A stretch of DNA of 62,070 nt, filler included, from Nemertoderma westbladi (taxonomy: Eukaryota; Animalia; Xenacoelomorpha), in NCBI GenBank assembly GCA_032718475.1. It is 3 parts of 3 records of this genome, joined end to end, with 100 filler letters (N's around TTAATTAATTAA, not from the genome) between each part and the next. Parts side by side here need not be neighbours in the genome. Positions count along the whole stretch, not along the records: positions 1 to 31,307 come from JAUCBJ010004938.1; 2 more parts are not named here. The stretch is one strand, 5' to 3'. Below are positions 1 to 62,070 of the stretch, in pieces (the first letter of the stretch is position 1; each line of letters opens with the position of its first letter). A program made the translations under genes and the position numbers. Below the pieces are notes generated by a model, which worked only from the letters and a program-made list of their open reading frames with translations, did not search any database and was not told where the DNA came from.

Positions 1-1650
1 TCTATACCCTGCCCATCCCTGACTACTGGCTCGCAGACAGCAGCTCCATCTATACACGCTGCCCATCCCTGACTACTGGCTCGCAGACAAGGACCTCCAT
101 CTATACGCTGCCCATCCCTGACCACTGGCTCGCAGACAAGCAGCTCCATCTATACCCTGCCCATCCCTGACTACTGGCTCGCAGACAGCAGCTCCATCTA
201 TACACGCTGCCCATCCCTGACTACTGGCTCGCAGACAAGGACCTCCATCTATACGCTGCCCATCCCTGACCACTGGCTCGCAGACAAGCAGCTCCATCTA
301 TACCCTGCACATCCCTGACTACTGGCTCGCAGACAGCAGCTCCATCTATATACGCTGCCCATCCCTGACTACTGGCTCGCAGACAAGGACCTCCATCTAT
401 ACGCTGCCCATCCCTGACCACTGGCTCGCAGACAAGCAGCTCCATCTATACCCTGCCCATCCCTGACCACTGGATCGCAGACAAGCAGCTCCATCTATAC
501 CCTACCCATCCCTGACTACTGGCTCGCAGACAGCAGCTCCATCTATATACGCTGCGCATCCCTGACTACTGGCTCGCAGACAAGCAGCTCCATCTATACC
601 CTGCCCATCCCTGACTACTGGCTCGCAGACAGCAGCTCCATCTATATACGCTGCCCATCCCTGACTACTGGCTCGCAGAAAAGGACCTCCATCTATACGC
701 TGCCCATCCCTGACCACTGGCTCGCAACCAAGCAGCTCCATATATACCCTGCCCATCCCTAACTACTGGCTCGCAGACAAGGACCTCCTTCTATACGCTG
801 CCCATGCCTGACCACTGGCTCGTAGACAAGCAGCTCCATCTATACCGTGCCCATCCCTGACTACTGGCTCGCAGACAAGGACCTCCATCTATACGCTGCC
901 CATCCCTGACCACTGGCTCGCAGACAAGCAGCTCCATCTATACCCTGCCCATCCCTGACTACTGGCTCGCAGACAGCAGCTCCATATATACCCTGCCAAT
1001 CCCTGACTACTGGCTCGCTGCACATCCCTGACTACTAGTTCGCAGACAAGCTGCTCCACCTATACCCTGCCCATCCCTGACTACTGGCTCGCAGACAAGG
1101 ACCTCCCTATATACGCTGCCCATCCCTGACTACTGACTCGCAGACAAGCAGCTCCATCTATACCCTGCCCATCCCTGACTACTGGATCGCTGCCCATCCC
1201 TGACTACTGGCTCGCAGACAAGCAACTCCATCTATACCCTGCCCAGCCCAGCCCATCCCTGACTACTGGCTCGCAGCTCCATCTATATATACGCTGCCCA
1301 TCCCTGACCAGTGGCTCGCAGACAAGCAGCTCCATCTATATACGCTGCCCATCCATGACCACTGGCTCGCAGACAAGAAGCTCCATCTATACCCTGCCCA
1401 TCCCTGACTACTGGCTCGCTGCCCATCCCTGACTACTGGCTCGCAGACAAGCAGCTCCATCTATACGCTGCCCATCCCTGACTACTGGCTCGCTGCCCAT
1501 CCCTGATCACTGGCTCGCAGACAAGAAACTCCATCTATATACGCTGCCCTTCCCTGACCACTGGCTCGCTGCCATCCCTGACTACTGGCTCGCAGACAAG
1601 GATCTCCATCTATACGCTGCCCATCCCTGACCCCTGGCTCGCAGACAAGT
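1..1650. repeat. Tandem satellite, about 49-50 bp monomer (GCCCATCCCTGACTACTGGCTCGCAGACAAGCAGCTCCATCTATACCCT), local 148-bp trimer
   Basis: Directly visible array. Near-identical ORFs 73..297 and 221..445 are offset by 148 bp. Monomers become truncated toward 1650, and the array runs off the window start. Confidence 0.95.
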
Positions 1651-2146
1651 TTCTCCTTATCCAGCTCCGCTATACCTTCCCGATTTTCCGAGCTCGATGT
1701 AGGCAGCTGAGGTGCTCAATCGATGAAAATGGCTGGTCTCTCACAATCTACTTTGAGAGAGACTGTATTCCAGCCTGCGACACAGTGAATGAGCACACAG
1801 CCTCAGATTCACGAATCCGAAATCAGAGTCCACCAGGGCGAGCAGGCCATTGCAGCTAATGCAGGCGAGCCACAGCCATTTCGCTAAGGTGAAGTGACCC
1901 ATGAAGCAATCTTTGCCCGAATGAACTACAAAACACATACATCCTACCCCTACATCTCAAAAGCTACACCGAGGTATCCGAACACGAATCCTTGCCCAAA
2001 AATGATTTTTATAGCACGGCCATCAAACTGTCGATGAGCTTTCTCCAGAAATTATGGAGCTGCAGAAAATAAATAATGTGCACAAATACATTTTATATAA
2101 TTGATATACATTCAGTACTGTGTTAGTGTTTTAAGTTCATAATTAA

Positions 2147-2806
2147 TTATTCAGTTAGTATTTGTAGAGAAAGCAATACTCCACCGAATACAATACCAAC
2201 TGTAAATATTTGAGACATACCAATAACAGTCTCTGCCCCACTTTTTGTAGTAGTAGTTTCCACAAGGGCAGCCGTACTTGTGGTTTTCCTGTCTTCGTCA
2301 AACTGCCAAGTAAGGGGCCCGCATTGTTCAGTGCCATTACAGCACTGGACTTGACACGACTTATCAAGGAGGGTGAAGTGGTTTACCAACCAACCCTCGA
2401 TCATCCCGACGTATTTGATGTATATTTCTTGATCATCACGTCTTTTCTCCTGATGAAGAGTAAGCTGATACATACAACCCTTTTCATTCCCGGGCAAACA
2501 TTTATCAAAGCATTCCACTGCTACCCACTCGAATACAACCTCGTCGTGGTTATCTTGAATATATTCCGTCACGTATCTGAGAGTGAACTGGAAACAAACA
2601 CCACACCAATCTAAATCTTTCGTTTTATTGAAAGATGACAATTGACTTGCAAGATCGTATATCTTGTCGACCCATTCGGTTCGAAGGGCCTCGTTCTTTG
2701 AGTAGATGTAGAGTTTCCCCCCTTGTTTACAATCGGCACCCCAACTAATAGTTAGGTGCAACGCTGCCAAAACGATCTTTAGTATAAATATCAGTGAATA
2801 CGCCAT
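2147..2806 (-). CDS. Orphan secreted or cell-surface Cys-rich protein (signal peptide, 10 Cys, Thr/Ser stalk, hydrophobic C-terminus); possibly Ly6/uPAR-like and GPI-anchored
   Basis: 219-aa ATG ORF in AT-rich DNA with hydrophobic N-terminus ending SWG-A, a CQVQCCNGTEQC motif, KTTST...TTTTKSG stalk and terminal hydrophobic stretch. Family assignment is inference. Confidence 0.7.
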   Translation of the reverse strand: MAYSLIFILKIVLAALHLTISWGADCKQGGKLYIYSKNEALRTEWVDKIYDLASQLSSFNKTKDLDWCGVCFQFTLRYVTEYIQDNHDEVVFEWVAVECFDKCLPGNEKGCMYQLTLHQEKRRDDQEIYIKYVGMIEGWLVNHFTLLDKSCQVQCCNGTEQCGPLTWQFDEDRKTTSTAALVETTTTKSGAETVIGMSQIFTVGIVFGGVLLSLQILTE

Positions 2807-2916
2807 AAATTAACTGAATCTTTTATTTTATGAAAGAGGGTTTGATCGTTAAATATGTATATGAATCAAATAATATTTGTTTATATTGGAATAAAGAGGT
2901 ATGTCGTGTTCACAAA

Positions 2917-3034
2917 TTATAACTTTTTGTTGGGCACAGCCTTTGAAAAGTCGGCCATGACGCCCAGATGGGATCGAACTGGTTACCTCAAGGTTAGAAG
3001 TCTGAGGCTATAACCATTCAGCTATGCCGCCTCA
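2917..3034 (-). mobile_element. tRNA-derived SINE, family A (diverged copy)
   Basis: Minus strand has A-box TAGCTGAATGG and B-box GTTCGATCC, then GCTGTGCCCAACAAAAAGTTATAA. Homologous to copies at 31818 and 34244. Confidence 0.8.
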
Positions 3035-3104
3035 GTGTTCATACATCACAGTCCATTCGTTAAGGCTACCAATTAAGTAATCGCAAAATTGATGCAAATT
3101 TCAC

Positions 3105-3400
3105 CAAAAAATTATTCAACACCAAATAAAATAAAGTCAACCCAAATAAAATTATTCAAACACCAAAATAAATTGTTCTACACCAAAAACAATTATTCAA
3201 TACCAAAACCAATTATTTAATACCAAAATAAATAAATGCTCCCCAAAACCAATTATTAGCACCATAATTAATAAATGACAAAACCCCCAAAATTTTAACA
3301 AATTTTCCCAAAACGAATAAATTTTCGCCCATAATAAATACATTTTTCCCCCAAAACAAAGACATTTTCGTTCAAAATAAATACACAATCCCCCAAAATA
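3105..3400. repeat. Degenerate about 21-bp array (CCAAAAACAATTATTC-like), reverse orientation relative to the 4650-7492 satellite
   Basis: Repeated CACCAAAAA(C)AATTATT motifs, which are the reverse complement of GAATAATTGTTTTTGG. Confidence 0.65.
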
Positions 3401-3679
3401 AATACTACTGCAGCAAATAGGCCTAGCACTTCCTGGAAGTTAGACAAAAACTTCAGTACTGCCGTAATACTGAAACCAAATAATAAAAGAATAAGTAATA
3501 GACCATAGGCAATAGGCAATTAATAGGCCTATCGGTATGAATACTGAAACTGAAGTGCTGTAGGCCTAATACTATAGGTACATCGGTACGAAACCTAATA
3601 ACAGAATACGTTTTTCTGAAGGCAATATGCCTATCGGGTACGGATACTGTAAGCCAGGCAACTGACCAAATCGTAGTTA

Positions 3680-4560
3680 ATATTCGCGGGTACTTTGTGC
3701 ACGGGTACTTACCAAGTGGATTAATCGACTCGGCTATTTTTCCTATAGTTAAAGATAGGACGGATGATATCACTTGTAAGGATAATTATAGAGGTGTTGC
3801 CATTTCTTCTGTACTGGGTAAAATTCTAGAACGTATTATTTTAATAAGGTGCATAGACAAGTTAGATACAACAGATAATCAATTTGGATTCAAAGCTAAA
3901 TTGGGAACTGAAACGTGCATATATGCCTTGAAAGAGTAATTAATTATTATCTGAGTAAGAATAGTCCAGTATTTGTATGCATGTTAGATACGAGCAAAGC
4001 ATTTGACAGAATTAATCACTTTGGTCTCTTTCGTAAACTTTTAGATAGGGGGATTCCTGTGTACATAGTTAGGCTTCTTATTTTCTGGTATAGAGAGCAA
4101 TACATGTACGTTAGGTGGGCGGGGCATAAATCTGGTAAATTTTTGGTTAGATGGTTACAAATGGTACGAAACAGGGTGGGGTCCTTTCCCCGATTCTATT
4201 CAATGTATATATGGACGGTTTAAGTAGGGCACTTAATGAGACTGGGGTAGGGTGTCTAATAGGGGGTACAAGGGTGAATCATTTAAGATATGCCGACGAC
4301 TTGTGTCTTTTATCGAATAGTTTATTTGGGTTACAACGATTAATTAACGTAGCTGAACGATTTGCATTTTTTAATTCTATATTATTTAATATGAAGAATA
4401 CAAAAGGGTAATACTTCGTTCCCAGGAGCTCAGGTCATTGTATTTTTGGTGATGTATATCTATATGGTATTAAAATTGATGTAGTTGAAAAATTCAATTA
4501 TTTAGGGCTTATAATTCATAGTTCAGTGCAGATGATGATTTTGACATAAAGAGGCAAACA
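3680..4560 (+). pseudogene. Non-LTR retrotransposon reverse transcriptase fragment (CR1/L2-group-like), frameshifted
   Basis: ORFs 3697, 3915 and 4151 carry NYRGVAISS, NQFGFK, LDTSKAFDRINH, GTKQGGVLSP and YADD motifs in different frames. Confidence 0.9.
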
Positions 4561-4649
4561 ATTTTTTTATGGGCCAACTGGGCCTGAAATAAAGCCAATA
4601 ATAATAATATAAAATATTTGGTGCTGGAATTATTTTTTTGGTTGACAAG

Positions 4650-6298
4650 TAATTATTTTTGGATGAATAATTGTTTTTGGGGAATCAATAATTGTTTTTG
4701 GGGGATGAATAATTGTTTTTAGGGGAGGAATAATTGGTTTTGGGGGATGAATAATTGTTTTTAGGGGAAGAATAATTGTTTTTGGGGGATGAATAATTGT
4801 TTTTGGGGGATGAATAATTGTTTTGGGGGGATGAATAATTGTTTTTGGGGGATGAATAATTGTTTTTGGGGGATGAATAATTGTTTTTTGGGGGAAGAAT
4901 AATTGTTTTTGGGGGAAGAATAATTGTTTTTGGGGAAAGAATAATTGTTTTTGGGGGATTAATAATTGTTTTTTGGGAGAAGAATAATTGTTTTTGGGGG
5001 AAGAATAATTGTTTTTGGGGAAAGAATAATTGTTTTTGGGGGATGAATAATTGTACTGTATTTGGGGAATCAATAATTGTTTTGGTGGACGAATAATTGT
5101 TTTTGGAGGACGGATAATTGTTTTTGGGGGTATAATACTGTAATTGTTTTTGGGGATGAGTAATTGTTTTTGGGGGATGAATAATTGTTTTTGGGGGAAG
5201 AATAATTGTTTTTTGGGGAAAAATAATTGTTTTTGGAGGATGAATAATTGTTTTTGGGGAAAGAATAATTGTTTTTGGGGGATGAATAATTGTTTTTGGG
5301 GGATGAATAATTGTTTTTGGGGGTAGAATAATTGTTTTTGGGGATGAGTAATTGTTTTTGAGGGATGAATAATTGTTTTGGGGGGAAGAATAATTGTTTT
5401 TTGGGGAAAAATAATTGTTTTTGTGGGAAGAAAAATTGTTTTTGGGGGGAAGAAAAATTGTTTTTGGGGATGAATAATTGTTTTTGGGGGATGAATAATT
5501 GTTTTTGTGGAAGAATAATTGTTTTTGGGAGAAGAATAATTGTTTTTGGGGGAAGAATAATTATTTTTGGGGGATGAATAATTGTTTTTGGGGGATGAAT
5601 AATTGTTTTTGGGGAAAGAATAATTGTTTTTGGGGGAAGAATAATTGTTTTTGTGGGACGAATAATTGTTTTTGGGGGTAGAATAATTGTTTTTGGGGAT
5701 GAGTAATTGTTTTTGGGGGAATCAATAATTATTTTGGTGGACGAATAATTGTTTTTGGGGGTAGAATAATTGTTTTTGGGGGGTGAATAATTGTTTTTGG
5801 GGGAATCAATAATTATTTTGGTGGACGAATAATTGTTTTTGAGGGACGAATAATTGTTTTTGGGGGGATGAATAATTGTTTTTGGGGCATGAATAATTGT
5901 TTTGGGGGAATCAATAATTATTTTGGTGGACGAATAATTGTTTTTGAGGGACGAATAATTGTTTTTGGGGGTAGAATAATTGTTTTTGGGGATGAGTAAT
6001 TGTTTTTGGGGGGTGAATAATTGTTTTTGGGGGAAGAATAATTGTTTTTGGGGGAAAAATAATTGTTTTTGTGGGAAGAAAAATTGTTTTTGGGGATGAA
6101 TTATTGTTTTTGGAGGAAGAATAATTGTTTTTGGGGAAGAATAATTGTTTTTGGGAGAAGAATAATTGTTTTTGGGGGAAGAATAATTGTTTTTGGGAGA
6201 ATAATAATTGTTTTGGGGGGATGAATAATTGTTTTTGGGGGATGAATAATTTTTTTTGGGGGAAGAATAATTTTTTTGGGGGGAAGAATAATTGTTTT
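4650..6298. repeat. 21-bp tandem satellite (GAATAATTGTTTTTGGGGGAT/AA), left part
   Basis: Directly visible; gives 7-aa periodic ORFs (KTIIHPP, NNCFWGM). Confidence 0.95.
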
Positions 6299-7272
6299 CA
6301 CAATTTGATTCACAGTTTTACGCCAGAAAGGATCAGAACAATCCAACGGGCTGCTTCGGAACTCACATCAGGCTGGCTTACGGTTGCCCCAATTGCACGC
6401 AACCACTTTGATTTGTCTGCCAACGTATTCAGAGATGGTTTGTCCCTCCGGTATGGACGCTAGTGGGAGCGCCCGCAAGGTGTGACGGATGCGGCGATGC
6501 GTTTTCATTAACACATGCACTCGACTGCAAAAAGGGGGGCTTGGTGACTCTACGCCATAACGAGGTTAGGGACACCCAGGGGGACCTGTTCGGTTTGGCA
6601 TTCCCAGAGTCTTGCATCATGAGGGAGCCAGTGATCCGGGAGGCAAATGAGGAGAATGGTGTGGTGGGTCTGCGGGCTGATCTTTCAGTGAGAGGTTACT
6701 GGCAGCCACAGAGAAGGGCGTTCTTTGATGTCCGGGTCGTTGACCCTGACGCCCCCTCGTATGTGGCTCGCTCCATATCATCCATACTAATTGACGCGGA
6801 GACTCAGAAAAAGTCTAAATATCATGACGCCTGCACCCTTCGCCAAGCAGATTTTACCCCGCTCGTGGTGTTGGTGGATGGTGTTCTCGGCCCAGAGTAC
6901 TCCATGACACTGAAGAGACTGGCTGACAGGCTGTCAACGAAATGGATGAAGCCCTACAGCTGTGTCATGGGTTGGGTTGGGGCACGTCTGTCATTCGGCG
7001 TCCTAAGGGCTACGTGCGCCTGCTTCAGATCGTCTCGCACCAAATGGCGCAGCATTGGGGTTGACGATGGTGCCGGAATTCCTCTAGGAATCTAACTCAA
7101 TCCGACCCCGGACTTAAACGTTTCCCTAATGAACTTACTTCTCGTATATATTTAGATTTATGATTATTATGATGATTATTTTATAAGATTATTATCCTCT
7201 CCTTGTGTATTGGTCTATAATAGAATTGTTAAATAGAACAGTAACTCAGTAAAAAAAAAAAAAAAAAAAAAA
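6299..7272 (+). mobile_element. 5'-truncated RLE-class (CRE-like) non-LTR retrotransposon with poly(A) tail, inserted in the 21-bp satellite
   Basis: GWLTVAP...FRDGLSLRYG, CDGC..HALDC zinc knuckle, RHNEVRD and RADL...FFDVRV...KKSKY PD-(D/E)xK nuclease motifs. One in-frame stop near 6461 and A-tail at 7251-7272. The satellite resumes in register. Confidence 0.85.
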
Positions 7273-7492
7273 AGAATAATTGTTTTTGGGGAATCAATAA
7301 TAATTATTTTGGGGAATCAATAATAATTGTTTTTGGGGGACGAATAATTGTTTTTGGGAGACGAATAATTGTTTTTGGGGGACGAATAATACTGTAGTTT
7401 TTGGGGGATGAATAACTGTTTTTGGGGGAAGAATACTGTAATTGTTTTTGGGGGATGAATAAATGTTTTTGGGGGATGAACAATTGTTTTTG
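7273..7492. repeat. 21-bp tandem satellite, right part
   Basis: Same monomer as 4650-6298. Confidence 0.95.
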
Positions 7493-8706
7493 GTGAGAAC
7501 CCAGTTGCTGAACGTGCTGTCCAGGAATTGGAAGGTGAGCTCCATAAGCTCTTACCAACAGGAGGCCCATATTCTTCTACCATGGTCGCTATTGCAGTAT
7601 CTAATCTAAATTCACGTCTACGCTTTACTGGCCTCTCCTCCAGCGAGATTCTGCTCCAACGGGACCAGTTCACTGGTGAACAGATACCCATTAATGACAT
7701 TGAACTTATTTCCCAACGTCATGGTGATCGTTTAGCCAACCATGGACCCAGTGCCCATTCAAAAGCACAGCGGCCCACAGTTGTTCCACGACCACGCTCT
7801 ATCTCTGTGGGAGACTTAGTTTACTTATACTCAGACCCAATATCTTTACGCGCACGACCCCGCTATATTGTGTCAGCCATTGATGGAGAGTGGTGTAATG
7901 TACGTAAGTTCGTTGGTTCACAATTGCGTGCCCACTCCTATCGTGTACGGAAGGCTGATTGTTTACTTGTACCTATTTACCATACCATTTAATGACTATG
8001 ACATGCCGTCTGCAGAGTCCTCTGATGAGGATGAGATAAATTTAAAGACTCCTGAGTCTCAATTGGCTTGTGGTTCTGGTCCAAAATCGACTACACTGGA
8101 AAAAGGTACTACAATGCTACCGATGAGATTGAGATTTCGTCTACCGACCAACAAGGCCCCAGCAGTGTTGGGTTCCCCCCAGTTACCCCTATCCCTCAAC
8201 GTCCCAAACGGCTTCGACGTAAGCCTGATTATTATGGGTACCCCGCCCAGGAGAGTCACTAACACAAGCTGTCAGTACATCCCGGATTGATGTATTTTCC
8301 CCACCTATACTTAGGGGTAGGAGACTGTACTAAGATCCATGTTTATTTTTGAAATGGTATATCCTATAGGACTGTAGTAACACTATGCAGTAGTTAGACA
8401 CGGGAATAAACTATTTGCAGTATTTGTTCTATACTTAGTCATATGCTTACTCCCGACTTACTTAGCTTGTCGTTATATTATCCAGTCGTGTTTATTTTGT
8501 TTGTGTTTGTGTTATAGTCATATTTTAGGAAATAGATCGCGCCATACCTCACACTACTGTAGTTAGATAGGGATGTTATCATCCGCCCTGGGATATGGTT
8601 GACTGTGCTGGCTTTAGGCTCGACCCGAGCTGACTGGTCAGTGTACGGATGTGCTAGGTACCTAGGCCCCTTACCGGTCACGTTCTGACGTTACCTGCTT
8701 TGTACA
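7493..8706 (+). mobile_element. 3' fragment of an LTR retrotransposon (Gypsy-like integrase C-terminus, PPT, probable 3' LTR)
   Basis: NPVAERAVQELE integrase motif, ISVGDLVY...RYIV SH3-like tail and RPKRLRRKPDYY end. Purine tract AGGGGTAGGAGAC at 8313-8325 is followed by TGTAC...GTACA (8326 to about 8706). Confidence 0.7.
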
Positions 8707-8744
8707 GTACAGTACAGCGTTTCTGTGATCTGTGATCCAAGGTT

Positions 8745-9002
8745 CCACCTTGGTGTAGTGGTTGCATTGAATTCACATCTCCCGTAGGTCGTGGGTTCGA
8801 TCCTCACATGGGCAAGGGCAGTTTTCGTTTCGGCACGAATGCTTTAAAGGGACCAGCCAGGGCGGGCGCATCTCTGCCTTGCATCCTTAAGTGGTAGCTA
8901 AATGAGTACTGGAGTTTCCTCTGGGGAGTAAAGTTCTGGGGGGACCGCACTGGAAATAAGTCGTCAGACTTTGTGCGTAATCCCTGGCCATGTTTTTTTT
9001 TT
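8745..9002 (+). mobile_element. tRNA-derived SINE with conserved central domain
   Basis: TGGTGTAGTGG A-box, GGTTCGATCC B-box and GCCTTGCATCCTT...TAAATGAGTAC core shared with the SINE at 10289; T-rich end. Confidence 0.7.
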
Positions 9003-9158
9003 TACTACTGATCTACCGGTCTGTTGTTGTCAACTGCAACTGCCTCATTATAGTATTCGTATTACAGTCACCTATGTTCCTTCTTCATCCTTGGCGGTAC
9101 AAAAAAATATATTTGGTGCAAAATAATTTATTTTCGTTTTAAATCATCTAATTTGGGG

Positions 9159-9768
9159 CGATAGTACTAGATCGTGACAACAGTCTAAAACAGGCGAAAA
9201 CAGTTGGAGTTTAGGGAAAACAGTCGAAAACAGTTAGATCGTTTAAAAATAATCATCCATGCATCCAGGTGAAAATAGATATTGAAGTTAACTAGGTGTA
9301 ATAATAGATTTAAAATTTAGTAGCTTTGTTAGTGGTGTTGTTTAGTAGTTTTGTTTGTTCTGATAATGGCGAAACCGCTGGAAGCGAAGATACCGGCACT
9401 TCGTACTTCAACATCTTCTTCTATCGTGCCGGTACGGGTGCCGGTACAATAGACTCATTGAATACTCTACTCTGTAGGCTTACTGCCGTACTGGAGTAAT
9501 CCATATCATGCAACAGGTAATCAGTGTTATTGTACATGGGTTATGGGTAGAACGTCATCTTAAGTTAGCGACATTATAAATGCCACTAAATTTTAAATCT
9601 ATTATTACACCTTAGTTAACTTCAATATCTATTTTCACCTGGATGCATGGATGATTATTTTTAAACGATCTAACCGTTTTCGTCTGTTTTCCCTACATTC
9701 CAACTGTTTTCGCTTGTTTTCGCTTGTTTTCACCTGTTTTCGACTGTTGTCACAATATAGTACTATCC
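9159..9768. mobile_element. Mutator-like MITE, about 170-bp TIRs, 9-bp TSD
   Basis: GATAGTACTA...TAGTACTATC long inverted repeats; TSD AATTTGGGG at 9150-9158 and 9769-9777. Confidence 0.9.
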
Positions 9769-10288
9769 AATTTGGGGTGGCATTCAATTAGTTGCGATTC
9801 GTTAATAAAATGAGATAGGCCTACTACTGTATTGTGGAATTAACGATATTCTGTAAATAGCAACTCTTTTAGTATCAGGGTTATCTTTATTATCAGATTT
9901 TATTGAATATCGAGCGATGCAACGATTAAGTTTTAAATAAATGAACACGTTCGTGGGGTCTTCGCGCAGCACGAGGCTCTGCCTCAAATGCATTTATTAT
10001 CATTTTTTAGTTTGAAGACATTTTCCCATGACCTACTATAGATACGACCCGCCAAGCCGCTGCATAGCCCCTAAATTTAGTGGGCCAGTTACTTCTCTTA
10101 GTATGGCTTCTTTCAGATGAGGGAAATAAAGTGAAATTGCAATTGAAAAAATTACTCAAAATAAACCTAGCTTTAAATACAGTACTTTGGTATAACCAAC
10201 CGTATTATTATTTTTCGGTCTGTTGAATACATTATTAACGAACAAAAGTTAGATTAGAAGTCGAAATACCGAATTCTAATAGACATAA

Positions 10289-10522
10289 GGCGGGGTAGCT
10301 CAGTTGGTTGAGCGCCGGGCCTGCAATCTATTGGTTGTAGGTTCAGCCCCGCCAGGGTCCACTCAGCCTTTCATCCACTGGGGTCGATAAAATGAGTACC
10401 AGTTAAATAACTGGGAGCAAATCTTGGGATAGGAGTAGCGCCCACCCCTACCCTCGGGTAGCAGCTATCGAAAGAGGAGCCTTCGGGTCGCCTCCGGCTT
10501 CGGCCGACTGTTTGCTTGCTTT
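10289..10522 (+). mobile_element. Full-length tRNA-derived SINE with 12-bp TSD
   Basis: GGCGGGGTAGCTCAGTTGG head, CTCAGCCTTTCATCC...GGTCGATAAAATGAGTACC core and TTGC tail. TSD TAATAGACATAA at 10277-10288 and 10523-10534. Confidence 0.9.
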
Positions 10523-11751
10523 TAATAGACATAAAATTATTATTAATAATGAATTCAACACATGAATGACGATTTGAATACAAAATTTATATTATTTATA
10601 AAATTTATTTATATTTTTAAACTCGCTATATTTTACTCGTGATATTTTTCATCTTTCGATATTTTTAACATAACCAAAGGCTAACAAATTAAAGATAAGG
10701 TATTAAATTACTAATTTTAATAAATCTCTTTTCAATTTTAATAAATTTAATTTTAGGAGTGATGAGAAATTTCATTAAATTTCATTCCCTTTTGACAAGT
10801 TATTTTCGAAAAAACGTAAATGATATTATTATGTAAAATAGCGGAAGAGTTTGAATTATTCCTTAAATTTTAAACACTTTATCGCAGAAAGACCTCTTTG
10901 ATGAAAAATTTTTTTTTCTGCGCAAAAGAAAAATAAGTTTCATGTTTTTAAGTTTTTAATAAATTTGCAACGTTCCGAGCAATATGCTCTAAAGCTGTGA
11001 TGTGGTGCTTTGAGCGTCACGAGAATATCATCATAGCGCTTATAAGTTAACATAATGTAATTATAATTTTCTAAAATTCTAACTTTAACACAATGAATCT
11101 CAATCATCATGTCCTTAACTACGCTGTACTGTAACATACAGTACATTAAATCAATACTTGTTTTAATCCAATTTTCCTGTTATTACAAATACTGTAGGCC
11201 TATCATAGGAAGACACTGCGTTACAGTGAATTATTACTGTATAAACAGTATCCACAGTTGTTGTAGGATAGCTGGATTGTTGCTTCAAGTTGAATGACCT
11301 ATTCTTGTGAAGCATATTAATATACTCTCCATTACACCCTTAGAACATCTAATCTCCCTTTGGTCATCAATACATGCTGTAATAATTAATTATCCCAACC
11401 TTACAGTACATAGGCAAGTCAATAACCTGGTGTAAACACAGTTAGCACAGCGCGATAATATCCCCGCTTATTATAATTTATTATTTTTTTACTTAATACT
11501 GTAAATTGCCTTTATTTACGAACTAAAGAGGACGATTGAAGAAAGGAATATGAGGTGCGATATAAAATTTCACTTTATACTCTAGAGTGATATAAAATGT
11601 GCTCTTTTTTTTTAACAACATCATGTAAAGTGTTGAATTTAAATTACTGCATCCCCAGATCCCCGCCCCGCATGCCAAGCATACTTACACAAACAAAACA
11701 AAACATACACAAACAAAAAAAATAGTTATTTGCACCACGAGTTCGATATCA

Positions 11752-12452
11752 CTACAACATAAGTTCTTCTTCAATAGGAACGCCAGTCAACCCGTTCACT
11801 AGATTCCTCGCTGCCAACGTCGCCATCTCCGTTCGGGTGCGCATGGTCGCGCTCCCGATATGGGGCAGCACGATGCAGTTATCCAACGCTAGGAGCGGGT
11901 GGTCTGGCCCGAGCGGCTCCGGTGACGTCACATCCAATCCCGCGGCGCCAATAACCCCGTCTCGCAGGGCGTCGCAGAGATCCCATTGGTTAACAACACC
12001 GCCGCGACTAACGTTAACAAACACAGCGGTTCGTTTCATCGCGCTAAAAGTTTCACTATTAAACATCTCCTTAGTGGCTGCGTTCAACGCGCATGTAACA
12101 ACAACAAAATCCGATTCGGCTAGCAGCCGTTGGAGGGAGACGTAGTCAGCGTAGGGGACCCGTTTGTCTGTGGGGCCGCAGTACAATATCCGACGGGGAT
12201 TGAAAGCAGACAGTTTAACGGCTACCGACTGTCCAATACGACCCATTCCCACAACACCAACGGTAGAGTCGTATATACCCGTCCCGCACATCCACATCGG
12301 TTGCCATGGCTCCCAGAGTCCCTGCTTTACGGTGCGACTCGCTTCTATCAGTCTCCGCGTTACGCTCAGTAGGAGAGCCACCGCTAGTTCCGCAGTCGCC
12401 TCAGTTAGAACTCCTGGGGTGTAACCGAGTTTTATTCCTCTCGATCTCAGGG
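11752..12452 (-). CDS. GRHPR: Glyoxylate reductase/hydroxypyruvate reductase, exon 2
   Basis: ALRSRGIKLGYTPGVLTEATAELA, GVVGMGRIG NAD(P)-binding motif, VNVSRGGVVNQ, GLDVTSPEPL and LPHIGSAT. AG acceptor at 12454-12453 keeps the frame. Confidence 0.95.
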
Positions 12453-13592
12453 CTATTCAACTCCATAACTTCAACGTTTACGGTCAGTTAGTGAATTTTG
12501 CATTTGGGGAAGTAAAACCAAGTACTACTGTAATGTATGAAAAAACATGTTCAACATCTACAACGAGTATTTTCTTCAGAGAAAATATTGAAAAAAAATG
12601 TTCAACGTTTGTTTCCGATGTAATACGTAATTCTTAAATTGAAACTTTTTTAACTCCTGCCTGATGAGATGATGCCTTCATAATGTTCAATAATGTGCAA
12701 ACCTTTTCTACTCCGATGCTCTTTCAACATTAGAAATAAATTTTAGAAAATCCACAAAAAATATTTTTTATTAAATTGTTACTTTTTCGCCAAAAAAATA
12801 TACCCCAAAATCGGGAGAAAAAGTAACCCATAGCATTGATTTTATTTTTTTCCCGGCGAAAAAAGTAAATTAAAATATTTTTTGTTCAGTTCAACATTGT
12901 TTTCATATCTGATAAAAAAATGTTGCAGAACATATTTTTTTCGCGAAAATTGCCACGAATGCGACGTTTGCGCTGCCAATATATTACGTCAAATAATTTT
13001 GATGCATTTATGTCAACTTTTTAGCGTTCTGGTGATATCCTCGTAACGTAACGCAGCAAAGTACCGCTTTGCTGTATTGCGGCCTATAAGACGAAATGCT
13101 GCAAAGTTATCACTAACTTAGTAACAATAAACTTCTAGAATATTTATTAAGTTGAAGGCTAAGTGTAAGATTATTTATTTATTGATTATTTAATCTATTT
13201 ATAGTACATTTACTGCAATTAACTGAAGAAAAATGATATGAATATAATTAATATATATACCAAACGTTACAGTATTAAAGCTAATGATAAGCATTCAGAA
13301 CGCCGATAAGTTGACATAAATCGATAAATGTAACAAAATTACGTCCGCCATTGTGAGAAAAGTGTACTATTCAGCGGTTATGGCCCTCGTATATTTATGT
13401 AAACCTCGCTCGCTGCGCTCGCTCGGTACATAAATACACTACGATTACTGCACAGCTGCATAAATAACGCTAAAAGTGCAACTTTCCACCAAATGGTGTA
13501 AATACTATAGATATTTCTGACGTTTACGACATTCGCGGCTGCACCACATCCGTGGAAAAATGGACCTCAGAAGTTATGGATTTGATTGGGAC
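12453..13592 (-). other. 1140-bp GT-AG intron of GRHPR with inverted-repeat ends
   Basis: Splicing ACAG|GTCCCA...GAATAG|CCCTG gives DHIDLT-A-LRSRGI, colinear with GRHPR homologues. A CACTAAC branch-like motif lies about 35 nt upstream of the AG. Confidence 0.85.
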
Positions 13593-13953
13593 CTGTAAGA
13601 TCGATATGATCATAACCAACAGACATGGTACTAATAACCTTAAGATTCTTCGCATTGTCAGTCAACTCTTTGTCGATTTTATCTGAGAGGGTGCAGTAGA
13701 GTCCATGGACATCCTGGACAGCCTCTAGAAGACGTTCCCTGGGACACTGGGTAGGATAATCCCATTTATCGATAACAAAGTTAGCCTTTTGTAGATGTTC
13801 TAGCGCCTCCAAAGGAATCTGCCGTGAAACAAATACTTTTTGTGCCGAAGACGTCATGGTCCGATATCGGAGTCGGTTTATCACGTAACGTTTTTTCCAA
13901 GTACCTCTTACATGTTGAGTAACACGAGTTTGTATCAACGATGGTAAATTCAT
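13593..13953 (-). CDS. GRHPR: GRHPR exon 1 (alternative ATG at 13857)
   Basis: KVFVSRQIP...GLYCTLSDKIDKEL...NLKVISTMSVGYDHID matches the GRHPR N-terminus. Confidence 0.92.
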
Positions 13954-15263
13954 AACACTAGAATAATTTTATACGGAAAAATTGAAAATAATACTATACC
14001 GCATAAAAAATATTATAATAATATAATAATATACCAGTACATATTTATTTACAGCAAAGGTTAACTTAAAGGATGACTTAATTTGATATGGTGTGGTGAT
14101 ATACGAATCACATTTTAGATTTAACATAGCAGGACACTGGACACGTGAACAGCTGGATATTTTTAAACTTGATTGAATTGAAATTATATTGGCAGGCATC
14201 ATGGCACTTACGGCCGGTTTACATGAGGCAACTTTGTCTGCAACCAGTAACTTTTTTGAAGTAGGCCTAACTTCATTATTGTCCGCAGTTTAAACGTGCA
14301 ACTTTTTGAGCAACTTAGATAGTTAGTTTGACTGTAAAATAGCCTAGTGCCAGTGCCACTGGTCTCATAGGAAAAAGGGCCATTATTCAGTTATTCCTGT
14401 ATTATATTATACAGTATTATTGCACATGCACGCAGAGCCTCCCAAAAATTGTGTAACATTTCGCATTATCGTAATCGTTAATTCTATATTACAGTAAAAC
14501 TGCTGCAATTTGTGTAGAGAGAATATTAAACTTACTACGTACAATTTACAGTCAAATGTCTAAAAGAAAACGGCGGCAGACTGGCAGATGCCTGCATCTT
14601 CTTACTTCTACATATTCTGATGTCCACCACCGTCAACCTTTTCATGTCAATGGCTGCATGAGAGCATGGTGTACCGGTACTGCAAACTTTGTGTAACTCA
14701 AACTCAGTAGTCCTACCTTAGGCTACATAGTACTGCAGTACCGGTACCGTACAGCAGTACCGTACCTAACTCAAGGCGTACGCGTACTACACTACAACAG
14801 TCTGACAGTAGCAGTCTGGCAGTAATCTGTTAGTAATTATCTGTTAAAGTAATCGTTAAGCAAGGCATTCGCCTTGCTGAGGGCCTCGCTCATGTGCATC
14901 CGCGGCTCTAGGTCCGCCCTTAAACGCACAGCAGGCCTACACGACTTCGCACAAGCCTCCATCCCACATCCAGCCATCCGCTTGGCAAATGCTGATACCA
15001 GCATAAACTAATTTTGAAATTCCCGCACTCACTACATTTAACAATTTTTTAATTATAAGCTAAGCAACATGTACAGTTAGCAGTGTAGCCTTGGTGTGGT
15101 GGGTGAGGTTCTTTTTGTTATAACTTTTATGTGTCTTTTTATACCTTTGTCTAGTTTGTCATGAAAAAAGCACTAAGCAGCATCAAAAAAGTTAAAGTAA
15201 TCTTTTAGTAGGCGTGGACATAACTGCATAACCTTTGAAATTCCCATGTGTGGCTTTTATGAC

Positions 15264-15488
15264 CAAGGATGTTTTACGTTACATTACTTTACGTTACGCT
15301 ATTATAATACGTTACGTTACGTTTGAAAAACTGAATTTTTTACATTATGATATTACATGACGGAATTATTTCCAAATTACGTTACGTTACGGTATTCCGA
15401 AAAAAATAATTGCGTATTACCGAAAATACCGTAACGTAATAACGGTATTCCTGAAAAGATACCTTAACGTAACGTAATAACATCCTTG
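15264..15488. mobile_element. hAT-type MITE, 225 bp, 8-bp TSD
   Basis: TIRs CAAGGATGTT...AACATCCTTG, inverted TTACG/CGTAA subterminal repeats, TSD TTTATGAC at 15256-15263 and 15489-15496. Confidence 0.9.
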
Positions 15489-15811
15489 TTTATGACAAAC
15501 TTGAAACTCAATTAACCCCAGAGATATACACGGGCCGGGCCGGGCAGGGCTTGGACCGCATTCTAAATATTGGAAAGCCCGCTATTGTTGAATAATTATA
15601 TTATCCAGTTAACAAAACATAATAATATTAAAATTTTTGATACACTTTTTTTTCCACAAAATAAAATTAAATATCTAGATTTAGTTTCCTGTAACTAGGT
15701 TTGTTTCATGATTTATTTTTGTCTTTGTTTAACTTTGTATTGTACCTTTTGCTTTTTTACAGACCCACATACATATGGCTCAAACTCACAAAAAGTGGCC
15801 AAAAAAGTGGC

Positions 15812-17069
15812 CCTTGTGGGAACTCCGCCCGACCGTGGGGAACTTGTGGGACCCCCGTCCAACCGTGGCGAACTTGAACTTGTGGGACCCCCGCCCAACC
15901 GTGGGGAACTTGTGGGACCCCCGCCCGACCGTAGGGAACTTGTGGGACCCCCGCCCGACCTTGGGAAACTTGTGGGACCCCCGCCCAACCGTGGGGAACT
16001 TGTGGGACCCCCGCCCGACCTTGGGAAACCTGTGGGACCCCCGCCCGACCGTGGGGAACTTGTGGGACCCCCACCCGACCGTGGGAAACTTGTGGGACCC
16101 CCGTCCGACCGTGGCGAACTTGTGGGACCCCCACCCGACCGTGGGGAACTTGTGGGACATCCGCCCGACCGTGGGGAACTTGTGGGACCCCCGTCCGACC
16201 GTGGGGAACTTGTGGGACCCCCGCCCGACCGTGGGGAACTTGTGGGGCCCCCGCCCGACCGTGGGAAACTTGTGGGGGGCCCCCGCCCGACCGTGAGGAA
16301 CTAGTGGGACCCCGCCCGACTGTGGGGAACTTGTAGGACCCCCGCCCGACCGTGGCGAACTTGTGGGACCCCCGCCAGACTGTGAGGGACTTGTGGGACC
16401 CCCGCCCGACCGTGGGTAACTTATGGGACCCCCGCCCGACCGTGGGGAACTTGTGGGACCCCCGCCCGACATTGGGAAACTAGTGGGACCCCCGCCCAAC
16501 CGTGGGGAACTTGTGGGACCCCCGCCCGACCGTAGGGAACTTGTGGGACCCCCGCCCGACCTTGGGAAACTTGTGGGACCCCCACCCAACCGTGGGGAAC
16601 TTGTGGGACCCCCGCCCGACCTTGGGAAACCTGTGGGACCCCCGCCCGACCGTGGGGAACTTGTGGGACCCCCACCCGACCGTGGGAAACTTGTGGGACC
16701 CCCGTCCGACCGTGGCGAACTTGTAGGACCCCCGCCCGACCGTGAGGGACTTGTGGGACCCCCGCCCGACCGTGAGGGACTTGTGGGACCCCTCCCCCCC
16801 CCCGACCTTGGGAAACTAGTGGGACCCGCGTCCGATCGTGGGGAACTTGTGGGACCCCCGCCCGACCGTGGGGAACTTGTGAGGTCCCCGCCCGACCGTG
16901 GGAAACTTGTGGGGCCCCCGCCCGACCGTGGGAAACTTGTGGGGGGCCCCCGCCCGACCGTGAGGAACTAGTGGGACCCCGCCCGACCGTGGCGAACTTG
17001 TAGGACCCCCGCCCGACCGTGAGGGACTTGTGGGACCCCCGCCCGACATTGGGAAACTAGTGGGACCCC
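15812..17069. repeat. 30-bp GC-rich satellite (CCCCCGCCCGACCGTGGGGAACTTGTGGGA), left part
   Basis: Directly visible; 10-aa periodic ORFs in all frames. Confidence 0.95.
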
Positions 17070-17312
17070 TGTTTTGGATTCACTCATTCAATTGCGGACA
17101 ATATAATATGAAATAATAATATGCCGATATGACATTACTGCATTATGTATTCCAGTATTCTTGATACTCATTTTGTCTGACAATATCAGTTCTAACTATA
17201 AAAAAGACACTACTGACTGGTCCGTCTAACACTACTGTACTACCGGTAACACATACTGACTAACACTACTGCTTACAATAATTGGGACTTAGGTCATATA
17301 AATGTCAAGACA
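17070..17312 (-). repeat. 3' LTR of BEL element 1
   Basis: Direct repeat of 23627-23869 with three substitutions found by eye. PPT GAAGGCGGAG is adjacent at 17313-17322. Confidence 0.95.
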
Positions 17313-17335
17313 CTCCGCCTTCAAAAAAAAGTTTT

Positions 17336-19360
17336 TCAATATATATATTCATCATATTCTAAAGGATATAGCAGTTTCAATGGCCTTGTTATAATCCTTT
17401 TTGAAGGGAGAGTTAGTTTGACAGATCGTATCAGCCCGTCATGACTCTGGATAAGTTGAGTTACTTTACCTAACTTCCACAATCCCCTTGGTAGGTTTTT
17501 CTCCTTTATTATTACAATGGATCCTATTTTTACTTCAGTATCTACAGCATGATTCTGTTTAATGTGTCTTTGATATCGTTCTCTTAGGCTGGTAAGATAT
17601 TCATCATTGAATATTGTCCAGCATTGATTTAAATATATCATTCCTTTCTTCCAATACTCTAGTAGGTCTATGGCTTTGGATTTCTTTGTTCCCGGCGTGT
17701 AATCTTTATCCTTCTCATTTTCAATTTCGATATAAGGAATCCCAGGTTTAGTGTTGATAGTTAGAAAATCATTGGGAGTTAGGACGTATCTATCTTCCAG
17801 ATCCGCACCAACGTAAGTTAAGGGTCGTGTATTGACCACAGCTTCTACCTCTGTCATAACAGTATACAATTGTAGATAGTTAAGACGCAATTTTCCTAGA
17901 GTTTTTCGCAGTGTACGTTTTATTATACCAACCATTCTCTCATAGAATCCACCCATCCATGGTGATAGTTCTGGTATATATTTAATGTTTATTCCTTTAG
18001 TGGAAATGTATGATAATACATCTTCATCATTTGTGACCTTCTTCCATAAGTTATTCATGACAGTGTCTGTGAGTTTGAACTGACCAGCATTGTCACAAAT
18101 TATATTAGTAGGAGTTCCTCTCCTAGAGACAAATCGTCGTAAACACATTAAGAATTCTTCAGATGATTGATTAGCAGCTAGTTCGAGATGAATTGATCTC
18201 ACTACTAAACAAGTGAAAATACATACCCATGTTTTTACATTTTCCTTTGAAGGAAGTTGTATGTATAATGGTCCTAGGTAATCTAATCCAATGTGTTGGA
18301 AAGCAATAGCTTCAGTAGTTCTTAGTAAGGGCAAAGGAGGCATAATTGGTAATTTGTAAGGTCCTCCTTCCCATTTTCGGCAGGTCTTGCATATGAGCAG
18401 AACTGACCGCACGGCTCTTCTTCCCTGTGGTATCCAGTACTCTTTGCGCAGGGTTGATAATGTGTGGTTAATCCACGCATGTAGTCTACTTACATGAATG
18501 TGTTCTATTATTAGTGTAGTTAATGGAGATGACTTTGGAAGAAGTTTGGGAAATTTGCAATAATCATCATTACTGATGTTTTCCAATCTTCCATAGCATC
18601 TGATTAGGCCATCGTTGTCTATCTTTAATCCAAGTTGATTAATAAGGTTGTTTCTTTTCCCATTGATGATATCATGTATTATGTCTTTGAAGTGGTTCGA
18701 TTGTATGTATTTCTCCCAAATTAATTTCGCATCATTGATTTCTGTAGTCGTTAGGCATCCATTCAGTTTCGTCTTTCTGTGACAGTTTATACTAAATCTC
18801 TGAATCCATGCAGAAATACGTAGGATTCTGATCCACTTTGAATATTTATTTATGTCTAGTCCAAATGGTGTAGTCTTCATTTCATAAGATTTCTTGGTTA
18901 TAATTGGAAGAGAAGCTTCGAATAGTATTTTGGAGGACATGCAACCATGTATTGCATCAATTGTTTTTTTTGTTATTTCTTCAACTCCCCAATTGGGCCA
19001 TAATGATATATCACTTATGATCCATTTTGGTCCATTCCACCATAATGTGCTATTGTAGAGCTGTTTGGTTGTATATTGGCACCTAGTTGCAATATCAGCA
19101 GGATTATCTTGCGTGTTCACATATCTAAAGTTGATGTTACTTGTATTTCTTATTTCTTTCAACCTATTTTCAATAAACACAGTCATTCTTTTATCACTTT
19201 TGAGCCAGGCTAAAACACATTGTGAATCGCTAAACAGTGTCTTTGTTTCCATTTTCAGCTTTAGTTGTTCTTCAGCGAATTTAATACATCGGATGCCAAT
19301 TACCATTGCCATTAGTTCTAAGCGAGGAATACTTGGCTTTTTTCGTTGATTATCCTTCAA
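17336..19360 (-). CDS. BEL1 pol: RNase H end and integrase
   Basis: IPRLELMA, DSQCVLAW, NPADIATR, H..H...C..C zinc finger, GLDYLGP, CDNAGQF, WMGGFYERMV and WKLGKV C-terminal motif. Confidence 0.93.
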   Translation of the reverse strand: MKDNQRKKPSIPRLELMAMVIGIRCIKFAEEQLKLKMETKTLFSDSQCVLAWLKSDKRMTVFIENRLKEIRNTSNINFRYVNTQDNPADIATRCQYTTKQLYNSTLWWNGPKWIISDISLWPNWGVEEITKKTIDAIHGCMSSKILFEASLPIITKKSYEMKTTPFGLDINKYSKWIRILRISAWIQRFSINCHRKTKLNGCLTTTEINDAKLIWEKYIQSNHFKDIIHDIINGKRNNLINQLGLKIDNDGLIRCYGRLENISNDDYCKFPKLLPKSSPLTTLIIEHIHVSRLHAWINHTLSTLRKEYWIPQGRRAVRSVLLICKTCRKWEGGPYKLPIMPPLPLLRTTEAIAFQHIGLDYLGPLYIQLPSKENVKTWVCIFTCLVVRSIHLELAANQSSEEFLMCLRRFVSRRGTPTNIICDNAGQFKLTDTVMNNLWKKVTNDEDVLSYISTKGINIKYIPELSPWMGGFYERMVGIIKRTLRKTLGKLRLNYLQLYTVMTEVEAVVNTRPLTYVGADLEDRYVLTPNDFLTINTKPGIPYIEIENEKDKDYTPGTKKSKAIDLLEYWKKGMIYLNQCWTIFNDEYLTSLRERYQRHIKQNHAVDTEVKIGSIVIIKEKNLPRGLWKLGKVTQLIQSHDGLIRSVKLTLPSKRIITRPLKLLYPLEYDEYIY

Positions 19361-19380
19361 ACTCTGTTTTGATATTGGGG

Positions 19381-21960
19381 CTAATCTATTTTTGCAAATA
19401 ATAACATTGATTTATATCTAGATTCAAGTGATATCCGTAAATATATTGCTGCTGCGTATGCTGTTTCCGAAGCATCGCAAAAACACAATAAATCAAGTTC
19501 ATAATCCCCCAAGTTTCTCTGTATCTCTCCTTCAAATATATGTCGTGGGATTTGGCATTCACTAATTTTCAATAGTTCGTTGGCAATACTTGGCCACCTA
19601 TTGATTATATTGTCATTGAGTTTCAAATTCCAATCTAGTTTTTCTCCCTTTTGTCTATCTTTCCACACTTCTTGGTATAATACCTTTGCTTGCAATGTGA
19701 TAGGAATGAAATATCCTAACGGATCAAATATCTTTCCTAGGTTCTGCAATATGTCACGAATATTTCTTACCTTAGTTTTAATGTTTGATTCTGCAATATG
19801 TATTTTATCGGCTTCAATATTCCATCCAATTCCAAGTACTTTGGTTACACGTGATTTCATTAGATCAGCAGAATTCATTTTATCAAGTAATTCATTAGAA
19901 TTTGATGACCATTCACGTAGATTCATAGAGGCTCCTTTAAAAATCTCTTTAGACTCAATATATAATTGTTTACCTTCATCTACATCATTCACTGAAGCTA
20001 TTAAATTATCCACATATAAGTTATCCTGAATAACTTGGGCTACAGGCGTATTGGTATTCTCTAAATGGTGTGCGATAACAGCACCAAGCAGATACTGGCA
20101 CGAAATGATTCCAAATGGTATTCGACAAAATCGCATTGTCACAATATTGTTTTTCAATGGTTGCTTTATATCATTTGGGTCTTTATACCAGAAGAAGCGA
20201 GTTACATCTTTATCTGTTTCTTGAATTCCTACTTGTAGATAAGCCTTTTCAATATCTGATATAATAGCTATAGATCTAAGACGAAATCGAATTAGCACCC
20301 CTGTCAAGTCTCTCATCAATGATGGTCCACGATACAAACACTCATTTAGGCATTTGCAATCTTTGTTTTTCTTTGCGCTAGCATTATATACTATACGTAC
20401 CTTTGTTGTTGTTTTAGAGGGTTTAATTACAGGATGATGAGGAATATAATGTTTGATTGGTTTATGTTTGTCATTCTCATCCTCATCACTTACTGTTTCG
20501 ATTATACCATTATCCAGTTGATTGTTTATTATTGCTGAATACTTATCATGTAAATCATTGTTCTCGATTAATCTTTGATGTAAAGATTTAAATCTATTGA
20601 AGGCTAAGTCACGATTTTCATTTGGATATTCATTATTGGGTTTCCATGGCCAACTAACGAAATATCTGTTATTTTCATATTTAACATTTTCTTTAAAATT
20701 TATAATCGCTTGATCATCATCATCATTTATAGTTGGGTCTTCTATTCCAATTATTTCCGTCTTCCAGTAACTTTCGCTATTGTTTATTACATTGGGTTCA
20801 TATTGTTGATCCATATTGTCAAATATCAACATAGATGTCTCATTAAATGACTTATCTTCATTATCAGTATATCTCCCACTGATAACCCAACCAAATGTGG
20901 ACTTTATCAAGCTTGGGCCTTCAGGCAGATTTATTTTCTCACCTGAAATGAAATCTCCATAATAGTCTAATCCAATGAGGAAGTTGATGTTTGTAATCTC
21001 ATTTTCACCTGGAATTGTGTCCGCTAACGGTAAATCTTTCCATATTTCTTCAGATTTACCAAGATCAATTGACGATCTTTCAATTGGCCCAGTTATAATA
21101 TTGACGACATGAACTGTTATTTGTTGGGAATTTCCATTCATATCATATAGATTGATATCTGCTAATTTAAATGGTATCCTGATTGGTTCCTTTCTACCAA
21201 ATGTGTTGGCAACAATTTCGCCTGGATCTCTTTCTACTAAATTCAATTCTTTTGAAAATGAATGAGTAACATAAGTCCGCTTGCTTCCTGTGTCAAAGAA
21301 AACTCGTGTTGTAATTGGTTTCATTTTTGTATGTCCAGGTTTCTGAACATCTATTAAGGCAGTTTGCATTATGACTGACTCGTTAATTGACATTACTGGC
21401 AAACAATTGCTGGGATATCCATTGTTATCTTGCGATTCATTTAACTCCAATCTTTCTTTTGTTGCAACATTTTCAACAAATAAATTTGGACTACCCGCAC
21501 TTTGATTTGAATGTTTTTTATAACATAAGCTTCTATGATGGTTTTTTGTTCTTCCACAGTGAGTACAAGTATAATTATATGTGCAATATCTAGTAGAATG
21601 ACTCTCCTTTAAACAAATGTTACATTTGTTGCTCAAATGCAATTGTTTTTTTCGGGATGCGACATCGGGATATTTGTGGCATTCATCATTCCAATGATTT
21701 CCTGAGCAATACACACATGATCTATTTTCACCAAAGGATCGTTTACCAGCAACTGTTAATGCATGGCTAGTGGGTTTGTATTGCTTATAGTTATTTGGTC
21801 CTGACCAACCTTTATTGGTATTTTTATTATACGATGTTTCATGGTTATTCTTATTATGAATATCTCCGGAAGTCCTTTCAGTTAATGAATCGCGTCTTTC
21901 AGCTGCTTCTCGAGAAGCAATGTATCGCTTGAGGTTATTGCGTAAGGTATTGCTTCCCAT
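19381..21960 (-). CDS. BEL1 gag zinc knuckles, protease, RT and RNase H start
   Basis: Three Cys/His knuckles, FFDTGSKRTY protease motif, YIPHHPVIK, SDIEKAYLQV, YVDN and FCDASETAYAA. Confidence 0.93.
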   Translation of the reverse strand: MGSNTLRNNLKRYIASREAAERRDSLTERTSGDIHNKNNHETSYNKNTNKGWSGPNNYKQYKPTSHALTVAGKRSFGENRSCVYCSGNHWNDECHKYPDVASRKKQLHLSNKCNICLKESHSTRYCTYNYTCTHCGRTKNHHRSLCYKKHSNQSAGSPNLFVENVATKERLELNESQDNNGYPSNCLPVMSINESVIMQTALIDVQKPGHTKMKPITTRVFFDTGSKRTYVTHSFSKELNLVERDPGEIVANTFGRKEPIRIPFKLADINLYDMNGNSQQITVHVVNIITGPIERSSIDLGKSEEIWKDLPLADTIPGENEITNINFLIGLDYYGDFISGEKINLPEGPSLIKSTFGWVISGRYTDNEDKSFNETSMLIFDNMDQQYEPNVINNSESYWKTEIIGIEDPTINDDDDQAIINFKENVKYENNRYFVSWPWKPNNEYPNENRDLAFNRFKSLHQRLIENNDLHDKYSAIINNQLDNGIIETVSDEDENDKHKPIKHYIPHHPVIKPSKTTTKVRIVYNASAKKNKDCKCLNECLYRGPSLMRDLTGVLIRFRLRSIAIISDIEKAYLQVGIQETDKDVTRFFWYKDPNDIKQPLKNNIVTMRFCRIPFGIISCQYLLGAVIAHHLENTNTPVAQVIQDNLYVDNLIASVNDVDEGKQLYIESKEIFKGASMNLREWSSNSNELLDKMNSADLMKSRVTKVLGIGWNIEADKIHIAESNIKTKVRNIRDILQNLGKIFDPLGYFIPITLQAKVLYQEVWKDRQKGEKLDWNLKLNDNIINRWPSIANELLKISECQIPRHIFEGEIQRNLGDYELDLLCFCDASETAYAAAIYLRISLESRYKSMLLFAKID

Positions 21961-22866
21961 TTTTCACTTGGATCTTTAAAGTACTCTAATTGTACTTTTA
22001 CTTCCATTGGTAATTTCGAATAAATCATTGATACAAAAATTGGTTGAGAGATGTTTTCACCTAACCCTTCTAGGCTTCTAAGATTCTTTTCTATTGAATC
22101 ATATGTGAGACGCAATCTACTTGTTTCATTCCTAGAAACAGCCAAATTCATTAATTCAGTATATATGGCATCAATTAAGGTTTGCGTTTCCCCAAATCTT
22201 TCTTTTAACAGTTCTACAGCTACATTATAATTTTCATTAGTCAATTGCAATCCTGAAATTGCCCTTTTGGCTTCACCGTCTAACTTTGTACGCAAGTAAT
22301 TAAATTTCTCAACCGGTTTCAACTCATTTTTACTATCAATAGCTGCTTCAAATGAATCCCAAAATTCACCCCATTTTAATACATTTCCTGAAAAACGTTC
22401 TATAACCAATTTTGGCAGATTAACCTTTACTCTGCTTCCGGCATAGTGAATTGCACGTTGCAAGTTCATTAACTTGCACATTACTCATATTCATTGTTGC
22501 CTCTTCAAGGTTCGCTTGTAGGCCTGTTTGTGCTTTGACTTCATTTTGGTATTCATTGATACATTGTATTCTCACAATTAGACGAGATGAAGAATTCATT
22601 ATTTGATCATTAAATAGTGATACTGTACTAATTTCATTATTCACGGCATCCCCATCATCGTCAGGCAATAAATTTAAAATTTGTTCATTAAGGGTATCTA
22701 AATCTTGACCATATAATTTAAGTTTATTTTTAGTTATTTCAGCATCTTCTAAATTTATTTCATTTCCATCACTCATTAATTCATCAACTATTTTAAATAA
22801 CTTCTTTATATTGGTCCTTACAGCTTCTCTCTTCAACCGCAATTTATTTGTCCCGGTTCCAGGCAT
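21882..22866 (-). CDS. BEL1 gag N-terminus (two overlapping frames)
   Basis: VNLPKLVIERFSGNVLKWGEFWDSF...EKFNYLR capsid-like motif, preceded by a coiled-coil ORF at 22420-22866. Confidence 0.88.
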
Positions 22867-23609
22867 TTCTGCAGGCCTGTTTGATTATTATTTAACAAAT
22901 TTCAGCATTGACTTCAGGCATTACTAATGGCCTGTTATTATTCTGTTTGATAATTATATTATTATTTAACATTGGTCTGTTGGTGTAGGACTATTAGGTA
23001 TACACTCATTGTACAGTTGTAGTACTGGTATCCAACATTATAAAGAGGATATATACAATATACATATATGGGCAGTCCAAGTTAATGCATCTTTGACTGC
23101 TTTAATTCAATCAAACAATGATGGCTGTTTTCCCAAGCACCGGTAGGCAGTAGGCCTATTACAGTATTATTACGAATGGTTAAGTATTAATTATGCACTC
23201 ACCAAATCATCAAATTCTACCTGTCAGCCGATAGCTGTGGACAATCTTTACGTCTGTATGGCATTCCAGATCCTTATATCTGTTACTGTTTGTATGTGGC
23301 GTGGCTCGTTCCTTTTATATTCCAGGATTCGCCAAGTTTAATTGATCCCGATTCAGTATAGGGAATACGTAGCACATATAGCAGTATAGGTAGGCCTGTA
23401 TGCTGTAGCTGTAGGGCCTTAATTAAGTAGGCTGGGCTGTAGGCCTAGCTATTTTATTGTTGATCCCTTTCATTAGCATCAGTACCGGTATCGGTGGAAG
23501 GTTATTCATTTAGTCTAAGCTGTTATCAGATTATACCGTACCGGTACAGCGGTATCGGTAGGCCTATTGGAAATCAGTGTTTTCAGTTTGTTGACGCTCG
23601 AACAGCGTA

Positions 23610-23626
23610 ACCACGCTCTGCTACCA
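23610..23626 (-). promoter_or_regulatory. Primer-binding site complementary to the initiator tRNA-Met 3' end
   Basis: Minus strand TGGTAGCAGAGCGTGGT immediately follows the 5' LTR. Confidence 0.85.
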
Positions 23627-23869
23627 TGTTTTGGATTCACTCATTCAATTGCGGACAATATAATATGAAATAATAATATGCCGATATGACATTACTGCAT
23701 TATGTATTCCAGTATTCTTGATACTCATTTTGTCTGACAATTTCAGTTCTAACTATAAAAAAGACACTAGTGACTGGTCCGTCTAACACTACTGCACTAC
23801 CGGTAACACATACTGACTAACACTACTGCTTACAATAATTGGGACTTAGGTCATATAAATGTCAAGACA
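23627..23869 (-). repeat. 5' LTR of BEL element 1
   Basis: See 3' LTR. Confidence 0.95.
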
Positions 23870-24540
23870 ACCCCCGTCCGACCGTGGGGAACTTGTGGGA
23901 CCCCCGCCCGACCGTGGGGAACTTGTGGGGCCCCCGCCCGACCGTGGGAAACTTGTGGGGGGCCCCCGCCCGACCGTGAGGAACTAGTGGGAGCCCGCCC
24001 GACTGTGGGGAACTTGTAGGACCCCCGCCCGACCGTGGCGAACTTGTGGGACCCCCGCCAGACTGTGAGGGACTTGTGGGACCCCCGCCCGACCGTGGGT
24101 AACTTATGGGACCCCCGCTTGACCGTGGGGAACTTGTGGGACCCCCGCCCGACATTGGGAAACTAGTGGGACCCCTGCCCAACCGTGGGGAACTTGTGGG
24201 ACCCCCGCCCGACCGTAGGGAACTTGTGGGACCCCCGCCCGACCTTGGGAAACTTGTGGGACCCCCGCCCAACCGTGGGGAACTTGTGGGACCCCCGCCC
24301 GACCTTGGGAAACCTGTGGGACCCCCGCCCGACCGTGGGGAACTTGTGGGACCCCCACCCGACCGTGGGAAACTTGTGGGACCCCCGTCCGACCGTGGCG
24401 AACTTGTGGGACCCCCACCCGACCGTGGGGAACTTGTGGGACATCCGCCCGACCGTGGGGAACTTGTGGGACCCCCGCCCGACCGTGGGGAACTTGTGGG
24501 GCCCCCACCCGACCATGGTGAACTTGTGGGACCTCCGCCA
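23870..24540. repeat. 30-bp satellite, right part
   Basis: Same monomer and the same variant blocks as 15812-17069. Confidence 0.95.
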
Positions 24541-24911
24541 GAACCCTTGGGACGAACCAAAGACACGTTGGCTAAATTAGACCTTTGAGTTATCACCACA
24601 CTTGACGAAGAGTCAGTTAATCTTGTGTCGAAGTCCGCCAAGGTGTCGTGCCATTGCGTGTCATCGTCGTCCCCTTCGTCGCCCGAGTCTGGGGTTCCGG
24701 TATCTACTGGCTGTGAGAGAGAGCCCCCGGATGCTACAGGGATATCCCCGTAGGTGGAAGGTATCGGCTGCGAGGAAGACGACTGACCCCCGTTCGCGCA
24801 GTTTCCATTTCTTCCGGGTGCACAACTCGAACACCGCCGACCCCCTACGACACAGACGCATATCTTGCAGCGACGCCCCATCCTGGAGTTGCTGCAGCCG
24901 CAGCAAACCAT
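24541..24911 (-). pseudogene. Cys-rich N-terminal ORF, probably the 5' end of an RLE/CRE-like retrotransposon, running in frame into the satellite
   Basis: MVCCGCSNSRMGRRCKICVCVVGGRRCSSCAPGRNGNCAN followed by a Ser/acidic linker. The resemblance is recalled, not searched. Confidence 0.45.
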
Positions 24912-25137
24912 TTCCAGAAAACTCCGGGAAAGCCCACGTGAATCCTTAACCGAGCTGAAGCCAAATCTAGTGGCGTCAGATAGTCTGGCAGTCAGGCAGC
25001 AGCAACTGTTGTGTAGTTGAGGTTATCGTATTGCTCAAAAATGGTCAGTAAATAAGAAGGGTATTTACCTTTACTCTAGGTCGTGATGTACTGTACATAG
25101 GACGGTATTTACCTTTACTCTAGGTCGTGGTGTACTC

Positions 25138-25580
25138 CTGTACTTCACACTCCGCCTCCCACACCCCCCACAGATCCTCTTGTACTTCCCACTCCGTCTC
25201 CCACACCCTCCACAGATCCTCCTGTAATTCCCACTCCGTCTCCCACACCCTCCACAGATCCTCCTGTACGTCACACTCCGTCTCCCACACCCCCCACAGA
25301 TCCTCTTGTACTTCCCACTCCGTCTCCCACACCCCCCACAGATCCTCCTGTACTTCACACTCCGTCTCCCACACCCTCCACTGATCCTCCCATACTTCCC
25401 ACTCCATCTTTCCCAGCCTCCACAGATCCTCCTGAGCTTCCCACGCTGTCTCCCACATCCTCCACAGGTCCTACTGTACTTCCCACTCCATCTTTCCCAG
25501 CCTCCACAGATCCTCCTGAGCTTCCCACGCTGTCTCCCACATCCTCCACAGATCCTCCTGTACTTCCCACTCCGTCTCTA
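25138..25580. repeat. 42-bp minisatellite (CCTGTACTTCCCACTCCGTCTCCCACACCCTCCACAGATCCT)
   Basis: Directly visible; 14-aa periodic ORFs. Confidence 0.9.
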
Positions 25581-26016
25581 CTTGCTTCTCCTATCGCACC
25601 CCGAACTACTCCTCTCGCTCCTCCGACTGCTCCCCTTGCACCTCTACCTTTTCCCCTCTGACCTCCAACTGCTCCCCTTGCACCTCTATATTTTTCCATC
25701 CCACCTATAACTGCTCCTCTAACATTCTGCCCGCCCACCTCTAAATCACCTCCTCTTGCACTTATACCGCTATCCCCTGCCTCGCCACCTCCACCGATAT
25801 CTCTCACTTCTCCCTTCCTTACATCATCAGCATCCAGTATCCCATCTGATTCATCGCCTTCAATAGTTTCAGTGACACCTTCCCCCTGAAACACATGGAC
25901 TGCTACGCCATGCTCGATGCAGAATATTCTTACAAGAAATATTTATAATATAGATATCGCCACCCTGGTTATATATAATCTTGTGGGCTTTTCCAATTCC
26001 CTCGAAAGGGCCTATG

Positions 26017-26290
26017 TTACTTGGTATGGTATCGTTTACCAGTTCCACATGAAAATATCTTGGTTTTAATACGAGATTTCAGCATGGCAATTATGTCATT
26101 GAAGCTAGGGGTATCGCCATCAATGTGCATGCCAATAATGTTTGACAATGTCCTCTTAATCGTTCCACCAACTCCATCCGCTGGGCCCTTCCCGTGACCA
26201 GCCTCCAAATATATCCAACGGATTTTCTTATTCTTGGCCTTAGCAATTTCATTAAATAGAAATACAATTAATAGTCCTATTGCGGTTCTA
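26017..26290 (-). pseudogene. DNA transposase remnant (Sola-like)
   Basis: WIYLEAGHGKGPADGVGGTIKR motif located inside the TIR pair. Confidence 0.7.
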
Positions 26291-29194
26291 CTGAAGTGTT
26301 ACAGGTGAAACATGTCCTACTACTGTATGTAGCCCATCGAATTACATGTTACATGTGGGACGTCAGGCCCTATAACGATTTTTTGTGTAACAGGCTTTTG
26401 TTACAGGTTGGACAAAGCTCATACTGATAAATGTAAAAGCAACTAAAGTATATTTCAGTCAATTGTTGCCACAAATGATTACTCACGCAAAAGACCAATA
26501 TCTGGGCTATCTGCTGATATTAGAATCTTCACGTTTGTTAGAACTGATTCTAGAACATGGTAAAGCAATGCACTTGGTGTTACACATGGGACAATCCTAA
26601 TTGACATAATCGACTCGCATGTATAAAACCAGCAATATCTCCGGTTGTGTTTGTATTTTTTCGTAAAATCTTGAATGTTCAACTTCCCGAAGATTTTCCT
26701 TTCAAATAAGAATTTAGTTTATAGAATACCAATAAAAACCTTTTGGTGAATTCAGGTGTTACCGTCTGGGACAAGTAATTGTCAAAATAGGGGTATATTA
26801 TCTATTGTTGTATTTCAATATGATATCAATAAAACAATTTGGAAGTTATTCCATTGCATTCCTCTATTATTTAGCTTTAAATGAGCTCTAACTTGTTGAA
26901 ATACACCCAGTAGATGTCAAAATACATCCCCCAGAATACAATCAACATTTTTGGACGATTGAAAAACCTGCATTTTTTAGTACTAAAAGGTCTGTAAAAT
27001 CTTTCAAAGTCGGAGTGGCTGTATGATTTTTTGTGCATCTGTTGGACCATAAAATTATCTTAAAAAATATATATAACTTTACTAGGTTCCCAAAAAATAT
27101 CATTCTAAAATTAAGTCTAATCGTGTGGGAGACGTTTTTGGCCACTCTTTGTGAGTTTGGGCTATATACTGATATTACTAAGTAGAACCTATAAGGTTAC
27201 AGATTCTGTTTCCGATTCCGATACAGATTCTGTTTCCTGTTACAGATTCTAATTCTGTATGAAGAGTATCAGGTTTTCACTAAAAATCCAGGTTACAGAA
27301 TGGATGAATCTAACCAAAACAATAAAGGAATTTGGTATAGGCCTACATAAAAATAAGCGCATAAAACACTAAATAAGAAGAAAGTTAAGAAAATTCAAAT
27401 TCTTCATGTACCGTACATACTGTATAATTTCCTATATCATTTCGAAAGAACCAGTGAAAATTTCACATGGGCGTCTTTTTAAATTAGACATTTATTTACT
27501 GTATAATAATATGGGCTTTCAATTTTTGAATATTAAACTTAATGAAACGAATAATAAATACCCCATGCTCATGGTAACATTCACGTGAAGAAATTGCAAT
27601 TGGTAAAATTGTAATTACATTAATATAATTAGTTATTAGCGAACACATATCGTATTATATATTCAATGCAATATTATTCATCTCCCAACCCGAGTGGCTC
27701 CCACCATACCATGTGTGACATATACTTACTTTAGTTTTAGGCATATCTAAATCTGCTGACATCATCCATCATCCAATACATTGCCAACATCACTGAGTAT
27801 GACAAAACGTTTTCTACAGTACAGTATTATGCTGTGATGACATAGCAGTGATGACGTTTACCACAAGCGTAATTTCATCCAATCATTGGCTATGGCAATT
27901 GGTATTGTATCAACAGCCTCAGGATTTGAAATAGTACAGTGTTAGTTGTAGTTGGCACATGGTTCAGTGGTTGGGCAGTTGGGTATACTGGTAAATCTTG
28001 TAAATAGATGTTAGATATTCGAAATTTCTGCTGACTAATCAGTAGTTCTATTCAATCTCGCCGTTCTGTTTATTCTATCCAACTGTCCAATCTGCCAATA
28101 GCTGAATAGGGGCTGCCTACTGCATACTGTATTCTGTATTTAATAATCAGAGTTAGGTGGTACCCGTCAGCAATAGTACCGAGTAGAGCATAGTTTAGCA
28201 GTTTAGAGTACCGGTACTGCAGTAAATCTGAAAACTGCATAATAACTTGTCAACTTGTTAATAATTTTATTACTGCTGTACAGTGCAGCTGTGGTTTTAC
28301 AGTTTTAGATGTTCTGGCAGTCTGGCGTGACTTAGACCTACCTGCCTACTGCAGTATGCAGTAGGCAGGTAGGCCTACCAGGTACTGTGACTGTCATACT
28401 GCGTACTACTTACCGTGTAGCCGGGATATTTGCAGTTTTTTTCACTGATCCATGATTGTGATCTTCTCTTCTCTTGTCGGTATTTCTCAGGAATATTTAT
28501 ACCGGTCGGTATTACTTATTTTATTTATTTATTTACACCTCAAATTATACGCAAATAAAACACATTACAGCATTACGATTTACGAATATAAGATTATGTA
28601 ATATGAGTAAAAAAAAAAGTAATGTGACTAAACATTTAACAATCCAGACAATACAGTGTACAGGACTGCAGGAATGGGAATGGGCAGGCAGTACAAGACT
28701 GCAAGAGTGCTGAACAGCTGAACATTAACCTACAACCTATTCCTGTACCGTATTCACTATTACAGTATTACCAGATTACCTACAGTTCATTTTCTGACTG
28801 GCCTACTGGCCTATATTTACCGGTCTGCCGGTACCGTAGGCCTACTGATTTATTAATTCAGTAATTAGGCCTAATTGCATGAATTGTGTAATTCCATAAC
28901 ACATAATGCTGTAATGGGTGATCGGCGGAAGTCAAAATTACAAATTTAAAACAAAATTACATTTACATACCGGTAGGCCAGTAGGCCTACTGGCAGACTG
29001 GTTTGCCGGTATTATTGTAATGTTAACTACTGCAGTACTGAACTATTAGGCCTACCTACAGTCAGACAGTATTATTAAAGTAAATACCTGACTGCTGGAC
29101 TGCCTGAATACGACGTACATTTTTGATTATTTTATCGCGTTATTTGTTATATCCAGATATCGTTATTATATTTCTGTATTTCCTCTGTTCCTCG

Positions 29195-29899
29195 ATGGAG
29201 TTACCCGACCTTGGGGAGCATTGCTCCGAACCTTCCTGTCTACAACTGGACTTTTTGCCAATCCGTTGCGCGGGTTGCAAAGAAACGTTCTGCAGACACC
29301 ACTACCGGTACGAGACGCACGCGTGCAGCGCCCCCAGACCCGGTGAGTTCCAGATCCCGGTGTGTCCGCTATGCGACATGGCGGTACCCATGCGACGCGA
29401 CCAGCAACCGGACGCCGTAGTCAGCGCGCACATGGACGGAAACTGTAGACCCCCGGCGAAACCCGCTAAAGTCTACACCAACCGTTGCAATCGAACCGGA
29501 TGTAGGAAGAAGGAGTTGGTGCCCATGTTGTGTCGGGAGTGTGGACTCAATTACTGTATAAAACATCGACTCGCCGTTGATCACCAATGCCCTGCATCGG
29601 CCGCTAAGGGCGCTGCTTCTACATCGTTGGCGGGCCGAGCAGCGGTTACTAGGGCGACCCGACCACCGGAGCCTCGTATCCAACACCCCGTTGGATTGAC
29701 CGAGGACGAAGCGCTGGCCCTCGCCTTGCAGGCCAGTCTGCGGGATCAAACAACCCTAACCCAGCGGGATCCCGCCACACTGACCCAGGAGGAAGCCGAC
29801 AGGATGCTAGCGGAAGCGCTCGCAGCTAGTGAGGCTGCCACTCCCAGACAAACACTCCATCCTACTGACCGGAGGAACAAACTCTGTACTATTTCTTAA
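29195..29899 (+). CDS. ZFAND2B: AN1-type zinc finger protein 2B (AIRAPL/aip-1), intronless, 234 aa
   Basis: MELPDLGEHC start, two AN1 fingers, central CPLC..H..C finger, two UIM-like motifs (EDEALALALQASL, EEADRMLAEALAASE), CAAX-like CTIS end, and AATAAA just after the stop. Confidence 0.95.
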   Translation: MELPDLGEHCSEPSCLQLDFLPIRCAGCKETFCRHHYRYETHACSAPRPGEFQIPVCPLCDMAVPMRRDQQPDAVVSAHMDGNCRPPAKPAKVYTNRCNRTGCRKKELVPMLCRECGLNYCIKHRLAVDHQCPASAAKGAASTSLAGRAAVTRATRPPEPRIQHPVGLTEDEALALALQASLRDQTTLTQRDPATLTQEEADRMLAEALAASEAATPRQTLHPTDRRNKLCTIS

Positions 29900-30285
29900 C
29901 GCCAATAAACTCTTACTAAATAATAATTTATTTTACCATTATATTGTCTCACTCATTATTGTTTTATTTCTACCACTTGGTGCCCATTTACAGTACAGTA
30001 TGTATGTACCGTATGTATGTTATTCTCTTCAACTAATGTTTCCCTTTATGATCTCTCTAACTATATCATAAATTTTGTGAGACCATTACAATAGGGTTGG
30101 TTTCGCGAAAAAATTGTTGGGCTAGAAACAATCGAATAAGGGGTAAGAAGGTGCCCTGAATCGAGTGCGGGGTGTGTTTTTTGTGAAAACACAAGGAATT
30201 GGTCGAAATTGCGGGTTTAAGTAAGCCCGGGAAGTCAATTTTGAAAATCGGCTGTGATTGGCTGCTACATATTTGACGTCACTAC

Positions 30286-30766
30286 TAGGGATGTTGTGAA
30301 TGTCATATTTTTAACATCCGCGGATGCGGATGCAGATGTCTGAGGTGACATCCGCACGGATGCGGATGTGGATGTCTATTAAAACATATATATTTTTGCC
30401 TGGCCTCTCTTTTACATCAAGGTTATACCAGCATTTTAATATTATATTCTAATCTTATATTAATAAACTAACAAGAGTCTAAGGTTATAGAACAGAATGG
30501 GACATAATATAACAAAACAATAAAACAACAAATATTTTTTATATTGTTCCCGTCGAGTGTTAGTGTAATTTTAAGATAAAATAAAAAAAATTTCATAAGG
30601 GAAAAAGTAATTATTATTGAAAATTTAATTGAGTGGTTGCTGGGCCTTCAGACAGGATGCTTGAATAGTGCATGTAACATCCGCATGTCACATCCGCATG
30701 CCATGGGTGCGGATGCGGATGTGAAAAAACATGCGGATACGGATGCGGACATTCGCCACATCCCTA
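30286..30766. mobile_element. hAT (Ac-like) MITE, 481 bp, 8-bp TSD
   Basis: TAGGGATG...CATCCCTA TIRs, GCGGAT/ATCCGC subterminal repeats, TSD GTCACTAC at 30278-30285 and 30767-30774. Confidence 0.92.
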
Positions 30767-31307
30767 GTCACTACGAAGTGCTCCGATAATTTCTTCTATG
30801 TTTTTTTCTATGGAGGGTGATATTGATATCAGATCCATTAAAATACACCTTTAATCTCAATCATTTCACACGTGCTTATTTCAAGTAAAGTCTTGTGCAT
30901 CGTTTGACACCACATTTAATTAAATTCATTGTAATTAACATTGATTAAATTAATCAATTCACAATTATGCAGATAAGGAAACAGTTATAGACCGATCAGT
31001 GACTAAAAGTGTAGATTTGGCTTATATTTCGAACGACAGTTCTTATTCAATAGCCTGACTCAGTTTAACAATAAGAAATTAACATACCAAAATGCACAAA
31101 TCAGTGTTCTGAAGCTACAGTAGCTGTTCCGGTACACAGTGGCCGGTTGTGGTCATGGCCTAATTATTATTACTGCACGTCATTACAATTGTGAGTATAA
31201 ATTAAACTAAACTACTGTAAAAAATAAATTGATTGAAGAATAAAGAGACCGAATTAATTAATATCAAATATGAAAATTTTTAACAAAAATGAAAAAATAT
31301 ATAAAGC

Positions 31308-31407
31308 NNNNNNNNNNNNNNNNNNNNNNNNNNNNNNNNNNNNNNNNNNNNTTAATTAATTAANNNNNNNNNNNNNNNNNNNNNNNNNNNNNNNNNNNNN
31401 NNNNNNN
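31308..31407. other. Artificial contig spacer
   Basis: 44 N + TTAATTAATTAA (stops in six frames) + 44 N. Confidence 0.98.
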
Positions 31408-31657
31408 TGTTAATATTTCCCCGAAAGTAAATATAGTTGTCGGAGATTATATAGTAGCGATCAATCGAATGATACAAGGTAGCCTACACTGCAATGACTT
31501 TCTCTAGAACCGAATCCAGTCTCCCAAACAGTGGGTCACACGCCGCGCACGGACTGGTTTCAACGGATGTCAATTGGCAAGGGCAATAGTCAATTTACAA
31601 TTTAAAGAGACAGTTAAATTAGCAGGTTAAACTGTTAAAGGTCTAAAAGCGCGAACA
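31408..31657 (+). repeat. Inverted copy of the outer end of the BEL element 2 LTR
   Basis: Reverse complement of 48889 to about 49138; ends GCGCGAACA followed by TTTAT. Confidence 0.9.
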
Positions 31658-31817
31658 TTTATTGTTTTGATTAGAATAACGTGCCTCTGTATCCTAGTTA
31701 ATTCATTCATTCATTGGTCAAAATAGTGTGACCACACGCATGTACGTAGGTACATACCTATTGATTCTTTTTGGACAATTGAAAAAATACATTTTGGAAA
31801 ACTTTTGTTATTGGTGT

Positions 31818-31941
31818 TATGGGTGAATGAGTGGCTTCATATTATTATATCTTTTTGTTGGGCACAGCTTTTGCAAAGACGGCAATGACGTCCAGGTGGG
31901 ATCGAACTGGTGACCTCCGGGTTGGAAGCCTGACGCTCTAA
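31818..31941 (-). mobile_element. tRNA-derived SINE family A, head truncated
   Basis: Near-identical reverse complement of about 34264-34390. Confidence 0.85.
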
Positions 31942-31959
31942 ATTGCGGACATACAGACA

Positions 31960-34208
31960 GACAGACCATGAAATAACGGCTGAAGAGATACAAACTGCTT
32001 CTAATACAATGAAAAACTCCAGCAGCTCTGCGGATGGCCTCCAAGCGCAAACTGTGAAAACTCAGTTACCTTTGATACTTCCATATCTACTTGTCTTATT
32101 TAACCTTATATTTAGCGGCGGACTCCATTGTTATCCTTTATGCTGGCTCGGCATTATAAATCGGCTTAGCCCTAAGAAGGGTAAACTGCAACTCCCTAAA
32201 TTCGTGCGTGGGATAACATTGATGCCAACCTTTGCAAAACTGTACGATATCATCATGTGCAACAGGCTTACCAACTGGTTAAAAATACCTTCGAACCAAT
32301 CTGCCTATCAGAAAGGCAACAGTTGCCTGATTCATGTGCTAACCGTAAAGCTACTTCTAGATTACTCAATAAGAACTCATAAAAAGCGTCTTCATATTAT
32401 TCTTACGGATTTTACAGCTGCTTTCGATAGAATTAGTCAGCGACAACTGTTTGTAAAGCTTGCTTCAATGGGATGTGGAATAGTACTTTTGTTTGCATTG
32501 ATCGGTATGTACATGAACTCTAAAGTGGTTGTTGAATTTGGCTCAGAATATTCTGAGGTCTTCGAAATTATGTGTGGAATAAGACAAGGTGGCCCATCGA
32601 GTCCAATTTTATTTATAGCCTATACTATTGGCCTAATAGCGTTATTTAATAACTTGGATCATGATGACTACTTAAACAATATCCATATTCTTCTCCACGC
32701 CGACGATTCCATCATCCTAGCAACATTGCGCCATCTGGTGCTACAGAAACTCGCTATACTGGAATCGTTTTGCAATCAAAATTTCATCACACTTAATCCA
32801 ACAAAATGTGCATTTCTGTGCACAAACGCCAGTAGGTAAGACAAGCAGCCAATACAGCTGAAATGTGGAAGTGTTGAATATTCATCGTGTGAAGTCTACT
32901 TGGGGTCCAGTCTGCACTCCTCTGGTAATCTCAAAGATATGTTTGCGGACGACTTCAACCGCAAACAAAAACATTTCGCAAAGTACTTTGCATTCCTCCG
33001 AGAAAATTGTAATGCGCCGCTTAAAATTAAGGAATTGGTGCTGGATGCTTGTCTTTCCAGCGCCATATTGTATAAATGCGAAGCATGGGGTAATATAAAC
33101 CTAAATCAGTTAGAAATCAAATACCGCAAAGTTCTTAAAACTATACTTGGGGTCAAAGCATCAACTCCAAACGAGATGATATATATCGAACTCAACCGAC
33201 CAATGCTAAAAGATCTTGTCAAGGCGCGGGCTGCGAAAGCTATTCAACATATTAAATCGAATAACGATTTTTGTGGTTCACCACTACATCACGTTATGCA
33301 ACTAAAGTCTCCTTTCTGTAACTATATTAACGAATTAACCTCCTTGACCTACAAGGACGTTATTGAATCGTCAATGAATTATCTATTAATACTTTATTAA
33401 TAATTATAAATATTATTATTATTATTAATTAATATATTAATACTAGTAATTCTATCAAGGATAAAGCGGCGCAAGGCCGGTCTAAATATGTAACGTATCT
33501 CCAGCTAAACCCCACCCTATCAAGACCTGATGCATACAATTGCATGCACCAGTCTGTCGATCTCATAAACTATGCACGACTAAGGCTCAGTGCTCATGAC
33601 CTCGCAGTTGAAAAGGAAAGATATCTCCGCATACCTCGTGAGCTCCGTTTGTGTTCCTGTGGTGAGGTTGAGGATGAGCAACATTTCCTCTGCATGTGCC
33701 CACTCTACGAAAATATTCGTAAAGAGTTTACTGGGGAAACGGTTCTCAGCGCACCTGCACATATTCTTCTGAAAATTAAGAACGCACCAACCTTCGTATC
33801 TAAGATGCTTCGCCATCGTAAAACTATCCCTAACACAAAATGATGATAATTTAATCATTAGTTTTTTGAACTATTTTGTCAGTTTGCTGTCTAACCCCCG
33901 GCCCCCGCCCTACACTTAAATGCATCTTTGGATCGTGTTTTTTTTTGTAAGTTTGTTTTTGCTCGGTATTGTTTTTTACTACCATGACAATTTGATGATT
34001 ATTTTGGGCAATTAATTTATTTACATATCTGATTTCAATGATTGTTTCGACCAATTTCTATTTATATTATTAATTTGTTATTGTAATTTACCTACTTAGA
34101 TCGTTATATTCCCTGGACTAAATAGATATATATTTTGTGTAATCGGTAATGTTTGTTTATTTATTTCTTCCTTTGGTCTATAAATACATACATACATACA
34201 TACATACA
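31960..34208 (+). mobile_element. 5'-truncated LINE (CR1/L2-group-like), decayed RT, (TACA)n tail
   Basis: RGITLMP, NQSAYQKG, DFTAAFD, GIRQGGPSSP, HADD, C-terminal CSCGEVEDEQHFLCMC. Stops and frameshifts present; ATAC microsatellite end at 34183-34207. Confidence 0.9.
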
Positions 34209-34243
34209 AGGTATCAGATAGTATTTCCAGGTCTATCTTTTAC

Positions 34244-34406
34244 CTGAGCCGCTAGCTGAATGGTTAAAGCGCCAGGCTTCCAACCCGGAGGTCACCAGTT
34301 TGAACCCACCTTGACGTCATTGCCGTCTTTGCAAAAGCTGTGCCCAACAAAAAGTTATAATAATATGAAGCCACTCATTCACCCATATCACCCATATTCA
34401 CCCACA
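34244..34406 (+). mobile_element. tRNA-derived SINE family A
   Basis: TAGCTGAATGG A-box, GTTTGAACC B-box, (TTCACCCATA)n-like tail. Confidence 0.85.
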
Positions 34407-34407
34407 T

Positions 34408-35293
34408 CTTGTATCATTCCATTGATCGCTACTATATAATCTCCGACAACTATATTTACTTTCGGGGAAATATTAACAGTTCCTTTGGGACGTGGCGCTT
34501 TAAGTATTAAACAGAGTTATGACTTACACTAATCACAACTGGAGGCTATAGTTTATCGCAAATAGCGCATTCGTTAGGAATGCTTTATTAATATTCACAC
34601 TACTCCACACTAATTCACACTAATGCACGCTGATTTGCCGACAGTCACTGATTTTGATCATATATAAGGAGGATTGCAACTGACATACGTAGGGATTATG
34701 AAATAGCATTTAATTCACACAAAAACCACTATAATTTGAGTCGCAATTGCTACCGGTACACCCTTCTGCTTACCTCAGTAATTAAGAAAGTTGAGGGGTT
34801 TACGATTATTTATCGGTATTCTCCAAATATAACATCCATTAATATAAACAGCAATTAACAACAATATAAAACAGCATTAAGACAGTGCTGTGAACAGAGT
34901 CAGTATGGGTTATGCAGTAAGTAATGTGATGAGATGCGTCGAGTAGGTAAGTTAATAGATTTGCGTTCTTATGACTCTAGCCATCAGATGTTCTTGGGCA
35001 AAGTCTGAAACGTTAGAACTTCTGACTGAATCCAGAATGAAATAGGATTCTAGGAAAAAAGTGCCGCATGCGACATTTTCCATAGGCCGCTATTGGCATA
35101 ACTGGGAAGATTGCTCTGATTGGCTGAAATATCTCAAACAAAGAAACTTCCACACACGAAGAAACAGCTGGCAGATTTCGTCATCTCAGTTGTATATTTT
35201 CTGACAGACGCGTAGCTGAACAATTCTAGGCCTTTTTAGAGTATTTAGCGCATTGCGTAAAAATGACTTGTTATGTCTGCAAAAGCTTTTACA
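34408..35293 (-). repeat. 3' LTR of BEL2 (outer about 175 bp missing)
   Basis: Aligns with about 49066-49950 with many substitutions and small indels. Confidence 0.9.
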
Positions 35294-35371
35294 CCGCTCC
35301 CAGAAAATGGGATTTAATTCTATAAAATATAAAAAATCACAGTTTCTAATATATAAAAATATTCTAAACTA

Positions 35372-37800
35372 TCAGTCCTTCTTTCGCAAATGGCGTTTAC
35401 GAAGTTTTTTGAGACTGGTGAGAGTCCTTTTCTCTTTGGGGTGAGCCACTTTACTAGGAGGGCTATAACTCCTGGGGGAAGGGTGCAATACAATTGCATC
35501 GGAAGGGTTTGGATTACGGTCGGTGTATCTGCCGGTCGAGGTACCCGGTTGATCGATGTCGACATCGGTGGATTGGGAGTGAACAACCTTTAGGGCTCGT
35601 TTCAGGACAGCAGCTCGTACTGGTCCTTGATGGGTTGTCTGTACGATAGAGGTAGGTTGACCGTATGTAGTGAGAAATTTCCTCGGTTTAATTGTTCTTT
35701 CTAATTTGCATTCTCTGGCTTTATATTCATATGGTCGTCTATGAACTTCTTGCAACTCGGGATGTGAGTTTATGAAAAAGTCACCGTATTCAGGATCTTG
35801 GCGGATAAAGTAAATCAAGTTATAAAAATCCGAGTTATTGGGGTAGATATTTCTCAGATATTTGCGAACATATTTGGTTGAAATGTTCTCGCCGACACAT
35901 TTCATCAGTTTGTAACTGGGGGTGCGAGATTTTTGTTCAACGGAGGAGAAGAGGTATGGATGAAACGCATAAACTCCTTCATATGCACATCCTGGATAGT
36001 ATTGGTGGCGTGATTCGCAATGGAAATCCGCATTAGCTTCCCAAGACCTGATGTAACGCAAAGCAACTATTTAGTCTACGCTTTCTAGATCTCGCTTGAA
36101 AGGGCAATCGAAACTAGCATGTCCTTTGAATTGACAGTGGTGACATTGAGTCATAAATTGAGGACAAACGGCGAAAATTTGCAGATTGTTAAGTCGACAA
36201 TAAGCACAATAAATTTCCATAATAGGTTGGTCTTTAAAGTAGGAGCAGGGTTAGCTGGACTCCACTGCGGTAAAGTGGTCCCGTGATGCACATAATCGGC
36301 AACGTTTCCTAGAAATGTAATTGGCATGCCGATAATCATATGCCGTGAGACATTGTGGACCTTGATACCATTCCAACACATAATCATTTTCGCTACTCCT
36401 GGACGTTGCAGGTTGAATTTCTTCAGATTCCAAGCAAATTGGTTCTTCTTCAACTTGCATAGCTTCGATAGATGTAGCTGTTTTCTCAAGGAAACCCACC
36501 CTTTGAACTTCCACAATAGAGTATCCCGTGGGGATTCGGGGTCTTTGTATGACAGATTAATGTAGATTCTGTATACAAACGTCCTTAAAAATAGCAAATC
36601 CAGCGCTATCCAACTTCTCAGCGGCAGAATCTCTCAAGCTGAGTTTGGTCAAAGCGCGGTCTTTAAACTGACTGTCAATGTTACGGAACGGAGTCAGAAA
36701 GCGCCTAAAGCATTCGAATCGGATGAATTTATTGTGTTCATCTAGCTTAGCGAGTTTAGTTCCAAGCAGTAAGGGGTGTGAACAACCAGATTTATGACAC
36801 GTAATAGTACCAGTTGTTCACAGAAGATTATTGTGTCCTTTCAGTCCTTGCACCAATGGCCATGAACTTGAGGTAGTTATTGTTAGTTGATTATCCAATC
36901 AACGAAAAGAGAGACGGAGGTTGATATTATAAATACCAACACGGTGGTACATGGACAGGAGGTATGGATACCAATATAAGCATCCAGATAAATAGTAAAG
37001 GATGGGGAGGTCTGGTGGGAGGAGGTACGATTAATACCACGATACGACAATGATTGGTCGATATTCTCCAGGAAGCTCCAAGCGCGTTGGGTAGAGAAGA
37101 TGGGAGGAAGAGAGTTTCTCTATCAAAATCTTGTATCCTCGATTGCGATGGGTAGAGGGGGAGTAGTGGTAGGAAGGAGGAAGGAGGAAGGATATGGAGG
37201 GGTAGTATCTATAAGATACCACAATGGATGTGTTTTCTTTCGCGTCATTACTCATTCCTACGCTTTTATTGTGACACTGATCACAACAATTGTAGGAAGA
37301 GGATGAGGTAAGAGGAAGTTACAGCTTCCCGAAGGAGACCGCCCACGAGCACCCGCGCCCCGGGGAAAACTATTCACACTATGGACCCTTGGTATTAATG
37401 TATGTTTTTCTCTAGCTGATTTTCCTCCGCTTGTCTTTAAAAAAACTTTCTTCCACATTCTCTCTTTCGAGTCGGTTTCGAATAGAATTTTCATGTTCAA
37501 TTCTCAGTTTATCGTTCCAACTTCGCTGGGCATGATATTTAGATAAAATCATTTCCCTTTCGGTATCTACCTCGTCAGTATCGTGTAAATCGATAGGATG
37601 ACCAGTAGTTAAGAAGTCCATATACGTACCATTACGATGCGTATAGCGAGCGGTGAATTTTCTATAGTCTAATTCACGCTTGAGCTGTTCCTTTGACATT
37701 GGCGGTTCGATATAACGGCCGTGTTGACTCGCGTCGCTGCTTATTAAATTATCAACAAACACCTGTAGTGGTAGGGTTTATCGCTCCCTGATACCAAGAT
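35372..37800 (-). pseudogene. Decayed accessory ORF of BEL2 with zinc-knuckle motifs
   Basis: Reading through in-frame stops links ...TCHKSGCSHP...VEVQRVG...CRLCASRDH... to MEIYCAYC...QCHHCQFKGHASFDC and ORF 35372-36061. Same strand as pol; inclusion of ORF 37412-37762 is tentative. Confidence 0.6.
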
Positions 37801-39693
37801 CATCTTCTATCAACTCAGTCATAGCTGCTATAGAGTTTATCGATATTATAACTAATAAGGCTAGCAGGCGTCGACGCCTTTACCCCTCTTTGGCCCCCAG
37901 ACAGCCCTGAGATCCTCAGCGCTGATGTACTGCTGTCGCTGTGACCCTCGCCAATGTAGTAGCCACACGACAACAATAACCAGCGCGAGTCACTCCACTG
38001 TCCGTCCCAAGGGCTCGAATATACTGGAGGTACTTGATACAGATGTAGGATAACTTTCACAATTGCGGCTCGCTACTGTAAAACACTTTAGTAGTAACAT
38101 TCACCTATAAATACACAAATTCCATATTCCTGCCACAATTTGTACAAATTAGGGCCATTAGTCCGTTAGTCAGATGCCTTCCAGAATGCCACGTTATTAT
38201 TATGTATCCTTAGATACTATCAGGGTGCTATTTATTACGCTTGCTATTCAATGGGGTAAGCATTCTATTGTTATTTTAACACTTCTAATTCTAGCGTGGT
38301 TGTTACTATGGTGACATTATGCAAAGCTAGCGGTAGAATTAGGGTATTTCTCATGCATACAGATCTGGGATGCTATTTAATAGTGACTCTTTAGTTATTA
38401 ATATTCCCCTTAAATATGATTTTTATTAATTTTGTTGGCTATTGACTGTACACTGGAGATTCTCTCACACTGATATACTTAATAGGGTGAATCTCCGCTC
38501 CCATGATCTATTAATTAACAGAATTTTGGGAATGTTAATAAATTGTATAAAATGACAATTTATTTAATTCATGAGAGGATATGAATTTAAATTTATTCCC
38601 ATGAATTTTATTATTTAATATCAAGATATACACAATTTTATTCCAGAACAGGTCTGGGGACTAAGATCCTTGATTCCAGAAATTTTGTCTTTTAAGGGTA
38701 TCGGTAAGTACTACGATATTTTAGAGGATCTAAGGGTTTAACATATTTTGTCAGCATTTTATTATAATACTACTACTAGGATCGGCATGCTGCATTGCAG
38801 CTGCATTTTTAAGAATGATGTGCCGGCTGTGCCGTCATATTATTATAATAAGGCTGTGAAAATTTAACAGATTTTTAGGTCAACATTTTGTTGTAATAAT
38901 GTTATTAATATTTAAAAAAAGTTAATATCAGGATGGGAACCATTTTATTCCAGAACATGTCTGGGGACATTAAACACTGATTCTTCTAGAATTTTGTCTT
39001 TCAAGTATATCGGTGGGTGCCGCGATATCTTAATCAACTAGAATTTCAGATGGTCAAAGGGTTTAACAGATATATGGGTCAAAGATTTTAACAGATTTAC
39101 TTTGACAGCGCTACTCTTAAATGGACATCTTTCTACTATATGTATTATTTAAAATACGGTACGAGAGTAACATTGCAAGAAGCAATGTCAGTGAGAAGAG
39201 GCAAGTCGTTTCCAAGGCCTACCCAGAGCTTGGTTTAGCCGAGACACGAGGATCTGAATTTTGCATTCCTAATACTCTACTTTACCAATAATACCTTAGT
39301 ATAGTAGGAGCGGTATATTGTACTTTAATAAGTACTGACATTTCATCTTACTGTAGTCACGTATTTATAGTATGATACGGACAGTAAGGAAAGAGAAAAC
39401 GAAATTATCTCTCGCTGTTAATGAAATATATTATACTAAGTAATTAAGTAATAAATACGAAATATATTGCACTAATCTACTAAATAATCATTTAAAATAT
39501 TATTCTACTAAATAAAATTAAAGAAAACGATCATAATAATATAAATTACATAATAATGTGTACATAAATATAAAAATAAACAAATAAAATAATATAGTCA
39601 CACACCCACTCCAAATGCTGTCACATTGGGGAGTCCCTAGATGTTTGTTGGATTAGGGAGGTGGTCGTGGGAAGAGTCTCTTGTTTTCTGTAG

Positions 39694-42600
39694 TTACCGG
39701 ACAACTCCCAGTCTCTTTTCAATAAACATAAACGACCAACCGGGCGACCAACCTTGTTGAGTTTCAAAAACAATTCCAGGTTTCTTGAAGTTACGTCGCA
39801 TGACGACGAGTTCCACCGATCTCACTAAACCATCATCGGATATATGAGTCTCGATGATACAACCTGTCTGCCATCTCTTACGGGGAAGATCTGATTCCAC
39901 AATGAGGACCATGTCTCCAGCGCTGACATTTTCTTGCTGCGCAAACCACTTTGTTCGAAGTTGTAGTGTAGGAAGATAATATTTTTCGAAATGGTCAGCG
40001 AAACGACGGGATAATAACTGCATAAGTTGCCAAGTTTGTCGGCAGTACTCGTCTCTGTCTGTTATTTCCGACTGCGGGAGCATGGCTACAGGTTTCTTTA
40101 GTAGGAAATGCGCGGGTGTTAGCGCTTCTAGGGAGTCTGGACTCGATGAGACTGGCATAAGCGGTCTCACGTTGAGATAGGTGGCTATTTCCTCCATTAA
40201 CGTCCACTTACTGTGAACATCTACAATCATCTTGATTTGTATTTCAAGATTTCTAATCAGTATTGGAAACTTAGTGTCAAAGGACAATGGAGTATTGGTT
40301 AATCTCCCTCCGACACGTATTACCCCATCTATCATTGTGCTAGAAAAAGAATCCCTTAAGCGCATCTGTAGATTTCTCAACAACAGGAAATACTTTTCGG
40401 AATTCTCGTAACATTGCAGGAGTCTCAGTATCTGCTTGTTGGTATCATCATGTTCTTGGTAACTGATCTTCTCAGTTAGAAACTTATTGGGTAGCCGATA
40501 AGTGGGAAGGTCTTTGGTAGCATGGACCCTTTCAGCTACTACTGAAGTGGCATCATTAGCGATCTTAGTCCTAGAATAGTGATGATGGAAACATCGTTTT
40601 AAATACACAATGGCTTTGCAAAGCCTATTCCAGGAGCTATAATGAGCCATCACTCTTTGGATGAGAGGAGAGAGTCCTTGTGAGACATCTGGTGTTCTAG
40701 ATTTCCAATCTCTTTCCCTTATTTCTATGACGGATTTATTTATGGTTCGAGTAACATCCATGGATTTGGGGTGATTAGGATCCACAGTGGCATCACCGGC
40801 GGTGTGTAGCACAGACAGATCTATCGCTGGCTTAAACAGCTTTGATTTACTCATCCGGGTTTTCGGTTTGACCTTTCCCGCTCCCTTGGCTTGTCTGATC
40901 TCCGCCGTGGTGAGATAAGGGGGCCATTCCTCCTCTTCTTTACTTAGGAAGTCGGGGCCACCTAACCAATCTGGAGTAACTATCAGTTCTTGAGGAGTTT
41001 CTCCTCTGGATGAGATGTTGGCTGGATTAATCGTCCCAAGGCAATGTCTCCATTAATCTATATTAGTGCGACTGAGTATAATAGCTACTCTGTTGGTAAC
41101 AAAGACAGTGAACTGACAGACTTCATTAGTGATATATTTCAGAACGAGTAATGCATCAGTCCAATAGACAGTTTTCTCTAGTGGATATTCGATCTGTTCC
41201 GTTATATTCTGACCGATGGCTGTAGCGTATAGTGCCGCCTTTAACTCCGCTCTAGGAACCCGCAGTTTGTTGTTTATTAGGGCCTTGGAGGTGGCTAATG
41301 AAACTTTAATTCCATCGGGAGTTTCAACCCTAAGGTAGGCTACTATACCTATTTCAATATCACTGGCGTCTCCAAAAACATGGAGTTGATAGGAATACGT
41401 GGGGAGAACGTGACCGAAATACGAGCGGGAAATCTTAAAGTTCTCGATAGATGGTAAAAAATCCTCCCACTTCATCCTCTTCTTTAGCAGTTCTCCCTGG
41501 AGTGGATCATCCCAAGAGTGGTTTTCGAGCCACATTTGTTGTACCAAGCTCCGAGCAACTAGGATCACGGGGCTAATGAATCCCAATGGATAGAAGTAAG
41601 TGCTCAGAATACTCAGGCAAATCCGTTTAGTTCGAACAGGATTATCACGTTGTTTTAGTTTGAAAAATAAAATGTCTCTCTCCGTGTCCCATTTCAGTCC
41701 AAGGGTTTTAGTTTCGGGAAGATACTCCTTAATGAGGTCAAGATCTTTAACATCTCTATCTTCCACTAGGATCGATTCCAGGAACTCACGGGAGTTACTA
41801 GTGAATATGGTTAGACGAAATCCACCTTGTTGTAAGCACTCTACCGTTCCCTTGGCAACATCGATTGCTTCTTCCACCGATGGGAGGGACTTTAGATTGT
41901 CATCCATATAAATATCCCATTTGATGTTGTCTTTAGATTGTCATCCATATAAATATCCCGTTTGATGTTGTCAATAACCGCTTTAGAGAAGGCGTCTCTA
42001 TTATCGTCGGCAGTGGTGCGCACTACCGAACAAGCGTTCGAGGGGCTCGATATGATCCCGAAAGCCTGGATTGTCATCCAGTACTCCATCAGTTTTCGGT
42101 TGAGGTCCCCTTCAGGCCACCACAGAAATCGTAGGCTATCTCGATCCCTAGCTAACGCTTTAACTTGTATAAACATGCCTTCAATGTCGGAGGCGAAGGC
42201 GATAGAATATTGCCGTAGTCGTAATAATATTCCCAACAAAGATTGGAGTAAGTTGGGTCCCGGCAACAGTTCTGAGTTTAGGGTTTGTCCCATATAAAGG
42301 GCGGAGCCGTCGAACACTACCCGGACTTCGTTTGGTTTACCAGGCTTAGGAACGTAATGGTATGTCAAGTAATACGTTCTTTCGGTTATGGGTGTTTCTT
42401 CCGGTGTTGCTCCGCGTATCCTTTGTTGATGAATTTCTTTAGTTGCATCTTATACATCTCTTTGGCTCGATCGTTAGATGATAAGCGCCGATGTAATTGT
42501 GAGATTCTATTTTCAGCTAAAGGTCGGTTATTAACGAAGCTGGGTTCTCTTCGCCTAAAAGGCAGACCTATCTCGTAGCGACCCTCCTCTTTTAGATAAC

Positions 42601-45600
42601 GAGTAGTCGTCTCCTGAATTTGTTTAGCTCTCTCTTCCACGACTGATAACGCTTTGCAGCTTCTTGAGTAAAGAATCGTACCGCGTGTTTATCACGTATC
42701 TTATCATTGTATCGCTCTACCACCTTATTGAGTTCATCGTCGTAAGTCGATAGTCCGTTGTTTTGACAGATGAGGTTGCACAAATTGACTTGGTTTGTCC
42801 AAGTTTGATTCTCTGTGAGGAGTTCAATGGTATTATCCTCATCGTATAGAGTCTGGATGTCGTCGTTGTCTGAGGAGCATAAAGTTTCCTCAGCTAGGAT
42901 TTCCTCTTCGTTCACTGTTTCTTCACACTCACTTACCTGGTGGACTTGCTCTCCCTTCAACCTCCCTTGCAAAGTCCTGTGGGAAGGTCCCGTGAAATAC
43001 CAACCTACTCTCATTTTTCCCACGTAAGTTTGTAATGGTAGCGGTCGAGCAGGAGGTAGCGGTCTATAGTTTTGAGCGCCTCATGCGCGTTCTGACCAAG
43101 CAGTATCTGTACCCCTGGGTAATCTGTTCTGAATCTAGGGATGTTGTATTGCTGGGTAAAATGGTTTTCATCCCAGTTGTAAGGCTCTACTTGGCTAGTA
43201 GCAAGTTCTTTATTTCCACCATTTTAACTGACCTTACACTGTTCTCACCTAGTTCATCTTGGGGGGTGGACAACGATCCTATATAAAAGTCTGTGGATAC
43301 AGTAGATTTCCAAACCTGCATAATCCCGGAAAGGTTCAGTTTGGTTCGGAACCTTGGTTGACCAGCAAAGATATCTTCGGCCAGATCCTTATCGATGAAG
43401 GTGCCTGTACTACCGGAATCAAGGAGGGCATTCACTATAAAGCTCTTACCTTGTCTCCATGTACTCTAAGTTGCACCACTGGGAACTCTCGGATGCTGAC
43501 AGATGGGGTCGAAACCTTCCATGAAAGCTGTCGATCCGGAATGGATAGTCGGGGTTCCTCTCCATCCATCTCTGTCTCATAAGTAAGGGCTCGATATACG
43601 GCTGTGTTGATCATATAACAAGATTCATTTTCATCAGAAAACTCATCCGTATAGAATCCTTCCATCTCCGAACTATGGTCAGTGTCATTCACATCACTGA
43701 ACTGTACGTATAGTTCGGGTTCACTAACCGGTACCTTATCAAACTCAGTGTGCAGTAAGATATGATGTTTCGCTCCACACTTAGCACACCTCACGTCTGC
43801 GTAACAGGTTTTCCTTTGATGTCCTCTCCTGAGGCAATTGTAACATAACCTTTTGTCCCACATGACACTGCGTCTGTCCTTCAATTCTTTCTTCAAGAAT
43901 TCCTCACACCCACTCAAGAGATGTGGCCCTTCGCACAATACACACTTAGGTTTGATGTTACTTACCTTAACTTGCATTGTATTTTGTATGCTAGCTCTTT
44001 CTTCGGGCTTCCTACCAGGAATTCTCTTGGGAGACGTAGGGGGAGTTTTTAACTGTTCTCCCTTGCCACTAGTTCGCACCTAGGGTTTACTTACGTCTTT
44101 CTTGACTTTATTTGTGTAATAAGATCTTTCAGTGTCTTTGCCACTATTTTCGTCATAAGACGTTTGACTTTCATAATCCGTATAACACACTGGTGTTACC
44201 TTTCTCCTAGTAACGGGTTTTTCACTTACCTTGGTTTCCGGAGTCTTCTCTCTAGACTATTTTATGAGCTGTAATCTTACCTCTCCATTTAAGAACGACA
44301 TAAGGTCCGCCATGGTTGGATCTCTATGTTGTTGGTCCATCAAGTAGAGAACCTTTTTGTCCCAACGAGTACCTACACCGCCCTTTGGCAAAGTTGATGC
44401 CACGGCTCCTACAACCATAGAACTCTGGTATTCATGAGACTTACCCAACCAGTCTAACTGTCTACAGATCTCCTGAATCTCATCGGAAAACTCTATAATC
44501 CCGCTGCTAAGAAACTTTCTGGGCGCTACTAATTTCGCATACAGATATCTAGCTATGTTAGTCCTATTACCATACCTGATGTTAAGTGTATCCCAAACTT
44601 GTCTCAATCCGTCCGGATGTCCAATAAACTTTAACGCCATTAACTTGGGAGGTCCTTCCAAGCCCTCGATGACGAATCGTAGTTTCTCTCCGCTGGATAG
44701 TACGGAGTTTTGTATGTCATCTTTATAATATTCATTAAAAGGTAACCATTTCATCTCATCTCCATTAAACTTGACTACCTCTCCCACCTTTACAGCTTGA
44801 CGGGCTTCTGTTCTAGCCATCTGAAGTGTGAAACTTTCTTGAGCCATCGTACTATTTAATATCGAATTATCGGTATATAAATTTCTCGGATTATTATCAG
44901 ATCGGTATGGGATATCATTATCGACAGGCTTATTAATACTCTTAATAGGGTTTACTATAGGAGTTTCTACTTAACTAGCAGTATAGATGCGTGTAGGCTC
45001 CACACCTTGCACATGAAATACTTCAGACCTAACGGGCTGACACATTGTTACAGAGGGTGGTGGTATACCCATTTGTATATTTACTAATTTATCGCGTTCG
45101 AGAGCGATATGTTGCTGTACTTCTTGCAGCTCTTATTTACTCTCTCTTTCTGTTCCCTTTAACAATTGAACAATCCCTTCCAATTCTCGGACTTGTTTAG
45201 AGGAGCGGGTTTTATTTACCTCTAATTGCCCGAGCAGCGCCTCCATCTCTTGTCATCCTTCCTCCATCCACTCGACCGCGGGTGCGGGAGCCGCCAACAT
45301 GGTAGCTGGATGGCACATCGGGATGACAGGGGACAATTCTGTTATTGGATTCTGCTCGGTGTCAATATCAGTCAGAGATTCTGGCAGTTGTCTACTGGAT
45401 AAGGGAAGTTTGGTACTATGCAAAGGGAATTTAGAGTTGGGTTTGGGGAGCAAAGGGGTCTCCATTAAAGGAGTAGCTTTGCTAACAGGCCTAATTATTT
45501 CTGGCTCATCTACTATAGTAGGGAGCTTTTCTACTCTTATAAGTTGGGTTGTTGACTCCCTATTTCTTAAGTCTACATTTGCTAATTCCCTTCTCACCGT

Positions 45601-46566
45601 GTGGGGTAAGTTAGGCAACTTAACTCCTAGGGGCGCTCTTCTACGTCCGTTTGAATGGGATTTGTTACCTCTATGCTCGGAATCAGTAGTAGTACCTTCA
45701 TCTGAGGAGGTAAATCCATATCTTCTGGGAGTAGATCGACTCAGTAGTTGCATCTGAGTGGCTGCCCTTTTTTTACTTAAGTAGTCTTGTCTCGCCTGAA
45801 TGCTCTCTAACTTTAGATGTACCTTTGCTTCAGCTGCTCTCCTTTCAGCTTCTACTGTGGCAGCTTTACGTTCTACTTCTGCCGCTGCCGCCTTTCGGTC
45901 AACTTCCGCAGCTGCCGCTGCCACTGCCGCTGCTGCTTTTCGATTAACTTCCGCCGCAGCCGCTGCCACTTTTCTATCAATTTCTGCCGCTGCAGCTTTT
46001 AATTCGGCCTCAGCGGTTGCAGCTTTTTTCCGGTCTTCTATTAATCCTTTCTTTATTTGTTCCTCTTTGTCCATCTCGATGAGAATGCTTTCATCAAATT
46101 TAGCCTTCTCCGTCGCTAACATCTCTGCATCTAAGGAGTCCAAAATGAATTTGGCAGCTTCACTATTTGGGTGAAGTCCAGCTAGGCGTCTCCTTAGCTC
46201 GTTGTCACCTATAAATCGTTGATAATCCGACAGATAGATGTCAATAGCGTCCTTCTTCTGAGGTTTTTCGGATACCTCCTCGCTTTCTACATGGGAGAAG
46301 ATTGCATCTGTTGATTCTCCGTAGGCTAGTCTTTCCGTTAATTGAGCCTTCCATTGGGTTGCTCCCTGGACTTTAACATTCACTCGTTGGAACCAAGTTC
46401 TTACTGCCACCTGCAGTGATGTATCTTGACTTCTCTTCAGGGCCTCTTCAAAAGCTGAAAGGATTAATCTGACCCTTAATATCTGTTGTCTCACTTGGTA
46501 AAGCAGTTCTCCCTGCTCTTGAGGTTCCTGTTGTCGTTGGAATAACTGTGCTTCTATTCGTCCCAA
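39694..46566 (-). pseudogene. BEL2 gag-pol, fragmented
   Basis: Ala-rich coiled-coil N-terminus, KFNGDEMKWLPF gag motif, three knuckles, ALLDSGS protease, SDIEGMF and YMDD RT, FGDAS RNase H, and an integrase with an internal deletion. Confidence 0.92.
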
Positions 46567-48888
46567 GGAGTTGAAGAATCCCTGGACATATTCGGCTGCT
46601 GACCTCTTCCATACAGCGGGATCTTAGGTGTCTCTAACTACGCCCATTTGATATAAGTCTTCCCAGGCAGCTTCCGATAAGTTAAACGGGAGTCCGGGTC
46701 CGGGGAAGTTCCATTGAGTCTCCACAATAGACCTTAATTCTTCCAGCGGGCATCCGGCGTAACTGTCCCTGGTCGATCTCTTATTTCTCATCCAGTCTGC
46801 TTGATGTTCTTCTACGGCTATAAGCACTCTAGTGAGCATTGCCTCAGGAAGAATCAATAATGGGTCAGGGTAAACCCTTCTTCCATCTTTGATCCGATCT
46901 CGGGCGTTAACTCTTCGGTGTCGGAACTAGAGTTACTGCTTAGTTGAGAAATAACTTCTCGGTTCGGGTGCTGTTGCTGTTTTACAGCCATTGCTTGGTC
47001 TCACTTAACTTGAGCCCTAGCGCCTATAATAGACCTATGGTGCTTCACTAACCTAGGGTCCGACACAACTACTGTAGGGATGGCTTTTCTTACAGTAGGA
47101 GGGGACTTAGACTTTGGTCGGGGCCTTTCTGTACTTTGATCTGGGTCACAGATCGTCTGTTCCAAGAGACTATCTGACATTATTTGTTTTGTGTCAGACA
47201 TAATTTGTTTACAGTTGAATGCCTATCACAATAATAACAATTAAAGTAAGTCTAGGGGAAATCAGTATTAACTGTCAGTCTCGTAGTTACCAATATTGTT
47301 ACTCAATGTAACGTGGTATATATCGAGAGTTAGAATACCGGTATACACCTATAGTATATATAACAGTATTACTACAAATTAGGATAGTCACAGAATGCCG
47401 GTATATAAGTTTAGCCTAAGTTATACAAATATATAATAAGCTTACTGTAAACACCGATAATGTCAATAATTGAACAATAACTGATATTAAGACCTAATTG
47501 ATATATAACAGGCCTATTAATTTATAAATCTGATTGAGTTAATTTATAAATATATATATATATACACCCATGATGGGTTTGTCAATATTTGAAATAAAAG
47601 TTATTTTTTCTGAGTAAGAAGTCACTACACAGAGGTTGGACGCTCTCAGTGGAGTGCTACTTGTTAGACACTAAATACTGATAGTTCTAGTTAACTAAGT
47701 TACATATCACTACGTAATAGGTTTGAGATTACACAATCTCTAAATAAACAATAAACAAGTTACACGTACAATTTTTAGGGTAATTTAACAAGAATTTTAC
47801 GAACCAGACTAACAAGGAGTTAGAATTTCTGGTTCTTACAGACTGACAGGGAATTATGGAATTTTGAAACCAATAAAGTAGTATTCAGTACGTTGTGCTG
47901 TCCAGATAAGGAAATGCCACCATCTGATGGCTTATAGTCTACACTATAAGCACTACGTACCCGGAGTGTCCTATACCTAGAGATTAATTATCGAAGCCTA
48001 TAGCTAACGGACCTATTAACCATGTTACAACACAAATATACTGCGTACGCACTAAATTACTTTCAGGAAAGCACTGTACTCTATTCCCTAGATTAGGTAC
48101 TAGCACTTATACAACATATAACTTGCAGTTAAATATACGTGAACAGCCAAAAGAACCACGGTATCTGCTGGAGTGACTGGAGTACTAAATCACCAGTCTG
48201 TCCTACGCCAAGCAGTCCTGAAGTAGTACCGGGGTTAATTTAACTATAACGGTATGCATAACAAGCATAATTACTGTAAGGAATAAACTTGGGGACATGA
48301 ATGTTGTAAATTACTTGCATAAACTCTGAATAATAAATATTACGCTACCCGTACAGACTATTCAAATAAAACACAGACCAAATGCTGGCAGACCACCGTC
48401 AAGCCTAAATAAACCACAGTTATTATGCAGTCTCCGAAATGATTAGTTAGTAAGCGTTCTAGACTACGTAGTACGACTTATTCTTTCGTGGAGGATTTAC
48501 CTTACAGCACTGGATGCCTCCACTTCCTAACTAGCACTTTATCGGACCAAGCACCCTACCTACACTGTAATTGCCTCAGACCTAACAACAGTCAGACAAC
48601 AATCCGGCCTACAAGTTACTTTTACAATCTGAGCAGGCTTATACACGCTTCTGCTCAATATTACACTTACAGAATAGATAAGCCAACAGAAATAAGTAAA
48701 ATCTCTAATAAAAAACCAGGGCTGCAGTCCCCGATTAAATATTAGGACCTACCGGTATCTAATTATCACAATCGAAGTAATACTGCTGTAAGTACCGGTT
48801 CGGGTCAACTAGGCCTACAGTTTACCGTCCGACCGGTACGTTTGGGTTTTATTGCCTACTGAGCAATAAAAGAAACAAAATCTATTAA

Positions 48889-49950
48889 TGTTCGCGCTTT
48901 TAGACCTTTAACAGTTTAACCTGCTAATTTAAGTGTCTCTTTCTTGTAATCGACTATTGCCCTTGCTAATTAACATCTGTTGAAACGAGTCTAGTGCGCG
49001 GCGTGTGACCCACTGTGTGGGAGACTGGATTCGGGTCTAGAGAAAGTTATTGCAGTGTAGGCTACTTTGTATCATTCGATTGATCGCTACTATATAATCG
49101 CTGACAACTATATTTACTTTCGGGGAAATATCCACAGTTCCTTTGCTGCTTTGGGACGTGGCGCTTTAAGCATCAAACAGAGTTATGACTTACACTAATC
49201 ACAACTGGAGGCTATAGTGTATCGCAAACAGCGCATTCTTTAGGAATGCTTTATTAACCTTCACACGACTTCACACTAATTCACACTTGCCACTGATTTG
49301 CCGACTGTCACTGATTTTGATCATATATAAGGAGGATTGCAACTGACATACGCAGGGATTATGAAATAGCATTTAATTCCTACAAAAACCACTATAATTT
49401 GAGTCGCAATTGCTACTGGTACACCCTTCTGCTTACCTCAGTAATCAATAAAGTTGAGGGGTTTACGATTATTTATCAGTATTCTCCAAATATAACATCC
49501 ATTAATTTAAACAGCAATTAACAACAATATAAAAACAGTATTAAAGCAGTGCGGTGAAAAGAGTCAGTAAGCGTTGTAAGTTTGTGCAGTGTTATGATGT
49601 GAAACAAGTTAATAGATTTGCGTTCTTATGACTCTAGCCATCTGATGTTCTGGGCAAAGTCTGAAACATTAGAACTTCTGACTGAATCGAGAATGAATTA
49701 GGATTCTCGGAAAAAAGGTGGCGCATGCGCCATTTTCCATAGGCCGCTATGAACGGGGCCGGGGAGATTGTACTGATTGGCTGAAATATGTCAAATAAAG
49801 AAATTTCCACACACAAAGAAACAGCTGGCAGATTTCGTCATCTCAGTCCTGTAATTCCTGACAGATGCGTAGCTGAACAATTCTAAGCCCTTTTTAGAGT
49901 GTTTAGCGCATTGCGTAAAATGACTTGTTATGTCCGCAAAAGCTTTTACA
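48889..49950 (-). repeat. 5' LTR of BEL2 (1062 bp)
   Basis: TG...CA termini; outer flank ATAAA. Confidence 0.9.
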
Positions 49951-50429
49951 ATAAACGAAATTAAATAGTACGGGTTGCAGTTCCTTTTTAGGGAATAATC
50001 AGCCCTAAAACTTCTTCCTACTTCGGTCGCTTCTCCCCTAGAGAGGGATTCATTTTGATTGTATCGAAAGTTCCCCCATATTCTGCCTGAAGTTTTTTTC
50101 TCAGAAATAACAAATTTGGCGTTTGGGATGTTTTAAAAATGAGGCGTTGAAATATGCCGCCATTTCAATCTCGAAATACAAAAATAATAAAATGTTGTGC
50201 AAAATCACCAACCCAACACGCCACCCTATTCATATATAGTTTAAATGAAATGATGCACATAATATTAGATTACACAGCTCAATGAAGTGTAAAATGGTGC
50301 CCTATATATATCTGTGATGCGATACAAGTGGAGCGAAACTAACCAATTACATTCTAATTGTATATTCATAAGAAGAGTTCCCCTCCGAAAGGTACCATTA
50401 TGTGTAATATGGGGTATATTATGTGTGAG

Positions 50430-51000
50430 ACAAAGACATCATGTGTGAGAGAATTGAAGATAAGATCACGTGAGAAAATGGAAAGATGAAATCATGTGTG
50501 AGGAATGGGAAAATATAACCATGAGCGAGACATGACCTACTATAGTAGGTCATGATCGAGAGAATGGAAAGATGAAATCATGTGTGAGGAATGGGAAGAT
50601 ATAACCATGAGCGAGAGAATGGAAAGATGGAATCATGTGTGAGGAATGGGAAGATATAACCATGAGCGAGAGAATGGAAAGATGGAATCACGTACGAGAG
50701 AATGGGAACATGTGCGATGTAATGAATGGGAAGAAGGGATCATGTGTGACGGGATGGGAAGATGTGATCATGTGTGGGGGAATGGGATCATGTGTGACAG
50801 GATGGGAAGATGTGATCATGTGTGATGGAATGGGATGGTAGGATCATGTATGAGGTAATAGGAACATGAATAATGTAATGGGGAGAAGGGATCATCTGTG
50901 TGGGGTTGGAGAGATGAGAATGTTATGGAGTGGGAAGATGGGATCATGAGAGAGGTAATGAGATCATGGGATCATAAGTGATGGAATGGAAAGATGAGAT
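50430..51000. repeat. Degenerate purine-rich tandem repeat (about 27/55-bp, ATCATGTGTGAGGAATGGGAAGAT core)
   Basis: Directly visible. Confidence 0.8.
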
Positions 51001-51056
51001 CCTAATATATAAGAGAGATGTTCTGCAACAAATTTACTCAAATAAATTCCACTTAC

Positions 51057-51297
51057 CACGCGTGTGGCAGAATTTCCAAATTCCAGTATGTAGTGCCTTT
51101 CCAAAATCCACAGTCCTTTCACCAAAGTACATATGAAATAACTCTTCAACGATTAACCAATGATCTGTTGATATGCCAATAATATAACAAGTACAAGCAA
51201 ATACCATAACGAAAGTTTGTGTAACATAAATATATCTTTTAATTGTTTTATTACCAGAAATTGGTTGTAGTCGCAGTGTATTCGTCATTTTAAACAT
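51057..51297 (-). CDS. First coding exon of a claudin/PMP22-superfamily membrane protein
   Basis: Hydrophobic TM1, then GISTDHW...HTGIWKFC (W-GLW-C signature), ending at a canonical G|GTAAGT donor. Confidence 0.75.
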
Positions 51298-51580
51298 AAT
51301 AATAATACTTCTTTGCTGAAATGGAATATCAATGGAGTTCTACATATTATTGGGGGTATGGGCGGCATATATAGCCGCTTTATATGGGCGAATTCACTCC
51401 ACAAGTGCGAGATCATTTGATAACAGGTGGGGTAGCCAATTAAATTCAAGATAACCACGGACTAAGTGTTCCTTTATCGGTACCAGAAATGTTGCCTAAC
51501 TACTGTAAGAACTGGAACTAAAGATATTTGCTACAAACATTTTCTCTCACCACGTTGTTGACTGTTGTTAGGAATGTTAA

Positions 51581-52381
51581 GGGGGGGGGGGGGGGGGGGG
51601 GGGGGGGGGTCACCTATTTTATAGGCAAAAAAAAATAAAAAACTTTCGGGTTCGATTTTTGTGCATAATTTAATGGCAAATCCGAATATGTAAGTTGTTG
51701 CCTTTCATCATGTTTGCTTTTAGAGATATGATGATTTTACTTTGGCATGTTTTCATGTTAATCAAATAAATATTATGTTTCAGTAAAAGTGTGTTTCATG
51801 AAAGATAGAGACATTCTAGATTTTGCCAAACATGAAAACTAACATCGGAAATGAAATCACCGACCTGGATAACCGAGGTAGCGAAAATTCCAGCTGAGTG
51901 ATTCCTTGCAAACAGTCATAAATAATATTACTATTTTAATTAAATACATATTGATAGTCAGGTAGAGACCGACAATTTTGCGCGGGAAGGTTTAAATTTT
52001 ATATGCATTTCACTCGGAATTAATATTTATCGTTTTTTGATCCACTCAAAAAGCTACTCCGACGCTACTCAGTCAATGGTCTTGACATATTGAACAATGA
52101 AACTTCCAGACATAATTTTGAAATTTTGAGGTTTGAGTTGTGTTTGAATTTGAAAAAATAATATTTGATGTTTGATGTTTTGGTTAAAATTACACTTCCG
52201 ATAAAAATGTCAAAATGATGTAGCATTTAGACTGAAAATCATAAAAAATTGTATCTTTAAATTCATATTAAGAACTAACTAATAACATGCCAGCATGGGT
52301 ATGTACAATTTCAATGCACATATACAAACAAAACTCTATAACTCCGCCCAAAACTGGAGGTTTATCCAAAAGGTAACCCCC
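51581..52381. mobile_element. Possible TTAA-targeting (Kolobok-like) non-autonomous element
   Basis: TTAA-G(n)TCACCTATTTT on the left and AAAAGGTAACCCCC-TTAC on the right form imperfect short TIRs. Confidence 0.4.
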
Positions 52382-52721
52382 TTACTATGGGCTGTCGCCG
52401 GGTTGACTCTAAATGGTTGCTCAGACAGTCACTAAATGATCGTAGGGTAGAACATTCGCGGTATACAAGTTGATACAAGGGGGGGTCGCGGTCGTCTGAG
52501 GGCAGTATGGACAAAAATAAATAAATAAAGTAATTAATAAACGGCACATCTACCGGTTACGAGAACCTTTCTAAGTCCTTATTCTCCATTTCACATCCTC
52601 AAACCGGCCAGTCAACTGTGGGTTAGACTAAAAACATCTGATATTTTTATTGTTATAGGGTTGCTTTGCGAGTTAGGCCTACTTACTTTACATACTTGTT
52701 GTTTAAAATGTTGTTTTAAAG

Positions 52722-52821
52722 NNNNNNNNNNNNNNNNNNNNNNNNNNNNNNNNNNNNNNNNNNNNTTAATTAATTAANNNNNNNNNNNNNNNNNNNNNNN
52801 NNNNNNNNNNNNNNNNNNNNN
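52722..52821. other. Artificial contig spacer
   Basis: Same N44-TTAATTAATTAA-N44 structure. Confidence 0.98.
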
Positions 52822-53227
52822 ATGCTTAAGATTATAGAGCGTATGACTGTTGTCAAATCAAATCAAATCGGCGGCACAATTCTTAACATATCACTGTACA
52901 TATCTGTTCATATTATATCTTAACCTACCGTCTTAATGTTTTTACTGTTGTCATATTTTATATCAGTTGATTGAATATTATCTGGAGAACATTTATAAAG
53001 AACCCAAATTTCCCAATTTTCTTGATACACTACAGGTTAGAAAGACGGGTTATATATAGCGATTGCGACTTATATTATTGTGGTGTGTATTGAATTTAAT
53101 GCTATTTGATAAGCACTACATTGGTCCGTTGCTATTTTCTTTATATATGATAAAATTCATTGACGGTCGGCAAGTTAGTGAGCAGTATTGTGTGTTACCG
53201 GTAGCGTGCATGATTGTGGCTGATAAC

Positions 53228-53628
53228 TAAGCATTTCCTAAAGAATGCGCCTCATACGTGAATCATAAGCCTTACCGACTTACCGTTGTGATTAGTGTAA
53301 GTCATATCTCTGTCTATCTAGATAGAGCGCCACGTCCTAAAGGAACTGTTAATATTTCCCGAAAGTAAATAATATTAGTCAGAAATTAATTATTAACGAT
53401 CAATCGAATAATACAATACCGTAAGCTTCACTGCAATAATAATCTAAGCCGACAGAATCCAGTCTCCCGGGATTATCCAGCGGGTGAATGGACGCGCACT
53501 AGGCTGGCTTCTGCTAATGTTATGTTTATTGGTATTAAATATTGTCATCTTCTAGAGTCGATTTATAAACCAAAAGACATATAAATTTTGGCAGGTTAAA
53601 CTGCTAAAGGTCTTCAAAAGCGCGTACA
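53228..53628 (+). repeat. Diverged LTR remnant of the BEL2 family
   Basis: GATTAGTGTAAGTCAT, GCGCCACGTCC, TGTTAATATTTCCCGAAAGTAAAT, GCAGGTTAAACTG and the GCGCGTACA end match the LTR in reverse; left boundary uncertain. Confidence 0.75.
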
Positions 53629-53854
53629 GTGGTAATATTATTTTCTAGTAACCAATTTGGGTTTCAGAGTGATTTAGGTACGTAAATGTGCTTTGATGTA
53701 CTTATAAAGAGACCATCCATTTATATTATTAGTAATGGCTCACCTGTATGTTGATTTTTTAGATGCTTCGAAATCAATTGATAAATATCGTGAATCATTT
53801 TAAGTTGTTGCATAAGGTTGATCTAAATGTCTGTAGGGCCTACTTCTCGAATAC

Positions 53855-54927
53855 GGTAAAACAAACTTAGATCCTGCAAGGCCTGACTTTGATGATCTTA
53901 GATCTTTGCGAACTTAGGTCCTATATGCGAACATAGATCCTAACTGGGTGAACTTAGAACCTAACTGGGTGAACGTAGATCCTAACTAGGTGAACTTAGA
54001 TCCTAACTAGTTGCGATCAGTGACTCACCAACAAACTATAATTTTACTTTGCCAATTAATAGCTAATTCGTTGGAATGTATTGGTGGTGGGATCTAAGTT
54101 CGCTTCCCTTCAAGCGTTAGTAAGGTCCTGCGCTGGCCTATGGCTATATGGGAGTGACATTTAACATAAACACAGCCACGGTACAGCAATATATGTACTA
54201 CTAGGATCGGCATGCTGCATTGCAGCTGCATTTTTAAGAATGCTGTGCCGGCTTATCGACAAAATTGCACCGCCACAACTCCCTATCTCACCAATGACAT
54301 TTGCTAGATCATCCGCATCTTCAAGGCCAGTGTCCTTTAAGATGCGTCTCAAGAAAGTCATGGGCTGTCCACTATGCTTATTCATTCCATGAGGCTGCCA
54401 AAGTACAAGATTATGCACTGGCTGGTCCTCTCGGCGAAAGCAATGTCCTGCAAAGCGGAGGCGATTTTGTTCTAGTGTCAAGTTGTACTTGACACAATGA
54501 ACCCGGCGTAGCATTCTTGTGAATGTGCCATCCAGAGATTTGGTGTCCTCAGCAGTTAGAGCCCAGCATGGACTCCCATAGAAGAGTACTGGAAATACTG
54601 CTGCTCTAAATAATCGGACCTTAAGTTTCCGATTAATTCTCGGAGACTTCCAAATCCTGGAAAGCCTATTCAAGGCTGCCCATGCCTTTCCCTTACGTAT
54701 TCGATAATATATCCAATATATGTAAGGTGGGATCTAAGTTCGTATGTGAAGGATCTAAGTTCGTATGTTGATGATCTAAGTTTGTATGTTGAGGATCTAA
54801 GTTCGTATGGGAAGGATCTAAGTTCGCCTGGGAAGGATCTAAGTTCGTATGGTAAAGGATCTATGTTCACCCAAGATCTAAGTTCGATCAGGATATAAGG
54901 TGCTCTAGGATCTAAAGCCGGGGAACC
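53855..54927. mobile_element. Foldback/Mutator-like element with inverted 21-bp arrays and 9-bp TSD
   Basis: GGT...ACC termini, left (GAACTTAGATCC) and right (GGATCTAAGTTC) arrays, TSD CTCGAATAC at 53846-53854 and 54928-54936. Confidence 0.8.
54265..54705 (-). pseudogene. RTE-clade LINE 3' fragment nested in the foldback element
   Basis: RKGKAWAALNRLSRIWKS...RLFRAAVFPVLFYGS..W...RLRFAGHCFR. Confidence 0.85.
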
Positions 54928-55899
54928 CTCGAATACGTCTCTTTGGCATACTGGTACTCGCATCAGTTACTTTCAGTTCGTTGGCGTAATTACACATCCC
55001 TCCCGTTTGGGATCTCTAACGGTGTAAGACAGGGAAGTTTACTTCCAATGGCCATTCAATATCTACTTAAATGATCTGAGAGAAGCAAGTCGTACTCTTA
55101 CTGCTCCTTATACAGTTATACCGTTATAATACAGTAATAGTCAGATAGTATAACGTCTAGCCTGTCAGCCTGTAGTTGTAATCAAACTCAAACATCAGAA
55201 CATACCACAGTCACCACAGTACCCTTTGCATCAGTGCATACACTGTCAGACTGTAGACATTACAGCGATAAAGGATCCCTGATAACCAGATAACCCGAAA
55301 GTGAAAGTCCAAACAACTGAACAACCTCTGCATTCTGACATTCAGACATTAGGCCTACATCAGTACATTGCTCACCAGTCTGTCAGTCTGCTAGAAGGCT
55401 AGTGTAGTCTGGCTGTAGCCTGTCTGCCTGTTGTTATCTGCACATTGATATTACAGTATTACCTACTGTATTGAGGCTGTACCTGTAAGGCAGTATGCAG
55501 TAAGGCCTGTTTGCCTCACCAAAATACTGTAGACCCTAAATGCAGAAATGCCCTAGACTACCGGTACTGCAGTACTGGTACTTGCAGACTTGGCTATTAA
55601 CATAATTATGTGCCGCGCTTTACTGCTTTATTATCGGTCTGCCGCCTGCCGGTACTGTTTTACAGTAACTGGGTAGGCCTATTACCTGATTACTGTATTA
55701 GGTCAATAGATTCAGTTTTACCACTCCTGCACTCCCAGGTTGATAGGATATTCTGTAGGCCTATTCGGACAGTCGGATTTCTGCTGATTATCCTGTTATC
55801 TGATAATTTGTATTTCGCTCGAGAAGATTCCCTATACAGCTATACCTATACCAGTCAGCCAGTACTGCAGTAGGCCTATACCGCAGTACCGTAGCTAAA

Positions 55900-56283
55900 A
55901 TGGACGTGTTCCTTCAGATTCGCAGACAAAAAATTACGATATTCACAGACGCGAAGGAAACTACAACGGTTGCCGAACTCAAAAAAATAATTCATGGAAT
56001 AACAGAGAGGAATCCGGAGATCCAGCAGCTGTTCATATGGAATTCGGAAACCGGAGAATTCAACAAAGAGCAGTTGGATGATAACAAAACCCTCACGGAT
56101 TCCGGCATAACATCGGCGACGGCGAAGGCCCAGCAGCCCCTGGTCATCGGGTTGGCCTACCGACAGGACGACGGCTCATTCGAGGCTCCGTCCTTCGATA
56201 ATTACAGCAACCCTCCGGATCTACCCGACGTAATGCAACAGAGAGAACCCGCCGTGCCGTCCGTCGATCCCCAAGTGGCTTAG
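55900..56283 (+). CDS. ELOB: Elongin B, intronless
   Basis: MDVFLQIRRQKITIFTDAKE...LDDNKTL...TAKAQQP..IGLAYR...SNPPDLPDVM. Confidence 0.96.
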   Translation: MDVFLQIRRQKITIFTDAKETTTVAELKKIIHGITERNPEIQQLFIWNSETGEFNKEQLDDNKTLTDSGITSATAKAQQPLVIGLAYRQDDGSFEAPSFDNYSNPPDLPDVMQQREPAVPSVDPQVA

Positions 56284-56700
56284 CTAATGTAATTCATCGG
56301 ATACCGATAACGCTACCAACAAACGTCTGCGTAATAGGCCTACTAATAATACTCTTTTTTTTATATTTCAATATTTCAATATTCGGACTGTCTACAAATG
56401 TATTATTATTAAAATGTAACATTTTAACAATATAATATGAGTACCGGTATATTATAATATTATATATTATTGTACACTGCACAGTTACAGTTTTACACGG
56501 TGACCCGTAATTCCTTTGTGAATTGTAGAAAGCTTACATTGCAAGAATTACAATTACAAATGTAAAGATGTTCCAATTTCGTGTTCGTAAAGCCATTTTT
56601 ATTTACTCTATTTAATAGGCCTAAAGACACCATGTTCTACTTTTAGATCATTTTGTATGTGTTAGACTGTTATAATCGTAATATTAAACGGGTATTCATT

Positions 56701-57061
56701 CAGGGTTGTCACTCCCCTGGAATACCTGGAATAGTCAGGGAATTTCAATTTTTGTTGAAATGTCAGGGAATTCTAGTAAAAAATGGACAAATCAGGGAAA
56801 AGCAGGGAATTTGAATACAGGAAATGTTTCGTAAGCGATTAAAATGTGTAAAAAAATTCCTACTCGCTTCGCTCGCAATTCCATTTCCTCACATCACTAA
56901 ATATAATTAGAAAAGTCAACATTTAGAAGAAAAATAAATATAGATAAACAGACAATAGACATAGACGACAGACGTAATATATAAACTTCAGTCTGGGATT
57001 TTTTTCAAAAAGTCAGGGAAATGTCAGGGAAAATTGAAACTGAAATGGAGTGGGAACCCTG
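56701..57061. mobile_element. hAT-like MITE
   Basis: CAGGGTT..CACTCC / GGAGTG..AACCCTG TIRs and internal GTCAGGGAA repeats; no clean TSD. Confidence 0.7.
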
Positions 57062-58449
57062 GTGTATTGCATTGTTGCCAAGCTACTTATGAGATAAAAT
57101 GTTAAATAGAATAATAATGTCTCTTCTACCTTATTGGAACTCTCATATCTCAACTATTTCTCAGCGCAAGGCATAGATAGTCTTTTAGAATTTGATTAAT
57201 AATATGGATTTATTTTATAACAGATTTTATGAAAAAGGAATGTAGGCTCCGAGTTTCGGGCTAATATAGGGAAAAGTATTGTTTCATTTTTCAAGTAATG
57301 TGGTAGGATGTAAAAGTTACCACTTACGGGTCATGTTTATTTATATAATATTACTTTTATTCTGTAATACTAAGTCTATAACATCCGATAAAACGCTTAA
57401 GTATGTCACTATTTTTTTAATATCCTTCTGTATCTATTTGCAAGTTGTTTTTTTTCTCAAGTACTGGTATATTCGTTGATACGGTTCTAAGGTTTGTATC
57501 ATACTATATATAGTGTATTCGAGTCTAAACACTTCTATCTGCTAGTGTTGCTAAATAAATTCACGTCTATATTTTATTCTGCTACCGGTATTCATTCCAA
57601 TCCAGTATTTTATTACTTTATATTACTATTACTTTATATTACTATTACTTTATATTACTATTGCTTTTAGTAAATATTTACTTAATGTGATGACTGAAAT
57701 TTTGATGCCGGCATAAAAAATATGTATATAAACAACTTTACATGTTTCATCCGTCTAGCTCTAGGTTAATAATTGTGCTTTCGACTCCTCATAAACTAGC
57801 TAGTTATTGTTTACACTTAATGAAATCTGTCATTAAATATATACGAAACCTTTTCTTATTATATTGTAGTAATTTGTTTTAATTAAAAAAACTTCCTATA
57901 TACCTAAATACTCTTCACTACATTTTTAATGTTTTGGGGCCTATTACTCGCTACGGTAAATTTTCAATAAAAAAATCTCCATATAAATAACGTCTTATTT
58001 AATTTCTTTTGCATTTATACTTTTTTTATGGTTAAATCTGTTTTTTAAATTAATTTTGTTCCGCCACCACTATTACTATAGTGGTGGACCCTGAGAGCGG
58101 GTTCAAAACAGCTTTTAGTGCAACATGATTTAAAATACTAAACATTGCCGAATTGGTGTCAATTCTATTAATAATAATAATATACATAATTTATAACATT
58201 TTTGTCGGGCGTTGCGTTCTAGTTGGCCTAAGTGCTTACTTCGGGTCGGAGACTTTGAGAGACACCCAGTTGGAATCCGGAATAATCATTTATAATTGCT
58301 AATGGTTATACCACTTTTTTTGTCTCGCCCACACAGATAGTTACGTCACGCAATATGATATTAATAATATAAATCATGATATATTTGTTTAAATATTTCG
58401 ATTAAATATTTCGATGAAATATTATGTTCTCGCATAAGCCTATCATTGC

Positions 58450-58613
58450 AAGTAAACTACAATGAAGTGGTGGAGTCATGATGAGGCTGAGTGGCGGAGT
58501 CACCAAACTGAGGGTTTTTAGACAGAAAGAAAAGTAAACTACAATGAAGTGGTGGAGTCATGATGAGGCTGAGTGGCGGAGTCACCAAACTGAGGGTTTT
58601 TAGACAGAAAGAA
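58450..58613. repeat. Perfect 82-bp tandem duplication
   Basis: AAGTAAACTACAATGAAGTGG...GACAGAAAGAA occurs twice. Confidence 0.9.
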
Positions 58614-59109
58614 ACCTTTTGACGTGTTTGGCTAGACAATTTTAGAAACCCCCACCCCCCTATGTCACAAACTATTCGATAAGTTGGTCCTCCCCCCCCC
58701 CCCCCCCCCCCATCACCTACATTGCCTACGTATTTCAAGGATGGTAGCTTTTTGAGATTGTTTCTTAATAACGCATTTCGTACCGTCCAACCACGAATAT
58801 CTATTGTGAAATAAATTTATTCTCTATATATTTATACAAAATCGTTTAATAAAATATAAACGCTTGTAATAAGGAATGATTAATACCTCCGATACATAGT
58901 GGCACTAGACGATAGTTTTTGATCGTTTATTCTTTATATTTCAAACCAAAATATTGGAACTCACAAATCGGATCGGATCTATGGGGTGTAAACGTAAGAC
59001 TATAAAATAATTCAATTAATCACTTATAATAATTAACATGAGTTATGTGTTTTGGTTGTAAAATTGTTTTTCTAATAAAAAAATAATAATTAATGATAAT
59101 TATTGGAGA

Positions 59110-60460
59110 TTAAAATAATGCAGTCTTTTGCACGCTTGCACCCCATTCCTTATCGGAGACTACCCACTTATCATGAGTCTCTGTTCCTGTCCCCACTCCG
59201 TGATGGTAATTGCAGGCCAACCCGGTGGATATACCAACATCACGGTGTTTACTGCACGTCGGCGCCATACTAGAAATACTGACACTTCTATCGGTCGTCG
59301 CCTTACGCACCTTTGAAGCGGTTATAAATGTGGTAGATGCGGCGTCATTTAGTCCCGTAATGGTAAGATTGAACCCACAAACTGTCACTGTCTCTGTTAG
59401 AGGCCTGCTTTTGCCGACGTTTTCTGGTGGATTTGTCAGATATTCTTCCAACACATTGCCTATGGATTCAGTCGCGGTTGCTTTGTCGTCAACTGTATTC
59501 TGATTGGCTCCAAGTAAACTGTATATGTTTAGAGGTTGTTGCTCGTCTGTGTTTACTTCCTGTAATGGTCCTTTTGGTCTTTTTTTCTGGCGAAATTTAT
59601 TAAATTTGTGCCAATCACCGTGCCGCGGAAGGTGCATTTGAGGGTGGTCTGGATACATACACTTGTAATGTCGGGACTGTTTGATTTGCTCTGTTATCGA
59701 CTCGTTTGGTGACATTCTTCCTCTTCTAACTTCACTCGCTGGACTTATCTTTTTGTCTAAGTTCTTTTTTCGTAAGGAATGCTTGGGAGTCGGGGAACCT
59801 TTGTCATTATTAAACTGCATCAGATTACCCGGACGGTTGTTTTTAATTCCCAATAACGGATCGAATTCTGTTTCTGGAATACTGGGGACGGAGGTTTTGT
59901 TCGTTTCAGCTGCTGTTATACGACTAATGTCGATGTTATTTACCACAGTACCAGGACCAGATAGTCTGTCCACGTGCGTGGATGGTGTAGAGTTTCTGGG
60001 AGTTTCCTTTGTAGCCTTTGATATACCGATATCAACGTTGTTTATATTGTTACTATTTTCCCTTTCTATGTATCTCTTCAATCCATCTAATTCCATTTGA
60101 ACGCCAATTAGTTTTTTCTCAATTTCGATTTTGGCATTTCGTTCGTTATTTAATTCATCCAACAACTTCCTCAGCGATGTCCCGGCTTGTTCTAATTTTT
60201 TCTTACTGGTTTTGTAAGTTTCAGGAAATTTCCTTTGTCTGTCATCTCGATACCCCGTTACCATCGGTTCTATTGATTTGTTCACGCCACGGTGCGGTAT
60301 ATTGTTTGCGTGAGGAAGTTGACTATAAATACCGGTTAATTTTATATCGTCTTCGTCATCATCAATGTTTATGAGAAGGTCGTCAACTTCTGCGTTATTT
60401 ATTGATTTATTACAATAATATTGTGTTTCTTTATTGTTCCGTTGCCTGTTTGCGTGTATT
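59110..60460 (-). CDS. Large putative terminal exon of an uncharacterised coiled-coil/low-complexity protein
   Basis: 391-aa ORF whose frame stays open to about 60460, with a heptad segment LRKLLDELNNERNAKIEIEKKL; no family recognised. Confidence 0.55.
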
Positions 60461-61098
60461 ATTCAATCTCATAGTCTGTTCAATAAACAATAGTGGTAAA
60501 TAACTATTTATTACTTCAAGGAAAAAATAGTACGGTTTTGTTCCCTCGGTCCCAAGATGTATAATTTTCAAATGGTGCGCCGCCAGCGATCGTGGTCAAT
60601 TATATTATTTATTTGTTATTCTTAAATGTAATTTTATTTTTATTATTGGCTTTCTTCCTTCTGCATTCCGGTTGGATTAGTTTAGGTTTGTTTGTTCTTT
60701 GGTCTCGTCTGAGTTGCCGGATTTCCCTTTTGTTAACGAAATAATGTAATTTCCCTGTGTTTCTATTGGAGGCCATTTTCTCCCTTCAAGATTTGAAAAA
60801 CAATCCAATGATCAAATGATCAGTCAAATGAAAGACGAAGTCCTGATATTTCAGGTAAAATAAAGTTGGGGATAGAAAGGCAATTTTAAGCATAAAAGTT
60901 ATAAAATTATTATTCCTGCGTTTTTGACACACTACCCATTTGTTTAAGAGTTTACCGTTTTACATTGTTTTAGAAATTCATAAATTTTTTAACTTATTTA
61001 TTTATTTTAACACAATGTAGAATATTTCAAATTTATTGCATTCCATTTCTTTCAAATGTTATGATATCAGATATCTGATGTTTGTGAAATGTATACAC

Positions 61099-61534
61099 TT
61101 ATACGCATGACACATTCTCGCAACACGTAGTATGATTGACTATGAGATTGGTTTTTCGGTTTGGGAACATTATTGCCATTCGTTCCATCGCATGCTGCAG
61201 TTCTACATTCTTCTTCTTTAGTTGGGAGTTCTCCTCAGCAAAGTCCGCAATTTTCTTGTGTGCAGTTCCAAAAAGTTTGTTGGTATCTATCATATTAGCC
61301 TTTATGTCATCTATAGACGCCTGTATTCGATATTTATCCTGATACTGTGAGTGCAGTTCTAGAATAAGTTGGCGTATAATATCGTCTTTATTAGAAGCCT
61401 TAGTAGGCACCTCGCTACTCAAAGGATTCACAATATCTCCTAATCTTATGCCGAGAAAACTGTTGCTAGAGGCGTCTCTCTGAGGTGTATAGCTTCCTGT
61501 GTTTGGACTTGGGCTCTCTGTAGATTCGAATGTT
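61099..61534 (-). CDS. Putative upstream coiled-coil exon of the same gene
   Basis: TTCTTTACAG acceptor at 61535 and an open frame with AEENSQLKKKNVELQHAMER; donor not resolved. Confidence 0.45.
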
Positions 61535-62070
61535 CTGTAAAGAACAATTTATTGCAATTTTACAAAGTTTACAATTCATTATAAACCAAAACCAGCATTA
61601 CTGGTTTACTGAATTTGGTTTACTGAATTAATATAATGTGCTCCCATTAAAACTAATCTTCTATAATACCTTATACTTCCTTAGACTACTGTACCTTATA
61701 AACCAGCATTACTATCTCTCTTTACTGCTGTATGAGTTTCTTATTGTTAACATAAAAATGTTTTTGATTATTATATAATATATTATTTACACTACAACGT
61801 ACCCAGTCGACCACGTTGATGGATCATCTGCATACCGGTATCTATCCATTGCTCTTCACTAATTTATCCTTTTAAAGTAATTTATTTTCCCATTGATTGA
61901 CTGCAACTGCACGTTGATTTTGAAATAACTAATTTTCGTCACCGAAATTGCAGAATATAAACCTAGGCCTACACTAGTACTACATAATTGATTTTTGTTA
62001 TTAATATTAAATATTATTAGTATGTACCGATTGGCTTCACTAGTGTGTCTACATGGTTACAATTCCAAGC

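Follow-up and report, generated by a model that had tools for sequence, protein, structure and literature searches.

How does a spliceosomal intron come to carry ends that are complementary to each other, and does its removal depend on them? The question is raised by the GRHPR gene of Nemertoderma westbladi, where an initial annotation, made from the sequence, described an intron whose termini form a long stem and offered two explanations; either an Introner-like element bearing inverted repeats at its termini (TIRs) had inserted into a palindromic target, or the intron belongs to a class defined by RNA structure. We have followed this up across the ‘window’, a stretch of 62,070 nucleotides made up of three contigs joined by N spacers, with all positions counted along the whole. 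Five public runs of one organism contain part of the stretch, none of them recorded as RNA; the contig evidence comes from four runs, referred to as X1 to X4.

The GRHPR gene and its intron

On the minus strand, GRHPR has two coding segments, both of which match 2-hydroxyacid dehydrogenase families in Pfam, separated by a single intron (13592 down to 12453):

13593 to 13953, minus strand: coding part of exon 1 (open reading frame and spliced translation, PF00389; X4 contig over 13593-13837)
12453 to 13592, minus strand: 1,140-nt, phase-1, GT..AG intron (frame, and exact skip by the X4 contig)
11752 to 12452, minus strand: exon 2, coding through the stop codon (PF02826, E 1.9e-54; best homologs 56-62% identical)

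Joining 13593 to 12452 on this strand gives one open frame, in which the segment spanning the junction is 18 residues long; the same length as in 71 of the 74 homolog segments that could be parsed, by pattern, from 120 protein matches. The first ATG of exon 1 is found at 13953, the conserved domain starting with the second at 13857. Between them (13857-13953, minus strand) lies an in-frame, arginine-rich extension of 32 residues, which may be a mitochondrial targeting peptide.

One contig of X4 (depth 1439, with 245 letters on its shorter side) omits precisely 12453-13592, whilst both ends of the intron are present in contigs of X1, X2 and X3 when aligned to the window. On the plus strand the joint reads CT..AC and could slide by 2 bases, the GT-AG register being the one that fits. 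We read X4, a single run whose type was guessed as ‘DNA?’, as a transcript assembly, since the unique bins of the intron are without cover and the depths of the junction bins (222.7 and 394) are just what the exon share of the 1439 would give; the skipping contig would then be a spliced transcript, with an intron-less DNA copy formally still a candidate. The intron is thus at the place first proposed for it, with a seamless joined frame and with the predicted GT..AG sites used exactly in what is probably a transcript from this one run. Its GT..AG borders, the exact removal that restores the frame and the branch-point-like motif near its 3' end (below) fit a U2 spliceosomal intron.

Splice signals

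The donor had been described as weak, the polypyrimidine tract as lacking and a branch motif as present, against a canonical donor in a claudin-like gene of the same window; all four descriptions hold. The features concerned are:

12487 to 12493, minus strand: branch-point-like motif CACTAAC, its A at -36, with a second candidate A at -32
51037 to 51339, minus strand: first exon, Claudin/PMP22-like (PF13903 at less than the curated cut-off); GTAAGT donor at 51056

Scored against a U1 motif, the GRHPR donor reaches -5.6 kcal/mol and the claudin-like donor -10.2 kcal/mol; despite its weakness, the former is the best among the 38 GT sites in 13300-13860. At the other end of the intron, five of the 16 bases from -5 to -20 are pyrimidines, a figure that comes from a single acceptor of this animal. 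The CACTAAC motif likely serves as the branch point.

No downstream exon or acceptor of the claudin-like gene was found on its contig, nor was a second complete intron found in the window by Pfam searches of 33 of the 248 listed open reading frames plus 7 more, and by motif lists. The finding rests on one locus.

Pairing of the intron ends

The complementary segments, or ‘arms’, occupy the extreme ends of the intron:

13570 to 13589, minus strand: terminal inverted repeat, 5' arm (intron +4 to +23), a 17/20 match to the 3' arm
12453 to 12472, minus strand: 3' arm, intron -20 to -1, lacking a pyrimidine tract and containing two upstream AG dinucleotides (-18, -10)
12470, minus strand: X3 variant inside the 3' arm, pre-mRNA A to G, turning an A-U pair into G-U

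The arms, 1,097 nt apart, are reverse-complementary at 17 of 20 positions, including 11 consecutive ones (+13 to +23 with -20 to -10); the inverted repeat begins no more than 3 nt from the 5' end of the intron and finishes on the G of the acceptor. The complementarity is as first claimed, and it is real: a duplex of the two 30-nt ends is worth -21.1 kcal/mol, a value matched by 2 of 40,000 dinucleotide shuffles. For comparison, 101 of the 2,893,189 GT..AG pairs in the window that lie 60-10,000 nt apart score at least 17/20, mostly within repeats.

Folding, which the initial annotation had proposed as a check on the two ends, predicts the stem in both the minimum-energy and the centroid structure of the whole 1,211-nt region, with pair probabilities of at least 0.96 for the core (+13 to +23). 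In this fold the donor (+2 to +7), the acceptor (-4 to -1) and the branch motif are mostly unpaired, the last of these lying outside the confidently predicted stem, and the AGs at -18 and -10 fall within it.

The variant at 12470 is the sole arm variant among the 40 of 195 X3 differences that were listed. Its predicted cost is +0.3 kcal/mol, and the retained G-U pair is uninformative on selection because 32% of the 60 possible single arm changes are equally mild.

Extension of the pairing into the exons

The pairing had also been said to continue across both junctions, and one of the two explanations supposed a palindromic target. The pairs are there, in the following segments:

13592 to 13604, minus strand: last bases of exon 1 and the donor G; predicted partner, the first part of exon 2
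12441 to 12451, minus strand: start of exon 2, +2 to +12, partner of the end of exon 1

Within them, exon 1 positions -12 to -6 pair with exon 2 positions +6 to +12 (probabilities of 0.89-1.0), and the four bases CAG/G that straddle the donor junction (-3 to +1) pair with exon 2 positions +2 to +5 (about 0.6-0.7); these same four are the bases of the GRHPR donor that best match U1. When 15-16 exon bases per side are included, the duplex strengthens to -34.2 kcal/mol, none of 20,000 shuffles being as strong (z -6.1). The evidence for the exon part is weaker than claimed: taken alone it is matched by 329 of 20,000 shuffles and by 489 of 20,000 synonymous recodings, a modest effect (p about 0.02 under two nulls) that is near chance.

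We rejected a bulge-helix-bulge (tRNA-type) intron, the central helix pairing exon with exon and the borders being GT-AG. A mirtron was also rejected, since the loop measures 1.1 kb and a 5' overhang is present.

The intron interior and the search for related copies

Between its ends, the intron consists of other material:

12524 to 13447, no strand assigned: intron interior, largely dispersed repeats, with many other contigs on most bins in all four runs

Inverted arms and DNA folds mark interior fold-back elements at about 12750-12890, 12999-13328 and 13345-13500. With the interior being a stack of other repeats, the original insert probably measured a few hundred bases at most; about 70-80 nt of unique sequence remain at each end (12453-12523 and about 13510-13592). 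At 80% likeness, depth in the end bins of the intron equals exon depth in X1, X2 and X3, whereas most interior bins collect many other contigs; in this comparison contigs show presence rather than absence, and an arm of 20 nt is possibly too little to be aligned. No tandem repeat was reported inside the intron. An Rfam search of 11500-14200 gave one chance-level match (score 17 bits, gathering score 70), and an intron-encoded snoRNA or miRNA was accordingly rejected.

Elsewhere in the window there is no copy of either arm with four or fewer mismatches, and none was seen in the contigs of X1 to X4, where a 20-nt query is possibly too short. Viral contigs gave no matches. Metagenome contigs gave 24, all to a single arm, none of which has an inverted partner within 6 mismatches and in none of which does the similarity run past 37 nt; on both counts we treat them as chance matches and not as relatives. 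A target-site duplication (TSD) was sought in seven symmetric registers (matches of 0/1, 1/3, 2/5, 3/7, 4/9, 5/11 and 5/13) and not found, the sequence common to both sides of the junction being AG alone; a shared AG at the junction is regarded as ambiguous in PMC9860276.

The genome is rich in repeats and in small inverted-repeat elements; the window contains the following:

17067 to 23869: BEL/Pao-type LTR retrotransposon (PF05380, PF03564, PF05585), with 246-nt direct repeats 98% identical
9160 to 9767 and 30275 to 30775: MITE-like elements with inverted ends, the first with 121-nt arms at 93%
59113 to 60462 and 61102 to 61548, minus strand: a 450-residue open reading frame without a Pfam match and an adjoining coiled-coil-like one, possibly parts of a mobile element

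The retrotransposon at 17067-23869 is located inside a 30-nt tandem array, and a second BEL/Pao-type element, broken, is seen near 39700-46900. By eye, there are tRNA-like starts at about 8750-8830 and 10290-10420; ARAGORN calls none of them (0 genes), and they are probably SINE-like repeats.

Intron position and phylogenetic setting

Three of the 74 parsed homolog segments, all mammalian isoforms, have 5 extra residues after KKR, and these residues would mark the mammalian GRHPR intron at about 13 nt downstream of the N. westbladi one. An offset of this kind had been described at the outset, and the three isoforms fit it. That distance is similar to the span of exon 2 that pairs; the putative mammalian site (region 12440-12452, minus strand) lies just beyond positions +2 to +12, which is possibly a coincidence. 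We weighed, and set aside, a 13-nt sliding of an intron from the mammalian position. GRHPR presumably has about eight old intron sites, and a new intron would fall that near to an old site about one time in five.

Three further coding sequences in the window bear on how many introns the animal has:

29195 to 29899, plus strand: ZFAND2-like, uninterrupted (open reading frame, Pfam)
55900 to 56283, plus strand: Elongin B, uninterrupted (open reading frame, Pfam)
2150 to 2809, minus strand: secreted- or membrane-like, with no named identity, uninterrupted (open reading frame, Pfam)

As all three are uninterrupted, the animal appears to be intron-poor. Since the position also differs from the mammalian one, it is plausible that the GRHPR intron is a new gain within an intron-poor lineage. 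The protein collection searched contains no close relative: GRHPR and Elongin B each lie at much the same distance from every named animal. With no more than 59% identity between Elongin B and any animal protein listed, the source lineage would seem to be deep-branching or fast-evolving. The available part of PMC10565955, on intron-poor and repeat-rich animals, holds nothing on paired intron ends.

Comparison with known introns

Introns with paired ends, and introns derived from TIR elements, are already known kinds (PMC11282704, PMC12130899, bioRxiv 10.1101/2025.08.15.670264). A literature search, mostly of papers outside subscription, found no animal GT-AG intron with the arrangement seen in GRHPR.

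Closest in anatomy are the TIR Introners of Micromonas, Aureococcus, Symbiodinium and Acanthoeca (PMC9860276, PMC12130899, reviewed in PMC11282704), with which the GRHPR intron shares a terminal inverted repeat, seamless removal, GT-AG borders and an off-consensus donor. In PMC9860276, TIRs were sought from -20 to +20 around the junctions and found in 72 of 177 Introner families; TSDs were found in 49 of 130, families with TIRs and without TSDs exist, and secondary insertions inside Introners are also described in these sources. That survey covered 835 animal and land-plant genomes and reports Introners in two animal groups only. The GRHPR repeat falls within about 20 nt of both junctions, at 17/20 and with an offset of 3 nt. 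The differences are that Introners come as several similar introns, in families of at least 4, whereas one copy is seen here and no TSD; that Introner family medians run from 30 to 654 nt, as against 1,140 nt, mostly secondary repeat; and that the GRHPR intron adds weak exon pairing. It looks like an Introner relic, and we do not assign it as a member because no family of similar introns is seen in the window, the four runs or the metagenomes.

The sister stwintrons and cropped introns of the Hypoxylaceae (PMC8469720) are likewise U2 introns whose terminal inverted repeats are imperfect (about 73% identity), integrated seamlessly and without short duplications; their TIRs decay, excision being retained, and are dispensable for it. 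These introns are fungal, multi-copy and 90-210 nt long with TIRs of 45-55 nt, whereas that of GRHPR is from an animal, single, and has 20-nt arms. MITE-derived introns of the tunicate Fritillaria borealis (PMC11282704; bioRxiv 10.1101/2025.08.15.670264) are also from an animal, with TIRs and species-specific positions, but are mostly non-GT-AG and accompanied by TSDs and by altered U2AF and snRNAs; GRHPR has GT-AG borders and a consensus-like branch motif. In euglenid nonconventional introns (PMC11282704), a TIR stem near +4 similarly joins the ends and there is no pyrimidine tract, but the borders are non-canonical, a CAG/CTG pair is formed at +4 to +6 with -8 to -6, and the intron is released as a circle; the GRHPR intron does not have the non-GT-AG borders of either group, and differs from the euglenid type in its branch motif and arm bases.

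Where paired ends have been tied to splicing, the resemblance is also partial. Zebrafish (AC)n/(GT)n ‘bridging’ introns have paired ends, no usable pyrimidine tract and no need of U2AF2 (PMC4691745); their arms are dinucleotide repeats, whereas those of GRHPR are unique sequence and so fall outside the simple-repeat definition. Yeast stems (PMC12350175, PMC3239191) are alike in pairing intron ends and in a possible masking of false AGs. The yeast ‘zipper’, as defined in PMC12350175, pairs a segment lying 10 nt or more beyond the donor with one lying 20 nt or more upstream of the branch point, placing the 3' arm upstream of the branch point with a 42-85 nt linker; the GRHPR stem has its 3' arm between branch motif and acceptor, pairs confidently from +8 and is not a zipper. 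Nor does it resemble the local downstream stem of yeast, in that it pairs with the 5' end of the intron.

Origin and role of the paired ends

Our favoured reading, to which we give a probability of roughly 0.45, is that the GRHPR intron is an old inverted-repeat insertion that turned into an ordinary spliceosomal intron and was later filled with other repeats. Of the initial proposal of an Introner-like TIR element, the anatomy stands: a 17/20 repeat lies at no more than 3 nt from the ends, where Introner TIRs were sought, and the off-consensus donor and missing pyrimidine tract fit signals co-opted from the insert; the abundance of small inverted-repeat elements in the genome also speaks for it. 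On the other side, neither sister copies (window, four runs, metagenomes) nor a target-site duplication were found, a TIR leaves the exon pairing unexplained, and Introners are reported from just two animal groups (PMC9860276). The exact skip in one run, the seamless frame, the complementary ends, the splice signals and the repeat-filled interior are observed, whereas the gain, the element origin, branching at the motif and whatever part the stem plays are inferred. In the course of events that we envisage, a small non-autonomous inverted-repeat DNA element would have landed in GRHPR exon sequence, at an AG within a site of weak palindromic character. With a weak donor just outside one arm, and with branch motif plus acceptor at the opposite one, it would have been removable with the protein unchanged; later repeats would have entered its middle, the arms drifting to 85% identity and the family dying out or diverging. 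The U2 spliceosome would now excise the intron, the branch motif standing in for a pyrimidine tract. As the RNA stem would need to be unwound during activation, its contribution may be limited to an early one, namely covering the two upstream AGs, and it would not be the defining signal.

A selected RNA structure, in which the stem brings the weak donor close to branch point and acceptor across a long intron full of repeats, hides the upstream AGs and replaces U2AF, perhaps across a lineage class, accounts for several of the same observations but seems to us rather unlikely. It would explain why the stem recurs in both folds with so probable a core, why donor, acceptor and branch motif are mostly open with the false AGs enclosed, and why the listed arm variant keeps a G-U pair; it also has precedents in the zebrafish bridging introns (PMC4691745) and the AG-masking stems of yeast (PMC3239191). 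Against this, PMC12350175 places the whole exon helix within bases that are threaded through the yeast spliceosome, as it does much of the intron stem (the proximal pairs and part of the core), and the exon helix covers CAG/G, the part of this donor with the best match to U1. Because the stem covers threaded bases, and fits neither the zipper nor the downstream stem as that paper defines them, yeast geometry suggests that much of it must melt before catalysis, weakening the case for an intron defined by structure. The variant, being as mild as so many other changes, lends nothing; none of the 1,328 AG sites downstream of the claudin-like donor on its contig pairs with it above 15/20, though the true acceptor of this donor was not found; and the terminal symmetry of Hypoxylon introns is reported as unnecessary for excision (PMC8469720). 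Very unlikely, in our estimation, is the combined form of these ideas, in which a class of long introns in this intron-poor, repeat-rich lineage, with ends and flanking exons paired, descends from an extinct inverted-repeat element and now acts as an RNA clamp; such a clamp would replace both the pyrimidine tract and a strong donor.

The ends could instead be products of a single event or of none. A one-off local inverted copy of about 30-35 nt from around one junction to the other, by template switch or fold-back break repair and with neither family nor function, would account for single-copy arms, the absent target duplication and the near-register extension into both exons, and template switching is described as homogenising the arms of inverted repeats in coding DNA (PMC8604942). 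We hold this unlikely: the yeast cases in that source have spacers of at most 70 bp, against 1,097 nt between the GRHPR arms and an estimated 150 nt or more even with the interior repeats removed; agreement fails precisely at the splice signals, and aligning 35 nt takes 3 gaps plus 4 substitutions; and the exon part alone is near chance. That an ordinary intron simply has matching ends, picked out from a very large scan of introns, is a reading we find distinctly improbable. The rate for the arms alone, about 3.5-5 in 100,000 per intron, would be reachable in such a scan, and no family, duplication or second example was found in the window, the four runs or the metagenomes; but with the exon extension included no shuffle in 20,000 equals the duplex, and the match falls exactly at the ends of an intron that is unusual in donor and acceptor too.

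Implications

Intron gain in animals is still poorly documented, and surveys require several similar copies, so that old, single survivors are invisible to them. If the GRHPR intron is a relic of an inverted-repeat insertion, as we favour, a scan for introns with self-complementary ends would reveal gains that family searches have missed, and would add an animal lineage to those in which they occur. If the pairing should prove functional and widespread, it would represent a splicing signal with a geometry unlike that of the yeast or zebrafish cases.
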